A stretch of DNA of 64,000 nt from Trueperaceae bacterium (lineage in GTDB: Bacteria; Deinococcota; Deinococci; Deinococcales; Trueperaceae): contig JAXHLW010000012.1 of the NCBI GenBank assembly GCA_034521815.1, forward strand, positions 126,953 to 190,952. Reading direction: 5' to 3'. The position numbers and the translations under genes were made by a program. Below the pieces are notes generated by a model that saw only the letters and a list, made by a program, of their open reading frames with translations, had not been told where the DNA came from and did no database searches. Each line of letters opens with the position of its first letter. The stretch's first letter is position 1. This document shows, piece by piece, positions 1 through 64,000 of this stretch.

Positions 1-506
1 TCCGCGACGCGGCGTGGGAGCGCCGCTTCCCCGAGCTGGCGTGGGTGGTGCACGCCGGCAACGCCTCCCAGCTCGCAGACGGCGCGGCGGCGCTGCTGGT
101 GATGGCGCGCGAGCGGGCCGAGGCGGACGGCCTGGTGCCGCGCGCCCGGGTCCGGACCTCCGTCGTGGTGGGCAGTGATCCGATCCTGAACCTGACGGGG
201 GTCATCCCCGCCACGCGCAAGGCGCTGCGCCGGGCGGGCCTCGCCGTCGGCGACGTCGGCGCGTTCGAGGTGAACGAGGCGTTCGCGCCGGTCGTGCTGG
301 CGTGGCTGGCCGAGATCGGCGCCGACCCCGCGCGCGTGAACGTGCGCGGCGGGGCGATCGCCAACGGTCACCCGCTGGGCGCGTCGGGCGCGAAGCTGAC
401 GACGACGCTGCTGCACGTGATGGAGGAACGCGGCGTCGAGCTGGGTCTGCAGGTGATGTGCGAGGGGGGCGGGATGGCGAACGCGACGGTGTTCGAGCGG
501 GGGTGA
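1..506 (+). CDS. Thiolase / acetyl-CoA acyltransferase, C-terminal part (5' end outside the window)
   Basis: AGNASQLADGAAA, EVNEAFA, GGAIANGHPLGASG and MCEGGGMANA thiolase motifs; frame is open to the window edge. Confidence 0.93.
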   Translation, partial: RDAAWERRFPELAWVVHAGNASQLADGAAALLVMARERAEADGLVPRARVRTSVVVGSDPILNLTGVIPATRKALRRAGLAVGDVGAFEVNEAFAPVVLAWLAEIGADPARVNVRGGAIANGHPLGASGAKLTTTLLHVMEERGVELGLQVMCEGGGMANATVFERG

Positions 507-528
507 GGGCCGGGCGTCGGGGGCCCCG

Positions 529-555
529 CCAGGCGTGGGTGTCCAGGAGAATCAC
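529..555 (-). pseudogene. N-terminal stub of a PIN-domain (VapC-type) toxin
   Basis: GTG overlaps the antitoxin stop (GTGA) and reads (M)ILLDTHAW, the typical PIN first strand with its catalytic Asp; similarity is lost after 9 codons, about 22 bp before the thiolase stop. Confidence 0.7.
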
Positions 556-782
556 GTCGACGCTTCCCACTCCGTGTCGCCGACCGGTTCCGTGGGATCG
601 TCGTAGCGCAGGACGCAGCCCCGGAGGCTCGCCAAGAGGTCGTCGGCAGGCGCGTGGGGCTCGATGCGGACGACGGGACGCCCACGGTCGGTGATGATCA
701 GCGGTTCACCGGTCCGTTCGACCTCCCGCAGGTAGGCCAGCGCCTTCGGTGCGAACTGGGACTTCGAGACCTGCCTCGTCAC
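552..782 (-). CDS. Phd/YefM-family antitoxin
   Basis: VSKSQFAPKALAYLREVERTGEPLIITDRGRPVVRI is a Phd/YefM signature; GAGGAGG RBS precedes GTG at 782. Confidence 0.88.
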   Translation of the reverse strand: MTRQVSKSQFAPKALAYLREVERTGEPLIITDRGRPVVRIEPHAPADDLLASLRGCVLRYDDPTEPVGDTEWEAST

Positions 783-873
783 GGGAGCCTCCTCGTCGAC
801 GTCGATATGGACCATAGTCACGGCCCATGGTCGTTTTCCAGGCGCCCCTCGTTGCGCCGGCCCGCTCCGGGGC

Positions 874-1675
874 CTACCCCTTCCTCACCTTCCACACCAG
901 CTCGCTCGGCCACCGACGCGCCCACGCGGACGTCACGAAGAACGCCGTCTCCGGCGCGCCCTCGCCCGGCCGCGGCTCGCGCAGGTCCTCGATCACGAAG
1001 CCGGTGGCGCGAAACAGGGCCGCCCACTCGGAGAGCGGCAGGGTGAACTCGATGCCGCCCGGGTCGACCTCCACCTCGGTCCAGTCGACGCGGTGCAGGC
1101 CGAAGTAGGGGCGGATCAGCCGCTCTTGGATCGCCGCGCCGCTCCACGGGCTGCAGACCGTGCTCAGCGGGTGATGGGCGAGGAACACCAGCCGTCCGCC
1201 CGGCTTCAGAAGCCGCCACGCCTCCGGGATCCAGGCGTAGGGGTCGCACCAGATGGCCGCGCCGTACTCGCTGATCGCGAAGTCGAACGAGGCGTCCTCG
1301 AACGGCGTGGCCTCGGCGTTTCCGTGCACCAGGGTCAGGTCGATGCCGTGCTCGCTGGCCAGCCGGCGGGCGGTGGCCAGCTGCGCTTCGGAGGCGTCGA
1401 TGCCGGTGACGGTCGCGCCGCGGCGCGCCATCCAGGCCGAGACGTAGCCGGTGCCGCAGCCCAGCTCGACGGCGCGCATCCCGGCCATGTCGGCGGGCAG
1501 CATCTCGAGCTCGGACTCGGGCACGCCCCAGATGCCCCAGCTGGGCTGGTCGTCGGCCCAGTTCCTCTCGCCCGAGGCGACCCAGGCCCCGGCCATCCGC
1601 GTTCCAGTACCGCTGGTTCTCGAGTACGTGCGGCGGAAGCTCGGGGCTCCGCTCGGCCGCGTCGTCGTGCCTCAT
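874..1675 (-). CDS. Class I SAM-dependent methyltransferase with a frameshift near 1597
   Basis: VELGCGTG motif I; the N-terminus (MRHDD...ENQRYWNA) and the body (MAGAWVASGERNW...) lie in frames offset by one extra G; leaderless TAGGAT-N6-ATG at 1675. Confidence 0.85.
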
Positions 1676-1761
1676 GGCGCGATCCTACGCCGAGGAGAGG
1701 CCGAGGGCGGCGCTCGCCCGTCCGGGGTCGCCTTCGGCGCGACCGCGGGAGACCGCGGGCC

Positions 1762-2460
1762 TCAGCTGGTGCGAGCCAGCGCCCACGCCACGGCCGCATC
1801 GGCGTGGATCGCGGTGGTGTCGAAGCGGGGCACGTCCACCAGCCCACCGAGCTCCAGCATGGTGATCTCGGTGCACCCCTCGATCACGCCCTGGGCGCCC
1901 GCCGACGCGAGCGCATCCACCATCGCGGCCACTTCGCGGCGGGAGTCGGGCTCGACGCGGCCCAGGCACAGCTCGCCGAAGATCACCTCGTGCAGGCGGG
2001 CCCGCTCGGGCTCGGACGGCACGACGACCTCCAGGCCGTGCGCCTCGAGCCGACCGCGATAGAACGCCTGCTCCATCGTGAAGCGGGTGCCCAGCAGCCC
2101 GATCCGCCGCACGCCGGCGGCCCGCACCCGTTCGGCGGTGGCGTCGGCCAGGTGCAGCAGCGGGATCTCCGTCGCGTTCTCGATCGCGTCCGCCACGCGG
2201 TGCATCGTGTTCGTGCACAGCACGATGCCGTCCGCGCCCGCCGCCTCCAGCCGCCGAGCGTCCAGCGCCAGCGCCTCGCCCGCCGCGTCCCACGCTCCGG
2301 CGGCCTGCATCGCCTCGATCTCGGCGAAGTCCACGCTGATCATGGCGATCCGCGCGGAGTGCAGGCCGCCCAGACGCTCGCGAACCCCTTCGTTGATGCG
2401 GCGGTAGTACAGCGCGGTGCTCTCCCAGCTCATGCCGCCCAGCAGGCCGATCGTTCTCAT
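1762..2460 (-). CDS. Aspartate/glutamate racemase family protein (YgeA/RacX-like)
   Basis: IGLLGGMSWEST, LCTNTMH and GCTEI catalytic Cys motifs. Confidence 0.93.
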   Translation of the reverse strand: MRTIGLLGGMSWESTALYYRRINEGVRERLGGLHSARIAMISVDFAEIEAMQAAGAWDAAGEALALDARRLEAAGADGIVLCTNTMHRVADAIENATEIPLLHLADATAERVRAAGVRRIGLLGTRFTMEQAFYRGRLEAHGLEVVVPSEPERARLHEVIFGELCLGRVEPDSRREVAAMVDALASAGAQGVIEGCTEITMLELGGLVDVPRFDTTAIHADAAVAWALARTS

Positions 2461-2520
2461 GCGGCGCCTCGCATCCGGCGCATCACGCGGCGGACCACGC
2501 GGTGCCTCGCGCCCGCTGCC

Positions 2521-3267
2521 TCATACCGTGTCGGCGGCGGGCCGCTCCGCCTCGAGCAGCATCCGCTCGACCGCCGCGTGCGGGACGGGCGGCGTGGTGA
2601 TCAGCGGATCGGCCTCGCCGAAGCCGCCGAACCACCGCACCGCTTCGGGTCCGTAGTCCACCCCGCGGTCCGGGCAACCGCGCGCGCCCAGCATGTCGGT
2701 CTCCTCGGGCGAGAGTCCGCTGGCGAGGACCAGGAACGGTCGGCCTTCGCGGGGGACGAGGCCCCGAGACGCCAACGCGGGCGAGATCGGCAGCGCCGCC
2801 ACCTCGCTCCGGTACTGCACGAACACGAACGCGTCGGGATCGGCCGCCGCCGCCGCGCGGGCGCGCATCATGCGCGCCCGGTGCTGCTGCGCCTCGATGA
2901 CGTCGACGCGGATCGCGAGCAGGTAGTCGACCTCTTCGGAGTCGGCAGCGGGCCGAAGCAGCGCCAGCGGTCCGTGGCGTAGCAGCGCCCGCGCGGCGCG
3001 CTCGTCGGCGGCGCCGCGGGCGGCCAGGCCGGCGAACGCGTTCTCCGCGACGCGGCGGCCCCGCTCGGTCAGGTGGAACTCGTGCTGGTCCGTCTTGGCG
3101 TCCAGGACCCCTGCGAGCAGGCCCTGGCCGCGCAGCCCCTGCACCAGGCGGGCCGACACCTCGCGGGCGTGATCGCTGGCGACGATCCACCACGCCCCGT
3201 GCTCCAGTCGGAGCACGCCGTCGCGCAGCGCGTGGAGCGCCAAGGTCTCTTCGGTCGAGAACGCCAT
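2521..3267 (-). CDS. Hypothetical protein, possible N-terminal winged helix
   Basis: Typical codon usage; leaderless TAGGAT-N6-ATG; FHLTERG resembles a wHTH wing. Confidence 0.6.
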   Translation of the reverse strand: MAFSTEETLALHALRDGVLRLEHGAWWIVASDHAREVSARLVQGLRGQGLLAGVLDAKTDQHEFHLTERGRRVAENAFAGLAARGAADERAARALLRHGPLALLRPAADSEEVDYLLAIRVDVIEAQQHRARMMRARAAAAADPDAFVFVQYRSEVAALPISPALASRGLVPREGRPFLVLASGLSPEETDMLGARGCPDRGVDYGPEAVRWFGGFGEADPLITTPPVPHAAVERMLLEAERPAADTV

Positions 3268-3298
3268 CGTCCCATCCTACGGCCCGGCGCGGCGGACG

Positions 3299-3862
3299 TC
3301 AGTCCCGTGTGCCGCTCGTGACGAGACGGACGTGCCGGAAGCTGCGTGCCGCCGCGTCGAACGGCGCCCAGTCGAAGCTCTCGTAGCGGCCGATCCGGTA
3401 GGTGCCGCCGGGCGCCTCGATCAGGTAGCCGCTCTCCTCGTAGGGGGTGCCGCCGGGCGTCTCGTAGAGCGAGGTGACGCGCAGGCCGGAGGTCGCGGCG
3501 TCGCCGAAGGTGAGCGGCTCGGTCGTCGCGTCGACGGGGAACGACTCCTTCAGCGCGCGCGGCAGGTCGCGGCCGGGGAGGAAGGTGATCGTCGCGTCGG
3601 GGACGGTGGGCTCGCCGCCAAAGAAGCCGTGCAGGAACCACTGACCGCCGGCCGGAGCCAGGGCGTGGCTGGGCGGCAGCTCGATCAGGAAGCCTTGATC
3701 GCTGTCGACCCAGGCGATCCAGTCATTGGGCGTGGTCGGAGGGCCGGTTTCGGCGCCTGGCGAGGCGGGATCGGCTGCGACGGCGGGACCGACGACGACC
3801 ATGAGCCAGGCCGCAGCCAGCAGGAAAGAGCGCGCAAGACCGGTCTCGAACGGAGGGTTCAT
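3299..3862 (-). CDS. Hypothetical secreted protein
   Basis: Signal-peptide-like FLLAAAWLMVVVGPAVAA; start chosen at ATG 3862. Confidence 0.6.
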   Translation of the reverse strand: MNPPFETGLARSFLLAAAWLMVVVGPAVAADPASPGAETGPPTTPNDWIAWVDSDQGFLIELPPSHALAPAGGQWFLHGFFGGEPTVPDATITFLPGRDLPRALKESFPVDATTEPLTFGDAATSGLRVTSLYETPGGTPYEESGYLIEAPGGTYRIGRYESFDWAPFDAAARSFRHVRLVTSGTRD

Positions 3863-4006
3863 GGTCCGAGCATCCGACGTGCCGCCCCCAGCGGTCAACC
3901 CACCGCGGGTGCGATGCGTCCGCGGCAGCTCCGCGAGGCGGCATCGGACAGAAGCCGCCTCGAAACGGGGACATACAGCCGATAACCAGCGTGATAGCGT
4001 CTGATG

Positions 4007-4309
4007 ATGCCGAGCTTCCACTTCGAGCTGTACGTCGCGGGGGACGCCCCCCGTTCACGTACGGCGGTGCGTTCCCTGACGGAGCTGTGCGAGGAGCGCC
4101 TGAGCGGCCGCTACGAGCTGGACGTCATCGACGTGTTGGCGCACCCCGAGCGGGCGGAGCAAGCCAAGATCTTGGCGACCCCGACACTGCTGAGGCTGCG
4201 TCCAGCGCCACGCGTCCGCATCGTCGGCGATCTCAGCCTGACGGCGAACGTGGTGGCAGGACTCGGACTCGACGGCGAGGACGAAGGCGACGAGAGGGAC
4301 GACGCATGA
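4007..4309 (+). CDS. kaiB: KaiB-family protein
   Basis: FELYVAG, YELDVIDV, ILATPTL and RIVGDLS KaiB motifs; leaderless TAGCGT-N6-ATG; stop overlaps the kaiC ATG. Confidence 0.93.
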   Translation: MPSFHFELYVAGDAPRSRTAVRSLTELCEERLSGRYELDVIDVLAHPERAEQAKILATPTLLRLRPAPRVRIVGDLSLTANVVAGLGLDGEDEGDERDDA

Positions 4310-5910
4310 CGAAGATGGAGCGGAAGCGCGCGGAGAAGGTGCCCAGCGGTATTCCCGGGCTGGACCTCGTCTCCAAAGGGGGCTTGCCGTCCGCACGCTC
4401 CGTGGTCGTGGCCGGCACCTCCGGAAGCGGCAAGACGGTGTTCGGGGCGCAGTTCCTCGCGGCCGGGATCACGGAGATGGGCGAGCCCGGCGTGTTCGTC
4501 ACCTGCGAGGAGTCGCCGGAGGACATCCGGGCCAACATCGCCAGCTTCGGCTGGGACGTTCCTCGCTGGGAGGAGGAGGGCACCTGGCGTTTCGTGGACG
4601 CCTCCCGGAATCTGGACGACGTGCCGGTCCGTGCCGGCGGGTACGACCTGGCGGCGCTGCTGGCGCGGATCGAGGACGCCGTCGCCCGCGTGGGGGCGAA
4701 ACGTGTCGTCGTCGATTCCCTCGACGCGCTCTTCAGTCGGTTCGAGGGCGACGCCGCCTTTCGGCACGAGCTGCACCGCGTCATCGGCCTGCTGAACTCG
4801 TTGGGCGTGACGACCGTGCTCACCGCCGAACGCGACTCCGACTACGGGGCCAACTCCCGGCGCGGGGTCGAGGAGTTCGTCGCCGACAACCTGATCCTGC
4901 TCCGCAACGTCCTGAGCTCCGAGCGCCGCCGCCGCACGCTGGAGATCGTGAAGTTCCGTGGCGCGACGCACGACAAGGGCGAGTTCGGGTTCTCCATCAC
5001 CCCGAAGGGGATCTCGGTCATCCCGCATCTCGACATCGGGCACGATCGCGTCATGTCGAACGATCGCCTGTCGATCGGCAACCCCGACGTCGACGCGATG
5101 TGCGATGGCGGGATCTTTCGCGATTCGGTCATGCTCGTGTCGGGAGCGGCGGGCACCGGCAAGACGCTCCTCACCGCCGCGTTCGTGGACTCGGCCGCGA
5201 GGGACGGAGAACGCTGCCTGGTGTTCTCTTTCGAGGAGCGGCGCGAGCAGTGGTTCCGCAATGCGAAAGGCTGGGGCTACGACTTTCACCAGCTGGAGCA
5301 GGACGGGCTGTTGAAGGTCGTGAGCGACTACCCGGAGGTCGCGACCCTCGAGGATCACCTGTTGGCGATCACGGCGGAGGTCGAGACGTTCAAGCCGCAA
5401 CGCATCGCCATCGACAGCCTGTCGGCCCTGGAGCGGGTGGCCACGCCCGACTCGTTCCGGAAGTTCGCCGTGAGCCTGAGCGCCTACCTGAAGCACCACG
5501 GGATCACCAGCCTGTTGACGTCGACGACGCCCACCTTCCTGGGCGGCGCCTCGCCCAACGAGGCGCATCTGTCGACCGTGACCGACCTCATCATCCTGCT
5601 GCGGCACACCGAGATCGGAGGCGAGCTGCGGCGCGGCCTGACGGTGCTCAAGATGCGCGGCTCGCGCCACGACCACGGCGTCCGCGAATTCACGGTCGAC
5701 GAGAACGGGATGACCTTGGGCGCGCCGTACGAGACACCCTTCGGCCTCACGAAGGAGATCGGCGTCCTTCGGCCGAGTACGCTCGATGTCACGGACGCGG
5801 AAGTGGACGAGGACGAGGACGCGGAGGAGGACGCAGACGCGAACCCCGACGGAGAAGCGAACGCCGACACGGGAGAAGGGCCGGACACGGACGAAGATTC
5901 CTGGCGATGA
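4306..5910 (+). CDS. kaiC: Double-domain KaiC ATPase/autokinase
   Basis: CI: GTSGSGKT, TCEES, KFRG; CII: GAAGTGKT, SFEER, AIDSLSAL, HLSTVTD phosphosite pair, KMRG; ATGA overlaps at both ends. Confidence 0.95.
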   Translation: MTKMERKRAEKVPSGIPGLDLVSKGGLPSARSVVVAGTSGSGKTVFGAQFLAAGITEMGEPGVFVTCEESPEDIRANIASFGWDVPRWEEEGTWRFVDASRNLDDVPVRAGGYDLAALLARIEDAVARVGAKRVVVDSLDALFSRFEGDAAFRHELHRVIGLLNSLGVTTVLTAERDSDYGANSRRGVEEFVADNLILLRNVLSSERRRRTLEIVKFRGATHDKGEFGFSITPKGISVIPHLDIGHDRVMSNDRLSIGNPDVDAMCDGGIFRDSVMLVSGAAGTGKTLLTAAFVDSAARDGERCLVFSFEERREQWFRNAKGWGYDFHQLEQDGLLKVVSDYPEVATLEDHLLAITAEVETFKPQRIAIDSLSALERVATPDSFRKFAVSLSAYLKHHGITSLLTSTTPTFLGGASPNEAHLSTVTDLIILLRHTEIGGELRRGLTVLKMRGSRHDHGVREFTVDENGMTLGAPYETPFGLTKEIGVLRPSTLDVTDAEVDEDEDAEEDADANPDGEANADTGEGPDTDEDSWR

Positions 5911-6753
5911 GCAGGCGCTCGCGTGCCCCCGATCCGGATCAGCTGCGGATCATCTACGATCGGATGACGGACGGCGTCCTCGTCATCGACGATGGCGGGA
6001 TCATCCTGGCGGCCAACCCGGCGGCCAGGGGGATGCTGCCGGAGGGGGACTCCGGGCTGGAGGGCGAGGTGTTCGGGTTTCCGATCGCGGACCGTCGCGC
6101 GGTGGTGATCGAGATCCTTTCGCCCGGCGGTGTCGTACGGACCGTGGAGATGCGCGTCTCTCACCTCGAGTGGCGCGGGGAGCCGGCCCGGCTTCTGATC
6201 CTGCGTGACATCACCGAACAGACGGCACTGCTTCAACGCCTGCATCGCGCGGCCAACTACGACCCGGTCACCGACTTGCCGAACCGGATGCTCTTTTTCG
6301 AGCACATCGACCAGGCGATTCGTGAGGCCCGCCGCCACGACCACCGGGTGGGCCTGCTGTTCGTCGACTTCGACGGCTTCAAGCGTGTCAACGATACCTA
6401 TGGGCACGACGTCGGCGACCGTCTCCTGCGCCAGATCGGCCAGCGGCTACGACAGGCGCTTCGTGAAGAAGATCGCGTCGCACGCTTCGCCGGCGACGAG
6501 TTCCTGGTCACGCTGACGGAGGTGAAGGACGTGAACGAGGCGAGCATCGTCGCCGGCAAGCTTGCTGGCGGCGTTCGACGACCCGTTCGAGCTGGACGAT
6601 GGCGTCCTCATCACCACGTCGGCAAGCATCGGTATCGCGTTCTTCCCCGACGACGCGGTGGACGCCTCCGAGCTGCTCAGGCGCGCCGACGCCGCCATGT
6701 ACCGAGCCAAGGCGCAGGGCGGCCATCGCTTCTGTCTCCACGCCACGCCCTAG
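5907..6753 (+). CDS. PAS + GGDEF-domain protein (AGDEF) with a frameshift near 6562
   Basis: PAS (DGVLVIDDGG...LRDITE), YDPVTDLPNR, DFDGFKRVNDTYGH, REED I-site, RFAGDEF; C-terminus (SASIGIAFFP...ADAAMYRAK) continues in a shifted frame. Confidence 0.88.
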
Positions 6754-8053
6754 TCGTCAGCGCCGGCACGCTTGGCTTCGTACATGGCCCGATCGGCGGC
6801 GTCCAGCAGGGCGGCAGGCGAGGTCGCGTCGTGCGGGTAGGACGAGATTCCGATGCTTGCCGAAATGTGGAAAGGCCGTTCTGCGATCTGGAAAGGAACC
6901 TCGAGGGCATCTCGAATCTTCTGGGCGACCAGCTCGACATCGTCGCGATGCTGGGCTCCGGTGATGATCACGGTGAACTCATCGCCGCCATGACGGGCGA
7001 CCGTATCTTCCTCCCGGACGCATTCGGAAAACCGCTGGGCCACCTCGCTCAGCAATGCGTCCCCGACTTCATGGCCGAACGAATCGTTGACGTCCTTGAA
7101 GCCATCGAGATCCACGAACAGCACGGATAGGGGCAGGTCGCTGCGTTCTGCGTGTTTGATCTCCTGTTCCAAGCGGTCCAGGAAGAGACGACGATTCGGC
7201 AGTCCGGTCAGAAGGTCATGGTGGGCGGCGTGCTGAATCTTTTCCTCGGCGAGTGCCTGTTCGGTGATGTCCCGGAAGATACAGACCGTTGTTTCGGTGC
7301 GCTGATCCTCGTCCAGCACGGGCGCTAGCAGATAGTCGAACCGTTCGCCGCGGCCAGAAGCGAAGGTGTGGACGAACTTGCCTCGGTAGGTGGACTGGTC
7401 GGCGATCACCGTTTCCAGGTTGTGCTGCAGTTCCGAGGCGAACGGAAACTCGAGCTCGAAGAGGGATTTGCCGATGATCGCCTCGCGCTCCAGAGCGAAC
7501 AGGTCCGAGGTGGCCTTGTTCGCATAGACGAATCTGCCCTCGAGATCCAGCACGAAGACCGGATCGGGCGATGCGAGCAGAACGGCGCCGAACAACCGGG
7601 TCTCGATCTCTTTCTCGGTCGAATACTGCCTCACCGACTCGGCGACGGCCTGGTCGATCGCCTCATGGAACCTGGTGAGGTCCGCAAGCTGTCGATCGGT
7701 AACCGTTGGATGGGCCTTCGTCCAGTGTGAGACCACGCTCGCACGCAGGGCCCGAAACTCGGACGTCGTCTCCATGATGTTGAAGCCGCTGGCGAGTCGA
7801 TCGCTCCCGTGCACTTCTGCCGCGGAGTCCTCCTCATCGTCCGGCGCATGGCCTTTCGACTTGGCGTCCTGTTCCGTTTCGCTCTGGTGCGAATCGAGAT
7901 CCTCGGCGATCTCGAGAAGCATTTCCCTAGCGTGGTCGCGCAGTCCGGTCTTGCCCATGTACCTGGCAGGAAAGACCGTCTTGGCGAATGCCTCCGATCC
8001 TCGAGAATCGGGTCCATTTCCGACCGAATGAATTCGGCTAGTCCCATGTTCAT
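6750..8053 (-). CDS. RsbRD_N-like + PAS + GGDEF diguanylate cyclase with a frameshift near 7997
   Basis: N-terminus MGLAEFIRSEMDPILED joins EAFAKT...LRDHAREMLLEIAEDL...EFRALRASV (RsbRD_N-like); PAS; HDLLTGLPNR, RHGGDEF. Confidence 0.87.
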
Positions 8054-8124
8054 CGGCATCGCCCTGGCTCCTCGACGAGTCGACGCGTCCCACCGGAACG
8101 CAAGACGCATCGACCTGTACACCC

Positions 8125-8248
8125 TTCCCGTCTCGGAAGGCCTCATGGGCCACCAGCGGCGGGCGAGCCGTTCCTGGTGCCGCTGGCGAGTCCCTCATCG
8201 CGGCGCCGTCGGCGATGGCCACCGTCATCCTGATGGCGCGCAACGCGC
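8125..8248 (+). repeat. Degenerate ~125 bp copy of an internal marC segment (partner at 10571-10696)
   Basis: ggaaggcctcatgggccaccag...gagccgttcctggtgccgctggcga...cctgatggcgcgcaacgcgc occurs at both sites; this copy has indels. Confidence 0.92.
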
Positions 8249-8334
8249 AGCAGCGCCCGCGCCGAGCCCAGGGTCAGCACGTGCTGTGCACAGTTGCTCT
8301 TGCGTTCCCATGTAGCAAGCGTTCTATACTGGTT

Positions 8335-10149
8335 CTGGCGCTTTCCCTGAACGAAGCGCATCGTGCCGCCATCCTCGAAGACGCGCAAGATGCGCTGATG
8401 GTGACCGATGCAGACGGTGCGTTGCTATACATGACCGCCGCCGCCGCGCACCTCTACGGGTTCGAAGAACGAGAAGGGGCGCAGCTCGAGAGCCTCAACC
8501 TCCAGCGTTACGCGCTCGAAACCTTCGAGCTACGCACCCTTGCGGGCGATTCCGTGCCGGAGGACGAACAGCCCTTAGCGCGGGTCCTGCGGGGAGAGGC
8601 CTACCAGAACGTCGAGCTCCTCGTACGGCACCGGGAGAAGGACGAGACGCGGGTGTTCGTGTTCAGCGGGCGCACCGTGCACACCGATCCACCCATCGGT
8701 GTGCTGTGGATCCGCGACGAGACCGACCGCTGGAAGGCCGAGCGACGCTACCGCACGACGTTCGAAGCCGACCCGGCGCCCAACCTCATCGCGCGTCTCG
8801 AGGACGAGCAGATCCTCCAAGCCAATGCCGGCATGCTGGAGATGCTGGGCAGCGACAAGAGCGACATCGTCGGGACCCCCCTCTCGGAACTCAAGCTGTA
8901 TTCGAGAGACGACGGCTTGACGACGAGCCTCGACGCGCTCCGCGCTGGCGAGCGGATCCACAAGCGGAAGGCGACGCTCCGACCCTCTTCGGGCGGTGGG
9001 GAGCCCACGGACGTCCTGGTCTCCGCACGCGCCATCGAGATCGACGGCGAGCCCTGCGGCCTCTTCACGTTCATCGACGTGACGGAGCTCGAACGCAGCC
9101 AACGACAGAATGTCGAGCTCTTCGCACGAGAGACGGAAGCCCGCAAGAAGGCGGAAGCCGGTCGGGCGCGGCTGGAATCCGTCCTCGAGCAAGCTCCCGC
9201 GCTCATGGCCACCCTCGAAGGCCCCGAGCACGTCTTCACGACCGCCAACCATGAATATCGCGCGTTCTTCGCCGGCCGAGAAATCGTCGGGCGGCGGGTG
9301 ATCGACCTGCTCCCCGAGATCGAGGCTCAAGGGATCATCGGAATCCTCGACGACGTGTACCGAACGGGCGAGTCCTTCTCCAGCAAGGAGCTGCCCATCG
9401 ACCTCGACCGGCACGGCATAGGGCACGTCGAGCGTCACTACTTCAACCTGGTGTACCAACCGCTGCGCGACGACGACGACCGCACCATCGGCGTCCTGGT
9501 CAATGCCGTCAACATCACCGAGCAGGTCGAGGCGAGAAAGCGTGCGGAGTCGATGCGTGCCGAGATGGAAGCCGCCTATGAACACACCATCGAGGGGTGG
9601 GCCAGGGCGTTGGACCTGCGCGACGAAGACACGGCGGGTCACAGCCAACGGGTGACGGACATGACGGTGGCCCTGGCCAGGCAGTTCGGAATCTCGGGGG
9701 ACGCGCTGGAGGGCGTGCGCAGGGGCGCGCTGCTGCACGACATCGGCAAGATGGGCGTCCCGGACGCCATCCTGCTGAAGCCCGGCAAGCTCACGGCCGA
9801 CGAGTGGACCGTGATGAAGGGCCACACCGTGTACGGCCGTGACCTGCTGCAGCCGATCGCCTTTCTCGCGTCCGCGATCGATATTCCCTACTGTCACCAC
9901 GAAAGGTGGGATGGCACCGGCTACCCCAGGGGGCTTCGAGGAGAGGACATCCCGCTGGCCGCACGCGTCTTCGCGGTGGTGGACGTGTACGACGCGCTCA
10001 TGTCCAACCGCCCCTACCGCGACGCATGGCCCCGCGACCAGGTACTGGAGCACCTGCGAGAAGGAGCGGGAAGCCACTTCGATCCGAGCATCGTCGAGGC
10101 GTTCCTGAACATGCCGAGCGGCCAAGCCGCCACCGCCACCACCGAATAG
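8335..10149 (+). CDS. Multi-PAS HD-GYP c-di-GMP phosphodiesterase (start uncertain)
   Basis: Three PAS-like segments, then RDEDTAGHSQRV, LHDIGK, HHERWDGTGYP; the ORF-track start at 8215 belongs to the marC remnant; TATACT at 8325-8330. Confidence 0.9.
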   Translation: MALSLNEAHRAAILEDAQDALMVTDADGALLYMTAAAAHLYGFEEREGAQLESLNLQRYALETFELRTLAGDSVPEDEQPLARVLRGEAYQNVELLVRHREKDETRVFVFSGRTVHTDPPIGVLWIRDETDRWKAERRYRTTFEADPAPNLIARLEDEQILQANAGMLEMLGSDKSDIVGTPLSELKLYSRDDGLTTSLDALRAGERIHKRKATLRPSSGGGEPTDVLVSARAIEIDGEPCGLFTFIDVTELERSQRQNVELFARETEARKKAEAGRARLESVLEQAPALMATLEGPEHVFTTANHEYRAFFAGREIVGRRVIDLLPEIEAQGIIGILDDVYRTGESFSSKELPIDLDRHGIGHVERHYFNLVYQPLRDDDDRTIGVLVNAVNITEQVEARKRAESMRAEMEAAYEHTIEGWARALDLRDEDTAGHSQRVTDMTVALARQFGISGDALEGVRRGALLHDIGKMGVPDAILLKPGKLTADEWTVMKGHTVYGRDLLQPIAFLASAIDIPYCHHERWDGTGYPRGLRGEDIPLAARVFAVVDVYDALMSNRPYRDAWPRDQVLEHLREGAGSHFDPSIVEAFLNMPSGQAATATTE

Positions 10150-10296
10150 CGGCCGTCCACCAGAACCTAGGGCGTGTGCCCACTCGCGTGGTTGGTCGGT
10201 GATGACGCCGAGATGGGCATCCGTCCCATCACGCGGTACGCTCTTCGCGACGGGATCGAGCTTCGCGACGGGATCGAGCCAGCAGGAAGTGGCGGC

Positions 10297-10890
10297 ATGG
10301 AGTTCGGAGCCAGCGTGTGGTCGGCAGCGACCGTGCTGCTGTTCGTGATGGACCCGTTCGGCAACGTGCCGACCGTGCTGGCGCTGCTGCGCGACGTCGA
10401 CCCGTCCAGGCGGCGACGCGTCATCGCCCGCGAGCTGCTGATCGCGCTGGGCGTGCTGATGGGGTTCCTGTTCGTGGGTCAGGCGATCCTGGACTTCCTG
10501 GGCTTGCAGCGCGAGTCGGTCACGATCGCGGGCGGGATCGTGCTGGGGATCATCGGCTTGCGGCTGATCTTTCCCCGTCCGGAAGGCCTCATGGGCCACC
10601 AGGCGGCGGGCGAGCCGTTCCTGGTGCCGCTGGCGATCCCGCTGATCGCCGGGCCGTCGGCGATGGCGACCGTGATCCTGATGGCGCGCAACGCGCCCGA
10701 TCAGGCGGGCAGCGCGGCCCTGGCGATCCTGCTGGCGTGGGGATTGACCGCAGCGGTGCTGCTGGCCGCGCCGTTCCTCTACCGGCTGCTGCGCGAGCGT
10801 GGCCTGCAGGCGGTGGCACGCCTGATGGGCATGCTGCTGATCATGATCGCGGTGCAGATGGTGCTGAACGGGCTCGATTCGGCGCTCTGA
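10297..10890 (+). CDS. marC: MarC-family integral membrane protein
   Basis: LFVMDPFGN, VPLAIPLIAGP and RLMGMLL motifs. Confidence 0.92.
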   Translation: MEFGASVWSAATVLLFVMDPFGNVPTVLALLRDVDPSRRRRVIARELLIALGVLMGFLFVGQAILDFLGLQRESVTIAGGIVLGIIGLRLIFPRPEGLMGHQAAGEPFLVPLAIPLIAGPSAMATVILMARNAPDQAGSAALAILLAWGLTAAVLLAAPFLYRLLRERGLQAVARLMGMLLIMIAVQMVLNGLDSAL

Positions 10891-10915
10891 GCGACCTGAA
10901 GCGTCCTCGCCGCAG

Positions 10916-12240
10916 CTAGTCGGCCTCGTACGCCCGCACGAATCCGCCTGCGCCGACGACGCCGACGGTGGCGCCCTCGATCGGGCCGCGGGAGGTCCCG
11001 ACGACGCGAAGACCGTGGCGCGCCAGGACCACGGCGTGCGCCCCGTCGAACGCGTCGCTGCCGAACTGGCTGGCCCAGCGCAGCTCGCCGCTCGGATCGA
11101 GGGCGATCAGGAAGGCGTCGGCGATGCCCCTCACCTCTCCCGCGACGTCGCCCTCCGTTCCGCCGACCACGAACGCGCCGCCGTCGTCGGCGACCGCGAG
11201 GCCGTAGCGCAGGTCGCGCCGGGTGGGCCCGAACGCGTAGCTCCAGCGCTCGGCGCCGGCCGGGTCGAACGCACGGACGAACGCCGGCTCGGCCCCGCGA
11301 TCGTCCTCGCTGGACGGTCCCGCGCCTGCCGCCAGCAGGCCGCCGTCCGGACCGAACGCCACGGCGTAGGCGTACTCGTGGAGCTCGCCCCCGAACTGGC
11401 TGGTGCCCACCGGCGCGCCCTCGGCGTCGTGGCGACGCACGAACCCGTCCCAGCCGCCGCCGGGCGCGCCGTCCAGCGAGCCGCGCGTCTGGCCCGCGAC
11501 GGCGATCTCGTCGCCGTCGCCGATCGCGACGTCGCGCAGGCGGTCGTCCTGAGGCGTTCCGAACTGCCGCCGCCAACGGTCGGCGCCGTCCGCGTCGAAC
11601 GCGACGAGGAACGCGTCCTCGCCCCCTGCCGAGGGACCGGCCAGGTCGCCGCCCGTCCAGCCGGCGACGACGACCGAGCCGTCCGACGTGAACGCGACGC
11701 CGCTCGCCACGTCGTCGGCCGGCGTCCCCAACGTCCGCTCCCAGAGCGTGACGCCCTGGTCGTCCAGGACGACGAGAAAGCCGTCGGTCTCGCCGGCGGA
11801 GGGACCGCCGAGTCCGCCGTCGGTCTGTCCGACCACGGCGACCTTGCCGTCCGGCCCCACCGCGATCGCTTCGGCGAAGTCGTCGTCGCCCGAGCCGAGC
11901 TGCCGCGCCCACGACGGCTCACCGCCTGGGCCGATCGCCTGGACGAAGACGTCGAAGCCTCCAGCCGCGGCGCCGTCCTCGATGACGCCCATGGTGTAGC
12001 CGGCCGCGAAGCTCGTGCCGTCGTCGCTCACGGCGATGCCGGCCGTGATGTCCGTCTCGGTGCTGCCGAACTGGTGCGTCCAGGCGACCGCGGGGAGCCT
12101 GCGGCGACGGTGGTCGAGAGGCACGTCACGGCCAGCGCGAACGTCAGCGCGAGCGTCGCGAGCGAGACCGGGGAACGTGCAGGGGCGGCAAGAGCGAAGG
12201 GCAGAGCGGCGCGCGGATCGGCGGGCGTCGTCGTTCGCAT
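10916..12240 (-). CDS. Secreted beta-propeller (SBBP-type repeat) protein with a frameshift near 12093
   Basis: Repeated W-x-x-QFG...D...VA..DG...V.G.T.G units; the signal peptide (ATG 12240, GGAGG-like RBS) is in a different frame from the repeats. Confidence 0.8.
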
Positions 12241-12355
12241 GGAGGACCTCCCGGACGGAGAACGGTAGGCGGTGGGTATCTTGGCGTACCGACCCGACCG
12301 TAGCAGCGACGGCCCACCGGTCGCGAGCGGTCGCCGACGTTCAGGTCGCCGTCGT

Positions 12356-13507
12356 TCAGGTCGCGCGCTCGGGTCGCGGGGTCGCCCGGCCCGGCTCGAG
12401 GATCTCGCGCGCCGACGCCCGCCCCTTCTCGGTGAGGATCAGGCGCTGGCCGTGACGCTCGATCACGCCGGCGTCCAGGCTGCGGGCCACCACCTCGCGC
12501 GCCTTGGCGTCGCGCCACGACAGGTGGGTGCCCAGCGCGCTCAGCACGTTCTCCTCGCCCGCGGCGGGGGTGCCCTCGTGCTGGTGCAGGTGCACGGCCA
12601 GCGCGCGGTTCTCGTTCGCCTCGCGCTGGCCGCGCCGCCGGAGCTCCTGCGCGACCAGGCCGTAGCGGGGTCCCAGCAGGAACGCGCCGGCCAGGAACGC
12701 GCCGGTCACGACCGCCATCATGCCGCCGATCGACACGTCCCACGCCACGGCGAGCAGGTAGCCGATCACGCTGGACGCCACGGCGATGCCCGACGCGTAC
12801 GCCAGGATGCGCCACAGCCGGTCGGTGAGCAGGTACGCCGCGGAGGGCGGAACGATGACGAACGCCAGGAACAGCACCACCCCGACGGCGTCGAACGCGG
12901 CGACGGCGGTGGCGCTGGTCAGTCCCAGCAGCAGGTAGCTCAGCGTCGCCGGCGCGAACCCCAGCGCCGCCCCCAGGCCGGCGTCGAAGGTCGTGAGCTT
13001 CAGCTCCTTGTAGAACGCGAGCACGAACGCGAGGTCCACCACGGCGACGACCGCCATCCACAGCAGCGCGTCCGGCACCTGCACGCCCAGAACCGTGACC
13101 ACGTCCAGCCAGACGAAGCCGATCTCGCCCAGCAGCACGGTGTGGGCGTCGATGTGAACGTCGCGCGCGTACACGTTCAGGAGCAGCACGCCGACCGAGA
13201 AAAGCACAGGAAACACGAGCCCGATGGCGGCGTCGCCCGCCATGCGCCGCGTCCGCGCCAACGCCTCGGTCGCGACCACGGTCAGCAGCCCCGTCAGGGC
13301 CGCCCCCACGATCTGGACCGGGCCGGAGCTCTGGCCGGTGAGCATCCAGACGATCACGATGCCGAACAGGATCGAGTGGCTGATCGCGTCGGCCAGCATC
13401 GCGTCGCCCCGCAGGATCAGGAAGGTGCCGAGGAGCGATCCGGCGACGCCGACCAGCGCGCCGGTCGTCACGATCGCGAACGGGATCGAGGTGAGGAGCT
13501 CGCTCAC
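12356..13507 (-). CDS. Mn/Zn/Fe ABC transporter permease (TroD/MntD-like) with a C-terminal soluble extension
   Basis: DAISHSILFG, FYKELKLTTFD, AFDAVGVVL; GTGA coupling. Confidence 0.9.
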   Translation of the reverse strand: MSELLTSIPFAIVTTGALVGVAGSLLGTFLILRGDAMLADAISHSILFGIVIVWMLTGQSSGPVQIVGAALTGLLTVVATEALARTRRMAGDAAIGLVFPVLFSVGVLLLNVYARDVHIDAHTVLLGEIGFVWLDVVTVLGVQVPDALLWMAVVAVVDLAFVLAFYKELKLTTFDAGLGAALGFAPATLSYLLLGLTSATAVAAFDAVGVVLFLAFVIVPPSAAYLLTDRLWRILAYASGIAVASSVIGYLLAVAWDVSIGGMMAVVTGAFLAGAFLLGPRYGLVAQELRRRGQREANENRALAVHLHQHEGTPAAGEENVLSALGTHLSWRDAKAREVVARSLDAGVIERHGQRLILTEKGRASAREILEPGRATPRPERAT

Positions 13508-14676
13508 CTGCGTCCCCCGTTCACGCCTTCGTTCTGGCCTTCGTCGTCTCGGCCTTCGTCGCCGGGAAGCCGGGACGCCTCCTCGCTGCCCGTCTCGGTC
13601 AGCACCCAGTGGACGCCCTCCTCGGGCCGGTGTTCGACGCGGCGCACCCAGCCACGCTGGTCCAGGTGGCGGAGCAGCCCGGCGGTGGACATCCCGAAGT
13701 AGGTGTCCAGCATGCCTTGCTCGGTGGCGTAGTCGGGATGGCCGTGCTCGGAGGCCAGCCGGTCCATCGTGGCCAGCACCTGCCGAGCCCGCAAGGCACG
13801 ACCGCTTCGCGCGCGTCGGATCGCCGCCGCGATCAGGCCCCTGTTCGGAGCGAACGCCAGCGAGATCGCCGTGATGACGGAGAGGCTCAGCACGATCAGC
13901 GGGCCGGTGGCCAGCCCGCGTCCGGTGGCGCTGATCAGGGCGCCGACCACGCCGCCTACCGCTCCGAACGTCGAGGCGAGGATCACCATCGTGCTCAGCC
14001 GCTCGGTCCACTGGCGCGCCGCGACGGCGGGGGCGACGATCATCGCCGACATCAGCACCACGCCCACCATCTGCAGGCCCAGCACCACGGCCAGCGCGAT
14101 CATCGCCGTCATGATCGCGTCCAGGGCGACGATCGGCAGGCCCAGCGAGGCGGCGAACAGCGGGTCGAACGTCGCCGCCTTGAGCTCCTTCCAGGTGGCC
14201 GCGACCAGGGCGATCGACACCACCGTGACGGCCCCCATGATCCATAGATCGCTGCGCAGGATGGCGGCCGCTTGACCGAACAGGAACGTCTCGAGCCCGG
14301 CCTGGCCGGCACCGGCGCGCCCTTGCACGAAGCTCAGCAGCACCACGCCGGCCGCGAAGTACACGCTCAGCGCCACGCCCAGCGACGCGTCGGTCTTGAG
14401 GCGACTGCGGCGAACGAGCAGCAGCATCGTCAGCGCGGCCAGGATGCCGGTCGCCAGGGCTCCGGCCAGGACGGCGCTCAGCGAGCGGCCGCCGGCGATC
14501 AGGAACCCCAGCGCGATCCCGGGAAGCGCGGCGTGCGAAAGCGTGTCGCCCAGCAGGCTCTGCTTGCGGAGCACCGCGAACGACCCCAGCGCGCCGCTGG
14601 TCACGCCCAGCAGAATCGCGCCCGCCGCGACGGTACGGAGCGTGTAGTCACCGAACAGGGCGATGGCGGTCTCCAT
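13504..14676 (-). CDS. Mn/Zn/Fe ABC transporter permease (TroC/MntC-like)
   Basis: LRKQSLLGDTLSHAALPG, FLFGQAA, LQMVGVVLMSAM. Confidence 0.92.
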   Translation of the reverse strand: METAIALFGDYTLRTVAAGAILLGVTSGALGSFAVLRKQSLLGDTLSHAALPGIALGFLIAGGRSLSAVLAGALATGILAALTMLLLVRRSRLKTDASLGVALSVYFAAGVVLLSFVQGRAGAGQAGLETFLFGQAAAILRSDLWIMGAVTVVSIALVAATWKELKAATFDPLFAASLGLPIVALDAIMTAMIALAVVLGLQMVGVVLMSAMIVAPAVAARQWTERLSTMVILASTFGAVGGVVGALISATGRGLATGPLIVLSLSVITAISLAFAPNRGLIAAAIRRARSGRALRARQVLATMDRLASEHGHPDYATEQGMLDTYFGMSTAGLLRHLDQRGWVRRVEHRPEEGVHWVLTETGSEEASRLPGDEGRDDEGQNEGVNGGRR

Positions 14677-14677
14677 C

Positions 14678-15445
14678 TCAGTCGGTCGCCCCCGGAACGC
14701 CGCTGCCCTCCAGCAGCGCGACCTGTCCGCCGTAGGTGGCGCGAAGGTTGCCTGCGGTGTAGACCTCCTCGACCGGCCCTTGGGCGATCGCCCGCACGTT
14801 CAGGAACATCATCCAGTCGAAGGTGGTGCGGACCGTCTGAAGGTCGTGATGCACCACCACGACCGTCTTTCCTTGGTCGCGCAGCTCCCTGAGCACGTCC
14901 ACGATGGCGCGCTCGGAGGTGGCGTCGACGCCCGCCATCGGCTCGTCCAGGAAGTACACGTCGGCGTCCTGCACCAGGGCGCGAGCCAGGAAGGTGCGCT
15001 GCTGCTGGCCGCCCGAGAGCTGCGCGATCTGTCGGTCGCGGTAGTCGCTCAGGCCGACCTGCTCCAACGCGGCGAGGGCGCGCGCCCGCTCGGCGCGGCC
15101 GGGGCGACGAAGCCAGCCCAGCCGTCCGTACAGGCCCATCTCGACGACGTCGGCGACGGTGGTGGGGAAGTCCCAGTCCACGCTGGTGCGTTGCGGCACG
15201 TACCCGACCCGGTGCCGCTGCTCGGCGTACGGCCGGCCGAACAGGGACACGTGGCCCGCGGTGGGCCGGATCAGGCCCAGGACCGCCTTGATCAGCGTGC
15301 TCTTGCCCGCTCCGTTGGGGCCGACGATGGCGGCCATCACGCCTGGTGGCACGTCGAGGTCCACGTCCCACAGCACCGGCTTGGCGTGGTACGCGACGGT
15401 GAGGTCCTCGACGTGGACCGCGAGGTCCGGCTCGTGCAGACTCAC
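14678..15445 (-). CDS. Metal ABC transporter ATP-binding protein (TroB/MntB-like)
   Basis: GPNGAGKST, LSGGQQQR, FLDEP, VHHDL; GTG start coupled to the binding-protein stop. Confidence 0.94.
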   Translation of the reverse strand: MSLHEPDLAVHVEDLTVAYHAKPVLWDVDLDVPPGVMAAIVGPNGAGKSTLIKAVLGLIRPTAGHVSLFGRPYAEQRHRVGYVPQRTSVDWDFPTTVADVVEMGLYGRLGWLRRPGRAERARALAALEQVGLSDYRDRQIAQLSGGQQQRTFLARALVQDADVYFLDEPMAGVDATSERAIVDVLRELRDQGKTVVVVHHDLQTVRTTFDWMMFLNVRAIAQGPVEEVYTAGNLRATYGGQVALLEGSGVPGATD

Positions 15446-16545
15446 GGAGCGGTTCTGTCCGCGATCCCGTAGCGGTCGGCCCAGGCGTGCAGCGCGCTCG
15501 GGAGGGGAGGCACCTCGCCGCCCAACGCGCCCACGATCGCGACGGTGTTGGCGTGCAGCATGCCGATGTACGTGCCTTCGGCGGTGCCCGGCTCGCCCAT
15601 GGCGTCGGAGTAGAGCGTGCCGCCCAGCTCGACCGACGCGCCCATGTCGGCGGTCGCGTCCAGGACCGCTTGGATCGTGCGCGGGTTGATCGTCGTCTCG
15701 ATGAAGACGGCGGGAACGCCGCTGCGGGCGATGGTCTCGGCGGTGCCGCGGATGTCGGCGATCGACGGCTCGGCGTCGGTGCTGACGCCCTGGATGCCGA
15801 CCACGTCGAGCCCGTAGGCGCGGCCGTAGTACGCGAACGCGTCGTGCGCCGTGACCAGCACGCGGTTCGCCTCGGGCACGGTCGCGACGGCCTCGTCGAT
15901 CCAGTCGTGGAGGGCGCCCAGCTCCGCGTCGTGCGCGGCGGCCCTCTCGCGCACGCCCTCCGCGCAGCCGGGCGCGAGCTCGGCCAGCGCCGCGGCGATC
16001 GGCTCCAGCGTTCCGGCCCACAGCGACACGTCCATCCAGACGTGGGGGTCGACGCCGTAGGCGCTGGAGACCCGGATCCGGCGCTCGGCGGGCACGCCCG
16101 CCTCGGACACCGCGAGCGTCGACGTCCGTTCGCCCAGGCGCTCCAGGACGTCGCCCAGCTGGCCTTCGAGCGTCAGGCCGCCGTAGAGGATCAGATCCGC
16201 GCGGCTCAGCTGGCGGACGTCGCCCGATGTGGCCTGGTACAGGTGCGGATCGACGCCGGGGCCCATCAGGGAGACGACGTCGGTGCAGGCGCCCCCGATG
16301 GTCGCAGCGGTGTCGCCGACCATGCCGACCGTGGCGACGACGCGAACGGGGGCGTCCACGGGACCGTCCTGAGCCAGCGCCGGACCGAACAGCGCGAGGC
16401 CGAACAGCGTCAGGCCGAACAGCGTCAGGCCGAACGGTGTGAGCTTGGACAGCGCTAGGCCGGCGAAAAGCGGGCGACGGGCGAGAAGGCGGGCGCGGCG
16501 TCGATTGCGCCTACCCTCGTGAGATTTTACGGCGTCCCTAAACAT
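15442..16545 (-). CDS. Metal ABC transporter substrate-binding protein (TroA/MntA-like)
   Basis: GPGVDPHLY, DPHVWMD, TAHDAFAY and LYSDAMG cluster A-I ligand motifs; the signal peptide contains 15-bp GLTLF repeats. Confidence 0.93.
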   Translation of the reverse strand: MFRDAVKSHEGRRNRRRARLLARRPLFAGLALSKLTPFGLTLFGLTLFGLALFGPALAQDGPVDAPVRVVATVGMVGDTAATIGGACTDVVSLMGPGVDPHLYQATSGDVRQLSRADLILYGGLTLEGQLGDVLERLGERTSTLAVSEAGVPAERRIRVSSAYGVDPHVWMDVSLWAGTLEPIAAALAELAPGCAEGVRERAAAHDAELGALHDWIDEAVATVPEANRVLVTAHDAFAYYGRAYGLDVVGIQGVSTDAEPSIADIRGTAETIARSGVPAVFIETTINPRTIQAVLDATADMGASVELGGTLYSDAMGEPGTAEGTYIGMLHANTVAIVGALGGEVPPLPSALHAWADRYGIADRTAP

Positions 16546-16580
16546 GCGATCACGGTAGTCCGGACGCTCGTGGCTGTCAA
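16525..16580 (-). promoter_or_regulatory. Sigma-A promoter TTGACA-N17-TACCGT-N6-ATG with a DtxR/MntR-like operator over the first codons
   Basis: TTGACA 16580-16575, TACCGT 16557-16552; imperfect palindrome TTTACGGCGTCCCTAAA at 16526-16542. Confidence 0.75.
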
Positions 16581-16638
16581 GCGCCGCCGCGGGAATCCAG
16601 GTCACCCATCAGGATCGCGACGCAAAGTACAGTCGGGC

Positions 16639-17340
16639 ATGACGACGACGGAGCGTCCCTGGTTCGTGACCGACAGCGGGTTCAGCCGTCGCCTGGACGA
16701 AGCGGATCGCAGCGTGTTCATGCGCGTCTGCCCGGAGCGACGCTACGCGAGAGACGAGCACATCTTCCGCGAGGGCGACCCCGCGACGTCGCTGCACGTC
16801 GTCGCCAAGGGCCGCATCAAGCTCACCCGCCTCACGCCCGACGGGCGCGAGCGGATCCTCGCCATCGTCGGACCGGACGACATGATCGGCGAGGCGTTCC
16901 TTCGCCCCGACGCCGAGTACCTCGCCGACGCCGTGGCGTTGGGCGACGACGTGGTCACCTGCCCGATGTCGCGTGGGCAGTTCCAGCAGCTCTCGCTGCA
17001 GGCGCCGACGTTCGTGCTGGCGTTCGCCGAGATCCTGGCGGGCAACCTGTTCCGCTGCCGCGATCAGCTCACCGGGGGGTACGCCCCGATCAAGGTGCGC
17101 GTCGCGCTCACGCTGCTCGACCAGGCCCGTCGCTTCGGGCACCCCGCGGCCGACGACGAGGACTGGCTGGAGCTCGAGACCGAGCTTCGTCACGAGGAGA
17201 TCGCCTCGATGATCGGGGCGACACGCGTCTCGGTGTCCACCTCCGTGGCCGACCTGCGCAACGACGGCCTGGTCGAGGGCACGCGGGGCCGCTACCGGCT
17301 CCACGCCCCGTCGATCGAGGCGCTCGAGCTCGAGCTCTGA
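16639..17340 (+). CDS. Crp/Fnr-family transcriptional regulator
   Basis: IFREGDPA...GPDDMIGE cNMP-like barrel; HTH HEEIASMIGATRVSVS; TACAGT-N5-ATG. Confidence 0.92.
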   Translation: MTTTERPWFVTDSGFSRRLDEADRSVFMRVCPERRYARDEHIFREGDPATSLHVVAKGRIKLTRLTPDGRERILAIVGPDDMIGEAFLRPDAEYLADAVALGDDVVTCPMSRGQFQQLSLQAPTFVLAFAEILAGNLFRCRDQLTGGYAPIKVRVALTLLDQARRFGHPAADDEDWLELETELRHEEIASMIGATRVSVSTSVADLRNDGLVEGTRGRYRLHAPSIEALELEL

Positions 17341-17446
17341 GCAGGGCCGCCTCGGCCCCGTGCTCGCGCAGGCCCGGTGGTCGGCGCGGTCGGCGTGATG
17401 GCCAGTTGACGGAACGACGCGACGTCCATCTCGCATCGTGGAAGCC

Positions 17447-17929
17447 ATGAACGCTTCTCGAACGACGATCCGATCGATGCCGACCGGGCTGCCGACCGGG
17501 CTTCGGACCTTGCTGCCGACACCGCTATCGGCCGTGCTGCTGGCGCTGGTCTTGGCCTTGCCCGCCGTCGGCTCGGCGCAGGCCGATCCGACGGACGCCA
17601 CCAGCACCGAGACGCGCGTCGAGGTTCCCGAACTGCCGTTCGACGACAACCCCGACCCCGATCAGTGCGGCATTCCGCAACCGCTGGGCGACGACGTGCG
17701 TGGCACGGTCGACGGGCGCTGGGAGGGCGAGACGCTGTTCCCTGACGTCCATCTGTACGACAGCCACCTGCGTAGCCGGGTCACCGGAACGATCCCGACC
17801 GGCACGCGCGTGACGGTCGAGATGTTCCAGAACAATCCGGTGCTGAACTACTGGTACGTCCGCTGGAACGGCCCTGGCGGCACGGTCGAGGGCTGGATCC
17901 CCGGGCCGTTCCTGACGGTCGAGCGCTGA
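17447..17929 (+). CDS. Hypothetical secreted protein with an SH3-like C-terminus
   Basis: Signal peptide LLALVLALPAVGSAQA; WYVRW...EGWIP resembles bacterial SH3. Confidence 0.6.
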   Translation: MNASRTTIRSMPTGLPTGLRTLLPTPLSAVLLALVLALPAVGSAQADPTDATSTETRVEVPELPFDDNPDPDQCGIPQPLGDDVRGTVDGRWEGETLFPDVHLYDSHLRSRVTGTIPTGTRVTVEMFQNNPVLNYWYVRWNGPGGTVEGWIPGPFLTVER

Positions 17930-17932
17930 GAG

Positions 17933-18646
17933 CTAGCGGTACTCGGGGTTCGGATGGCCGACGAGGTGTGCGGTGCCCTCGGCACTGCGCTGGTTGCCGT
18001 GGGCAGGGATCCCGCCCGACGCCCGCAGCATCGTGGCCAGGTGGATCAGGTTCCAGCTCATGAACGTCACGTTGCGCTGGGTGAAGTCGTTCTCGGGGCC
18101 GCCCGAGCCCGGATCCAGGTAGGAGGGGCCCGGACCGGCCTCGCCGATCCAGCCGGCGTCCGCCTGCGGCGGGATCACGAAGCCGAGATGCTGCAGCGCG
18201 TACAGCAGGCTCATCGCGCTGTGCTTCACGCCGTCCTCGTTCCCGGTGATGATCGTTCCGGCGACCTTTCCGTAGTACACGTACTGGCCCTGCTCGTTCG
18301 TCAGGCCGGACATCGCGTAGAGACGCTCGACCACGCGGCGGATCACCGACGACGGCTCGCCCAGCCAGATGGGGGTGCCCAGGACCACGATGTCGGCGCC
18401 CTGAACCCGGTCCCAGATCGCGGGCCAGTCGTCGCGTGCCGCCCCGTGCTCGGTCATGTCCGGGTAGACGCCCGGCGCGATCTCGTGATCGACGGCGCGG
18501 AGCGTCTCGACCTCGACGCCGCCGCTCTGCAGCACGGCACGAGCGACGTTCATCAGCCCTTCGGTGTGCGACAGCGTGGGCGACGGCTTGAGGGTCCCGT
18601 TGACGAACAGGGCGCGGAGCGGACGGTCGGTCGAACGTTCGGTCAT
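17933..18646 (-). CDS. Flavodoxin / NADPH-dependent FMN reductase family protein
   Basis: NGTLKPSP..SHT, LGTPIWLG, TGNEDG. Confidence 0.9.
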   Translation of the reverse strand: MTERSTDRPLRALFVNGTLKPSPTLSHTEGLMNVARAVLQSGGVEVETLRAVDHEIAPGVYPDMTEHGAARDDWPAIWDRVQGADIVVLGTPIWLGEPSSVIRRVVERLYAMSGLTNEQGQYVYYGKVAGTIITGNEDGVKHSAMSLLYALQHLGFVIPPQADAGWIGEAGPGPSYLDPGSGGPENDFTQRNVTFMSWNLIHLATMLRASGGIPAHGNQRSAEGTAHLVGHPNPEYR

Positions 18647-19327
18647 GCGAGGTCTCCTTGGGGGTGGCGCCCATCTCGTGGACGTCGCTCCTCGGCCGGC
18701 AACGACGACTCGAGGTCGAGGAACAGGCGGGTCAGCACGGGATCGAACTGGCGTGCCGCGGCGCGCTGGATCTCATCTCGCGCGGCAGCGCGCGACCACG
18801 CCTCCTTGTACGGTCGAACGCTCGTGAGCGCGTCCCACACGTCGACGATCGTGAAGATGCGCGCTCCCAGCGGGATGGCGTCGCTCGCCAACCCGTCTGG
18901 ATAGCCGGTCCCGTCCCACCGCTCGTGATGATGACGGACGACCTCCAGCGTCTCGGCCGGCAACGACGGCACGTCGGCCAGCATCCGCACGCCGTCGGCG
19001 GCGTGCTCGCGGATGCGCTCACGCTCGCGATCGCTCAGGCGCCCCGGCTTGAGCAGGATCGCGTCGGCACCGGCGTAGCTTTCCGATGTCGTGCAGGTAG
19101 GCCCCCCAACGCACCGCGCGGCGCACCGAGCGATCGAGCCCCAGCCTTTCGGTGACGCGGTCCGTCCACGCGACGACGCGGTCGGTGTGGCCGCGGGTCT
19201 CGTAATCGCGAAGCTCCAACGCGCGGCCCAACGCCAGCACCGTGCCCTCGAACGTCTCGTGGATCTCGCGGACGCACCCCGCGTGCGCCCGCTCGATCGA
19301 GCGGCTGGCGTCCTTGGGGCGGGGCAT
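18643..19327 (-). pseudogene. Stand-alone HD-GYP protein, frameshifted near 19075
   Basis: RDYETRGHTDRV...LHDIGKL, then in a shifted frame DAILLKPG...HHERWDGTGYP; its stop overlaps the flavodoxin ATG. Confidence 0.82.
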
Positions 19328-19473
19328 CAGCGAGCGAAGCCAAGGAAGATCGATCAAAGCGTCACCCACCGCGCAGATCGCGCGGCCGCGACGACGCGGT
19401 TCGCTAGGGGCGCGACCGCCTGAAGGAATACCTGCATATCCACGAGTATTCGCGGCCCGGTCGCGGCCGTCGG

Positions 19474-20169
19474 TCAAGCGCCCGACGCGTCGCTCGGATC
19501 GTCTCGATACGGGGCCAGAACGGCCAGCGGCCCCGACCACAGGCGCGCGTCCAGGAAGTCGTCCACCACCGGCGAGGCGCCCAGCTCCGTCAGCGTTTCG
19601 GGTCGCTGCGTCGTCGCGAGCCCCACGACGGGCAGCCCGGCGCCGCGCGCCGACGTCACGCCGCTCGGGGAGTCCTCGAACGCCAGCGCACGGTCCGCCG
19701 GCACGCCCAGCCGGCTCAGCGTCTCGCGGTAGGGAGCGGGGTCGGGCTTGGGCGCCGCCGCCTCCTCGCCGAGGACGACCGCGTCGAACGCGTCCTCGAG
19801 CCCCAGCGCTCCCAGCATGAACACCGCGTTGTCGCGGGGGGCGTTCGTCACCAGCGCGGTCGCCAGGCCCGCGCGCCGCGCCGCCCGGAGCACCTCGTGC
19901 ACCCCGGGAAGCGGCTCGAGGCGGTCCGCGGCGGCGCGGAAGCGCGCCTCCTTGGCGCCCGCGAACGCGCGCCCCTCGTCGCGGCTCAGGTGCGGGAGCA
20001 GGTCGGCGACGATTTCCGGGTTGTGCCGACCGGACACCCGGCGCGCGTACGACGCCTCGTCCACCTCCACGCCGTGATCGGCGAGCGCCTCTCGCCAGGC
20101 GAGGAAGTGCAGCGGGTCGGTATGCGCCAGGGTTCCGTCGAGGTCGAACAGCAGGGCGGCCAGGTCCAT
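19474..20169 (-). CDS. HAD-superfamily phosphatase (beta-PGM/CbbY-like)
   Basis: FDLDGTL, VTNA, KPDP, FEDSPSG; TAGGCT-N6-ATG. Confidence 0.92.
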   Translation of the reverse strand: MDLAALLFDLDGTLAHTDPLHFLAWREALADHGVEVDEASYARRVSGRHNPEIVADLLPHLSRDEGRAFAGAKEARFRAAADRLEPLPGVHEVLRAARRAGLATALVTNAPRDNAVFMLGALGLEDAFDAVVLGEEAAAPKPDPAPYRETLSRLGVPADRALAFEDSPSGVTSARGAGLPVVGLATTQRPETLTELGASPVVDDFLDARLWSGPLAVLAPYRDDPSDASGA

Positions 20170-20216
20170 GGCGCGAGCCTACCGCTCGCCGCGGCGCGCG
20201 GCGGGCACGACCGCCG

Positions 20217-21128
20217 TCACGCGTCGCTCCGACGTTCTGCGGCGTGCGCGCGCAGCGGACGCGCAGCGTCCCCTCTCGCGGTGGTCGAACGGTCCTGGTC
20301 CCCTCGGGCGTCGCGCGCGCCGAGACGCCGCGCCAGCTCGGGTACCAGCGTGCCCAGCCGGGCGTGGCTCCGCACCGTCGCGTCGGCGTCTCCGCGCGTG
20401 GCGCCGTCGTTCACGATCGCGATCGGCTTGCCCTGCTCGCGGGCGCGCCGCACGAAGCGGTAGCCGCTGAAGACGGTCAGCGAGGAGCCGACGACCAGCA
20501 GCGCCTCGGCCTGATCCAGCATCGTCCAGGCGCGCTCCAGTCGGTCGCGCGGAACGTTCTCGCCGAAGAACACGACGTCGGGCTTGAGCACCCCGCCGCA
20601 GGCGAGGCAGGGCGGCACCCGGAAGCTGCGCGTCCAGGCGTCGGCGATCTCGACGTCGCCGTCCGGAGCGACGTCGCCGTCGCGAACGTGGAATCCGGGA
20701 TTCGCGGCGCCCAAGCGTTCCTGAAGCGTCGCCCTGGCGCTCCTGGCGCCGCACGCCAGGCAGATGACGCTGGACAGGCTGCCGTGCAGCTCCAGCACCC
20801 GTCGGCTGCCGCCGCGCTGGTGCAGCCCGTCGACGTTCTGCGTCAACACCCCGGTCGTGGCTCCGCGTCGTTCCAGCCGGGCCAGCGCCCCGTGCCCGCC
20901 GTTGGGGCGGGCCCGCGCCGTGAGCGGCCAGCCGATCGAGCTGCGCGCCCAGTAGCGCCGCCGCGCCTCTTCGTCACGCACGAACGTCTGGTAGGTCGTG
21001 GGGTTCCTGGTGCGGCTCGTCGGGCCGCGGTAGTCGGGAATGCCGGAGTCGGTGCTGATGCCGGCGCCCGACAGGACCAGCGTCCGCCGGGTCGCCAGCA
21101 GGTCCGTCAGGGCGTCTACGTCGGTCAC
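20217..21128 (-). CDS. NAD-dependent deacylase, Sir2 family (class II/SIRT4-like)
   Basis: GAGISTDSGIPDYRG, TQNVDGLH, HGS, two CxxC, KPDVVFFGE; TACGCT-N6-GTG. Confidence 0.93.
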   Translation of the reverse strand: MTDVDALTDLLATRRTLVLSGAGISTDSGIPDYRGPTSRTRNPTTYQTFVRDEEARRRYWARSSIGWPLTARARPNGGHGALARLERRGATTGVLTQNVDGLHQRGGSRRVLELHGSLSSVICLACGARSARATLQERLGAANPGFHVRDGDVAPDGDVEIADAWTRSFRVPPCLACGGVLKPDVVFFGENVPRDRLERAWTMLDQAEALLVVGSSLTVFSGYRFVRRAREQGKPIAIVNDGATRGDADATVRSHARLGTLVPELARRLGARDARGDQDRSTTARGDAARPLRAHAAERRSDA

Positions 21129-21201
21129 GGGGGCAGCGTACCGATCGACACGGTCCGTCGCGGGACCCGGGGGCACGATTGCGGGCCGCAGGCGACGACC
21201 G

Positions 21202-22038
21202 TCAGGGAGCCCGGTACGCCTCGAGCTCGACCAAGCCGGTGTTGCCGCCGGTCGAGTCGACGACCTCCAGGCGGAACGCCGACGTCGTCGCGTCGACCTC
21301 GAAGCGGTGCAGCCCGTTCGCGTCAGGCAGCTCGAACGGACCGAACGTAGCGCCGTCGTCGGTTCGGATCACGAACCGCTCGATGCGCGCGCTGGTCGCC
21401 ATGGTGCGGGTCCACACGCCCACGCCGGACAGGCGCGTCGATCCGGGCAAGCCGATCTCGAGCCAGGCGTCGTCGCCGTCGCCGCGCGACGACCACTCGC
21501 TGCCGCCGTCGCCGTCGACGGCGTTCTCGGCCGCGAAGCCGCTTGCGAAGGTGCTGCTGGCCGCCAGCGCCTGGAGGCCCTCGACGCGGGGCCCGAAGCG
21601 CTCGTCGGCCTGCTCGGGCGGGGTCCGGAACGCCTGCACCTCGGAGGCCAGCAGGCGACCGTCGGGAGCGCTTCCTTGCAGTCGGAACAGGTACTCGGTG
21701 TCCGGCTCGAGGTCCGTCAGAATCACGCGATGGTCCTGGTGGGCGCCGGCGCCCATCTGCTGATCCAGGGCCAGACCTCCGAAGCCGTCGTCCGGTCCGA
21801 ACACGACGGCGCACGCCAGGTCGATCGTCGTCGTCACCTCGAGCACGGCCGAGCGAGGACCCACCTCGGCCATCGCCAGCGGAGCTGACAGGAACGGCTC
21901 GACCGGCTCGACGGTGGGGAGCGGGGCGTCCTGGGCGAGCGCTGTGGAGAGCGCCGAGACGGAGGCCAGCGCCACCATCAGCGAGGCGAGAACGGCCGCG
22001 AGGCGGGTGGTGGACGGGCTGAACGGGGATACAGGCAT
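21202..22038 (-). CDS. Secreted protein with FN3-like and discoidin (F5/8 type C) domains
   Basis: Signal peptide; LTDLEPDTEYLFR (FN3); AENAVDGD..SEWSS...WLEI (F5/8C). Confidence 0.75.
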   Translation of the reverse strand: MPVSPFSPSTTRLAAVLASLMVALASVSALSTALAQDAPLPTVEPVEPFLSAPLAMAEVGPRSAVLEVTTTIDLACAVVFGPDDGFGGLALDQQMGAGAHQDHRVILTDLEPDTEYLFRLQGSAPDGRLLASEVQAFRTPPEQADERFGPRVEGLQALAASSTFASGFAAENAVDGDGGSEWSSRGDGDDAWLEIGLPGSTRLSGVGVWTRTMATSARIERFVIRTDDGATFGPFELPDANGLHRFEVDATTSAFRLEVVDSTGGNTGLVELEAYRAP

Positions 22039-22142
22039 GCTCTCAGCGTGCCCCCGGCCGCATCGGCCGTCGGTCGTCTTGGCGACGCGCCCGCCCGGCG
22101 CACGCGCGGCGGCTCGCGCACGGGTGCGCGTCCGTACAGCCT

Positions 22143-22949
22143 TCAGCCCAGCGCGACGTCCAGCGACAGCATGACGGCGAGGCCGACCATCGTGCCCAGC
22201 GTCGCGACGCGCTCGTGGCCACGAGCGTGCGTCTCGGGAACGATCTCGTCGAGGATCACGTACAGCATCGCGCCGGCGGCGAAGCCCATCGCGTACGGCA
22301 GGGCGGGCTGGGCGATGGTGACCGCCCAGGCGCCGAACACGGCGAGGGGAATCTCGACGGCGCCGGCGCGGGCGCCGACGAACGCGGCGTACCAGAGCCC
22401 ACCCAGTCCGGCGTTGCGCGCGGCGATGGCGACGGCGAACCCCTCGGGAACGTTCTGCAGGCCGATGGCCAGCATCAGCGCCACCGCCTCGGGGATGCGC
22501 CCCGAGCCGAACCCCACGCCCACCGCGAGGCCCTCGGGCATGTTGTGGAGGGTGATCGCGACGATGAACAGGATCACCGAGGCCATGCGGCCTTGACCGC
22601 CGGGCGCCGCGTCGTCCCGCCGTCGTCCGGTCACCAGCACGTGCACGTGCGGCACCCAGGCGTCCGCGCGGTCCAGGAACGCCACGCCCAGCGCGATACC
22701 GATGATCACCGGGACCAGGCCGCCGATCTCGATGCCGGGCAGGATCAAGCTCGTGAAGCTGGCCGCCAGCATCACGCCCGCCGCGAAGCCCAGCGCCGCG
22801 TCCAGCTGGCGCGACGTCGGGTTGCGCCACGGCACGATCGCCAGGGCGCCGATCAGGTTGAAGGTGGTGATGACGATGCCGGCCAGCAGGCCGAGCAGCA
22901 CCGGGTGGGTGCCGAGGTTCGCGGTGATCCAGCTCTCGAGTCCGGTCAC
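22143..22949 (-). CDS. ZIP-family (ZupT/GufA) metal transporter
   Basis: HNMPEGLAVG, QNVPEG, FAAGAMLYV..EIVPE. Confidence 0.92.
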   Translation of the reverse strand: MTGLESWITANLGTHPVLLGLLAGIVITTFNLIGALAIVPWRNPTSRQLDAALGFAAGVMLAASFTSLILPGIEIGGLVPVIIGIALGVAFLDRADAWVPHVHVLVTGRRRDDAAPGGQGRMASVILFIVAITLHNMPEGLAVGVGFGSGRIPEAVALMLAIGLQNVPEGFAVAIAARNAGLGGLWYAAFVGARAGAVEIPLAVFGAWAVTIAQPALPYAMGFAAGAMLYVILDEIVPETHARGHERVATLGTMVGLAVMLSLDVALG

Positions 22950-22962
22950 GTCTCGAGTCCGG

Positions 22963-23664
22963 TCACGGCAGCTGGTCGCGCAGGCGAGCGCTGGGCAGCG
23001 GCTCGCCACGGACGCGCTCCGCGAGGTCGCGCGACAGGGCGCAGGCGCGCCCGTCGACCTCGAGCTGGACGATCCCGCCCAGCGGCTCGCGGCCGGTGAC
23101 GCGCACCGTGGCGCCGGGCTCGATGCCCAGCGAGGCGAGGTGCTCCAGCACGGCGCCGTCCTGGCTCAGCAGCCGCGCGACGCGCAGCTGGGCGCCACGC
23201 TCGACGTCCGTGAGCGGGTCGTCCGGCGTCGGGGGGACGGTGCCGTCGGCCCGGGGAATCGGGTCGCCGTGAGGATCGTGGCTGGGGTGGCCGAGGAGGT
23301 CGGCGAGGCGCTCCGCGAAGCGGTCGCTGACGGCGTGCTCCAACGCTTCCGCCTCGTCGTGGACCTCGTCCCAGCGGTAGCCGAGGTCGCGGATCATGAA
23401 CGTCTCGATCAGCCTGTGCCGGCGGATCAGCCGGAGCGCCTCGTGGCGGCCGGTCTCGGTCAGCGTGGCGCCGCGATAGCGGACGTGCTCGACCAGGCCG
23501 GCCTCGTCCAGGCGCGCCAGCATGCCCGACACCGAGGCGGGGGTGAAGCCCAGCCGTCCGGCGATCGCGTTGGTGGACGCCTTGCCTTCGCGGGTGAGGC
23601 TCCAGATCGCCTTGAGGTAGTCGCCGGCGGCGTCACTGACGGGGGCGGAAAGCGGTTTCGCCAT
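22963..23664 (-). CDS. mntR: DtxR/MntR-family metal-dependent repressor with a FeoA domain
   Basis: DYLKAIW, RRHRLIETF, EAEALEHA, DPHGDPIP, C-terminal FeoA-like domain. Confidence 0.92.
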   Translation of the reverse strand: MAKPLSAPVSDAAGDYLKAIWSLTREGKASTNAIAGRLGFTPASVSGMLARLDEAGLVEHVRYRGATLTETGRHEALRLIRRHRLIETFMIRDLGYRWDEVHDEAEALEHAVSDRFAERLADLLGHPSHDPHGDPIPRADGTVPPTPDDPLTDVERGAQLRVARLLSQDGAVLEHLASLGIEPGATVRVTGREPLGGIVQLEVDGRACALSRDLAERVRGEPLPSARLRDQLP

Positions 23665-23672
23665 GACGAAAC
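23655..23672. promoter_or_regulatory. 18-bp palindrome over the mntR start codon (putative autoregulatory operator)
   Basis: GTTTCGCCATGACGAAAC, 16/18 self-complementary; TAAACT -10 at 23680-23675. Confidence 0.65.
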
Positions 23673-23749
23673 TCAGTTTACGCCCGGCCATAGCGGTCGT
23701 CAATCGCCGACGTCCGCGGGCTCGATGTCCGCCTAGGCGGCGGCCTCCG

Positions 23750-25240
23750 CTACTGCCCTTGCGCCTGCGAGAAGCCCTGCTCGCCGTCGAACGTGTACAG
23801 GTTCTCCGTCTTGATCACGTCCACGCCGGCGTCCACCAGCCGCGCCAACAGGTCGACCACCGCGCGAGCGGCGACCGGTCCGCCGTCCGCCGCCAGGAAG
23901 CGGCAGCGCCAGTGGTCGGTCTTGAACGTCTCGGGCAGCCCCTCGGGCCACACCTTCACGCCGCGGTTCGTGATCACCGTCAGCTCGAACGGTCCCTGGT
24001 GGGGCGTCAGCATGCCGGCCAGCACCTCGGGTGCGCGGTCCGCCTCGCGCCAGTCCGCGAACACGTCGACCCCCAGGAGCTCCTTGCGCTGCGGGACGCG
24101 CGGCGTGGCGGTCGGCACCTTCGGTACCGGGCGTCCCGCGTAGCGCGCAGGCGTCAGGTGGCGCGGCTCCTCGCCCAGGCGCTCCACGACCGCCTCGGTG
24201 AAGCCGACCGTGTTCACGCGCTCCTTGGTGGTGCCCTCGCGGTAGATGTCGCCGGTGTGCACGCCCGCCTCGAGGGTCGAGAGCCAGGCGTTGTGGACCC
24301 GCTCGGCCACCTCGTTCTGCCCCAGGTGCTGCAGCATCAGCACGCCGGCCAGCAGCAGCCCCGACGGGTTCGCGATGCCGCGGCCCGCGATGTCGGGCGC
24401 CGAGCCGTGGATCGCCTCGAACAGCGAGACGTGCTCCCCGACGTTCGCGGACGGCGCCAGCCCGACCGAGCCGGTCAGCTGGGCGGTGATGTCGCTGACG
24501 ATGTCGCCGTACAGGTTCGTGGTGACGATGACGTCGAACGCCTCGGGCGTGTCCGCCAGCCGCGCGGCACCGATGTCGACGATCATCTGATCGTGCTCGA
24601 TGTCGGGGTACTCCTCGGCGACCTCCTCGAACACGCGCGCGAAGAGGCCGTCGGTGAGCTTCATGATGTTGTCCTTCACCAGCGCCGTCACCTTGGCGCG
24701 GCCCTGCGCGCGCGCCTCCTCGAACGCGAAGCGCACGATCTTCTCGCTGCCGGGCCGGCTGATCAGCTTCAGGCACTGCACCACCTCGTCGGTCTGGCGG
24801 TGCTCGATGCCGGCGTAGAGATCCTCCTCGTTCTCGCGGATCACCAGCACGTCCATGGTCGGATGGCGGGTGTCGACGAACGGGTGGTACGCCACGGCCG
24901 GACGCACGTTCGCGAACAGCCCCAGGCTCTTGCGCAGCGTCACGTTCAGGCTCTTGTAGCCGCCACCGCGCGGCGTGGTGATCGGTGCCTTGAGCAGCAC
25001 CCCGCGGTCCTGCAGGACGTCCCAGGCCGAAGGATCGATGCCCGAGGGCACGCCCGCTTCGTACACCGACTTGCCCAGCCGGACCTCGGCGATGTCGAGG
25101 TCCGCGCCGGCCGCCTCCAGGATCTGCAGCGTCGCGGTCATGATCTCGGGGCCGATCCCGTCGCCTCGGGCGACGGCGATGCGGGTTCGAACGGGGGTCG
25201 TGGTCGGACTCGTGGTCGACTTCGGGGTCGGATCGGACAT
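23750..25240 (-). CDS. icd: NADP-dependent isocitrate dehydrogenase (Thermus-type, extended C-terminus)
   Basis: GDGIGPEI, LKAPITTP.GGGYKSLNV, RENEEDLY, KDNIMK, NLYGDIVSD, FEAIHGSAPDIAG. Confidence 0.95.
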   Translation of the reverse strand: MSDPTPKSTTSPTTTPVRTRIAVARGDGIGPEIMTATLQILEAAGADLDIAEVRLGKSVYEAGVPSGIDPSAWDVLQDRGVLLKAPITTPRGGGYKSLNVTLRKSLGLFANVRPAVAYHPFVDTRHPTMDVLVIRENEEDLYAGIEHRQTDEVVQCLKLISRPGSEKIVRFAFEEARAQGRAKVTALVKDNIMKLTDGLFARVFEEVAEEYPDIEHDQMIVDIGAARLADTPEAFDVIVTTNLYGDIVSDITAQLTGSVGLAPSANVGEHVSLFEAIHGSAPDIAGRGIANPSGLLLAGVLMLQHLGQNEVAERVHNAWLSTLEAGVHTGDIYREGTTKERVNTVGFTEAVVERLGEEPRHLTPARYAGRPVPKVPTATPRVPQRKELLGVDVFADWREADRAPEVLAGMLTPHQGPFELTVITNRGVKVWPEGLPETFKTDHWRCRFLAADGGPVAARAVVDLLARLVDAGVDVIKTENLYTFDGEQGFSQAQGQ

Positions 25241-25343
25241 GGGCGCCTCCCAGCGAACGGTCGCGTTCAGCGACCGCGAGGTGTCGCGTCAAGATACAAG
25301 AAGCGCGGCCGCGACGCCGTGCCGCCCGGACCGCGCGCGTCGG

Positions 25344-25733
25344 TCAGCGACCGGCCGCCCAGCCTGCCAGCACCGCGACGCCAGCCAGGATCAAGGTGCC
25401 GGCCAGGTACAGCAGGCCCTGGCCCGGGCGCCCGTGCGTCAGAAGACCGTGCGCGTCCAGTCCGAACGTCGAGAAGGTCGTCAGCGCGCCCAACAGGCCG
25501 GTCCCCAGGAACAGCCGCACGGTCGGGCTGACCACGCCGCGGGACGCGTCCGCCGACAGGAGCCAGGCCAGCGCGAACGTGCCGACCACGTTCACGATCA
25601 CGGTGCCGATCGGGAAGCCGGCCCAGGCGCCCTGACCGGTCAGGCGCAGCGCGGTCACCGACACCGCCCAACGCAGCACCGCGCCCACGGCACCGCCCGC
25701 GGCGACGGCGCCCACGGCCCCCAGCGTCGTCAC
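25344..25733 (-). CDS. crcB: Fluoride channel Fluc/CrcB
   Basis: GGAVGAVLRW, FPIGTVIVNV, TGLLGALTTFSTF. Confidence 0.9.
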   Translation of the reverse strand: MTTLGAVGAVAAGGAVGAVLRWAVSVTALRLTGQGAWAGFPIGTVIVNVVGTFALAWLLSADASRGVVSPTVRLFLGTGLLGALTTFSTFGLDAHGLLTHGRPGQGLLYLAGTLILAGVAVLAGWAAGR

Positions 25734-25918
25734 GCGGAGCGCCTCGACGGCGAGCGACGCGAGGGACGCGAGGGACGTGAGGGACGCGAGGGACGGTCCA
25801 GCGACGTGGCGAGCGAAGGCCGGATCACGCCGTGACGCTAGCATGCGCTCGCTGGCCGGGCATCGAGCGAGGAACGCCGACCACGGTCGTGCAGGCGCTG
25901 GGATCGGTACGATGCGTC

Positions 25919-27502
25919 GTGGCCCAAGGTGCGTCCCTCGAGGCGTTGCGCGATACGTTCGAACGACAACGGTACGCTGAAGCGCTGCGCGACGCGGAGC
26001 GCGCCCTGGACTGGTCGGACGCCTGTTCCGACGAGGTGCGCGAGCTGCACCGGATCGCGTTGCGGTCCGCGTTCTACCTGGGCGATACGGAGCTGGCCCA
26101 GCGGCACGCGATGGCCGGCCTGCGCGTGGCGCGCGAGCGGAACGACCTTCCCGCGATGGCTCAGGCGCACAACGACCTCGCCACGCTGTTCGGCGCGGCG
26201 ATGCTGACCAGCGAGGCGCTCGAACACCTGTGGCAGTCGGTGCACCTGCGTCAGCGAGCTGGTCAGGAGGTCGACGCCGCCACGCTGAACAACCTCGCGA
26301 ACGTGTACCTGAGTCTTGGACAGCACGACGAGGCGATCGGTCTGTTGGACCGCGCCATCGACCGGTTCCGTGCCCACGGCGACGAGGCGAGCGTGGCGCT
26401 GGCGCTGGCCAACTCCGGCCGCGCGCAGGTGCTGGCCGGCCGGGCGTCGTGGTCGATCGCGCCGCTCGATACCGCTCTCGAGACGTTCGAGCGGCTGGGC
26501 CGGCACGGCGACGTCGCGACGACGCTGGCCAAGCTGGGCGTCGCGCACGGTGCGGCTGGAACGCCCGAGCGGGCGCGCCACTCGTTCGAGCGTGCGCTGG
26601 CCCTGCACGAAGGCGGGCACGCCGCGGTGTTCGCGCGAGAAACGCATCAGGGCTACGGATCGTGGGCGCTGGAGGCCGGCGAGGCCCCGTTGGCGCTGGA
26701 GCAGCTGAGCGCGGCAGCAGCTGCGTACGACGATGCCGACGCGCTCGCCAGGTCCGGCGTGATGGAGCCGTTGTCGCGCGCGCTCGAGGCGGTCGGTCGT
26801 CCTCAGGACGCGCTCGCCGCGTTGCGGCGACACGTCGAGGGGCAGGCCTCGCTGGCCTCGGCCACCAACGACGCCAGGGTCAGGGTCCGTCTGCTGGAGC
26901 TGGAGCTCGGCGTGGCCGGCGAGCAGGAGATCGCCCAGCTGCACGCCCTGGAGCTCACGCGCACCAACAGGGAGCTGCGAAGCGAAGCCCAGCGGCTGGA
27001 ACAGCTCAGCCTGACCGACCGCCTGACCGCCCTGCCCAACCGTCGCGACCTGGACGCGCGACTGGACGCCGAGGTCGAGCGCTCGCACCGACACGACCGG
27101 CCGCTGGTCCTGGCGCTTCTCGATCTCGATCAGTTCAAGGCGGTGAACGATCGCTTCAGCCACGACGTCGGGGATCAGGTGCTCGTTCGCGTCGGACGAC
27201 TGCTGCGCGAGCATCTCCGCGCGAACGACGTCGCGGCGCGTTGGGGCGGCGAGGAGTTCGCGCTGCTCCTGCCCGAGACCGACATGGACGAGGCGGCGGT
27301 GGTGTTGGAGCGTGTGCGATCGGTCGTGGCCGATGCGGACTGGAGCGTGATCGCCGACGGGTTGAGCGTGACGGTCAGCATCGGAGCGGCGTCGCTCGCG
27401 CCGGGGAGCGGTGCCGCCGACATGCTGCGACAGGCCGATCGGCGGCTCTACGCGGCCAAGGACGCGGGTCGCGACCGGATCGTCGCGAACGCGCCCACCT
27501 GA
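25919..27502 (+). CDS. TPR-repeat diguanylate cyclase
   Basis: TPR-like helices (LNNLANVY), TDRLTALPNRR, RAND I-site, RWGGEEF; TACGAT-N5-GTG used for the start. Confidence 0.9.
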   Translation: MAQGASLEALRDTFERQRYAEALRDAERALDWSDACSDEVRELHRIALRSAFYLGDTELAQRHAMAGLRVARERNDLPAMAQAHNDLATLFGAAMLTSEALEHLWQSVHLRQRAGQEVDAATLNNLANVYLSLGQHDEAIGLLDRAIDRFRAHGDEASVALALANSGRAQVLAGRASWSIAPLDTALETFERLGRHGDVATTLAKLGVAHGAAGTPERARHSFERALALHEGGHAAVFARETHQGYGSWALEAGEAPLALEQLSAAAAAYDDADALARSGVMEPLSRALEAVGRPQDALAALRRHVEGQASLASATNDARVRVRLLELELGVAGEQEIAQLHALELTRTNRELRSEAQRLEQLSLTDRLTALPNRRDLDARLDAEVERSHRHDRPLVLALLDLDQFKAVNDRFSHDVGDQVLVRVGRLLREHLRANDVAARWGGEEFALLLPETDMDEAAVVLERVRSVVADADWSVIADGLSVTVSIGAASLAPGSGAADMLRQADRRLYAAKDAGRDRIVANAPT

Positions 27503-27562
27503 ACGGTCCGCACGGTCGCCCAGGGCAGCACCGAGCCTCCACGCGGAGCGCCGACCGGGCAG

Positions 27563-28528
27563 CTACAGCTCGACGGCCCGCGTTCCGGTGTCGACCGTGC
27601 GGATCGGCACCTCGCGCAGGTCGGACAGCGCCTCCCGGACCGCGTCCTGCTGCCCGTCCGGACAGACGACCACGACGAACGCGCTGATCTTCCCGCCCGG
27701 CAGCTGCGCCTCCGCGCCGGTCGCGCGGACGCGGGCGACGACCTCCTCGACCTCGGCGTCCACGAACCGCCCGGGAAGGCGCTGCTTGAGCCGCTGCTGC
27801 TCCCCCACGCAGCGCGCGACGCCCGCCAGGTCGCCGCGGGCGAACGCGCCGGCCAGCTCGGCGACCAGGGCGCGCACGTCGTGCAGGATCGGCAGCGCCT
27901 CCTCGAGGTGGCTGGTCAGCAGGTCCAGCGACGGCTTGCTCTTCTGGTGCCGCCCCGAGTAGAACAGCAGCAGGCCGTCCTCGAACGCCTCGCGCGCGCC
28001 GGGCGCCAGCTCCAGCCCCACGTCCCGAACGCCGCTGCCGTCGTACGCCAAGCGTCGCAGGCCGCCCAGCGCGCAGATCGCCGGATCGTGGTAGCCCGAG
28101 GCGCCGGCCAGCATCTCGACCTCGACGCGCGCCGCGTCGCGGAGAAGCTCCCAGGCGTCGGGCCGCTGACCCTGGAGCCGACGCAGGGCGTGGAGGATCG
28201 AGACGGTGAGGGCCCCGCTGGTGCCCAGGCCGCTCTCGCCGGCGAGGTCCACCCGGAAGTCGACGTCGAGAGGCCGGTCCGCCAGGCCCGTCAGGCGCAG
28301 CGACTCGCGCAGCAGGTCGTGTCGCAGCCGCCCCGCGGCGGCCGTCTGCTCGTGGGTGTCGCGGTAGCGAACGTCGTACCTGCCGTCCAGGTCGTCCTTG
28401 ACAGTGACGTAGACGTGCTTGTCGATGGTGACGCTGAGCGTCTCGCCGCCGAACCGGCGGGCGTACGGCGCGAGGTCGGTCAGGCCGCCCGCCAGGGGAA
28501 TCCGCAGCGGGGTCTTGGCGACGATCAT
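27563..28528 (-). CDS. GHMP-family sugar kinase (HddA-like)
   Basis: KTPLRIPLAGGLTD, ESGLGTSGA, LLFYSG; ATGA coupling. Confidence 0.85.
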   Translation of the reverse strand: MIVAKTPLRIPLAGGLTDLAPYARRFGGETLSVTIDKHVYVTVKDDLDGRYDVRYRDTHEQTAAAGRLRHDLLRESLRLTGLADRPLDVDFRVDLAGESGLGTSGALTVSILHALRRLQGQRPDAWELLRDAARVEVEMLAGASGYHDPAICALGGLRRLAYDGSGVRDVGLELAPGAREAFEDGLLLFYSGRHQKSKPSLDLLTSHLEEALPILHDVRALVAELAGAFARGDLAGVARCVGEQQRLKQRLPGRFVDAEVEEVVARVRATGAEAQLPGGKISAFVVVVCPDGQQDAVREALSDLREVPIRTVDTGTRAVEL

Positions 28529-29280
28529 GGCGTGCCTTCCATGCCGGTCCGGACCGGCGGCAGGTCGTGGAGCTCGCGCACGCGCGCCTCGACCCGGGCC
28601 AGGTTCTCCTCGGCGCTGGGCGCCGTGCCGCCGAGGTGCAGCCACTCGTCCGCGTCGACGTAGCCGACTAGAAGGCCGGCCTCGATCATGCGCTGCAGGT
28701 TGGGCAGCATCCGGATCTCGCCGTTCGCGGCGACGTCCGTCATGCCCGCCATCGCGCCTGGCGCCAGCTTCCAGGCGCCGACGTCGAAGCGCTCGCCGTG
28801 GCCCTCGAACGCGCGCGTCACCCGGTCGCCCTGCACGTCGACACGCACCGTCGGGTTCTCGTTCGGATGGCCGGGCGCCAGCGTGAGGACGGAGTCGGCG
28901 GGGTGCGCGGCGAGGTCCCGGAACCGCTGGGCCGACACGTACCCGTCCGCGAGCCAGCACAGCGTGGGCTCGCTGGGCGGATCGGCCGCGTGCGCCAGCG
29001 CCAGCGCGTGGCCGGTGCCGCGCGGGTCCGGCTGCTCCAGGTAGCGGACCTGAAGTCCGTCGACCGCCGCGCCGAAGTAGGCGCGGACCTGCTCGCCGTG
29101 GTGACCCACGATGATGGTCAGCAGGTCGCGGCCGGGGCGGACCGCCTCGCTCTGCAGCAGGTTCTCGACCGAGAACGCCAGGAACGGCCGCAGGCCGACG
29201 GGGTACAGGCACTTCTGCAGGTAGTCGCCCAGTCGCCCGAAGCGGGTGCCCTTGCCGGCGGCCAGGCAGAGCGCGTTCAC
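28525..29280 (-). CDS. Sugar-phosphate nucleotidyltransferase
   Basis: LAAGKGTRF...KCLYPV, EQPDPRGTGHA. Confidence 0.87.
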   Translation of the reverse strand: MNALCLAAGKGTRFGRLGDYLQKCLYPVGLRPFLAFSVENLLQSEAVRPGRDLLTIIVGHHGEQVRAYFGAAVDGLQVRYLEQPDPRGTGHALALAHAADPPSEPTLCWLADGYVSAQRFRDLAAHPADSVLTLAPGHPNENPTVRVDVQGDRVTRAFEGHGERFDVGAWKLAPGAMAGMTDVAANGEIRMLPNLQRMIEAGLLVGYVDADEWLHLGGTAPSAEENLARVEARVRELHDLPPVRTGMEGTP

Positions 29281-29353
29281 CCCGTCGCCTCGATCCGCCC
29301 GCGGCGACCCGTCCGCGGGCGGTCGCGCCTACGGGCGGGTCGCGCGCCGACGG

Positions 29354-30820
29354 TCACGCGTCGTAGCTTCCCGAGGTCACCCCTCCGCCCGAGCCGATCC
29401 AGTCGAAGTGGACGTTCTCGCCGCGCGGGCGATCGATCCGTTCGAAGGTGTGCGCGCCGAAGTAGTCGCGTTGCGCCTGCAGCAGGTTCGCCGGGCCCCG
29501 CGCGGTCCGGTAGCCGTCGTAGAACGCCAGCGCCGCGGACATCGCCGGGGTGGCGACGCCGAAGGTGGCCGCGCGGGCGACCGTGCGGCGCCAGCCGTCC
29601 TGGGCGGCGTTCACCGCGTCGGCGAAGAACGGCGCGAGCAGCAGGTTCTCGAGCTCGCGCTCGGCCCGGAACGCGCTGGTGATGTCGTTCAGGAAGCGGC
29701 TTCGGATGATGCAGCCAGCGCGCCAAAGGGCAGCGGGCTCGCCCGGCTGGAGGCTCCACTCGTACGCTGCGGCCGCGTCGCGGAGCAACGCCAAGCCCTG
29801 GGCGTACGCGACGATCTTGCTGGCGTAGAGCGCGTCGTGCAGGTCGTCCAGGAACGACTCGTCGTCGCCGTCGTGCTCGTTGTCGGGGCCGTTCAGCACC
29901 TTCGCGGCGCGCTCGCGCTCGTCCTTCGCGGCCGACAGCGAGCGGGCGTCGACCGCCTCGGCGATGACGGTGAGCGGCACGCCCTGTTCCAGCGCGGTGA
30001 TCGCCGTCCAGCGGCCGGTGCCCTTCTGGCCGGCGGCGTCCAGGATCATGTCCAGCACGTACTGGCCGTCCTCGTCCTTCGTGCCGAGGATCTCGGCGGT
30101 GATCTCGATCAGGTAGCTGTCCAGCGCGCCCTCGTCCCAGCGCGCGTACACCGCCTGCATCCCCTCGTTCGTCAGACCCAGGCCGTCCTTCATCAGCTGG
30201 TAGCTCTCGGCGATGAGCTGCATGTCGCCGTACTCGATCCCGTTGTGGACCATCTTCACGAAGTGACCGGCGCCGTCCTCGCCCAGCCAGGCGACGCACG
30301 GCTCGCCGTCGGGCGCCTTGGCGGCGATCGCTTCCAGGATCGGCGCGACCTCGTCGTACGCGTCCTTGGGGCCGCCGGGCATGATGCTGGGGCCGTGGCG
30401 GGCCCCCTCCTCGCCGCCCGACACGCCGACGCCCAGGAAGCGGATGCCCTTTTCACGCAGCTCGGCCTCGCGGCGGCGGGTGTCGGGGTAGTGACTGTTC
30501 CCGCCGTCCATCACGATGTCGCCCTCGTCCAGCAGGGGGACGAGCTGGCCCAGCACGGCGTCCACCGCGCGGCCGGCCTGGACCATCAGCATCACCTTGC
30601 GGGGCCGCTCGAGCCGGCCGACGAGCTCGTCCAGCTCGTGGGCGGCGATCACGTTCGCGTCGCCCGCCCGCTGGTCCATGAACTCGTCGGTGACCGAGGT
30701 CGTACGGTTGTACACCGCCACGGTCACGCCGTGGTCGCTCATGTTGAGCACCAGGTTCTGGCCCATCACGGCCAGGCCGATCAGGCCGATGTCGGCGCGG
30801 GTTTCGGGTCCAACGTCCAT
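29354..30820 (-). CDS. gnd: 6-phosphogluconate dehydrogenase (decarboxylating, NADP)
   Basis: GLAVMGQNL, VSGGEEGA, KMVHNGIEYGDMQ, QKGTGRW, QRDYFGAHT. Confidence 0.97.
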   Translation of the reverse strand: MDVGPETRADIGLIGLAVMGQNLVLNMSDHGVTVAVYNRTTSVTDEFMDQRAGDANVIAAHELDELVGRLERPRKVMLMVQAGRAVDAVLGQLVPLLDEGDIVMDGGNSHYPDTRRREAELREKGIRFLGVGVSGGEEGARHGPSIMPGGPKDAYDEVAPILEAIAAKAPDGEPCVAWLGEDGAGHFVKMVHNGIEYGDMQLIAESYQLMKDGLGLTNEGMQAVYARWDEGALDSYLIEITAEILGTKDEDGQYVLDMILDAAGQKGTGRWTAITALEQGVPLTVIAEAVDARSLSAAKDERERAAKVLNGPDNEHDGDDESFLDDLHDALYASKIVAYAQGLALLRDAAAAYEWSLQPGEPAALWRAGCIIRSRFLNDITSAFRAERELENLLLAPFFADAVNAAQDGWRRTVARAATFGVATPAMSAALAFYDGYRTARGPANLLQAQRDYFGAHTFERIDRPRGENVHFDWIGSGGGVTSGSYDA

Positions 30821-30859
30821 GCTGACCTCCTATGCCCCGCGATTGGCGCGGCGCGTTGC

Positions 30860-30871
30860 GGTAACGTTACC
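30860..30871. promoter_or_regulatory. Perfect palindrome GGTAACGTTACC upstream of gnd (LacI-family-like operator)
   Basis: 12-bp perfect palindrome with a central CG, about 40 bp upstream of the ATG. Confidence 0.6.
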
Positions 30872-30920
30872 ATGCGTCGTTGGGCCGATTCCTTCGCCGC
30901 GGGCGACCTCCAGCTGGCGT

Positions 30921-31349
30921 CTAGCTGGCGTCGGCCCGGGCCCGCCGCAGCGCTTCCGCGCTGACGGCGCGACCCCACAACGCCACCGCGAAGATCACCA
31001 TCCCGGCCAGCGTCGCCGAGCCCGCCGCCACCAGGACCCAGCGCAGCGACGACGGCCCGGCCATCCGCCACCACGGCTCGACCACGACGCGGATCGCCAG
31101 GCCGCCGTGGAACAGGGCGAACGCCCACGCCTCGAGCCGCGGGGTCCGCCGCCCGCCCGGCCGCGGCATCAGCCAGAACGCCACGCCCATCACCAGCGAC
31201 AGGAAGAAGCCGAGCACGCCCGCGTGAACGTGCACCACCCGGAACGCCCCCATCCAGCGCGGCCACGCCAGGAACACGGTGCCCAGCAGGCCCGTCAGGA
31301 CCAGGTACACCAGCGCCGTGCGAACGAACAGGGCCTGGACGCGGCTCAC
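30921..31349 (-). CDS. Small membrane protein resembling heme-copper oxidase subunit I / NnrS-like helices
   Basis: About four TM helices, VHVHAGVLGFF...GVAFWLMPR; GTGA coupling. Confidence 0.65.
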   Translation of the reverse strand: MSRVQALFVRTALVYLVLTGLLGTVFLAWPRWMGAFRVVHVHAGVLGFFLSLVMGVAFWLMPRPGGRRTPRLEAWAFALFHGGLAIRVVVEPWWRMAGPSSLRWVLVAAGSATLAGMVIFAVALWGRAVSAEALRRARADAS

Positions 31350-32212
31350 GCCCGGATCCCCGCGGCCAGCGCCACGACCCAGACCAGGCCCGCGACCGTC
31401 TCGGCCATCCCGATCCGCGACGGAGGAACCGCCGGTGCGCCGCCGCGCAGCGTCCACAGCGCACGTGCGCCCAGCACGATCGCCACGCCCGCCGCCCACG
31501 GCGCGAGGTGGCCGGTGAGCGCGGCGGCGACCGCGACGAGGGGCAGCGCCATTGCGCCCAGTCGCGCACTCCGGATCGCGGCGTCGCGTCCACGCGCGCG
31601 CCTTAGGCGGGCGCGAACGGCCGGGACCGACGCGCCGATCCGCAGGATCAGCCATCCCCACGCCGCCCAGGCGACCGCGGCGGACGCGCCGCCCGCCAGC
31701 GCGATGGCGGGCGCAAGGCCGGCCAGCGCCACCGCGCCCGAGACCTGCGCGGCCGCCGTCTTGCCGCGGAACGCCCGGTCCAGGCTCAGCTGGAGCCCCG
31801 CGGGCACGGCGGCCAGGGCCAACGGCAGCCACCACGCCGACGCCAGCGTCACGGCGACCGTCGGGTTCGTGCCCGCTGGGCCCGCCGTCGAGGCTTGCGC
31901 GGCCAGCACGGCCGCCGCAGCCAGCCCGGCTGCGGCCGCGAGTCCCAGCGCCAGCGCGATGCGGCTCGCGACCGTGGTGCGCGGGTAGCGCCGGCCGCGA
32001 CGCAGATCGGCCAGGGCCAGCGCCGCCGGCTGCTGTGCCAGGACCGCCGACGCCCCTGCCAGCGCCAACGCGATCCCCGCCCACGACGGCGCCAGCAGCG
32101 AGCCCAGCAGCACCGGCTCGGCCCAGAGGCCGTACACGCCGTGCTCCTGGGGGCGGATCAGCGGGCCGAGGGCTACGCGAGGTCGCTGGCTGGCCGCGCG
32201 GTCAGCGGCCAT
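31346..32212 (-). CDS. YwiC-like membrane protein
   Basis: N-terminal PQEHG motif; multi-TM; C-terminal SRIGMAE. Confidence 0.8.
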   Translation of the reverse strand: MAADRAASQRPRVALGPLIRPQEHGVYGLWAEPVLLGSLLAPSWAGIALALAGASAVLAQQPAALALADLRRGRRYPRTTVASRIALALGLAAAAGLAAAAVLAAQASTAGPAGTNPTVAVTLASAWWLPLALAAVPAGLQLSLDRAFRGKTAAAQVSGAVALAGLAPAIALAGGASAAVAWAAWGWLILRIGASVPAVRARLRRARGRDAAIRSARLGAMALPLVAVAAALTGHLAPWAAGVAIVLGARALWTLRGGAPAVPPSRIGMAETVAGLVWVVALAAGIRA

Positions 32213-32423
32213 CGCCCGCCTGCTCCGGCTCGCGCCAGGTGAGGGCCCCGGTCGGGCAGGCGGCCATCGCCAGCAAGGTGTCCGGCGTGACCGGCACGTC
32301 GCGACCGTCACCGATCTCGGGCGCCAGCAGATGACACAGCTCGCCGTGCTGACAGCGTTCTGGGTCGATGCGCATCGTGCGAGGTCTGAGGCGGGGCTTC
32401 GGGTGCGGGCTCGACTCGGTCAT
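32202..32423 (-). CDS. Small ferredoxin (3Fe-4S-type pattern)
   Basis: IDPERCQHGELC..LAPE...ACPTGAL (C-x5-C...CP). Confidence 0.75.
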   Translation of the reverse strand: MTESSPHPKPRLRPRTMRIDPERCQHGELCHLLAPEIGDGRDVPVTPDTLLAMAACPTGALTWREPEQAGDGR

Positions 32424-32451
32424 GCGCTCAGCCTGGCCCGTCGCCACGGGA

Positions 32452-32492
32452 TCGCGCCATGACTCAGGTCGCGCCATGACTCAGGTCGTGCC
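32452..32492. promoter_or_regulatory. 17-bp tandem repeat containing TGAC-N4-GTC boxes upstream of the ferredoxin gene
   Basis: tcgcgccatgactcagg x2.4; boxes centred about -42 and -59 from the ATG at 32423, which follows CAGGCT-N6. Confidence 0.6.
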
Positions 32493-32536
32493 GTGGCGGC
32501 GTCGTGCGGTCACGCCAAGGTCGGCGACAGGCCGCG

Positions 32537-33268
32537 TCAGCGTCGCGCGGTCGACGCCAGCTCGCGAAGCCCGTCGCGGTCGGCGTCGATCACGCGGCGA
32601 CCGTCCATGCGCACCAGTCCCTGCTGCGCCAGCCGGGACAGGTTGCGGCTCGCCAGCTCCGGAACGGTCCCCAGCGAGGCCGCCAGCTCGGCGTTGGTGG
32701 GCAGGTCGAACGGCAGGCCCGCGTCGGCCCGATCGGCCAGCAGAAGCGCCAAGCGCTGCACCACCTCCTGGAACGACAGGCGCTCGATCAGCCCGACGAG
32801 TTTCCTGAGGCGTCGACCCAGCGTGCCCAGCAGCGCCCTCGACAGGCGCGGCCGGGCGTCGAGAAGCGCCTCCAGCGCGGTTTGAGGCAAGGCCAGGGTC
32901 TCGCTGTCGAGCTCGGCCTCGGCGTGCGCGGGGTACGGCCCGCCGTCGAACGAGGGGAGCTCGGCGACGGCGTGGTACGGCGTCTCCTGGGTCAGGACCA
33001 GCGGCCGTCCCGAGCGTGGCGACGCGACCTGGACGATGATCTTGCCGCGGACGACGACGTGGAGCGCCTCGGGCCGATCGCCGGCGAGGAACAGCAGCGT
33101 TCCCGCGGCGTGGTGACGGCGCTCGGCGATGCCGGCCAGGGCAGCCAGCTCGTCGTCAGGAAGATCGGCGAACAGCGGGCAGCGCGCCAGAACCTCGGCG
33201 TCGGTCATCGCGGCGTCTGACTTCGCACCGTCGGTCTTCGCGCCGTCGGTCTTCGCGCCGTCGCTCAT
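32537..33268 (-). CDS. Crp/Fnr-family regulator (Dnr-like)
   Basis: CPLFADL...LFLAGD...AELPSFDGGPYPA; HTH NAELAASLGTVPELASR; ATGA overlap with nsrR. Confidence 0.9.
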   Translation of the reverse strand: MSDGAKTDGAKTDGAKSDAAMTDAEVLARCPLFADLPDDELAALAGIAERRHHAAGTLLFLAGDRPEALHVVVRGKIIVQVASPRSGRPLVLTQETPYHAVAELPSFDGGPYPAHAEAELDSETLALPQTALEALLDARPRLSRALLGTLGRRLRKLVGLIERLSFQEVVQRLALLLADRADAGLPFDLPTNAELAASLGTVPELASRNLSRLAQQGLVRMDGRRVIDADRDGLRELASTARR

Positions 33269-33726
33269 CCCGCCGTCGGGAGCGCCTCCGGCGCCTCGGG
33301 CGCGCCGTCGGTCGGCGCGTCCGCGAGGTCGCCGACCCGGACCCCCGCCAGCACGGCACGGATCTCGCCGGCTGCGCGGTGGTACGCCACGTTCAGGAGG
33401 CAGGCGCCCTTGCGGCGGGTGGTGACGCACTGCACCTGCGCCTGGCAGGTGTCCATCACGAACGGTCCCGAGACCGCCTCGATCACGTCGAGGAGCGTCA
33501 CCTCGGCGGTGTCGACCACCGGGCGCACGCCGCCGTGGCGGCCCATGCGGCTGCTGAGCAGGCCGGCGTCCACCAGGCGGCGCAGCACCTTGGCCAGGAA
33601 CGCGGGAGGCATCTCGAGGTCGCGCGCCATCTGCGCGGCGCTGGCGCCGGGATTCTCCGACGCGTAGATCAGCGCGTGGATGGCGTAGCTCTCCTCGCGC
33701 CGCAGCAGGGTGCGAAGGCCGTCCAT
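33265..33726 (-). CDS. nsrR: Rrf2-family Fe-S regulator, Thermus-type NsrR-like
   Basis: LRTLLRREESYAIHAL...PPAFLAKVL...GRHGGV; C-x5-C-x8-C cluster ligands. Confidence 0.8.
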   Translation of the reverse strand: MDGLRTLLRREESYAIHALIYASENPGASAAQMARDLEMPPAFLAKVLRRLVDAGLLSSRMGRHGGVRPVVDTAEVTLLDVIEAVSGPFVMDTCQAQVQCVTTRRKGACLLNVAYHRAAGEIRAVLAGVRVGDLADAPTDGAPEAPEALPTAG

Positions 33727-35015
33727 CACGTCGCGCGCCCGAGCTTCGTCAGGGACCGGTCTACGGCACGCTCGAACCGCTGCAGCGCCTGATCGACGTC
33801 GTCCTCCGTGGCGACCAGCGGAGGAATCCAGCGGATCACGTTGCCGGCGGGGCCGCAGCCCAGGATCAGCATCCGCTCGTCCAGGCAGGCGCGCAGGACG
33901 TGTTTGGCCAGCTCGGCGTCCGGTCGGTCGTCGCGGTGGAGCTCGACCCCCACCATCAGCCCGGGGCCGCGCACCTCGGCCTGAACGCCGTCGCGGCCCA
34001 CGGTCCGCCGCAGGCCGTCGCGCAGCTGCTCGCCGCGCTCGGTGGCGGCGGCCGGGAGATCCTCGTCGACGATCACGTCGATCGTGGCGCTCGCGGCGGC
34101 CAGCACCACGGCGTTCCCGCCCCCGTAGGTGCCCCCGTGGGTGCCCGGCTCCCAGCGCGACATGGTGTCCGCAGGCGCGCCGATCGCCGAGATCGGAAAC
34201 CCCGAACCCAGCCCCTTGGCCATGATCAGCACGTCGGGCCGGACGTTCGCGTGGTCGACCGCGAACATCGCGCCGGTCCGCCCGAACCCGGACTGGACCT
34301 CGTCCAACGCCAGCAGGATGCCGTGCTCGTCGCAGCGCTCGCGGAGGCCGGCCAGGAAGCGCGCCGGCGCGGGCACGTAGCCACCCTCGCCCAGGACCGG
34401 CTCGATCACCATCGCGGCGGTCTCGTCCGGAGCGGTCTGGCTGGCGAAGAGCAGATCGAGCTGCGCCAGCGCGAAGTCGATGGCGCGCTCCTGATCCATG
34501 CCCAGCTGCAGGGCGTAGGGGAACGGCGCGACGAACGTCCCGGCCGGAAGCGGCTGGTAGCGATGGCGGTACGCGGTCTTCGAGGTCGTCATCGCCATCG
34601 CCTGGTGGGTACGACCGTGGAAGCTGCCCTGGAACACGATCAGGTTGGAGCGTCCGGTGGCGTGCCGGGCCAGCTTCACCGCGGCCTCGACCGCCTCCGC
34701 GCCGGAGTTCGAGAAGAAGAACGTGTCGATCCCCGGCGGCGTGACGCGCTCCAGCCGCTCGGCCAGCGCGTCGGCTTGCGGCAGGCGCACGATGTTCGCC
34801 TGCCCGAAGAACAGGCGTTCTGCCTGCTCGCGGACCGCGGCCACGACGCGTGGATGCGCGTGGCCGGTGTTCGTCACGCCGATCCCGCTGGTCATGTCCA
34901 GCCAGCGGTGGCCCTGGTCGTCCTCGAGCCAGGCCCCTTGGCCGCGGACGGGCCGGACGTCGGTCAGATGCGTCCAAACGGGCGACAGGGTGGAGGAGGC
35001 GGCCAGCTCGCTCAT
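33726..35015 (-). CDS. Class III PLP aminotransferase (GabT-like)
   Basis: NSGAEAVEAA, SFHGRT, EPVLGEGG, DEVQSGFGRTG, MAKG, HGGTYGG. Confidence 0.93.
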   Translation of the reverse strand: MSELAASSTLSPVWTHLTDVRPVRGQGAWLEDDQGHRWLDMTSGIGVTNTGHAHPRVVAAVREQAERLFFGQANIVRLPQADALAERLERVTPPGIDTFFFSNSGAEAVEAAVKLARHATGRSNLIVFQGSFHGRTHQAMAMTTSKTAYRHRYQPLPAGTFVAPFPYALQLGMDQERAIDFALAQLDLLFASQTAPDETAAMVIEPVLGEGGYVPAPARFLAGLRERCDEHGILLALDEVQSGFGRTGAMFAVDHANVRPDVLIMAKGLGSGFPISAIGAPADTMSRWEPGTHGGTYGGGNAVVLAAASATIDVIVDEDLPAAATERGEQLRDGLRRTVGRDGVQAEVRGPGLMVGVELHRDDRPDAELAKHVLRACLDERMLILGCGPAGNVIRWIPPLVATEDDVDQALQRFERAVDRSLTKLGRAT

Positions 35016-35453
35016 AACCCCGAATGCTAGCAGGATCCGGCTCGGAAGTCTCGTCGCTGCGCCGCACGCGGCCTCGGCCCGGGTCGGCTACGCTTCGCTT
35101 CACCATGCGCACGCGTCTCGCTCTCGTCCGCTCGCATCGACCCGGCTGCCGGGCGTGGACGCCGCATGCCGAGTTCCGTGAGACGTCGCGCCGGCTCGGC
35201 CGCCGCTCGACCTGACGCCGGACCGGACGCCCGACTGGACGCCCGACCGACGCCCTGAACGCACCCCCACACGCACCGATCGACCTGACGCGACCGCCGC
35301 CGTGCTCGTGCCCCACCGCGCGACGGCCCTCGTGGCGCCCTGCGCTACGGCGCCGCCCTGTCGCGTCGATCCCACCCGCACCGATCCTGCCCGGGCGCCT
35401 CTGCACGGTTCGCACCGCAGACGCCCACCTGCACGGATGCCTAGGAGGCCCCG

Positions 35454-37229
35454 ATGGACCTTCCGCTGCTCGACCTGTTCCTGATCCTGCTCGCCGCCTT
35501 CGTCGGCGGGCGCCTGGCGATCCGCGCCGGCTACCCCTCGGTCCTGGGCGAGCTGGCGGCCGGCATCGTGCTGGGTCCGCCCCTGCTGGGCCTGCTGGCG
35601 GGCGGCGAGGCGATCGCCGTCCTGGCCGAGGTCGGCGTGCTGCTGATGATGCTCTTCATCGGCATGGAGATCGATCCGCACGAGCTGCGCAAAGCGTCCA
35701 GCGGCGGGATTCTCGCCGCGCTGGGTGGATTCGTCGTGCCGTTCGCGCTGGGCTTCTGGGTGGTCCAGGCGTCCGGCGGCACCGTCATGGCGGCGGTGTT
35801 CGTCGGCATGGCGATGGGCGTGACGTCGCTGGCCACGAAGTCGCGCATCCTGGTCGATCTGCGCATCCTGGATACCCGGATCGCCCACGTGATGATGGCG
35901 GGCGCGCTGGTGGCCGACACCCTCTCGCTGCTGATCTTCGCCGGCATCACCAGCGTCGTCGCGGTGGGAAGCCTGAACCTCGGAGCGGTGGCGCTGATCG
36001 CCGTTCGGGTGCTGGCGTTCTTCGCGCTGGCCTGGATCGTGGGAACGCGGCTGCTGCCACCGGCGTGGCGCTGGCTGCAACGTCGCGGCATGGACCGCGC
36101 CGGCGCCGTTCCGATGATGCTGCTGGTGGCGCTGGCGTTCGCCGAGGGGGCCCACCTGGCCGGGCTCCACGGCATCCTCGGCACCTTCGTGGCCGGGCTG
36201 GCCCTGCGCGAGGCGATCGGCGAGCGACGCCTCTCGCACGACCTGACCGGCCTGGTCAAGGACGTGTCGCTCGGGTTCCTGGCGCCGGTGTTCTTCGTCA
36301 CCGCCGGGTTCGAGGTGACGTTCGCCGTGTTCACCGAGGCGCCCGGCCTGCTGCTCGGGGTGATCCTCCTGGCGACGGTCGGCAAGATCGTGGGGACGGC
36401 GCTGGCCTACCTGCCCACCGGTCACGGCTGGCGCGAGGGCGTGGTCCTGGGCGCAGGGATGAACGGCCGCGGCGCGGTCGAGATCATCATCGCCGGGATC
36501 GGCCTTCAGGCCGGGATCATCGACCGCACCACCTTCTCGATCCTCGTGCTCATGGCGATCGCGACCACCGCGACGGTGCCGTTGGTCCTGACCTGGGGCG
36601 TGCGCTGGCTCGAGGGGCGCGGGGAGCTGGCGCGCTCGACCGGCCGGGCCGGTGCGGTCGTCATCGGAGCGGGACCGCTGGCGCGCGCGCTGGCGGCGAA
36701 GCTGGCCGCGTACGGCCCGGTGACGTTGGTCGACCGCAACGCCGAACACGTGGAGGCCGCGCGGGACGCCGGGTTCGAGGTCGTCCACGGCGACGCGCTG
36801 GATAGCGAGGTGCTCGCGCTCGCGGGGATCGCCGAGGCGTCGACGGTGGCGGCGGCCACGCCGAACGGCGAGATCAACGTGATGGTGGCGCAACGGGCCC
36901 GGGAGACGTGGCTGGTCCCGAACCTGTACGCGCTGCTTCCTCGCGAGGACGACGGCGGCCTGTTCGCGGTGCTGGACGGCATGGGCGGACATGCGCTGTT
37001 CGCGGGTCCGATGGACCCGGTCGTCTGGGACGCGAAGATCGCCGAGGGCCAGACCGCCGAGGCGGTGTGGGCCGTGGGTCCCGAGTCGGACGCCGCTGCC
37101 GAGACCGCGCGGCGGCTCACGCAGGGACGCGTGCTGCCGCTGGCGCTCCTTCGCGGGGAGGGCGCGCGACCGTTCGGCGGCGACCTCGAGGCGGGAGATC
37201 GCGTGGTGGTGCTGGAAACGGCCAGCTGA
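35454..37229 (+). CDS. CPA2 cation:proton antiporter with a TrkA_N domain
   Basis: PSVLGELAAGIVLGP, FLAPVFFV, MNGRGAVE; GAGPLA...VHGDA (TrkA_N); AGGAGG RBS. Confidence 0.92.
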   Translation: MDLPLLDLFLILLAAFVGGRLAIRAGYPSVLGELAAGIVLGPPLLGLLAGGEAIAVLAEVGVLLMMLFIGMEIDPHELRKASSGGILAALGGFVVPFALGFWVVQASGGTVMAAVFVGMAMGVTSLATKSRILVDLRILDTRIAHVMMAGALVADTLSLLIFAGITSVVAVGSLNLGAVALIAVRVLAFFALAWIVGTRLLPPAWRWLQRRGMDRAGAVPMMLLVALAFAEGAHLAGLHGILGTFVAGLALREAIGERRLSHDLTGLVKDVSLGFLAPVFFVTAGFEVTFAVFTEAPGLLLGVILLATVGKIVGTALAYLPTGHGWREGVVLGAGMNGRGAVEIIIAGIGLQAGIIDRTTFSILVLMAIATTATVPLVLTWGVRWLEGRGELARSTGRAGAVVIGAGPLARALAAKLAAYGPVTLVDRNAEHVEAARDAGFEVVHGDALDSEVLALAGIAEASTVAAATPNGEINVMVAQRARETWLVPNLYALLPREDDGGLFAVLDGMGGHALFAGPMDPVVWDAKIAEGQTAEAVWAVGPESDAAAETARRLTQGRVLPLALLRGEGARPFGGDLEAGDRVVVLETAS

Positions 37230-37239
37230 TACGAGCACC

Positions 37240-37287
37240 ACGTGATCGAGCCCGGCGTCGGTCCTGGAGCGCCGGGCTCGATCACGT
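37240..37287. terminator. Perfect 18-bp stem, 12-nt loop hairpin
   Basis: acgtgatcgagcccggcg / cgccgggctcgatcacgt, just after the antiporter stop; no clear U-tract. Confidence 0.75.
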
Positions 37288-37335
37288 TGCGGAGAGAGAG
37301 GGAGAAACCGTCTCGTCTACGTCCCGTCCCTACGA
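37240..37335 (-). ncRNA. Candidate ~95-nt small RNA
   Basis: -10 TAGCCT (37346-37341), GGAC-N4-GTCC box at about -42, CU-rich UUUCUCCCUCUCUCUCC segment, terminal hairpin. Confidence 0.35.
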
Positions 37336-37400
37336 GACCTAGGCTACGTCCGGCCTCGGCAGAGACCCAGGGACATACGTCCTTCGCCCCGTCGAACGTC

Positions 37401-38096
37401 CTACGCCCCTAGCGCTCCTCGGCGCGACAGCCCTTCGCGGCCGACCGGGCGGTGATCCCGCGCCGCCAACAGCGCCGCGTTCCGGCGCCGTCCGGGTCCG
37501 AAGCGCAGGCGGGCGGCCGTGGTGTGGTCGCGGTGCCCGAGAAGGAACAGCCGCTGCTGCGCGATCCAGGCGGGGCGGGGAAGGGCGCCGCCGGCGGCCA
37601 TCAGCTCCAGCCGCAGATCCTCGTTCCTGCGCAGGAACGCCTTCGAGGCCAGGACCGCCATGTCGGCGTCCGCGACGATTCGTTCCAGCGTCGTGCGGGG
37701 CCGCTGCGGAAGCTTGGTGGCGAGGATCATGCCGGCGATGCGCTCGATCGCGTCCGAATCGAAGCCGCGGCTCGGGAGGAGACGGCGCACCATCTCGACC
37801 GCGGCCTGCTCGTGCCCGGCGCGACGCTCCAGGAAGCCCAGATCGTGAAACGCGGCGGCGGTCTCGACCAGCGCCCGCTCACGGCCGGACAGGCGCAGGT
37901 CCTCGGCCAGGGCGCGCGCTGCGGGAAGCACCTCGTCGAAGGTGTGCCGGGCGTCGTGGTAGCGAAGCGCCGGATCCAGGCCCGTGGCGAGAGCGGACGC
38001 CTGCTCCAGGGCGCCCGCGAGGTCCAGCCCCGAGGACGGGTCCTCGGAGGGTTCCTGGGACGGGGCCGAGATCGGTGCCGGCGACGATGCTCGCAT
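37401..38096 (-). CDS. HD-domain metal-dependent phosphohydrolase
   Basis: YHDARHT, FHDLGF, GHE, ATKLPQRP, DADM; TAGGCT-N6-ATG. Confidence 0.88.
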   Translation of the reverse strand: MRASSPAPISAPSQEPSEDPSSGLDLAGALEQASALATGLDPALRYHDARHTFDEVLPAARALAEDLRLSGRERALVETAAAFHDLGFLERRAGHEQAAVEMVRRLLPSRGFDSDAIERIAGMILATKLPQRPRTTLERIVADADMAVLASKAFLRRNEDLRLELMAAGGALPRPAWIAQQRLFLLGHRDHTTAARLRFGPGRRRNAALLAARDHRPVGREGLSRRGALGA

Positions 38097-38178
38097 CGTC
38101 CAAGCCTACCCGGCGCGCTCTTACATTAGGATGACTGGACAGGTCGGGACGTTCGTCCCTGGAAGTCGAGGTACAGCG

Positions 38179-41100
38179 GTGAGCGATGCAGCGCGTGCGC
38201 TCGGTGCGTTCATTCCCCAAGACCGCCGTCGGGCGTTGGCGGGGGGGCCGTCGGTCGCGGATCGCGAGCGTGGCGCGGCCGTGTTCGCCGACCTGTCCGG
38301 GTTCACCGCGCTCACCGAGCGGCTCGCGAATCGGCTGGGTCCGCTGCGCGGGGCGGAAGAGCTGGGGGCGTGGCTGCGGCGGATCTTCGATCCGATGATC
38401 GCCTGCGTCGAGGCCGAGGACGGCAGCGTCCTGGGCTTCGCCGGCGACGCGATCACCTGCTTCTTCGGCGGGGACGACGGGAGCCGCGCGGTCCGTGCCG
38501 CCGAGCGAATGCAGCAGGAGGTCGCCCTTCTCGAAGCCGCGCGGGCCGCCGACGGCGAGCGCGTCGGGGTGCGACTCAAGGTCGCCATCGCCGTCGGCGA
38601 GGTGCGCCGCTTCGTCGTGGGCGATCCCGCCCGGAGGTCGTGGGACGTGATGGCGGGGGCCACGCTGGTGCGGACCGCCGCGATGGAGGAGAGCGCCAAG
38701 CCGGGCGAGGTGGTCGTCGACGCGGCGGCGGCACGGGCCGCCGGCCGCGAGCCGATCGAGATCCGCGGCGACGCCTACGTGCTGCGCGCTGCCGACGACG
38801 CCGACCGGGCGGACGGTGCGACCGGCGACGCCGGTGACGGTGCCGAGGACCCAGGGGTCGCGAACGCTCCGGTCGCGAACGCTGCGGTCCCGAACGCTGC
38901 GAGCGCGAACCCTGCGAGCGCAGCGGAGGTGGCCCCGTCGGGCGCCGACGCCTACCTCGACCACGCCGTCGCGCGGCCCCGCGACGAGCTGTGGCCCGAC
39001 GTCGCGACGGCCTCGCCGTGGGCGCCCGAGGTGGCGCGCGACCGGGTCGCCCACGACAGTGCGCCGCTGGGCGACTTCAGGCCTGCCGGCGCCGTGTTCG
39101 TCTCCTTCGGCGGGATCGACTGGGACGGCGATCCGCAGGCCGGAGAGCGGCTGGACCTGTTCCTGCGCCACGTGCAGCGCGAGCTGGACGTCGCGGGAGG
39201 CACGCTGGTGCAGGTGACCGTCGGGGACAAGGGCAGCTACCTGTACGCCGCCTTCGGCGCGCCGCGGGCGCACGGGGACGATGCGCGCCGGGCGGTCGCC
39301 TTCGCGATGCGGCTGGTCGCGGCGCGCGGTCCCGAGATCGGCCAGGTGGACGGGCTGCGGGCCGGCGTGACGTACGGCGCGATGTACACGGGGGCGTACG
39401 GCGGCGTCACCCGCAAGACGTACGGCGTGCTGGGCCCCAAGACGAACCTGGCGGCGCGCCTGATGAAGCGAGCCGGCGTCGGCGAGGTGCTGTGCGATCC
39501 GGAGGCCGCCCGGCGCTCGCGGCGTGCCGTCCGGTTCTCGGCGCTGCCGGCCGAGACGTTCAAGGGGGTCGGCAAGCCGGTCGCGCTGCACCGGGCGGAA
39601 CGGGAGGCGACCGAGGACGAGCTGGGCGCGACCCCGATGTTCGGCCGCGACGCCGAGCGGATCGACGCCAGCGGGCTGATCGTCCAGCTGGGCCACGGCG
39701 AGGGCGGCTACCTGCGCTACGAGGGCGAGGCGGGGATCGGAAAGACGCGGCTGCTGACGTGGATCGCCGAGGCCGCCGCCGCTCGCAAGGTCCGGTCGCT
39801 GCGCGGTACGGCGCAGGGCGACGGGAGCGAGGCCGGCTACGCCCTCTGGCGAGGACCGTTCGCGCAGCTGCTGGACCTGCCGGAAGGATCGTCGCTGGAC
39901 GCGGTGCGAGAGGCGCTGATCCGGCGGGGCCAAGCGGCCGACGGCGGCGCGGCCGAGGCGATGACCTCGCTGCTGACGCCGGGCGGCGTCGAGGGAACGC
40001 GCGACGGTGCTGCCCGGCGCGAGGCGGTCGCGAGCGCGGCGCTGGCCACGGTGGACCACGCGCTGGACCAGGGGCCGCTGCTGTTCCTGCTGGACGACGT
40101 GCATCGGATCGACGAGCGCTCGCGCGACCTGCTGGCCCGGATCGCCCAGCGGATGCGCGCGCATCCGCTGGGCATCGTGGCGGTCGGCCGTCCGACGTCC
40201 GGCGCGGCGGCCGACGCGTTGGACGCGCACCTTCCCGGCCCGGCCCGGCGACTGTCGGGCCTCGAGGCGGAAGAGTCGCGCATGCTGATCGCGGGAGCGT
40301 TGAGCGTGCCCGCGATGTCCGTGCCGTACCCGGTCGCGACGGCGATCCACGAGCGCGCGGGCGGGGTTCCGGTCCTGGTCGAGGAGATCGTGCGCGACCT
40401 CGTCGAGCGCGACGCGCTCCGGGCCGAGCGCAGCTGGCGAGGGGTGGGGCGCGATGCACGTGGGCGTGCGCCCAGGCAGAGCGAGACCCGGGTGACGTTC
40501 GACGAGGCCGCCCTGCGCGATCTGGAAGGCGGCCTGGACGCGCTGCTGCTGGCCCGGATCGATCGGCTCTCGATCAGCGAGCGCACCGCGATGAAGACCG
40601 CCGCGGTGGTGGGCCGGACCGCCGAGCACGATCCCCTGGCGCACCTGCTCGAAAGCGACCCCGCCGCGCTGGACGCGGCCCTCGCGCCGCTCGAGAGCCC
40701 CGACATGCTCGAGGCGCTGTCCGGCGCGCACCGCTTCCAGCAGACGGTGCTGCACGACGCGGCGTACGAGAACCTGCTGTTCGAGCAGCGGCGGACGCTG
40801 CACCGCGGGATGAGCGCCTGGTACCTGCGGCGACTTCAAGCGGGCGAGGAGGTCGACCCGGCGCGGATGGCGTACCACTTCTTCCACGCGACGGAGGGCG
40901 AGGACGATCCCGAGCTGGTCCGGCCGGCCCTGGCGGCGCTGGAGAGCCTGGCGCGACGTCACCAGGCGGCCGGAGCGCACGACGAGGCGCTGGCCGCTCT
41001 GAAGAAGGCGGATCGCCTGGTGCCGCAAGGGCCGTCGTGGGACGAGGACCGGGCCCGGGTCGCGATCCGGGCCGGGTCTCTGCACGAGCGGATGGGGCGT

Positions 41101-42042
41101 CACGGCAAGGCGCGCGAGCGCTTCCGGAGCGCGATCGAGGCCGCCCACCGGGCGAACGACGTCGCCCAGGAGGCCGAGGCGCAGAGCGGGCTGGCGCTGC
41201 TGGCGTTGCACCTGGGCGAGCTGGACGAGGCGCGGGTCGCGGCCGAGGCGGCCCACGACCTGGCCCGATCGGCGGGCGACGACGCGGCCGTGGCCAGCGC
41301 CGCCCTGACCGCGGCGCGGGTGGCCGAGACCAGCGGCGACCTGAGCGAGGCGATCCGTCAGGCGCGCGTCGCGGTCGCCGGCTGGGAGCGTCTCGGCGAC
41401 GACGAGGCGTCGCTCCCGGCGCGGATCCAGCTGGGTCGCTGCTCCCTGGCGGCGGGCGAGGTGGAGGAGGCGGAGCGCTGGCTGACGCCGGCCCTGGCGG
41501 CGGCCGAGGCGGCCGGACGGCCGTACCTCGAGGCGCTCGCGGGGTTCGCGATGGGCGACATCGCGCGGCGACGCGGTCGGCCCGACGAGGCCGAGGACCG
41601 GTTCACGCGCTCGCTGAGCGTGTTCGAGACCCACTCGGCGGCGCGCGAGGCGATCCTGGCGACCCGGGCGCTGGCCGAGCTGGCGTTGGCCGCGGGGCGG
41701 CTGGTGGACGCGGATCGGCGGTACACCGACGCGTTCGACGCGGCGCGCGAGCTGAACGCCATGCCGCACCTCGTGGCCGCCGCGGTGGGGCGTGCCCGGA
41801 TCGCCTGGATCCGAGGTCACGCCGGCTGGGCGATCGGCATCGTGGAGGCGGCTCGGCATCACCCCTCCCTGGATCCCGAGACCGCCGGCGTCGTGCAGGA
41901 GATGCGGACCGAGATTCTGGACCGGCTGGGCGCGCGGGAGGCGTCGGCGCTGGCGGCGTCGGGGGTCACGATGCGCGTCGAGGACGCCCGCGACGCGCCG
42001 ACCTCGCAGGCGACGCGGTTCGGGCGGGGCGGGCGGCGCTGA
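38179..42042 (+). CDS. Double class III nucleotide cyclase + AAA/STAND ATPase + TPR protein (soluble-AC-like architecture)
   Basis: C1: FADLSGFT, FAGDA; C2: GDKGS, YGVLG..TNLAARLM; Walker A GEAGIGKT, Walker B LLDDVH; TPR-like C-terminus. Confidence 0.9.
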   Translation: MSDAARALGAFIPQDRRRALAGGPSVADRERGAAVFADLSGFTALTERLANRLGPLRGAEELGAWLRRIFDPMIACVEAEDGSVLGFAGDAITCFFGGDDGSRAVRAAERMQQEVALLEAARAADGERVGVRLKVAIAVGEVRRFVVGDPARRSWDVMAGATLVRTAAMEESAKPGEVVVDAAAARAAGREPIEIRGDAYVLRAADDADRADGATGDAGDGAEDPGVANAPVANAAVPNAASANPASAAEVAPSGADAYLDHAVARPRDELWPDVATASPWAPEVARDRVAHDSAPLGDFRPAGAVFVSFGGIDWDGDPQAGERLDLFLRHVQRELDVAGGTLVQVTVGDKGSYLYAAFGAPRAHGDDARRAVAFAMRLVAARGPEIGQVDGLRAGVTYGAMYTGAYGGVTRKTYGVLGPKTNLAARLMKRAGVGEVLCDPEAARRSRRAVRFSALPAETFKGVGKPVALHRAEREATEDELGATPMFGRDAERIDASGLIVQLGHGEGGYLRYEGEAGIGKTRLLTWIAEAAAARKVRSLRGTAQGDGSEAGYALWRGPFAQLLDLPEGSSLDAVREALIRRGQAADGGAAEAMTSLLTPGGVEGTRDGAARREAVASAALATVDHALDQGPLLFLLDDVHRIDERSRDLLARIAQRMRAHPLGIVAVGRPTSGAAADALDAHLPGPARRLSGLEAEESRMLIAGALSVPAMSVPYPVATAIHERAGGVPVLVEEIVRDLVERDALRAERSWRGVGRDARGRAPRQSETRVTFDEAALRDLEGGLDALLLARIDRLSISERTAMKTAAVVGRTAEHDPLAHLLESDPAALDAALAPLESPDMLEALSGAHRFQQTVLHDAAYENLLFEQRRTLHRGMSAWYLRRLQAGEEVDPARMAYHFFHATEGEDDPELVRPALAALESLARRHQAAGAHDEALAALKKADRLVPQGPSWDEDRARVAIRAGSLHERMGRHGKARERFRSAIEAAHRANDVAQEAEAQSGLALLALHLGELDEARVAAEAAHDLARSAGDDAAVASAALTAARVAETSGDLSEAIRQARVAVAGWERLGDDEASLPARIQLGRCSLAAGEVEEAERWLTPALAAAEAAGRPYLEALAGFAMGDIARRRGRPDEAEDRFTRSLSVFETHSAAREAILATRALAELALAAGRLVDADRRYTDAFDAARELNAMPHLVAAAVGRARIAWIRGHAGWAIGIVEAARHHPSLDPETAGVVQEMRTEILDRLGAREASALAASGVTMRVEDARDAPTSQATRFGRGGRR

Positions 42043-42057
42043 GGCCGCGGCGCGCGG

Positions 42058-44274
42058 TCAGCCGGCCTGGACCGAGTCGGGCGTCCAGCCGGCCAGCGCG
42101 GCGTCGGCGTGCGTCCTGCCCAGCTCGATCAGCTCGTCGACCCGGTCGAACTCCAGGCTGCCGAAGCCGTCGGTCGGGAAGCGCACCAGCAGGTCCGCGC
42201 CCTGGCCGAGCCGTTCCATCAGGTAGTGGCTGTTCAGGCTGGTCGCCTTGGTGAGGACCTGGAGGATCGAGGGAACCTGCAGGGTGCGCCGCGAGCGCGG
42301 CAGCAGACGCTGCGCCAGGACGGACCACCCCGACAGCTGGTCGGGGAACGCGTACCGCTCGCTACCGCGTTCTTCGCCGTAGGCGTTCGAGGCGATCATG
42401 GGGCCGTCGCCGAACCGCTCGCGCGCCAGATCGACGGGGAAGTTGTTCATCACCCCGCCGTCGACGATCAGGTCGCCGTCGTCGACGATCGGCGAGAACA
42501 CGCCGGGGATCGCGCTGCTTCCCCGGATCGCGCGCCACAGCGGACCGCGGTCCAACAGCCACGGCTCGGCCCGGCTCAGGTTGGCCGCCACGCAGAAGAA
42601 CGGCGTGACCAGGTCCTCGATCCGGGCGTCGTCGAACATCTCGCGCAGCAGCTCGCTGAGCCCGCGCGAGCGCGCGATCGAGACGATCGGCAAGGTGCGG
42701 TCGACGATGCGCTTGGGGTTCCCGAAGCGACGGGCGGAGGCTTCGGCGAACGCCGCCGAGCGGGACATCGCGTAGGCGCCGCCGACCAGCGCCCCCATGC
42801 TGGTTCCCGCCACGGCGTCGATCTCGAGGCCGGTCGCCTCGATCGCGGCCAGCAGGCCGATGTGCACGTAGCCGCGGGCGCCTCCGCCGGAGAGCACGAG
42901 AATCCGTCCCTGGCCGGTGATGCGGCGCGCGGCGCGCCTGAGCTCGCCGGCGTCGCCGAGACGCAGGTGGTGGTGCGTCCGGGGCCGCACCCGGTCCAGC
43001 CACGCGGCGGTCCCGGACGGGACGTCCGCGTCGTCGGGCCGGACCAGGAACAGCTCGACCGGCGTGTCGGGCGCCAGGGCACGGACGCGGTCCACGACGT
43101 CGTCCAGCACGGCCCGGCTCCGGGCGTCCGCGACGAGCACGACCCGGTCGGCCTGGCGGACGCAGCGCTCGCTCCAGGCCGTCCAGGTGTCGTCGGTGAG
43201 GTAGAGGAGGTGCGTATGCGCACGTTCCTCCTGATCGAGCCAGTCGCCCAGCACTTGCGCGGTGGCCTCGCCTTGCACCGTGTCGGCGACGTCCGGCCGG
43301 TCGAACGCACGCTCGATCGCCTTCCGGTCGACGATCGCCGATCCGCCGTGCGGGTCCAGGCCCGCGGCCAGGCCCGCGGCGACCGCGGCCAAGGGAGCGT
43401 CGGCCGTGAGCCGCAGCAGCGCGAAGGTGCGTGGCGACCGGCCCCGGCCGCGACCGTCCCCGCGCCGCTGGCTGCGCTGGGCGACGACGCGCGCCAGCCG
43501 CGCCATGAACGGCGCGTGCCGCTCCGCCACCTCGGGCGGGACCCGCACCAGCCTCGTGTCGCGTAGCGCACGGGCGGTGGCGGTGCGCGTGGTTCCCAGC
43601 AGCATCGAGGTCTCGCCCGTGCTCTCGCCGGGAGCGACCTCGCCGGCGACGTGGGGCCCCTCGGCTCCGTCCGCCGCCCGGGTCGCCGTCCGCTCCAGCC
43701 GAAGCCGACCGGACACCACCAGGTAGACGGCGTCGCCCGGATCGCCCTGCGCGAACAGGGTCTCGCCGCCCGCGAGCTCGATCCACTCCAGGGCCGCCTC
43801 CAGCCGAGCGACGTCGGGCGCGTCGTGAACGTCGAACCAGTCGTGCAGCAGAGGCGTGAGGTGCGTGCGCCGCAGCCGCGGCCGCATCGCCTTCTCGAGT
43901 CGCTCCAGCAGGACGGGGTGCAGCTCCACCAGCGCCTTGAACCGGGCGGCAGGCAGCCGCCGGAGCGTGGCGTCCTCGGTCGCCGCGACGGTGGCCGAGC
44001 GCGGGCGCCCGGTGAGCAGCGCCGTCTCGCCCAGCGCGGCGGGAGGGGTCAGCGTGTCGATCACGGCGGTGTGGCCGTCGCGGTTCACGCGAACCTCGAG
44101 GCGCCCTTCGGTGAGCACGTACATCGCGTCGGCCGCGTCGCCTTGCCGGAACAGCTCCTTGCCGGCGGAAACGTGCACCACCGACGCCCCGCGCTCCAGC
44201 GCGGCCAGGGCCTCGTCGCCCAGCCCTTCGAAGAGCGGGACGTTCGCGAACGCGGGGGGCTGGTCGCCGAGCAT
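42058..44274 (-). CDS. 2x cNMP-binding + patatin phospholipase (NTE-like)
   Basis: Two cNMP domains (LFRQGD...GE...PRSATV; LFAQGD...GE...RTAT); patatin GGGARG, GTSMG, DGG; AGGAGG RBS. Confidence 0.93.
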   Translation of the reverse strand: MLGDQPPAFANVPLFEGLGDEALAALERGASVVHVSAGKELFRQGDAADAMYVLTEGRLEVRVNRDGHTAVIDTLTPPAALGETALLTGRPRSATVAATEDATLRRLPAARFKALVELHPVLLERLEKAMRPRLRRTHLTPLLHDWFDVHDAPDVARLEAALEWIELAGGETLFAQGDPGDAVYLVVSGRLRLERTATRAADGAEGPHVAGEVAPGESTGETSMLLGTTRTATARALRDTRLVRVPPEVAERHAPFMARLARVVAQRSQRRGDGRGRGRSPRTFALLRLTADAPLAAVAAGLAAGLDPHGGSAIVDRKAIERAFDRPDVADTVQGEATAQVLGDWLDQEERAHTHLLYLTDDTWTAWSERCVRQADRVVLVADARSRAVLDDVVDRVRALAPDTPVELFLVRPDDADVPSGTAAWLDRVRPRTHHHLRLGDAGELRRAARRITGQGRILVLSGGGARGYVHIGLLAAIEATGLEIDAVAGTSMGALVGGAYAMSRSAAFAEASARRFGNPKRIVDRTLPIVSIARSRGLSELLREMFDDARIEDLVTPFFCVAANLSRAEPWLLDRGPLWRAIRGSSAIPGVFSPIVDDGDLIVDGGVMNNFPVDLARERFGDGPMIASNAYGEERGSERYAFPDQLSGWSVLAQRLLPRSRRTLQVPSILQVLTKATSLNSHYLMERLGQGADLLVRFPTDGFGSLEFDRVDELIELGRTHADAALAGWTPDSVQAG

Positions 44275-44387
44275 CGGTCCTCCTGGTCGGGCGTCGTGCC
44301 AGGGCGCGGGTCGGTGCGCGTGACAGTGCGCGTGACAGACACGGTGCGTGACGGGCCGCGGGTCGGGGTGCACGAAATCTACCATTC

Positions 44388-44421
44388 GACCGGGGAGGGC
44401 GACGCGTCGCCCTCCCCGGTC
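44388..44421. terminator. Perfect 34-bp palindrome between the SDR and patatin genes
   Basis: gaccggggagggcgacg|cgtcgccctccccggtc. Confidence 0.65.
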
Positions 44422-44449
44422 CTTGGCTCCACCGCAGGATCCGATCGAC

Positions 44450-45151
44450 TCAGCGTGGCGGGTAGACCGGCACCTCCAGCAGTCGACCGCCCTGTCCGGC
44501 CAGCGCGGCGGCGAGGAACGCCCGAGCGATCGCGTCGGGCGTGATCCAGCCGTTCGGTCCGGGGTCGGGCAGGTGCTCGCGGCTGGTCCGGGTGTCCACC
44601 GTGCCCAGCGGCGTCACGATGCTGACGACGACGGACGTGTCCGCCAGCTCGGCGTCCAGCGCGCGCAGCATCGTCGCGCCGGCTCCTTTGGCGGCCGAGA
44701 ACAGCGTCGCTCCCTCCATCCCGCCCTGAAACGCTTGGCGCGCGCCGATGGCCGACACGAACGCCTCGTCACGCTTCTTGAGGTGCGGAAGGAAGGCCCG
44801 CAGGGTGTGGAACAGGGTGCGCACGTTGCTGTCGAAGGCGCGGTCGAACGCGTCTGCATCGACCTCTTCGAGCCGTCCCGGGACCACCTCGCCGACGAGG
44901 TGGACCAGGCCGTCGATGCGGCCCATGCGCTCCAATGCGGACGCGGCGGCGCGTTCCGCGCTCGCGGCGGTCAACAGGTCCTCCTCGATGGCGCGGGTGG
45001 CGTACGAGTCCGCGCGGGCGCGAATCCGGATCACGTCACGGTCCACCAGGATCGGGCGCGCCCCCGCCTCGGCGAACACCTCTTCGACCGCCCCGGCGAC
45101 GGCACCGCCGGCGCCGGTGATCACGATCGCCTTGTCGTTCAGCGTCTTCAT
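44450..45151 (-). CDS. Short-chain dehydrogenase/reductase
   Basis: VITGAGGAVA, IDGLVHLVG, FSAAKG (F in place of the catalytic Y). Confidence 0.82.
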   Translation of the reverse strand: MKTLNDKAIVITGAGGAVAGAVEEVFAEAGARPILVDRDVIRIRARADSYATRAIEEDLLTAASAERAAASALERMGRIDGLVHLVGEVVPGRLEEVDADAFDRAFDSNVRTLFHTLRAFLPHLKKRDEAFVSAIGARQAFQGGMEGATLFSAAKGAGATMLRALDAELADTSVVVSIVTPLGTVDTRTSREHLPDPGPNGWITPDAIARAFLAAALAGQGGRLLEVPVYPPR

Positions 45152-45162
45152 GGCTCTCCCCC

Positions 45163-46770
45163 TCAGCTGCCGGCCTTGGGCCCGGCGGCCACGACCTCGT
45201 CCGTCACGTCCTTCTCGAACCGTTGGAAGTTGCGGCGGAACATGCCGGCCAGCTCGGCGGCCTGCGCGTCGTAAGCGTCCATGTCGCTCCACGTTCCACG
45301 CGGATCGAGCACCTCTTGCGGTACGCCGGGACAGGAGACGGGAACGTGAAGGCCGAACGCGGCGTCCGGTCGCGTCTCGACCCCGTCCAGGCGGTGGTCC
45401 AGGGCGGCGTCCAGCATGGCGCGGGTGTACGAGATCGACATCCTCTTGCCCGTGCCGTACGGACCGCCGGTCCAGCCGGTGTTCACCAGCCAGCCCTGGG
45501 AGCCTTCCTGACGCATCTTCTCGGCCAGCAGCGAGGCGTACTCGACCGGCCTGCGCGGCATGAACGGCGCGCCGAAGCAGGCGCTGAAGGTCGCTTCGGG
45601 CTCGGTGACGCCGCGCTCGGTGCCGGCCAGCTTGGCGGTGTAGCCCGACAGGAAGTAGTACTCGACCTGCTCGGGCGTCAGCTTCGCGATGGGCGGCAGC
45701 ACCCCGAACGCGTCGGCGGTGAGGAACACGACGTCGGTCGGGTGGCCTGCGTAGCCCACCATGCTGGCGTTGCCGATGTGGCTGATCGGGTAGCCGGCCC
45801 GCATGTTCTCGGTCTTCGAGGTGTCGTCGAGGTTCACGCGCCGCGTCTCGGGGTCCACGACGACGTTCTCGAGGATCGTGCCGAAGCGCCGCGTCGTGCC
45901 GTAGATCTCGGGCTCGGCCTGGGCCGAGAGGTGCTCGATCTTGGCGTAGCAGCCGCCCTCGAAGTTGAACACCCCGTCGTCCGACCAGCCGTGCTCGTCG
46001 TCGCCGATCAGCGTCCGGTCGGGGGTCGCCGAGAGGGTGGTCTTGCCGGTGCCGGAGAGGCCGAAGAACACCGCGACCTCGTTGTCGGGACCGACGTTGG
46101 CGCTGCAGTGCATCGGCATCACGCCGCGCTCGGGCAGCTCGAAGTTCATCATGCTGAACGCGGACTTCTTCATCTCGCCGGCGTACTCGGTCGATCCGAT
46201 CAGGACCATCCGCTCGGTCAGGCTCATGGCGACGACCGTCTCGCCGCGCGTCCCCATGGTCGCGGGGTCGGCAGCGAAGCTGGGGACGGTCACGATCGTG
46301 TAGGCGGGCTCGTGCCGCTCGAGCGCCCGGCGGGTAGGCCTCACGAACATGTTGCGGACGAACAGCGAGTGCCAGGCGAACTCGGTGATGACGCGCACCG
46401 CCACGCGGAACGACGGGTGCGTGCCGACGAAGACGTCCTGCACGAACAGGTCGCGCCCACGGGTCGCGTCCAGGATGCCGCGCTTGACGTTGTCGAACTG
46501 TTCGGGCTCCATCGGCTGGTTCACCGGGCCCCAGTCGACGGTGTCCTCGCTGCGGGCGTCGCGCACGACGTACTTGTCCTTGGGCGAGCGTCCGGTGTAG
46601 CGACCCGTGTCCACCGCGAGCGGACCGAGGTGCACCAGCTTGCCCTCGTCGCGCGTGAGGGCGGCGGTGTAGAGCTCAGGCGTGGTGAGGTTCCAGTGCA
46701 CCGTGCCGGCGTCTCGGATGCCGAGAGCGTCGAGCGATTCCGGCTTGGCGTGATGACCGACGTGATTCAT
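45163..46770 (-). CDS. pckA: Phosphoenolpyruvate carboxykinase (ATP)
   Basis: TGRSPKDK, YAGEMKK, MHCSAN, GLSGTGKTTLS, IGDDEHGW, NFEGGCYAK. Confidence 0.97.
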   Translation of the reverse strand: MNHVGHHAKPESLDALGIRDAGTVHWNLTTPELYTAALTRDEGKLVHLGPLAVDTGRYTGRSPKDKYVVRDARSEDTVDWGPVNQPMEPEQFDNVKRGILDATRGRDLFVQDVFVGTHPSFRVAVRVITEFAWHSLFVRNMFVRPTRRALERHEPAYTIVTVPSFAADPATMGTRGETVVAMSLTERMVLIGSTEYAGEMKKSAFSMMNFELPERGVMPMHCSANVGPDNEVAVFFGLSGTGKTTLSATPDRTLIGDDEHGWSDDGVFNFEGGCYAKIEHLSAQAEPEIYGTTRRFGTILENVVVDPETRRVNLDDTSKTENMRAGYPISHIGNASMVGYAGHPTDVVFLTADAFGVLPPIAKLTPEQVEYYFLSGYTAKLAGTERGVTEPEATFSACFGAPFMPRRPVEYASLLAEKMRQEGSQGWLVNTGWTGGPYGTGKRMSISYTRAMLDAALDHRLDGVETRPDAAFGLHVPVSCPGVPQEVLDPRGTWSDMDAYDAQAAELAGMFRRNFQRFEKDVTDEVVAAGPKAGS

Positions 46771-46968
46771 GCCACCTCCCGGTGGTTCAGGCGAGCGGTG
46801 CGGTCGGCCGTCGGTCGGCCGTCGGTCGGCCGCGTGCCGGTCGCGGCGCGACCGGTCGAACATCCTTCCGACGCTACCCGAACGGGTACGGGACGCAGGT
46901 CCTGTCTAGGGGCGCACGCTGGGCGGGCACCGCCAGGGGCGGGCGCACTGCGCCGCGAGACCCCGGCG

Positions 46969-47502
46969 TCAGGGGGTGTCGGGACCCGCAAGGAGGTCTT
47001 TCATGAGCCACGAGCCGGCGGGAACCAGCACGCGATCGACGACGTACAGCACGCCGTTGTCGGTCACGATGCCGTCGCCCACGAGCTGTACGCCGGCGAC
47101 CCGGACGCGGTCGGTGTCGTCGCGCACGGCGAGCTGCGTCCCCTCGAGGGTCGTCACGGCGTCCAGCCTGCGCAGCGCCGTGATGGGCGACGCGCCCATG
47201 ACCAGGTGATGGCGCACGATGAGGTCGAGCGCGCCGCGGTCGCGCAGCAGGATCTCGCGGACCTCGGGGTCGAGGCGGGCCATGGCGACGTCGCTGGGGG
47301 CGAAGAAGGTGAGCCGCGTCGGTCCGGCGAGGTCGTCGAGCACGCCGGACGTCTCCAGGATCTCGGTGATCTCCGCTAGTCTGGGGTGCTCGCGCAGCGC
47401 GTCGGCGAGGGTGGCGGGTCGCTCCTGGGCCGAGGCGAGCGCCCCGAGAGCCAAGAGGTGGACGAGGACGAGAAGGGGGATGCCAAGGTGATGTCGAATC
47501 AT
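46969..47502 (-). CDS. Secreted fasciclin-domain protein
   Basis: TFFAPSDVA (H1) and NGVLYVVDRVL (H2) motifs; signal peptide. Confidence 0.88.
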   Translation of the reverse strand: MIRHHLGIPLLVLVHLLALGALASAQERPATLADALREHPRLAEITEILETSGVLDDLAGPTRLTFFAPSDVAMARLDPEVREILLRDRGALDLIVRHHLVMGASPITALRRLDAVTTLEGTQLAVRDDTDRVRVAGVQLVGDGIVTDNGVLYVVDRVLVPAGSWLMKDLLAGPDTP

Positions 47503-47584
47503 TCGGGTTCGTTCCTCCGGACAGCAAGGTAGCAGACCGCCGCACGGCCGGGGAGCCGTGGCGCGTCGTCCAGGGTCGACGAAG

Positions 47585-47604
47585 ATACCCCGAGGGGGTA
47601 TAGT
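47585..47604 (+). promoter_or_regulatory. CsoR/CstR-family operator overlapping a TATAGT -10 box
   Basis: ATACCCC-GAG-GGGGTAT palindrome with C/G tracts. Confidence 0.8.
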
Positions 47605-47646
47605 ATCGGTCGCGAACGAGAGACGCCGTCTCGAAAGGAGCAGCGC

Positions 47647-49062
47647 ATGTTCTTCAAGCACTTCTACGACTCGGACCTCGCCCAAGGCAGCTACCTGATC
47701 GGCTGCCAGGCCAGCGGCGAGGCCGTCGTCGTCGACCCCCGCCGCGACGTCGACCTCTACCTCCGTGAAGCCGCCGCCCAAGGGCTCGTGATCACCGACG
47801 TCACCGAAACGCACATCCACGCCGACTACCTCTCCGGCAGTCGCGAGCTGGCCCAGCGAGCCGGCGCCCGGCTGTGGCTCAGCGACATGGGCGACGCCGA
47901 CTGGAAGTACGGGTTCGAGGGGCGCCCGCTGCGCCACGACGACGAGATCCGTGTCGGCAACGTCGTCGTCCGCGCCGTGCACACGCCGGGCCACACCCCC
48001 GAGCACCTGTCGTTCCTGGTGACCGACGGCGCGACCACCGACCAGCCGATGATGATCCTCACCGGCGACTTCGTGTTCGTCGGCGACGTCGGTCGCCCCG
48101 ACCTGCTCGACGAGGCGGCCGGAGGGGTCGACACCCGCTTCGCCGGGGCCAAGGACCTCTTCGCCAGCCTGCGCGACCACTTCCTGAGCCTCCCCGACCA
48201 CGTGCAGGTCTGGCCCGCCCACGGCGCCGGCTCCGCCTGCGGCAAGTCGTTGGGCGCCGTTCCGACGACCACCGTCGGCTACGAGCGCACCACCGCCTGG
48301 TGGGCGGACCACGTCGCGAACGGCGACGAGGACGGCTTCACCACGGCGCTGCTCGAAGGGCAGCCCGACGCGCCGCTCTACTTCGGTCGGATGAAGCGCT
48401 GGAACAAGGAGGGCCCCGCCCTGCTGGGACCGCGCGGCACGCCCGCGAGGCTCGACGCGAACGACGTCGCCGCGCAGCTGGCCGAGAAGCGGACCCTGTT
48501 CCTGGACACGCGCACCATGGCGGAGTGGAACGACGACGCCGTCCAGAACGCGCTGTTCGTGCCGTTCGGAAGCAACTTCGCGACCTACGCCAGCTACGCG
48601 ATCGATCCCGAGCGCGACGACCAGGAGATCGTGGTGCTGGCCGCCGACGCCGAGCAGGCCCAGATCATGCGCGACAAGCTGGCCTGGACCGGGATCGACC
48701 GCTTCGCCGGGTTCGTCGACACGCTCGCGCCGTTCGCGCGTGCGCCGGTCGAGATGGTCTCGCCCGCCGAGGTCGAGCGCGCGCACGACGTCCGGATCCT
48801 CGACGTCCGCACCGCCAGCGAGTACCAGAGCGGTCACCTCGAAGGGGCGCTTCAGATCCACGCGGGCCGAGTACGATGGAACCTGGAGCGGCTTCCCGCC
48901 GACGCCACCATCGTCGCGTACTGCCAGACGGGCGGCCGCAGCGCCGTCGCCGCCTCGATCCTGCGCCGCCACGGCTTCGCCGACGTGAGGGAGCTGGGCG
49001 GCAGCTACGAGGGCTGGGCGGCGTACCGGAAGACCGCCGCGGCGACCGCGACCCCGGCCTGA
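47647..49062 (+). CDS. MBL-fold persulfide dioxygenase-rhodanese fusion (CstB-like)
   Basis: ETHIHADY, HTPGHTPEH, GDVGRPDL, PAHGAGSACGK, C-terminal rhodanese YCQTGGRS. Confidence 0.92.
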   Translation: MFFKHFYDSDLAQGSYLIGCQASGEAVVVDPRRDVDLYLREAAAQGLVITDVTETHIHADYLSGSRELAQRAGARLWLSDMGDADWKYGFEGRPLRHDDEIRVGNVVVRAVHTPGHTPEHLSFLVTDGATTDQPMMILTGDFVFVGDVGRPDLLDEAAGGVDTRFAGAKDLFASLRDHFLSLPDHVQVWPAHGAGSACGKSLGAVPTTTVGYERTTAWWADHVANGDEDGFTTALLEGQPDAPLYFGRMKRWNKEGPALLGPRGTPARLDANDVAAQLAEKRTLFLDTRTMAEWNDDAVQNALFVPFGSNFATYASYAIDPERDDQEIVVLAADAEQAQIMRDKLAWTGIDRFAGFVDTLAPFARAPVEMVSPAEVERAHDVRILDVRTASEYQSGHLEGALQIHAGRVRWNLERLPADATIVAYCQTGGRSAVAASILRRHGFADVRELGGSYEGWAAYRKTAAATATPA

Positions 49063-49170
49063 GCGCCGTCGCGGCCTGACCGCGACGCTGACTCGACCAC
49101 GACCCCGTCTCGACCACGACGTCCTTCGCGGCCAGGCGGACTGTGCCCGGCCGCGCCGCATGGAGGAACC

Positions 49171-49491
49171 ATGACCATCCCCGCAGCACCCTACGAAGAC
49201 ATCGATCCGTACGAGCTGATGCGCCGCGTCGACGAAGCGGACGCGACCGTCGTCGACGTCCGCGAGCCGTGGGAATATCAGCGCGGCCACGTCCCGGGCG
49301 CCATCCTGATCCCGATGGGCGACGTGCCTGATCGGATCGACGAGATCCCCGACGGCGCCGTGCTGGTGTGCGCCACGGGCAACCGCTCCGGCCACGCCTG
49401 CGCTTGGCTCGCCCAGCAGGGCAAGCGCGACCTCGCGAACCTGGCGGGAGGCACGCAGGGCTGGACGATGCATGGCCTCGACGTCGAGTAG
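49171..49491 (+). CDS. Single-domain rhodanese
   Basis: VDVREPWEY..GHVPGA, CATGNRS. Confidence 0.92.
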   Translation: MTIPAAPYEDIDPYELMRRVDEADATVVDVREPWEYQRGHVPGAILIPMGDVPDRIDEIPDGAVLVCATGNRSGHACAWLAQQGKRDLANLAGGTQGWTMHGLDVE

Positions 49492-51267
49492 CGTCCCGGA
49501 CGGCCGTACGCCTGACCCCACGCCTGACCCGCGCCTGACCCCACGCCTGACCGCGCGCCCGGCCGCGCCCGAACGCCGCGCCTCGAGCGGCTCCTTCCGA
49601 TCGTCGGCTACCTCCGGCGCTACGACCGCGAGGACCTCACCGGCGACCTGAGCGCCGGCCTGGTGACCGCGGTGATGCTGGTGCCGCAAGGGATGGCGTA
49701 CGCGCTGCTGGCCGGCCTTCCGCCCGTCGTCGGTCTGTACGCCGCCACCGTCCCGCTGATCCTCTACGCGCTGTTCGGCTCGTCGCGCCAGCTGGCGGTC
49801 GGCCCGGTCGCGATCGTCTCGCTCCTGACGCTCGCGGGCGTCGGCGCCCTGGCCGAGCCCGGCAGCGCCGAGTTCGTCGCGCTGGCCGCCGCGCTGATGC
49901 TCATGGTCGGCGTCGTGCAGGCCGGCCTGGGCCTGCTACGGGCAGGCTTCGTGGTGAACTTCCTCTCGCACGCCGTGATCAGCGGCTTCACCAGCGCCGC
50001 CGCGCTGGTGATCGGGCTCAGCCAGCTCAAGCACCTGCTGGGCGTCGACCTGCCGCGCGAGGAGAACGTGTTCGTGCTGCTGGCCCACGCCGCCGGCGAG
50101 GTGGGCCGCACGCACGCCGCGACGCTGGCGATCGGGCTGGCCTCGATCGCGGTGCTGCTGATCGGCAAACGGCTGGCCAAGCGTTTTCCCACGCCGCTCC
50201 TGGTCGTGATCGCGTCCAGCCTGGCGGTATGGGGCCTGGGCCTGCACGAGCGCGGCGTCGCCATCGTGGGCGAGGTGCCGGCGGGGCTGCCCGGCTTCGC
50301 GCTTCCCCAGCTCGGTGGAGGCGCCTTCGCCTCGCTCCTGCCCGTCGCGGCGACGATCGCGTTCGTCGGCTTCATGGAGTCGGTGGCGGTGGCCAAGGCG
50401 ATCGCCGCCAAGCACCGCTACAAGGTCGACGCCAACCGCGAGCTGGTCGGCCTGGGCCTGGCCAACCTCGTCGGTGCGTTCTTCCGCGGCTACCCCGTCA
50501 CCGGCGGGTTCAGCCGCAGCGCCGTGAACGACCAGGCCGGCGCCCGGACGCCGCTCGCGGGGATCGTCACCGCCATCCTGATCGGCCTGACGCTGCTGTT
50601 CCTCACCGACCTGTTCTTCTTCTTGCCCAACGCCGTGCTGGCCGCGATCGTGATGGTCGCCGTGTTCGGGCTGATCGACGTGGAGGAGCCTGTCCACCTG
50701 TTCCGCGTCAAGAAGGTCGACGCGCTCACCCTGGGCATCACCTTCCTGGCGACCCTCACCTTGGGCGTCGAGACCGGCATCCTCGCCGGCGTCGGGTTCT
50801 CGCTGCTGGTGTTCGTCGCGCGCAGCGCCTGGCCGCACACCGCCGAGCTGGGCTGGCTTCCCGACGAGGGCGTGGTGCGCAACGTGCTTCGCTATCCAGA
50901 GGCGCGCACCTGGCCGGACCTGTACCTGACGCGGCCCGACGCCAGCCTGTACTTCGCGAACATGGCCGCGCTCGAGAGCCAGCTGAACGACGTCGTCGCC
51001 GACCGGCCGGAGCTGCGCGCCATCGTGCTGGACTTCTCCGGCGTGAACGACGTCGACGCCGTCGCGATCGACACGCTGCAGGACCGCATGGACGCCTTCG
51101 CCGGGCAGGCGATCGAGGTGCATCTCGCTGGCGTCAAGGGGCCGGTCCGCGACCTGCTGGCCAAGGCCGGCTGGACCGAGCGCTACGGAGCGCGCGTCGC
51201 GCACCTCTCGGTCCGCCACGCGCTGCAGGCGCTGGGCGTGCAGCTGGACGGCCCCGAGCCGGCCTGA
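49472..51267 (+). CDS. SulP-family anion transporter with STAS domain (probable true start 49472, frameshift near 49530)
   Basis: GDLSAGL...VPQGMAYA, TGGFSRSA, STAS; similarity extends upstream of 49663 with no in-frame start; one extra C in a 12-bp repeat joins ATG 49472. Confidence 0.88.
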
Positions 51268-51310
51268 CGCGCCTCCTGGCGGGCGGACCGTGCGTGCTAC
51301 CTTCGTGCGC

Positions 51311-52837
51311 GTGAGTCGTCGCCCCGCACCCCGCCTACGGTTCGTCGCGCCGCGCCTGGCCGACGTCTCGGCCGGCGTCGGGGTGGCCCTGATCGCGCTG
51401 CCGCAGGCGCTCGCGTACGCCGAGCTGGCGGGCATGCCGCCGGTGACCGGCCTTTGGGCGATCGTCCCAGCGTTGCTGCTGGCCGCCCCGTTCCTCTCCG
51501 CGAAGGAGCTGCAGGTCGGGCCTGTCGCGACCACGAGCCTGCTGGCGTTCGGAACCCTGTCCGCGCTGGCCGCGCCGGGCAGCCCCGAGTGGGTGGGCCT
51601 GGCTGCGCTGCTGGCTCTACTGGTCGGGACGATCCGCATCGCGATCGGGCTGTTGGGGTGGGGTCGGCTGGCCTACCTGCTGTCCAGGCCGGTCCGGATC
51701 GGGTTCCTGAACGGTGCCGCGCTGCTGATCGCCGCCTCGCAGCTGCCCGCGACGCTGGGCGTCGAGGTCGAGGGCGGCGTGATCGCCGGCGCGTGGCACG
51801 CCGTCACGTCGCCGGGAGCCTGGCGTCCCGCGGCGCTGGCGTTCGCGCTGGGCACGATCGCGGTGGTGCACCTCGGTCGGCGGCTCCACCCGCTGGTACC
51901 GGGCGTGCTGGTCGCCGTCGTCGGATCGCTGGCGATCGCCGTCTGGAGCGGCTACGGGGGGCCCGTCGTGGGCGGGATCGCCGAGGGCTGGCCCCGGCCG
52001 CGGCTGGACCTGCCGTGGTCGTCCGCGCCGCGGCTGGTCGTCGGTGCGCTGGTGCTGGCGCTCGTCGGCTTCAGCGAGGCCGCATCGATCGGCCGCGACC
52101 TGGCCGCTCGCGCCCGCCGGCCGTGGAATCCGGACCGCGAGTTCGTCGCGCAGGGCGTGGCGAACCTCGGCGCCGGGGCGTTCGGCGGCTTCCCGGTCGG
52201 CGCCAGCTTCTCGCGCAGCGCGGTGAACCGGATGGCCGGCGCCACCTCGCGCTGGAGCGGGTTCGTGACCGGACTGACGCTCCTGGCGGCCCTGCCCGCT
52301 GCGTCGCTGTTGGCGCCGCTGCCCAAGGCCACCCTGGCGGGCGTCATCCTGGGAGCGGTGTCGTCCCTCATCCGGCCCGGCGACGTGCTCACCGTGCTCC
52401 GCGCCAGCCGCTCCCAAGGGGTGATCGCGATGACGACGTTCGCGCTCACGCTGGCGCTGGCGCCGCGAATCGACGAGGCCGTGCTGATCGGCGTGCTGCT
52501 GGCCGCCGGTCAGCACCTCCGCCGAGAACAGAACCTCAGGATCGAGACCGCGCACGTCGGGGACGCGCTGTACGTGATTCCACGCGGCGTGCTCTGGTAC
52601 GGCAGCGCCCAACGGTTCGAAGAGGCGGTTCCAGGACTCTTGGCCGCGCACCCGGAAGCGGACGAGCTGGTCGTCGACCTCGCCGGCTGCGGCCGCGTGG
52701 ACTGGTCGGCCGCCACGTCGATCCGCGAGGCGCTCGAGGACGCCGAGGCGGCCGGGATGCGCGTCCGCCTGACCGGCGTGCCGTTCCACGCGCGACGCTG
52801 GCTGGCCACCGTGTGGAGCGACGTACGCGTGGATTGA
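51311..52837 (+). CDS. Second SulP-family anion transporter with STAS domain
   Basis: LPQALAYAELAG, GASFSRSA, STAS-like C-terminus; TACCTT-N7-GTG. Confidence 0.88.
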   Translation: MSRRPAPRLRFVAPRLADVSAGVGVALIALPQALAYAELAGMPPVTGLWAIVPALLLAAPFLSAKELQVGPVATTSLLAFGTLSALAAPGSPEWVGLAALLALLVGTIRIAIGLLGWGRLAYLLSRPVRIGFLNGAALLIAASQLPATLGVEVEGGVIAGAWHAVTSPGAWRPAALAFALGTIAVVHLGRRLHPLVPGVLVAVVGSLAIAVWSGYGGPVVGGIAEGWPRPRLDLPWSSAPRLVVGALVLALVGFSEAASIGRDLAARARRPWNPDREFVAQGVANLGAGAFGGFPVGASFSRSAVNRMAGATSRWSGFVTGLTLLAALPAASLLAPLPKATLAGVILGAVSSLIRPGDVLTVLRASRSQGVIAMTTFALTLALAPRIDEAVLIGVLLAAGQHLRREQNLRIETAHVGDALYVIPRGVLWYGSAQRFEEAVPGLLAAHPEADELVVDLAGCGRVDWSAATSIREALEDAEAAGMRVRLTGVPFHARRWLATVWSDVRVD

Positions 52838-52897
52838 GCGCGCGTGCCCGGGCACGCGAGGGCGCCGCGAGGGCGCGCGTGCGGTACAACGGCGGTC

Positions 52898-54366
52898 ATG
52901 GACGAGCTCCGGTTCGGAACCGACGGCTGGCGCGACCGCATCGGCGAGCGCTTCACCACCGCCAACGTTCGCCGGGCCGCGCACGCCACCGCCGGCTGGC
53001 TGCTGGACAGCGGGGGCGGACGCGTGGTGGTGGCGCACGACACCCGCTTCGGCGGTCCGATGTTCGCGCGCGCCGCGGCCGACGCGTTGGCCGCGAACGG
53101 GCTGGAGGTGCACCTGGCGCAGGGGCCGCTTCCGACGCCGGTGCTGTCGTTCGCGGTGCGTCACCTGGGCGCGCACGCCGGCGTGATGCTGACCGCCAGC
53201 CACAACCCGCCGGCCTGGAACGGCTACAAGCTCAAGGGCTCGTACGGCGGCACGGCCACGCAGGACGTCTATCGCGAGGTCGCGGAACGCGTGGCGAAGG
53301 TCCGCCCCGAGGACGTTCCCGAGGCGGGACCGGACGTGCCGGCCCCCCGTCCGCTGGACGTGCGGGACGCCTACTACGCGCACCTCGCCACGCTGCTGGA
53401 TCTGGACATGCTCGGGACGCTGCGCGGATCGTTGGTGCACGACTCGATGTGCGGCGCGGCGGCGGGCTGGATGGCGGGGTTCGCGCGCTACGCTCGGCTG
53501 TCGCTGGAGGTCGAGGAGCTGCGCGCCGACGCCGACCCGATGTTCCACGGGGGCCACCCCGAGCCGATTCCTGCCCATATGGGGCCGCTTCTGGAGCGGA
53601 TGCGGCGCGGCGACGCGCTGTTGGGCATCGCCACCGACGGCGACGGCGACCGATTGGCCGCGGTGCTGCCTGGAGGCCGGCCGGTGAACTCGCACGAGAT
53701 CTTCGCGCTGCTGCTCGATCAGCGCCTTCGGGCGGGCGCGAGCGGCCGGGTCGTCAAGACGGTCACGGTCGCGCGCCTGGTCGAGCGGATCGCGGCTGCG
53801 CGCGGCGTGCCGGTGACCGAGACGCCGGTCGGGTTCAAGTGGCTGGTGGACGAGATGCTGCGAGGCGACGTGCTGATCGCGGGCGAGGAGTCGGGCGGCA
53901 TCGGCGTGCCGGAGCACCTTCCCGAGCGCGACGGCATCGTGAACGGATTCCTGCTGTTGCAGGCGCTGGCCGAGGCGCGGGCCGAGGCGCGCGGGGCGAG
54001 GCGCGGGGCGAGGGGCGGGCCGAGGCGCCGGGCGGACCGCTGGCGGCGCGGCTGGAGGCGCTGCAGCGCGAGGCGGACTGGCGGCACCACTACGACCGCA
54101 CCGACCTGTCGCTGCGCGACGACGATGCGCAACGTCGCGTGATGGAGGCGCTTTCCGTGGACCCGGACCGGTTCGCGGGCCGGGACGTCGTCTCGGTGGA
54201 GCGGCGGGACGGCGTGAAGGTCAACCTGGCCGGGGGCGCCTGGGTTCTGGTCCGAGCCAGCGGCACCGAGCCGTTGCTGCGGCTGTACTGCGAGGCCCAG
54301 TCCGCGGACGAGGTCCGAGAGCTGCTGGACGAGGCCGAGCGGTTCGTCCGGGCGGCGGCGGGCTGA
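52898..54366 (+). CDS. Phosphoglucomutase/phosphomannomutase with a frameshift near 54000-54030
   Basis: FGTDGWR, TASHNP, DGDGDR, GEESGG; C-terminal DGVK...RASGTEPLLRLYCE is in another frame. Confidence 0.92.
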
Positions 54367-54416
54367 GCACCGACCGCTGAGCACCGACCGCTGAGCACCG
54401 ACCGTTGAGCATCGAC
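54362..54416 (+). repeat. 14-bp tandem repeat x4 containing the PGM stop codon
   Basis: gctgagcaccgacc x3 plus a degenerate gttgagcatcgac. Confidence 0.9.
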
Positions 54417-54488
54417 TCCCTCCGACTTCGGATGGATGCAGCCTGGCCGGTGCAGCCCCTAGAGTGCGGCCATGAGGAGGCACCATCC

Positions 54489-55472
54489 ATGAGCGATTCC
54501 GGCAAACCGAACCACGAGGGACGCGGTCCCGAACACACCGGCCCCGACGGGACCGGGCGCGACGGGACCCGGCGCGACCGCGGAACCGATCGAGCGATCC
54601 TCCCGATCATCCTGATCGCGGCCGGCGTCCTGCTGCTGCTCAGCCGCATGGGCGTGTTCGACTGGAGCCTGGCGCTGGGCGTGCTGGAGCTGTGGCCACT
54701 GCTGCTGATCGCGGTCGGTGTGGACATCCTGACGCGCGGTCGCTACCGACTGATCGTGGTGATCGCGACCGTCGCGATCGGTGCGGTGCTCTGGCGCGCA
54801 CCGGCCTGGGTGCCCGGCGCGACCGGACCGGCCGAGACGCGCAGCATCGCCTACGAGCTGGACGACGCGAGCGCGGCCGAGATCGAGCTGCATCACGGCG
54901 TGGGCCGGCTCTCGCTGGGTGCGCTGCCCGACGGGGACGCCCAGGTGATCGCCGGAACGATCGCGACGGGACGAGGCGAGTCCCTGGACGCCACGTACCG
55001 CATCGACGGCGACGTGGCCGAGGTCGAGATCGCCTCGCGGCAACGGGGTCCGAGCTTCAACGTCGACGGCAGCCGTCGCGCCTGGGATCTGAACCTCACG
55101 CGCGAGGTGCCGGTCGACCTGACGATCGACACCGGCGTGGGCCAGTCGGATCTCCAGCTCCGGGAGGTGCGGCTCAGCGACTTCGACCTCGACGCCGGGG
55201 TGGGCGAGGTCCGCGTCACGCTGCCCACCGTCGGTGGCTACGCGGGCGAGATCGACGCCGGCGTCGGCTCGGTCCACCTGCGCATCCCCCGCTCCGTCGA
55301 GGTCCGCATGCAGGTCGAGACCGGCCTGGGGGGCGCGGACGTGCGCGGCACCTGGACCCGCGACGACGATCGCTACCTCAGCCCCGGCTGGCAGGACGCC
55401 TCGCCGTCCGATCGCGTCGATCTGCGGGTGTCCGGTGGCGTGGGCGAGATCACCGTCGAGCGGATCGACTGA
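54489..55472 (+). CDS. LiaF/DUF5668-like TM domain + beta-solenoid ('toast-rack'/DUF2154-like) envelope-stress protein
   Basis: ILIAAGVLLLL...LWPLLLIAVG; repeated DAGVGE / TGVGQ units; GAGGAGG RBS. Confidence 0.75.
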   Translation: MSDSGKPNHEGRGPEHTGPDGTGRDGTRRDRGTDRAILPIILIAAGVLLLLSRMGVFDWSLALGVLELWPLLLIAVGVDILTRGRYRLIVVIATVAIGAVLWRAPAWVPGATGPAETRSIAYELDDASAAEIELHHGVGRLSLGALPDGDAQVIAGTIATGRGESLDATYRIDGDVAEVEIASRQRGPSFNVDGSRRAWDLNLTREVPVDLTIDTGVGQSDLQLREVRLSDFDLDAGVGEVRVTLPTVGGYAGEIDAGVGSVHLRIPRSVEVRMQVETGLGGADVRGTWTRDDDRYLSPGWQDASPSDRVDLRVSGGVGEITVERID

Positions 55473-55519
55473 GCGGATCGACTGAGCGGATCGCGGGGCG
55501 CGCGGGTCAGGCGTCCCGC

Positions 55520-56179
55520 TCAGGCGTCCCGCACCAGGAACACCACCAGGGTCCTCGGGCCGTGCACCCCAGCGACGCGGATCATCTCGATGTCGCTCGT
55601 GGCGCTCGGCCCGCTGATCCAGGTGAGGGGTGCGCCGGCCGCGACGGCGTCGTGCAGGCGCGCGACCGCTTCGGGCACCAGCCCGACGACGCGGCTGGCC
55701 GGCACGACGCACAGGTGCACGTCCGGCACCAGCGTCGCCGCCCGCCGGCCCTGCCCCGGCCCACCGTCCAGCACGATCGAGCCGGTGTCCGCGACGGCCA
55801 CGGCGCAGCCGCTGAGCGTCGCGTCGGCGTCGTCCAGCAGGGTCGGGTCGGCGTCGTCGCGAAGGCGGACGCGACCCTCGACGGCCGCCACCCAGGCGCC
55901 CGGCGCTCCCTTCGGAACCACGACGCGCCGTGCGCGGCGGCGGGTCAGCTCGGCGGTCAACACGTCCGTGAGGTCGCTGGCGCGGGTCCTCACGACGTCC
56001 ACGCCGTAGTCCACCAGCCGAGCTTCCAGCAGGTCCAGGCGGCCAGGCTCATTCAGGTCGTCGCGTTGGCGATAGTCGCGGTCCAGCGCCGCGTGGGCGG
56101 CCGGCGGGTCGTCGTCGCGAACGTCCGCCGTGGCGCGCGCGATCCGGTCCAGGACGATCCTTCGCGCGTCGTCGCTCAC
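55520..56179 (-). CDS. lutC: Lactate utilization protein C (LUD domain)
   Basis: ADTGSIVL, GRRAATLVPDVH, ISGPSATSDIE..RVAGVHGP. Confidence 0.92.
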   Translation of the reverse strand: MSDDARRIVLDRIARATADVRDDDPPAAHAALDRDYRQRDDLNEPGRLDLLEARLVDYGVDVVRTRASDLTDVLTAELTRRRARRVVVPKGAPGAWVAAVEGRVRLRDDADPTLLDDADATLSGCAVAVADTGSIVLDGGPGQGRRAATLVPDVHLCVVPASRVVGLVPEAVARLHDAVAAGAPLTWISGPSATSDIEMIRVAGVHGPRTLVVFLVRDA

Positions 56180-57645
56180 GGTCGTTCCTTCTCTCTGTCT
56201 TTCGCTCTGTCTTTCTCTCTGGCTCGCCACCAGGCACGGAACGAGGTGCGGGGGATGGGGCGAAGGTCGCGCGCGTCGCTCCAGCCGGCCAGCGGGCCGG
56301 GCAGGGCGCGCAGCACGCCGTTCTTGACGAACGGCGCCTGCCCCAGCCGCGCCAGTCGCTGCGCCGCCTCGTAGCGCGAGGGCGACGCGAACACGCGCGC
56401 CGCGACGCGGAGGGCGGCGTCCTCCAGCGAGCTGGCCGGCAGCACGCCTCGGGACTTGCGCTCCGTCACCACGCGGCGACGCATCTCGACCAGGATCGTG
56501 GGGATGTCGATCGCGACGGGGCACGCCTCGTAGCAGGCGCCGCACAGCGTGCTGGCGTAGGGGAGCTCGGCGTCGTGCGGTCCGTTCCGCAGCTGCGGGT
56601 TCAAGATCGCCCCGATCGGGCCGGGGTAGACGCTGCCGTAGGCGTGACCGCCGACGCGCTCGTACACGGGACAGACGTTCAGGCAGGCGCTGCAGCGGAT
56701 GCAGCGAAGCGTCTCGCGACCGACGTCGTCGCGAAGCGTGAGGCTGCGGCCGGCGTCGAGCAGCACCAGGTGGAACGAGCGGGGGCCGTCGCCGTCGCGG
56801 ACGCCGCTCCAGAAGCTGGTGTAGGGGTTCATCCGCTCGGCCGTGCTGGCGCGCGGCAGCAGCTGCAGGAACACCTCGAGGTCGCGCCAGGTGGGCACCA
56901 GCTTCTCGATGCCCATCACCGTGATCAGGGTGTCCGGCAGCGTGGTGCACATGCGGCCGTTCCCCTCGGACTCGACCACGCCGATCGTGCCGGTCTCGGC
57001 GACCGCGAAGTTCGCGCCGCTGATCCCCACCCGGGCGTCCAGGAAGCGCGCCCGCAGGAAGCGCCGTGCGGCGGCGGCCAGCTCGGCGGGGTCGTCGCTG
57101 AGCTCGCTTCGGTCCAGCGCGAACGCCTCGAGGAACAGCTCGCGGATCTCGGCCCGGTTCTTGTGGATCGCGGGCACCAGGATGTGGCTGGGCTCCTCCT
57201 CGGCGAGCTGGACGATCAGCTCGGCCAGGTCGGTCTCGATCGCGACCACGTCGTCCTCGGCCAGGGCCTCGTTCAGGCCGATCTCGTCGGTGGTCATCGA
57301 CTTGACCTTGACGACCTCGCGCGCGCCGGTCCGGGCGACCAGGTCGCGCACGATCCGGTTCGCCTCGCCCGCGTCGCGGGCCCAGTGCACGACGCCCCCG
57401 GCACGCGTCACGCTGGCCTCCAGCTGCTCCAGGTAGTGCCCTAGGTTGCGGAGCGTGTGGTCCTTGATCGCCTTGCCTGCCTGACGCAGCTCCTGCCAAT
57501 CGGGTGTGTCGGCCGTGACCGCGGCGCGCTTGGCTCGGATGGTGGCGGTGGCCGTGCCCAGGTTGCGACGCAGCTGGCCGTCCAGCAACGCCTTGGGCGC
57601 CGCGCGGTGGAACGGCAGCGGGATGCGTACCGGTTCGTCGCTCAT
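56176..57645 (-). CDS. lutB: Lactate utilization protein B (Fe-S)
   Basis: KVKSMTTDEI, ETDLAE, PSHILVPAIH, CIRCSACLNVCPVY, YPGPIGA. Confidence 0.94.
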   Translation of the reverse strand: MSDEPVRIPLPFHRAAPKALLDGQLRRNLGTATATIRAKRAAVTADTPDWQELRQAGKAIKDHTLRNLGHYLEQLEASVTRAGGVVHWARDAGEANRIVRDLVARTGAREVVKVKSMTTDEIGLNEALAEDDVVAIETDLAELIVQLAEEEPSHILVPAIHKNRAEIRELFLEAFALDRSELSDDPAELAAAARRFLRARFLDARVGISGANFAVAETGTIGVVESEGNGRMCTTLPDTLITVMGIEKLVPTWRDLEVFLQLLPRASTAERMNPYTSFWSGVRDGDGPRSFHLVLLDAGRSLTLRDDVGRETLRCIRCSACLNVCPVYERVGGHAYGSVYPGPIGAILNPQLRNGPHDAELPYASTLCGACYEACPVAIDIPTILVEMRRRVVTERKSRGVLPASSLEDAALRVAARVFASPSRYEAAQRLARLGQAPFVKNGVLRALPGPLAGWSDARDLRPIPRTSFRAWWRAREKDRAKDREKERP

Positions 57646-59003
57646 GCGTTCGCTCCCCTCGGGACGTGCATCTCGGAGGCGGGCGGCAAGCGCCAGGCGG
57701 CGATCCCGCCGGCGACCGTGAGCGCGGCGAACACCAGCAGCGTGCCGCCCACGCCCAGCACCCCTGCCGAGACGCCGATCGCGGCGCCCAGCAGCGTCGC
57801 CGCGCCGATCGAGGTGTTCGCGATCGCGACGTAGGACGGACGCTGGTCCGCGGGGGGCGCGTCGACCAGGTAGGTCTTGCGGCCCAGCCGCACGCCGGCG
57901 TAGCCGACGCCGGCCAGCAGGTAGGTCGGCACGTAGGCCAGGGCGGTGCGGCTGTCCTCGGGCAGCAGCGTGACGCCGAACGCCCAGGCGACCGCGGTCA
58001 GCGCCACCGCGGCGCCGACCGCCATGGTGCGGTGGGCGGCGAGGTCGGCGTACCGTCCCCAGGCGGGGCTCGCCAGGCTGGCCGCCAGGGCGTTCGCGGC
58101 CACGAACACGCCCAGCCCGCCCAGGCTGGCGTCGACCTCCTGGCGCCCGAACAGGGTGAGGAACGGGGTGCTCAGCGGCACGGCCAGCAGCAGGGCACGC
58201 GCGCCGACGAACGCCCGGAAGCCGGGCTGCTCGCGCAGCAGCCTCACGCCGGCGCGCGCCTCTTGAAGCGCATTGCGGCCACCGCGGGTCGCGCCGGCGT
58301 GTTCGCGGATGCGGGCGAACGACGCGGCCGCCGCCGCGAAGCAGGCCGTGGCGCCGACCAGCAGCGCCACGTACGGCCAGCGCGCCTCCGCGTCCGCCAC
58401 CGTGAAGCGCAGCGTCAGGCCGGCCGCGACGCCCAGCACCCCGCCGATCGTGGAGCGCCACGCCAGCACGCGGCCGCGGCCGCCCTTGGGCACGGTCTTG
58501 GCCATCACGTCCTTGAACGCCACCGATCCCACGCCGCTGGCGGCCGAGAACACCGCCAACGCGACGACGATCGCCGCGCCCGCCACGGCGCCGGAGAGGA
58601 AGGCGACGGCCGCCGCCATCGCGGCCAGGGCGCCGGTCTGCACCGTCGCGGCGCCCACCCACCAGGGGGCCCGGCGAGGACGGGCGCGGAGCGCTCCGGC
58701 GACCGCCAGCTGCGGCAGCAGCGAGCCGGCGTCCTTGACCGGGACCAGCAGCCCGACCAGCGCCGCCGGCGCCCCGACCGTGGCCAGCACCCACGGCAGG
58801 ACGGTGCCGGGACTGGCCAGCTGCTCGCCCAGCTTGCTGGCCGCGCCGGACACGACGTTCCAGCCGGCGTTGCCGGGCACGACCCGGCAGGCGCTGTCCG
58901 GCATGTCGTCGCAGGCGCGCGGCTCCGCCTCGTCCAGCAGCGCGACGCGGAGACGCTCGGTCACGTCCTCCGGCAGGCCGAGACCGGGGTCGGGGCGACG
59001 CAT
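57642..59003 (-). CDS. MFS transporter
   Basis: About 12 TM segments; ACDDMPDSAC N-terminal motif; GVRLGRKTYLVD. Confidence 0.85.
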   Translation of the reverse strand: MRRPDPGLGLPEDVTERLRVALLDEAEPRACDDMPDSACRVVPGNAGWNVVSGAASKLGEQLASPGTVLPWVLATVGAPAALVGLLVPVKDAGSLLPQLAVAGALRARPRRAPWWVGAATVQTGALAAMAAAVAFLSGAVAGAAIVVALAVFSAASGVGSVAFKDVMAKTVPKGGRGRVLAWRSTIGGVLGVAAGLTLRFTVADAEARWPYVALLVGATACFAAAAASFARIREHAGATRGGRNALQEARAGVRLLREQPGFRAFVGARALLLAVPLSTPFLTLFGRQEVDASLGGLGVFVAANALAASLASPAWGRYADLAAHRTMAVGAAVALTAVAWAFGVTLLPEDSRTALAYVPTYLLAGVGYAGVRLGRKTYLVDAPPADQRPSYVAIANTSIGAATLLGAAIGVSAGVLGVGGTLLVFAALTVAGGIAAWRLPPASEMHVPRGANA

Positions 59004-59014
59004 CGCGGGACCTC

Positions 59015-59758
59015 TCACGCCGCGTCCGCCTCGGTGCGGGCCAACACCTGCGCCAGGTGCATCGTGCGCACCCCGGTGCGCTGCCTGGACAGCCCGCCGC
59101 CGATGTGCATCAGGCACGAGTCGTCGGAGGCCACGACGACCTCCACCTCGGCGCTCAGGACGTCGGCGACCTTGTCCGCCAGCATCGCGGCGCTGACCTC
59201 GGGGTTCTTCACCGCGAACGTTCCGCCGAAGCCGCAACAGGCGTCGGCGCGCGGCATCTCGCGCAGCCGGATGCCGCTCACCTTGCGCAGCAGCCGCTGC
59301 GGACGGTCGCCGACGTGCAGCATCCGCACCGAGTGGCAGGTGGGGTGGAACGCGACGGCGTGCGGGAAGTACGCCCCGACGTCGTCCACGCCGAGGTCGT
59401 CGATCAGGTACTCGGACAGCTCGCGCACGCGGGGGGCGACCTGGGCGACGGCGTCGATCAGCGCGGCGTCGCCGCTGCGCTGGGCCATGGTCGCGTACAT
59501 GTGGCGCACCGTCGCGACGCACGACGCGGACGGCGCCACGATCGCGTCGGCGTCGCCGAAGACGGTCACGAAGCGACGGACCAGCGGCACGACCTCGTCC
59601 TGGTAGCCGGTGTTGACGTGCATCTGCCCGCAGCAGGTCTGGCCGGCGGGGAAGCTCACCTCGACGCCCAGCCGCTCCAGCAGGCGGACCATCGCCATGC
59701 CGGTCTCGGGGAAGAGGGTGTCGACGTAGCAGGGGACGAAGAGCGCGGCGCGTGGCAT
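59015..59758 (-). CDS. lutA: Lactate utilization protein A (CCG-domain Fe-S protein)
   Basis: QTCCGQ, HPTCHS, CCGFGGTFAVKN, SCLMHIGG. Confidence 0.93.
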   Translation of the reverse strand: MPRAALFVPCYVDTLFPETGMAMVRLLERLGVEVSFPAGQTCCGQMHVNTGYQDEVVPLVRRFVTVFGDADAIVAPSASCVATVRHMYATMAQRSGDAALIDAVAQVAPRVRELSEYLIDDLGVDDVGAYFPHAVAFHPTCHSVRMLHVGDRPQRLLRKVSGIRLREMPRADACCGFGGTFAVKNPEVSAAMLADKVADVLSAEVEVVVASDDSCLMHIGGGLSRQRTGVRTMHLAQVLARTEADAA

Positions 59759-59851
59759 GTGGCCCGCACGATATCGCGGGAGCCGCCGCGCGGTACCGTC
59801 CGCTGCGGAGCGTGCCGGGCAGGCCAGGGCACGCTCGGGAACGGAGTGGCG

Positions 59852-60844
59852 ATGCCCGACGATACGAGCCCCGACGACGCGGCCTTGGACGGGGCGCTCC
59901 TGGACGACGTGGTCTTGGACGACGACGTGCGCGCCTACCTCGCCGAGGTGGAGGCGGCCGCCGAGCCCCCCGACTGGACGCTGCCGATCGAGACGGTGCG
60001 CGAGCGTGGCCGCGCCGTGTACGCCGCGCTGCCCAAGACCCCCGTCGGCGAGGTCGAGGAGATCGAGATCCCCGGTCCGGCCGGCCCGATCCCCGCCCGT
60101 GTCTACCGGCCCGCGGCCACCGGTCCGCACGGAACCGTGGTGATGCTGCACGGCGGCGGATTCGCGCTGGGCGACCTGGAGACGCACGACGAGGCCGCGC
60201 GGCGGACGTGTGCCTGGGCGGATGCGCTGGTCGTGTCGGTCGACTACCGCCTCGCGCCCGAGCATCCCTTCCCGGCGGCCGTCGACGACGCCGTGGCGGC
60301 GACCCGCTGGACGGCCGAACGGGCAGGCGATCTGGGCGGCGATCCGGATCGTCTGATCGTGACCGGCGACAGCGCCGGCGGCAACCTGGCGGCCGTCGTG
60401 GCGCTCCGCTTCCGCGATGCCGGAGGCCCGCCCCTGGCCGGCCAGGGCCTCGTGTACCCGGTGACCGACATGCGGACGAACGACCGCTGGCCGTCGAAGC
60501 GCACCGCCGCGAACGGCTTCGGCCTGACGCAGGAGGCGATGGACTGGTTCGGCCGGCTCTACCTGAGCGACCCAGCGCACGCGGCGCACCCCGACGCCTC
60601 GCCGATCGTCGCGAGCGACCTGTCGGGCCTGCCGCCCGCGTTCGTGCTCACCGCCGAGTTCGATCCCCTCCGCGACGAAGGCGACGCCTACGCGAGGCGC
60701 CTGGCGGAGGCCGGCGTCGAGGTTCAGCACCACACGCTGCCCGGCACGATCCACGGTGTCCTCACGAACCCGGTGCGGCTTCGGAGCGGGGACCAGGCGT
60801 GGCGACTCCTGATCGCTTGGATGCGCTCACGGCTGAGCGATTGA
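59852..60844 (+). CDS. Alpha/beta hydrolase (HSL family esterase)
   Basis: HGGGF, YRLAPEHPFP, GDSAGG, DPLRDEG, IHG. Confidence 0.93.
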   Translation: MPDDTSPDDAALDGALLDDVVLDDDVRAYLAEVEAAAEPPDWTLPIETVRERGRAVYAALPKTPVGEVEEIEIPGPAGPIPARVYRPAATGPHGTVVMLHGGGFALGDLETHDEAARRTCAWADALVVSVDYRLAPEHPFPAAVDDAVAATRWTAERAGDLGGDPDRLIVTGDSAGGNLAAVVALRFRDAGGPPLAGQGLVYPVTDMRTNDRWPSKRTAANGFGLTQEAMDWFGRLYLSDPAHAAHPDASPIVASDLSGLPPAFVLTAEFDPLRDEGDAYARRLAEAGVEVQHHTLPGTIHGVLTNPVRLRSGDQAWRLLIAWMRSRLSD

Positions 60845-60974
60845 GCGACCGGGCCGGCGAGCGTGTCCGTCGCCGGCCGCGGCTGGGACGCTCGCCCTTA
60901 TGCCCGGCCTTGCGCCCGCTCGGACGTCGCCGCCGCGCCGTACGTCGGATCGCGCGCCGAGTAGGTTGAGCGGC

Positions 60975-62063
60975 ATGCCCCCTTCCCGTCCCTTCGAGCT
61001 GGGCCTCTACGGGTTCGCCGAGAACACGCCGGAGCCGGCGACCGGCCAGCGACGATCGCCTCAGCGCCGCGTCGCGGACCTGCTCGAGGAGATCGAGCTG
61101 GCCGACCACGTCGGCCTGGACGTGTTCGCGATCGGCGAGCACCACCGCGAGGAGTACCTCGCCTCGGCCCCCGACGTGCTGCTGGCGGCCGCCGCCGCCC
61201 GCACCGAGAGAATCCGCCTGAGCAGCGCGGTGACGGTGCTCAGCTCCGACGATCCGGTGCGGGTGTTCCAACGGTTCGCGACCCTCGACCTGATCTCGGG
61301 CGGCCGCGCCGAGATCATGGCCGGCCGAGGCTCGTTCACCGAGTCGTTCCCGCTGTTCGGCTACGACCTGCGCGACTACGAGGAGCTGTTCGAGGAGAAG
61401 CTGGAGCTGCTGGCCCAGCTGCGACAGCAGGCGCGAATCGACTGGTCCGGCCGGCACCGCGCCGCCCTGCCCGGCCTGGACGTGCACCCCCGGCCGATCC
61501 AGGATCCGCTGCCGCTCTGGGTCGCGGTCGGCGGGACGCCCGCCTCGTCGCTACGGGCCGGCCGGCTGGGGCTGCCCCTCGCGCTGGCGATCCTGGGCGG
61601 AGAGCCGGCGCGGTTCGAACCCCTTGCGCGCATCTGGCGCAGAGCGGCCCGGAAGGCCGGTCACGACGCAGGTGCGCTACCGATGAGCCTGAACCTGCAC
61701 GGCTTCGTCGCGGACGACCTGGACACGGCGATCGAGCAGTGGACCCCGTCCGCCGCCGTGCTGATGGACCGGATCGGCAAGGAGCGCGGCTGGCCGCCGT
61801 ACGGCCGCCGCCAGGTCCAGCGCGACGCCCAGCCGGACGGCGCGCTGCTGATCGGCGATCCGGAGATGGTGGCCGAGAAGATCCTGGCCCATCACGCCGT
61901 GTTCGACCACGACCGCGTGCTGATCCAGCTCACGGTCGGAAGCATGCCGCACGAGCAGGTCCTGCACGCGATCGAGCTGTACGGAACGAAGGTCGCGCCG
62001 ATCGTGCGCGACGAGGTCGAACGGCGGCGGGCGGCGGCCAGCCCGACGCCACCCAGCCCGTGA
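60975..62063 (+). CDS. LLM-class flavin-dependent oxidoreductase
   Basis: GEHHR, SAVTVLSSDDPVRVFQ, GRGSFTESFPLFG; TAGGTT-N7-ATG. Confidence 0.92.
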   Translation: MPPSRPFELGLYGFAENTPEPATGQRRSPQRRVADLLEEIELADHVGLDVFAIGEHHREEYLASAPDVLLAAAAARTERIRLSSAVTVLSSDDPVRVFQRFATLDLISGGRAEIMAGRGSFTESFPLFGYDLRDYEELFEEKLELLAQLRQQARIDWSGRHRAALPGLDVHPRPIQDPLPLWVAVGGTPASSLRAGRLGLPLALAILGGEPARFEPLARIWRRAARKAGHDAGALPMSLNLHGFVADDLDTAIEQWTPSAAVLMDRIGKERGWPPYGRRQVQRDAQPDGALLIGDPEMVAEKILAHHAVFDHDRVLIQLTVGSMPHEQVLHAIELYGTKVAPIVRDEVERRRAAASPTPPSP

Positions 62064-62089
62064 CGCCACCCAGCCCGTAAGGAGTCCGC

Positions 62090-62989
62090 ATGCGGACCGT
62101 TCTTCTGCTCGCCATGATCACCGTGTCCGAAGCGACCATCGGCGTGTTCGTCAAGCTGGTGGACGGACGCATCCCGATCGCCACGCTGAACTTCTACGCG
62201 CTGGCGTTCGCCGCGGCGTTCCTGCTGGTCACCGTGCCGCGCGCGACGGGGCGGCCTCTGGACTTTCCGGCTGACAACCTGCGCGACACGGCGATCATCG
62301 GGGCGCTCATCGCGCTCCAGATCAGCGTCTTCAACTACGCCATGACGCTCGCCCCGATCGCGAACGTGGTGATCTTCTGGAGCGTCGCGCCGTTCTTCTC
62401 GTTCCTGTTCGCGTGGTGGTTCCTGAATGAGCGCCCGCGTCGCTCCTACGTCGTGATCTTCGTGCTGGCGCTGGTCGGCATCGTGATCGCGAAGCCGCTG
62501 GCGGGCGGGCACGTCGCCGGCAACCTGGTGGCGCTGGCCGACGCGGCGATCTACGCGGCGATGATCACCTACATGCGGTACGAAGGAAAGACCGAGACCG
62601 ACAACGACGTTCCGTGGCAGATGATCGTCGCAGCCCTGGTGCTGGCGCCGTCCCTGGTGTTGGCGGGACCGGGCGAGCCGCTGGCCGCCCTGTCATTCTC
62701 GCTGCTGGGCGTCGAGCTGCCGGTGCTGCTCTGGGCGGCAGGCCTCGGGATCGTCTCGACCGGCGCCGCCTACCTGGGCATCTCGATGGTGCTGCGGAGG
62801 ATCCGAGCGGACACCTACACGCTGGTGGACGTGATCGTCTCGCCCGTCATCGCGGCGACGTTCGGATGGCTCGTGTTCGGCGAGGTTCCAGGCGTCGGCA
62901 TGATCGTCGGCGGCGGGATCCTGCTGGCGTCGGGCGGCTGGCTGTCGCGCGAGATGGCGCGTCGTCGGGCCCAGGCGAGTGCCGGCTGA
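62090..62989 (+). CDS. DMT/EamA-family transporter
   Basis: About 10 TM segments in two EamA repeats (FLNERP; FGEVP); AAGGAG RBS. Confidence 0.88.
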   Translation: MRTVLLLAMITVSEATIGVFVKLVDGRIPIATLNFYALAFAAAFLLVTVPRATGRPLDFPADNLRDTAIIGALIALQISVFNYAMTLAPIANVVIFWSVAPFFSFLFAWWFLNERPRRSYVVIFVLALVGIVIAKPLAGGHVAGNLVALADAAIYAAMITYMRYEGKTETDNDVPWQMIVAALVLAPSLVLAGPGEPLAALSFSLLGVELPVLLWAAGLGIVSTGAAYLGISMVLRRIRADTYTLVDVIVSPVIAATFGWLVFGEVPGVGMIVGGGILLASGGWLSREMARRRAQASAG

Positions 62990-63018
62990 CCGAACCGACC
63001 GATGCTCGGGACGATCGG

Positions 63019-63829
63019 CTACTCGCCGTCCGACGGACGTAGCGAGCCGTCGCGAACATTCAACGTCCAGGCGACCGTCCCAGGCGAATCCGACGGGCGA
63101 TCGGTCACGAACGACAGCCGTCGCCCGTCGTCCAGCCACGCCAGCGCGCGGATGTTCGGCAGGAACGCGCGTGCCAGATCCGAGTCCGCCAGGTCCGGCC
63201 GAGACGCCGTGCCGCCCGCCTCTCGCCAGGCGTCCACCAGACGCGACGCGTCGACCGTAGCCACGCGACGTCCGTCAGGATGGCTACGCACCTCCAGCGC
63301 GTCGCCCGACGCGCGAGCCGTTCCGATCGCGAACGCCAGGTGCGCCCCGTCCGGCGACCAGGTCGGGTCCTCGATCACGCCGAACGTCACCGGGCCGTAG
63401 CGGACGAAGTCGCCGTCCATCCGGGCGCGCACCAGGAACGCGACGTCGGTCGCGATCGCGTACGACATCGCCGACAGCACGACCTCGCACCCGTCCGGCG
63501 TGGGAACCGCGACGCCGAAGCGGAAGAAGGTGTCGGATCCTAGCTGGGCCGCGTCGCCCAGGCGGACCGGGTTCTCGTCCAGGCGTACCGGATCGCCCAC
63601 CGCCCAGGCCTGCCACGCTTGCAGCGTGGTCACGAACAGCACCTCGTCCTCCGTGTTCTCGAACGTGACGGTCGTCCCGTCCGGGCCCAGCGTCGCGGCG
63701 TCGATGGCCGCGGGGCGCTCCGGGTACAGCGGGGAAGGGGGGCACGACCGGCTGGCCGGCGGCGAGGGAGAATCCCACGAAGGCGAACAGGGCGACGAAC
63801 GGAAGCAGCGATCTCGAGAGGAACACCAT
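63019..63829 (-). CDS. Secreted protein with a PD40/TolB-like repeat; frameshift near 63735
   Basis: Signal peptide MVFLSRSLLPFVALFAFVGFSLA (TACGCT-N6-ATG) is offset from the body (PTWSPDGAHLAF) at a G-run. Confidence 0.65.
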
Positions 63830-63886
63830 GAGGTCAGCGTAGCGCCAGCCGCGCTCGGAACGTCGGTGTGCATGCTTTTCGCCACG

Positions 63887-63915
63887 TTGACGCACACGCC
63901 GCTCCGAAGTAGACT
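63887..63915 (+). promoter_or_regulatory. tRNA promoter TTGACG-N17-TAGACT
   Basis: Near-consensus sigma-A elements just upstream of the tRNA. Confidence 0.75.
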
Positions 63916-63926
63916 TCAGAACGCTC

Positions 63927-64000
63927 GGGCGGTTAGCTCAGCGGAAGAGCACTCGCTTCACACGCGAGGGGTCACTGGTTCAAATCCAGTACCGCCCACC
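63927..64000 (+). tRNA. tRNA-Val (anticodon CAC); final A of CCA lies beyond the window
   Basis: Acceptor stem GGGCGGT/ACCGCCC, D-arm TAGCTCAGCGG, anticodon stem CTCGC-TTCACAC-GCGAG, T-loop GGTTCAAATCC. Confidence 0.97.

Follow-up and report, generated by a model that had tools for sequence, protein, structure and literature searches.

The window (the whole 64,000-nucleotide stretch of DNA that was analyzed) carries three chained genes on its forward strand: kaiB (4004..4309, 101 aa, alternative ATG at 4007), kaiC (4306..5910, 534 aa), and a gene encoding an N-terminal PAS and a GGDEF domain by Pfam (5907..6753), which comprises ~281 codons if read through, as delimited by its reading frames and by alignment with the orthologues of the five closest loci (L001-L005). 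As an earlier note on this DNA had described, stop and start codons overlap as ATGA at 4306-4309 (kaiB/kaiC) and 5907-5910 (kaiC/PAS-GGDEF). The divergent intergenic region preceding kaiB (3866..4003) is, from the ORF layout, the presumed promoter region of the module; a scan of positions 3600-10300 gave no promoter-like site (sigma-70 consensus) and one terminator-like site, a result not above that of shuffled sequences. The sole Rfam match in the whole window is a tRNA (63927-63998), and no c-di-GMP riboswitch was detected there. In agreement with the earlier note, neither KaiA nor HisKA/HATPase or receiver domains were found by Pfam among 193 window ORFs (7 + 88 + 98; ORFs failing the composition filter were kept only in six gap zones), no SasA- or RpaA-like gene was present among the scanned ORFs, and tblastn revealed no second KaiB- or KaiC-like sequence in the window. 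The G+C content of the 4- to 10-kb region is 61-69%, against ~73%. Low G+C was rejected as proof of recent transfer, as the module has a similar G+C content in L002-L005, where the flanks are also at 65-72%.

Both Kai proteins appear complete, as previously claimed for KaiC. KaiC, a two-domain ATPase/autokinase with an acidic C-terminal tail according to Pfam and PDB matches, contains two tandem KaiC stretches (PF06745, E 8e-112), and its residues 6-476 align with solved KaiC (8zn5, E 4e-168; 1u9i, E 7e-142; 8dba, E 2e-94). It possesses two Walker A motifs (GTSGSGKT at 37, GAAGTGKT at 280) and two catalytic Glu pairs (EE at 68-69 and 310-311). Alignment with solved KaiC places S423 and T424 at what we take to be the S431/T432 phosphorylation sites, and N418 at the position of T426, presumably a helper residue (reference numbering). 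The kaiB product (Pfam KaiB, E 1e-23) matches solved KaiB 2qke over its full length (residues 4-100, E 3e-21). Its G86 aligns with G89 of 2qke, a position reported as Ala in the non-switching Legionella KaiB (PMC11665890), which hints from sequence that this KaiB may be able to switch folds. The best named matches of KaiC and of PEPCK are from Trueperaceae, in line with the Deinococcota-like host that had been proposed.

The third gene overlaps kaiC and encodes the PAS and GGDEF domains that the earlier note had read in it, but it is not an intact ORF. As assembled, frame 0 runs from 5907 to 6563 and continues in frame +1 from 6562 to 6753, and only positions 1-110 of the 161-position GGDEF profile lie in frame, the remainder being in frame +1. 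The break, one extra T in AAGCTTG (6562..6563, +), was located by DNA alignment with L001, which is 93% identical with a single 1-nt gap, in the 6562/6563 column. With this insertion the GGDEF domain loses its final third, and because of it the gene as assembled encodes no working cyclase, although the frameshifted product would retain the entire PAS domain. Unless the assembly is in error, the Kai-linked output is dead in this genome. The A-site of the window cyclase is RFAGDEF; AGDEF also occurs in L001, L004, and L005, and GGDEF in L002 and L003. The I-site RxxD, expected five residues before the A-site, is REED in the window and is kept as RxxD in 5/5 orthologues. AGDEF-type enzymes include degenerate ones. 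One other such enzyme has been reported to be active (PMC3974145).

Two further c-di-GMP genes follow. The convergent gene (6750..8047, −) has an RsbRD_N-PAS-GGDEF architecture with an RHGGDEF motif, and its stop shares CTAG (6750-6753) with the Kai-linked PAS-GGDEF gene. The architecture named in the earlier note was recovered, but RsbRD_N reaches only 17.1 bits against a Pfam cut-off of 24.3, since its beginning is encoded in the other frame; a G run at codon ~19 is one G short (7994..7996, −). Homologues such as P0121 (68% identity, 448 aa) start 18 residues earlier, and their extra N-terminal sequence is present in the window in another frame. The second gene (8215..10149, +) encodes three PAS regions and an HD-GYP domain with HDIGK and HHERWDGTGYP motifs, as had been described, but its true start is uncertain because ATG 8215 falls within a 124-nt marC remnant (8125..8248, +). 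The remnant copies 10571-10696 with 88-100% identity, the match being split by 1-nt indels into three pieces (families D10, D4, and D2); its source is an intact marC family gene (10174..10890, +; Pfam MarC, E 9e-53).

A third frameshift, also of 1 nt, was found by tblastn and the gap-zone scan in a distant HD-GYP gene (~18.7-19.3 kb), in a census that is incomplete for genes without Pfam matches. Errors of assembly or base calling, with all three genes intact in the organism, are a serious alternative, though one toward which we do not lean. All three breaks are single-base indels, one of them in a G run and two directly 3' of AAGCT, and a single contig represents this genome. On the other hand, most other Pfam-matching genes of the window have near-full-length domain cover, and all three breaks are in c-di-GMP genes (three of the five such genes), which random error would not favor. 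A systematic error at AAGCT was set aside as the cause, since the reading frame is unbroken at 49 of the 51 AAGCT sites.

The earlier note had placed the module inside a cluster that makes and breaks c-di-GMP. This reading is not supported. On our view the two extra genes, the convergent GGDEF one and the HD-GYP one, sit in the marC-remnant patchwork as unrelated passengers outside the Kai system. An HD-GYP-type match is absent from L001-L005 and occurs in one of 80 loci (L045), no second GGDEF gene is present in L002-L005, and neither window gene contains the Kai-linked PAS described below (next best window match, 22 bits). Conservation is restricted to the three chained genes. The kaiB-kaiC-PAS-GGDEF linkage, for which a neighborhood survey had been proposed, was found in 5/5 closest loci, which belong to the Trueperaceae clade and have KaiC proteins 63-82% identical to that of the window; their PAS-GGDEF genes encode 281-286 aa and begin 1-2 nt after kaiC or in an ATGA overlap. 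In the KaiC tree, from which the partial L001 was omitted, the window and L002-L005 form one clade (SH-aLRT 100). Beyond these genes, the flanks of L001-L005 have nothing in common, either among themselves or with the window; Pfam revealed no recurring fourth gene among 31 flank ORFs of L002-L005, and a comparison of 12 window proteins with the 80 loci gave only GGDEF-domain matches plus two isolated ones. Judged from these neighborhoods, the conserved unit is kaiB-kaiC-PAS-GGDEF only, and native to a clade of Trueperaceae.

The order of adjacent kaiB and kaiC followed by a same-strand signaling gene holds in the window and in 62/78 loci. The gene 3' of kaiC encodes a histidine kinase in 39 of the 78, GGDEF-EAL in 16, GGDEF in 5, PAS only in 2, and another product in 16. 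A profile built from the PAS domains of 30 kaiC-adjacent histidine kinases, and from these kinases only, recognizes the PAS of the window cyclase (5940..6254, +) with 95.6 bits, those of L001-L005 with 98-110 bits, and PAS1 of the Chloroflexaceae GGDEF-EAL proteins with 94-119 bits, versus at most 34.5 bits for 15 control PAS domains. In a six-frame scan, a match of at least 66 bits was present in 75/80 loci, including 45/50 outside profile building, with next best matches of ≤34 bits; the window PAS scored 89 bits. By sequence, it belongs to a distinct Kai-linked PAS subfamily, whose members are joined to a histidine kinase, to GGDEF, or to GGDEF-EAL. A search of longer proteins with a PAS-alignment profile (440 proteins with E ≤1e-10 among 8000 candidates) was rejected as a means of counting output types, because multi-PAS proteins, whose domains add up, take the top ranks. 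Five proteins were picked from it for per-domain scoring (P0411, P0413, P0420, P0480, and P0495); the cyanobacterial GAF-PAS-GGDEF-EAL proteins P0413 and P0420 contain exactly one Kai-linked PAS each (121 and 111 bits), their other PAS domains scoring ≤25. The subfamily offers a sequence marker by which Kai outputs could be sought in any genome.

Complex modeling of KaiB with the PAS, a check that the earlier note had called for, returned a score of 0.71 in 3/3 runs, compared with 0.00 for the best of three controls. The mark that this score passes is reached by 116/157 solved complexes and 2/215 mismatched pairs, counts that are only approximate with custom alignments such as those used here (41 and 44 rows). 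Contacts agreed by 100% between runs, and partner pLDDT was ≥84. On the PAS side, the modeled interface comprises residues 54-62, including the subfamily-invariant G57 and P59; on the KaiB side, it comprises 55-61 and 71-77, with invariant A58, T59, P60, T61, G75, and D76. The model supports a predicted KaiB-PAS contact, as a confidence value rather than a measured one and for whichever KaiB fold is used, and points to the PAS FGFP motif and the KaiB ILATPT and GDL motifs as the interface to mutate.

We consider it moderately probable that in this module, native to a clade of Trueperaceae, the Kai state is converted to c-di-GMP by a PAS-docked cyclase. KaiC would act as a competent ATPase/autokinase whose state is set by ATP/ADP and time, and KaiB would bind it in one of these states. 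The N-terminal PAS of the third protein would be a docking domain specific to Kai, with KaiB as its partner, probably while KaiB sits on the KaiC ring, and docking would gate the diguanylate cyclase, e.g., by bringing GGDEF domains together, such that c-di-GMP synthesis follows the Kai state. We infer both the direction (output) and the gating mechanism. For the readout proposed in the earlier note, the conserved linkage, the Kai-specific PAS, and the KaiB-PAS model speak in favor. Against it count the frameshift in the assembled cyclase gene, the AGDEF form of its A-site, N418 in KaiC, and the lack of a c-di-GMP riboswitch in the window.

Small ligands are common among PAS domains, and operon membership alone is no proof of contact. 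Co-expression only, with the PAS sensing its own ligand or redox signal and the cyclase regulated without Kai contact, is nonetheless improbable to us, since a narrow PAS subfamily lies beside kaiBC in 75/80 loci from many phyla, whereas other PAS domains of the same proteins reach ≤34 bits, and since the complex model passes with its controls at 0.00. Docking of the PAS on KaiC itself (CI or CII ring) instead of KaiB, for which the direct binding of cyanobacterial SasA to KaiC is a reported precedent (PMC11665890), seems slightly less probable still: it is the KaiB-PAS model that passes, and KidA is described as binding KaiB (PMC9478674). Because kaiB and kaiC occur together, the presence of kaiB in the 75 PAS-subfamily loci, save L078-like cases, favors neither partner over the other.

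KidA of Synechococcus elongatus contains four PAS domains followed by GGDEF-EAL, and its PAS domains bind fold-switched KaiB, according to the 2022 report (PMC9478674). Like KidA, the Trueperaceae protein is a PAS-containing c-di-GMP enzyme tied to KaiB, the contact being experimental in KidA and modeled here. It does not share the KidA-like architecture, in which several PAS domains at the N terminus are combined with GGDEF and EAL; in architecture and context, as distinct from the KidA sequence itself, it differs in having one PAS, GGDEF only without EAL, ~281 aa, a gene in the kaiBC operon, no KaiA, and a non-cyanobacterial host. The reported effect of KidA on the period of the oscillator is input-like. 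A comparable role for the PAS-GGDEF protein, as a modulator that binds KaiB and shifts KaiB-KaiC kinetics, or that feeds back c-di-GMP/GTP status, is unlikely but deserves weight. KidA reportedly shortens the period via its PAS domains with GGDEF/EAL dispensable (PMC9478674), in S. elongatus both period and phase change when c-di-GMP is lowered (PMC13001216), and the frameshifted product still holds what such a role would use, an entire PAS domain. Yet the same PAS is found on classical output enzymes in 60/78 loci, which fits an output adaptor, and in S. elongatus c-di-GMP had no direct action on Kai proteins in vitro (PMC13001216).

The pairing of kaiBC with a c-di-GMP enzyme is already known (2011, 2022), and the Trueperaceae unit is a new minimal variant of it. 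De Luca et al. (2011) reported a GGDEF/EAL protein immediately downstream in a kaiC-kaiB context (PMC3164672). We see this arrangement as PAS-PAS-GGDEF-EAL in 15 Chloroflexaceae/Oscillochloridaceae loci and L078; in contrast, in the Trueperaceae form one PAS is joined to GGDEF alone, the protein is a third as long, and KaiC falls in a separate, well-supported clade. In Pseudomonadota and others, e.g., BRADO1478-1481 (PMC3899966), kaiBC operons continue with a PAS histidine kinase gene. They share the gene order, a downstream protein that opens with the same PAS subfamily, frequently the ATGA overlap (L006-L013), and the lack of KaiA, whereas the Trueperaceae output is a diguanylate cyclase and not HisKA-HATPase. 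KaiBC hourglass timers have been described, e.g., in Rhodobacter sphaeroides (PMC11665890), to whose KaiC (8dba, 321 bits) the window KaiC is less close than to cyanobacterial KaiC (1u9i, 477 bits). As in SasA-RpaA, an output enzyme would use an N-terminal domain of its own for docking on the Kai complex. In SasA this domain has a KaiB-like thioredoxin fold and contacts KaiC in competition with KaiB, whereas KaiB is the predicted partner of the PAS.

In other phyla the same PAS is attached to histidine kinases or GGDEF-EAL, so the output domain would be interchangeable. It is tempting, if still rather doubtful, to regard the Kai-linked PAS as a general KaiB-docking adaptor that plugs KaiA-less KaiBC into interchangeable outputs (histidine kinase, diguanylate cyclase, cyclase-phosphodiesterase) and is the same module as in cyanobacterial KidA-like proteins; the Trueperaceae unit would then be a minimal three-protein device that turns a timer or energy gauge into a second messenger, in a lineage that may be losing c-di-GMP signaling, this output included. 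In this genome, caution is needed, as the assembly shows a broken output gene and the adjoining c-di-GMP genes are outside the system. With intact orthologues, the module offers a good in vitro system: three small soluble proteins with an easily measured product, open to test-tube reconstitution from KaiB, KaiC, PAS-cyclase, ATP/ADP, and GTP.

The window carries kaiB at 4004-4309 (Pfam KaiB, E = 1e-23) and kaiC at 4306-5910 (Pfam KaiC in two stretches, E = 8e-112), followed by a third gene that begins at 5907, all on the plus strand. An ATGA overlap joins kaiB to kaiC and a second one joins kaiC to the third gene, a PAS-GGDEF gene by Pfam, which bears out the chain of overlapping genes described in the earlier note. 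Window KaiC aligns with solved KaiC proteins over residues 6-476 (8zn5, E = 4e-168; S. elongatus 1u9i, E = 7e-142; R. sphaeroides 8dba, E = 2e-94), and the Walker A motif and Glu pair of each domain are intact, as is S423/T424. An Asn (N418) stands where cyanobacterial KaiC has T426, a position at which Thr is the majority residue in our 20-sequence alignment, and residues 478-534 include a highly acidic C-terminal tail of ~40-55 residues that is absent from most relatives (~505 aa). Window KaiB matches solved KaiB 2qke over its full length (E = 3e-21), with a Gly aligned to G89. Among KaiC sequences, the nearest relatives of the window protein are P0002 (89%) and P0003 (83%). Because the best named KaiC match (83%) and the PEPCK matches (85%) both bear the name Trueperaceae, sequence similarity indicates that the host is a member of this family. 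The G+C content is 61-69% at 4001-10000, compared with ~73% for the window and flanks, and reaches its minimum over the convergent GGDEF gene downstream of the module.

Pfam assigns to the third gene a short N-terminal PAS domain followed by a GGDEF domain. Its reading frame runs from 5907 through the motif RFAGDEF to ~6563, while the remainder of the domain lies in frame +1 (LAAFDDPF...SASIGIAFFPDD...AMYRAKAQGG) up to a stop codon at 6751-6753. In the five closest loci of the genome survey described below, those of the Trueperaceae clade (L001-L005), the aligned ortholog is an unbroken protein of 281-286 aa in every case, and a DNA alignment with L001 (93% identity over 190 nt) locates the insertion, one additional T, at 6562/6563 of the window. 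L002 and L003 carry GGDEF at the A-site; the window and the other three orthologs (L001, L004 and L005) carry AGDEF. The RxxD I-site is kept in the window and all five orthologs. As assembled, the Kai-linked output gene is broken in this genome.

The kaiB-kaiC-PAS/GGDEF arrangement that the earlier note singled out for a neighborhood survey recurs in other genomes. Scanning 185,579 species genomes with the 20-sequence KaiC alignment gave 568 matched stretches, 545 of them confirmed, and the best 80 loci were retained. The downstream gene, taken as the nearest same-strand gene 3' of kaiC, had a candidate in 78 of these 80; L039 has none, and the contig of L050 ends within kaiC. By Pfam, the downstream gene encodes a histidine kinase in 39 of these 78 loci, PAS-PAS-GGDEF-EAL in 16 (15 Chloroflexaceae/Oscillochloridaceae loci and L078), PAS-GGDEF in 5 (L001-L005), PAS only in 2 and other products in 16. 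In L002-L005, 1-2 nt separate the GGDEF gene from kaiC, and L001 has an ATGA overlap. In a KaiC tree of 80 rows, from which the partial L001 was left out, the window and L002-L005 form one clade (SH-aLRT 100). The GGDEF-EAL group lies elsewhere, nested among kinase-type Chloroflexota, and at least four changes are needed on the tree for the GGDEF-containing outputs.

A profile built from the PAS domains of 30 kaiC-adjacent histidine kinases, and nothing else, scores the window PAS at 95.6 bits, those of L001-L005 at 98-110 bits and the first PAS of the Chloroflexaceae proteins at 94-119 bits, compared with at most 34.5 bits for 15 control PAS domains, among them that of the convergent GGDEF gene and three PAS regions from the neighboring HD-GYP gene. 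Against expectation, L044 (23 bits) and L078 (20 bits) do not match. A six-frame scan finds a match of at least 66 bits in 75 of the best 80 loci, the next best being at most 34 bits, and 45 of the 50 loci outside the profile-building set match; the five misses are L037, L044, L078 and the cyanobacterial L069 and L075. The window contains one match, at 5940-6254 (89 bits; runner-up, 22 bits). Where the downstream gene is unrelated, the Kai-linked PAS gene is usually found upstream in the opposite orientation (L025, L026, L047, L048, L050, L055, L057, L064, L070, L071 and L076; 102-143 bits). A second Kai-linked PAS gene (123-143 bits) precedes kaiB in L023 (5481-5825) and 15 other Chloroflexaceae-type loci, which, together with their downstream PAS-GGDEF-EAL gene, therefore have two candidate partners. 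Two cyanobacterial GAF-multi-PAS-GGDEF-EAL proteins, P0413 (residues 395-507, 121 bits) and P0420 (445-556, 111 bits), contain one such domain each, their remaining PAS domains scoring at most 25 bits. They may provide a link to proteins of the type of KidA (Synpcc7942_1859), the KaiB-binding PAS-GGDEF-EAL protein of Synechococcus.

Modeling of KaiB with the PAS domain, part of another check named in the earlier note, favored contact. With custom alignments of 41 rows for KaiB and 44 for PAS, three runs of the complex all gave 0.71, compared with 0.00 for the best of three controls. Of 157 solved complexes, 116 attain the pass mark, as do 2 of 215 mismatched pairs, counts that are only rough given the custom alignments. 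Contacts were identical (100%) across runs, with a partner pLDDT of at least 84, and the modeled interface (PAS 54-62 and 66-71; KaiB 55-61 and 71-77) takes in invariant residues of both alignments. The model supports KaiB-PAS binding, short of demonstrating it, and the PAS domain of the module is the likely Kai contact. To our knowledge, there is no solved KaiB-PAS complex, and none is named among the solved KaiB entries matched by the window KaiB.

De Luca et al. (PMC3164672) described in 2011 a kaiC-kaiB context in which a GGDEF/EAL protein gene comes directly next. According to Kim et al. (PMC9478674), the PAS domains of KidA bind fold-switched KaiB, and PAS genes outside cyanobacteria are frequently co-operonic with kaiBC. 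Within the known class of kaiBC-PAS-output operons, the module represents a minimal form with GGDEF only. Searches of the openly accessible literature yielded neither a Deinococcota or GGDEF-only kaiBC module nor a definition of this Kai-linked PAS subfamily.

Beyond the module lie the two neighbors that the earlier note had included in a c-di-GMP cluster: a convergent RsbRD_N-PAS-GGDEF gene with RHGGDEF (6750-8047, minus strand) and an HD-GYP open reading frame with three PAS regions (8215-10149, plus strand) and intact HDIGK and HHERWDGTGYP motifs. The three-gene module is real, but the wider cluster is not shared: compared with the window, the flanks of L001-L005 contain no second GGDEF gene, no HD-GYP gene and no flank gene in common. 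The stop codons of the two convergent GGDEF genes share CTAG at 6750-6753 and so overlap, leaving no space for a terminator. Their GGDEF domains constitute inverted repeats with 73-85% complementarity. Homologs of the convergent gene (P0121, 68% identity, and four more) start with M-x-L-x-x-F-I...W-E-x-F-A, and its first 18 codons sit in another frame, the run at 7994-7996 being short of one G. Upstream of the HD-GYP gene, 8125-8248 is a 124-nt copy of an internal piece (10571-10696) of the intact marC (10174-10890, plus strand), at 88-100% identity with the pieces offset by 1 nt. This duplicated piece is a rearrangement scar, and the apparent ATG of the HD-GYP open reading frame falls within it.

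Both GGDEF genes, which the earlier note considered as possible dead pseudogenes, are frameshifted as assembled. A stand-alone HD-GYP gene (~18703-19249, minus strand) is likewise split over two frames; the frame changes within 19065-19076, and only HD_5 positions 65-169 of 170 share a single frame. Single-nucleotide frameshifts thus affect three of the five c-di-GMP genes of the window, the others being the TPR-GGDEF gene (25781-27499) and the HD-GYP gene at 8215-10149, whereas most other Pfam-matched genes have near-full-length domain coverage, with a ZIP gene, a half MFS gene and a LutC-like gene as possible exceptions. This distribution tentatively favors real decay of the c-di-GMP genes over random error. 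The pentamer AAGCT lies directly 5' of two of the three frameshift sites (in the regions 6558-6563 and 19077-19081), and 49 other AAGCT sites in the window show no frame break; the association may be coincidental or stem from a mutational hotspot or from a base-calling artifact. The half MFS transporter (57654-58164, minus strand) covers profile positions 17-184 of 347 and is flanked by a lutA-like gene and lutB, where there is no space for a second half.

The window is also rich in nucleotide second-messenger genes (16459-17337, 25781-27499 and 37963-42039; 32540-33748 and 42061-44613 on the minus strand). They encode two Crp-like regulators, the intact TPR-GGDEF protein with its GGEEF motif, a ~1360-aa protein of class III cyclase-AAA-TPR architecture and another that combines two cNMP-binding domains with a patatin domain.
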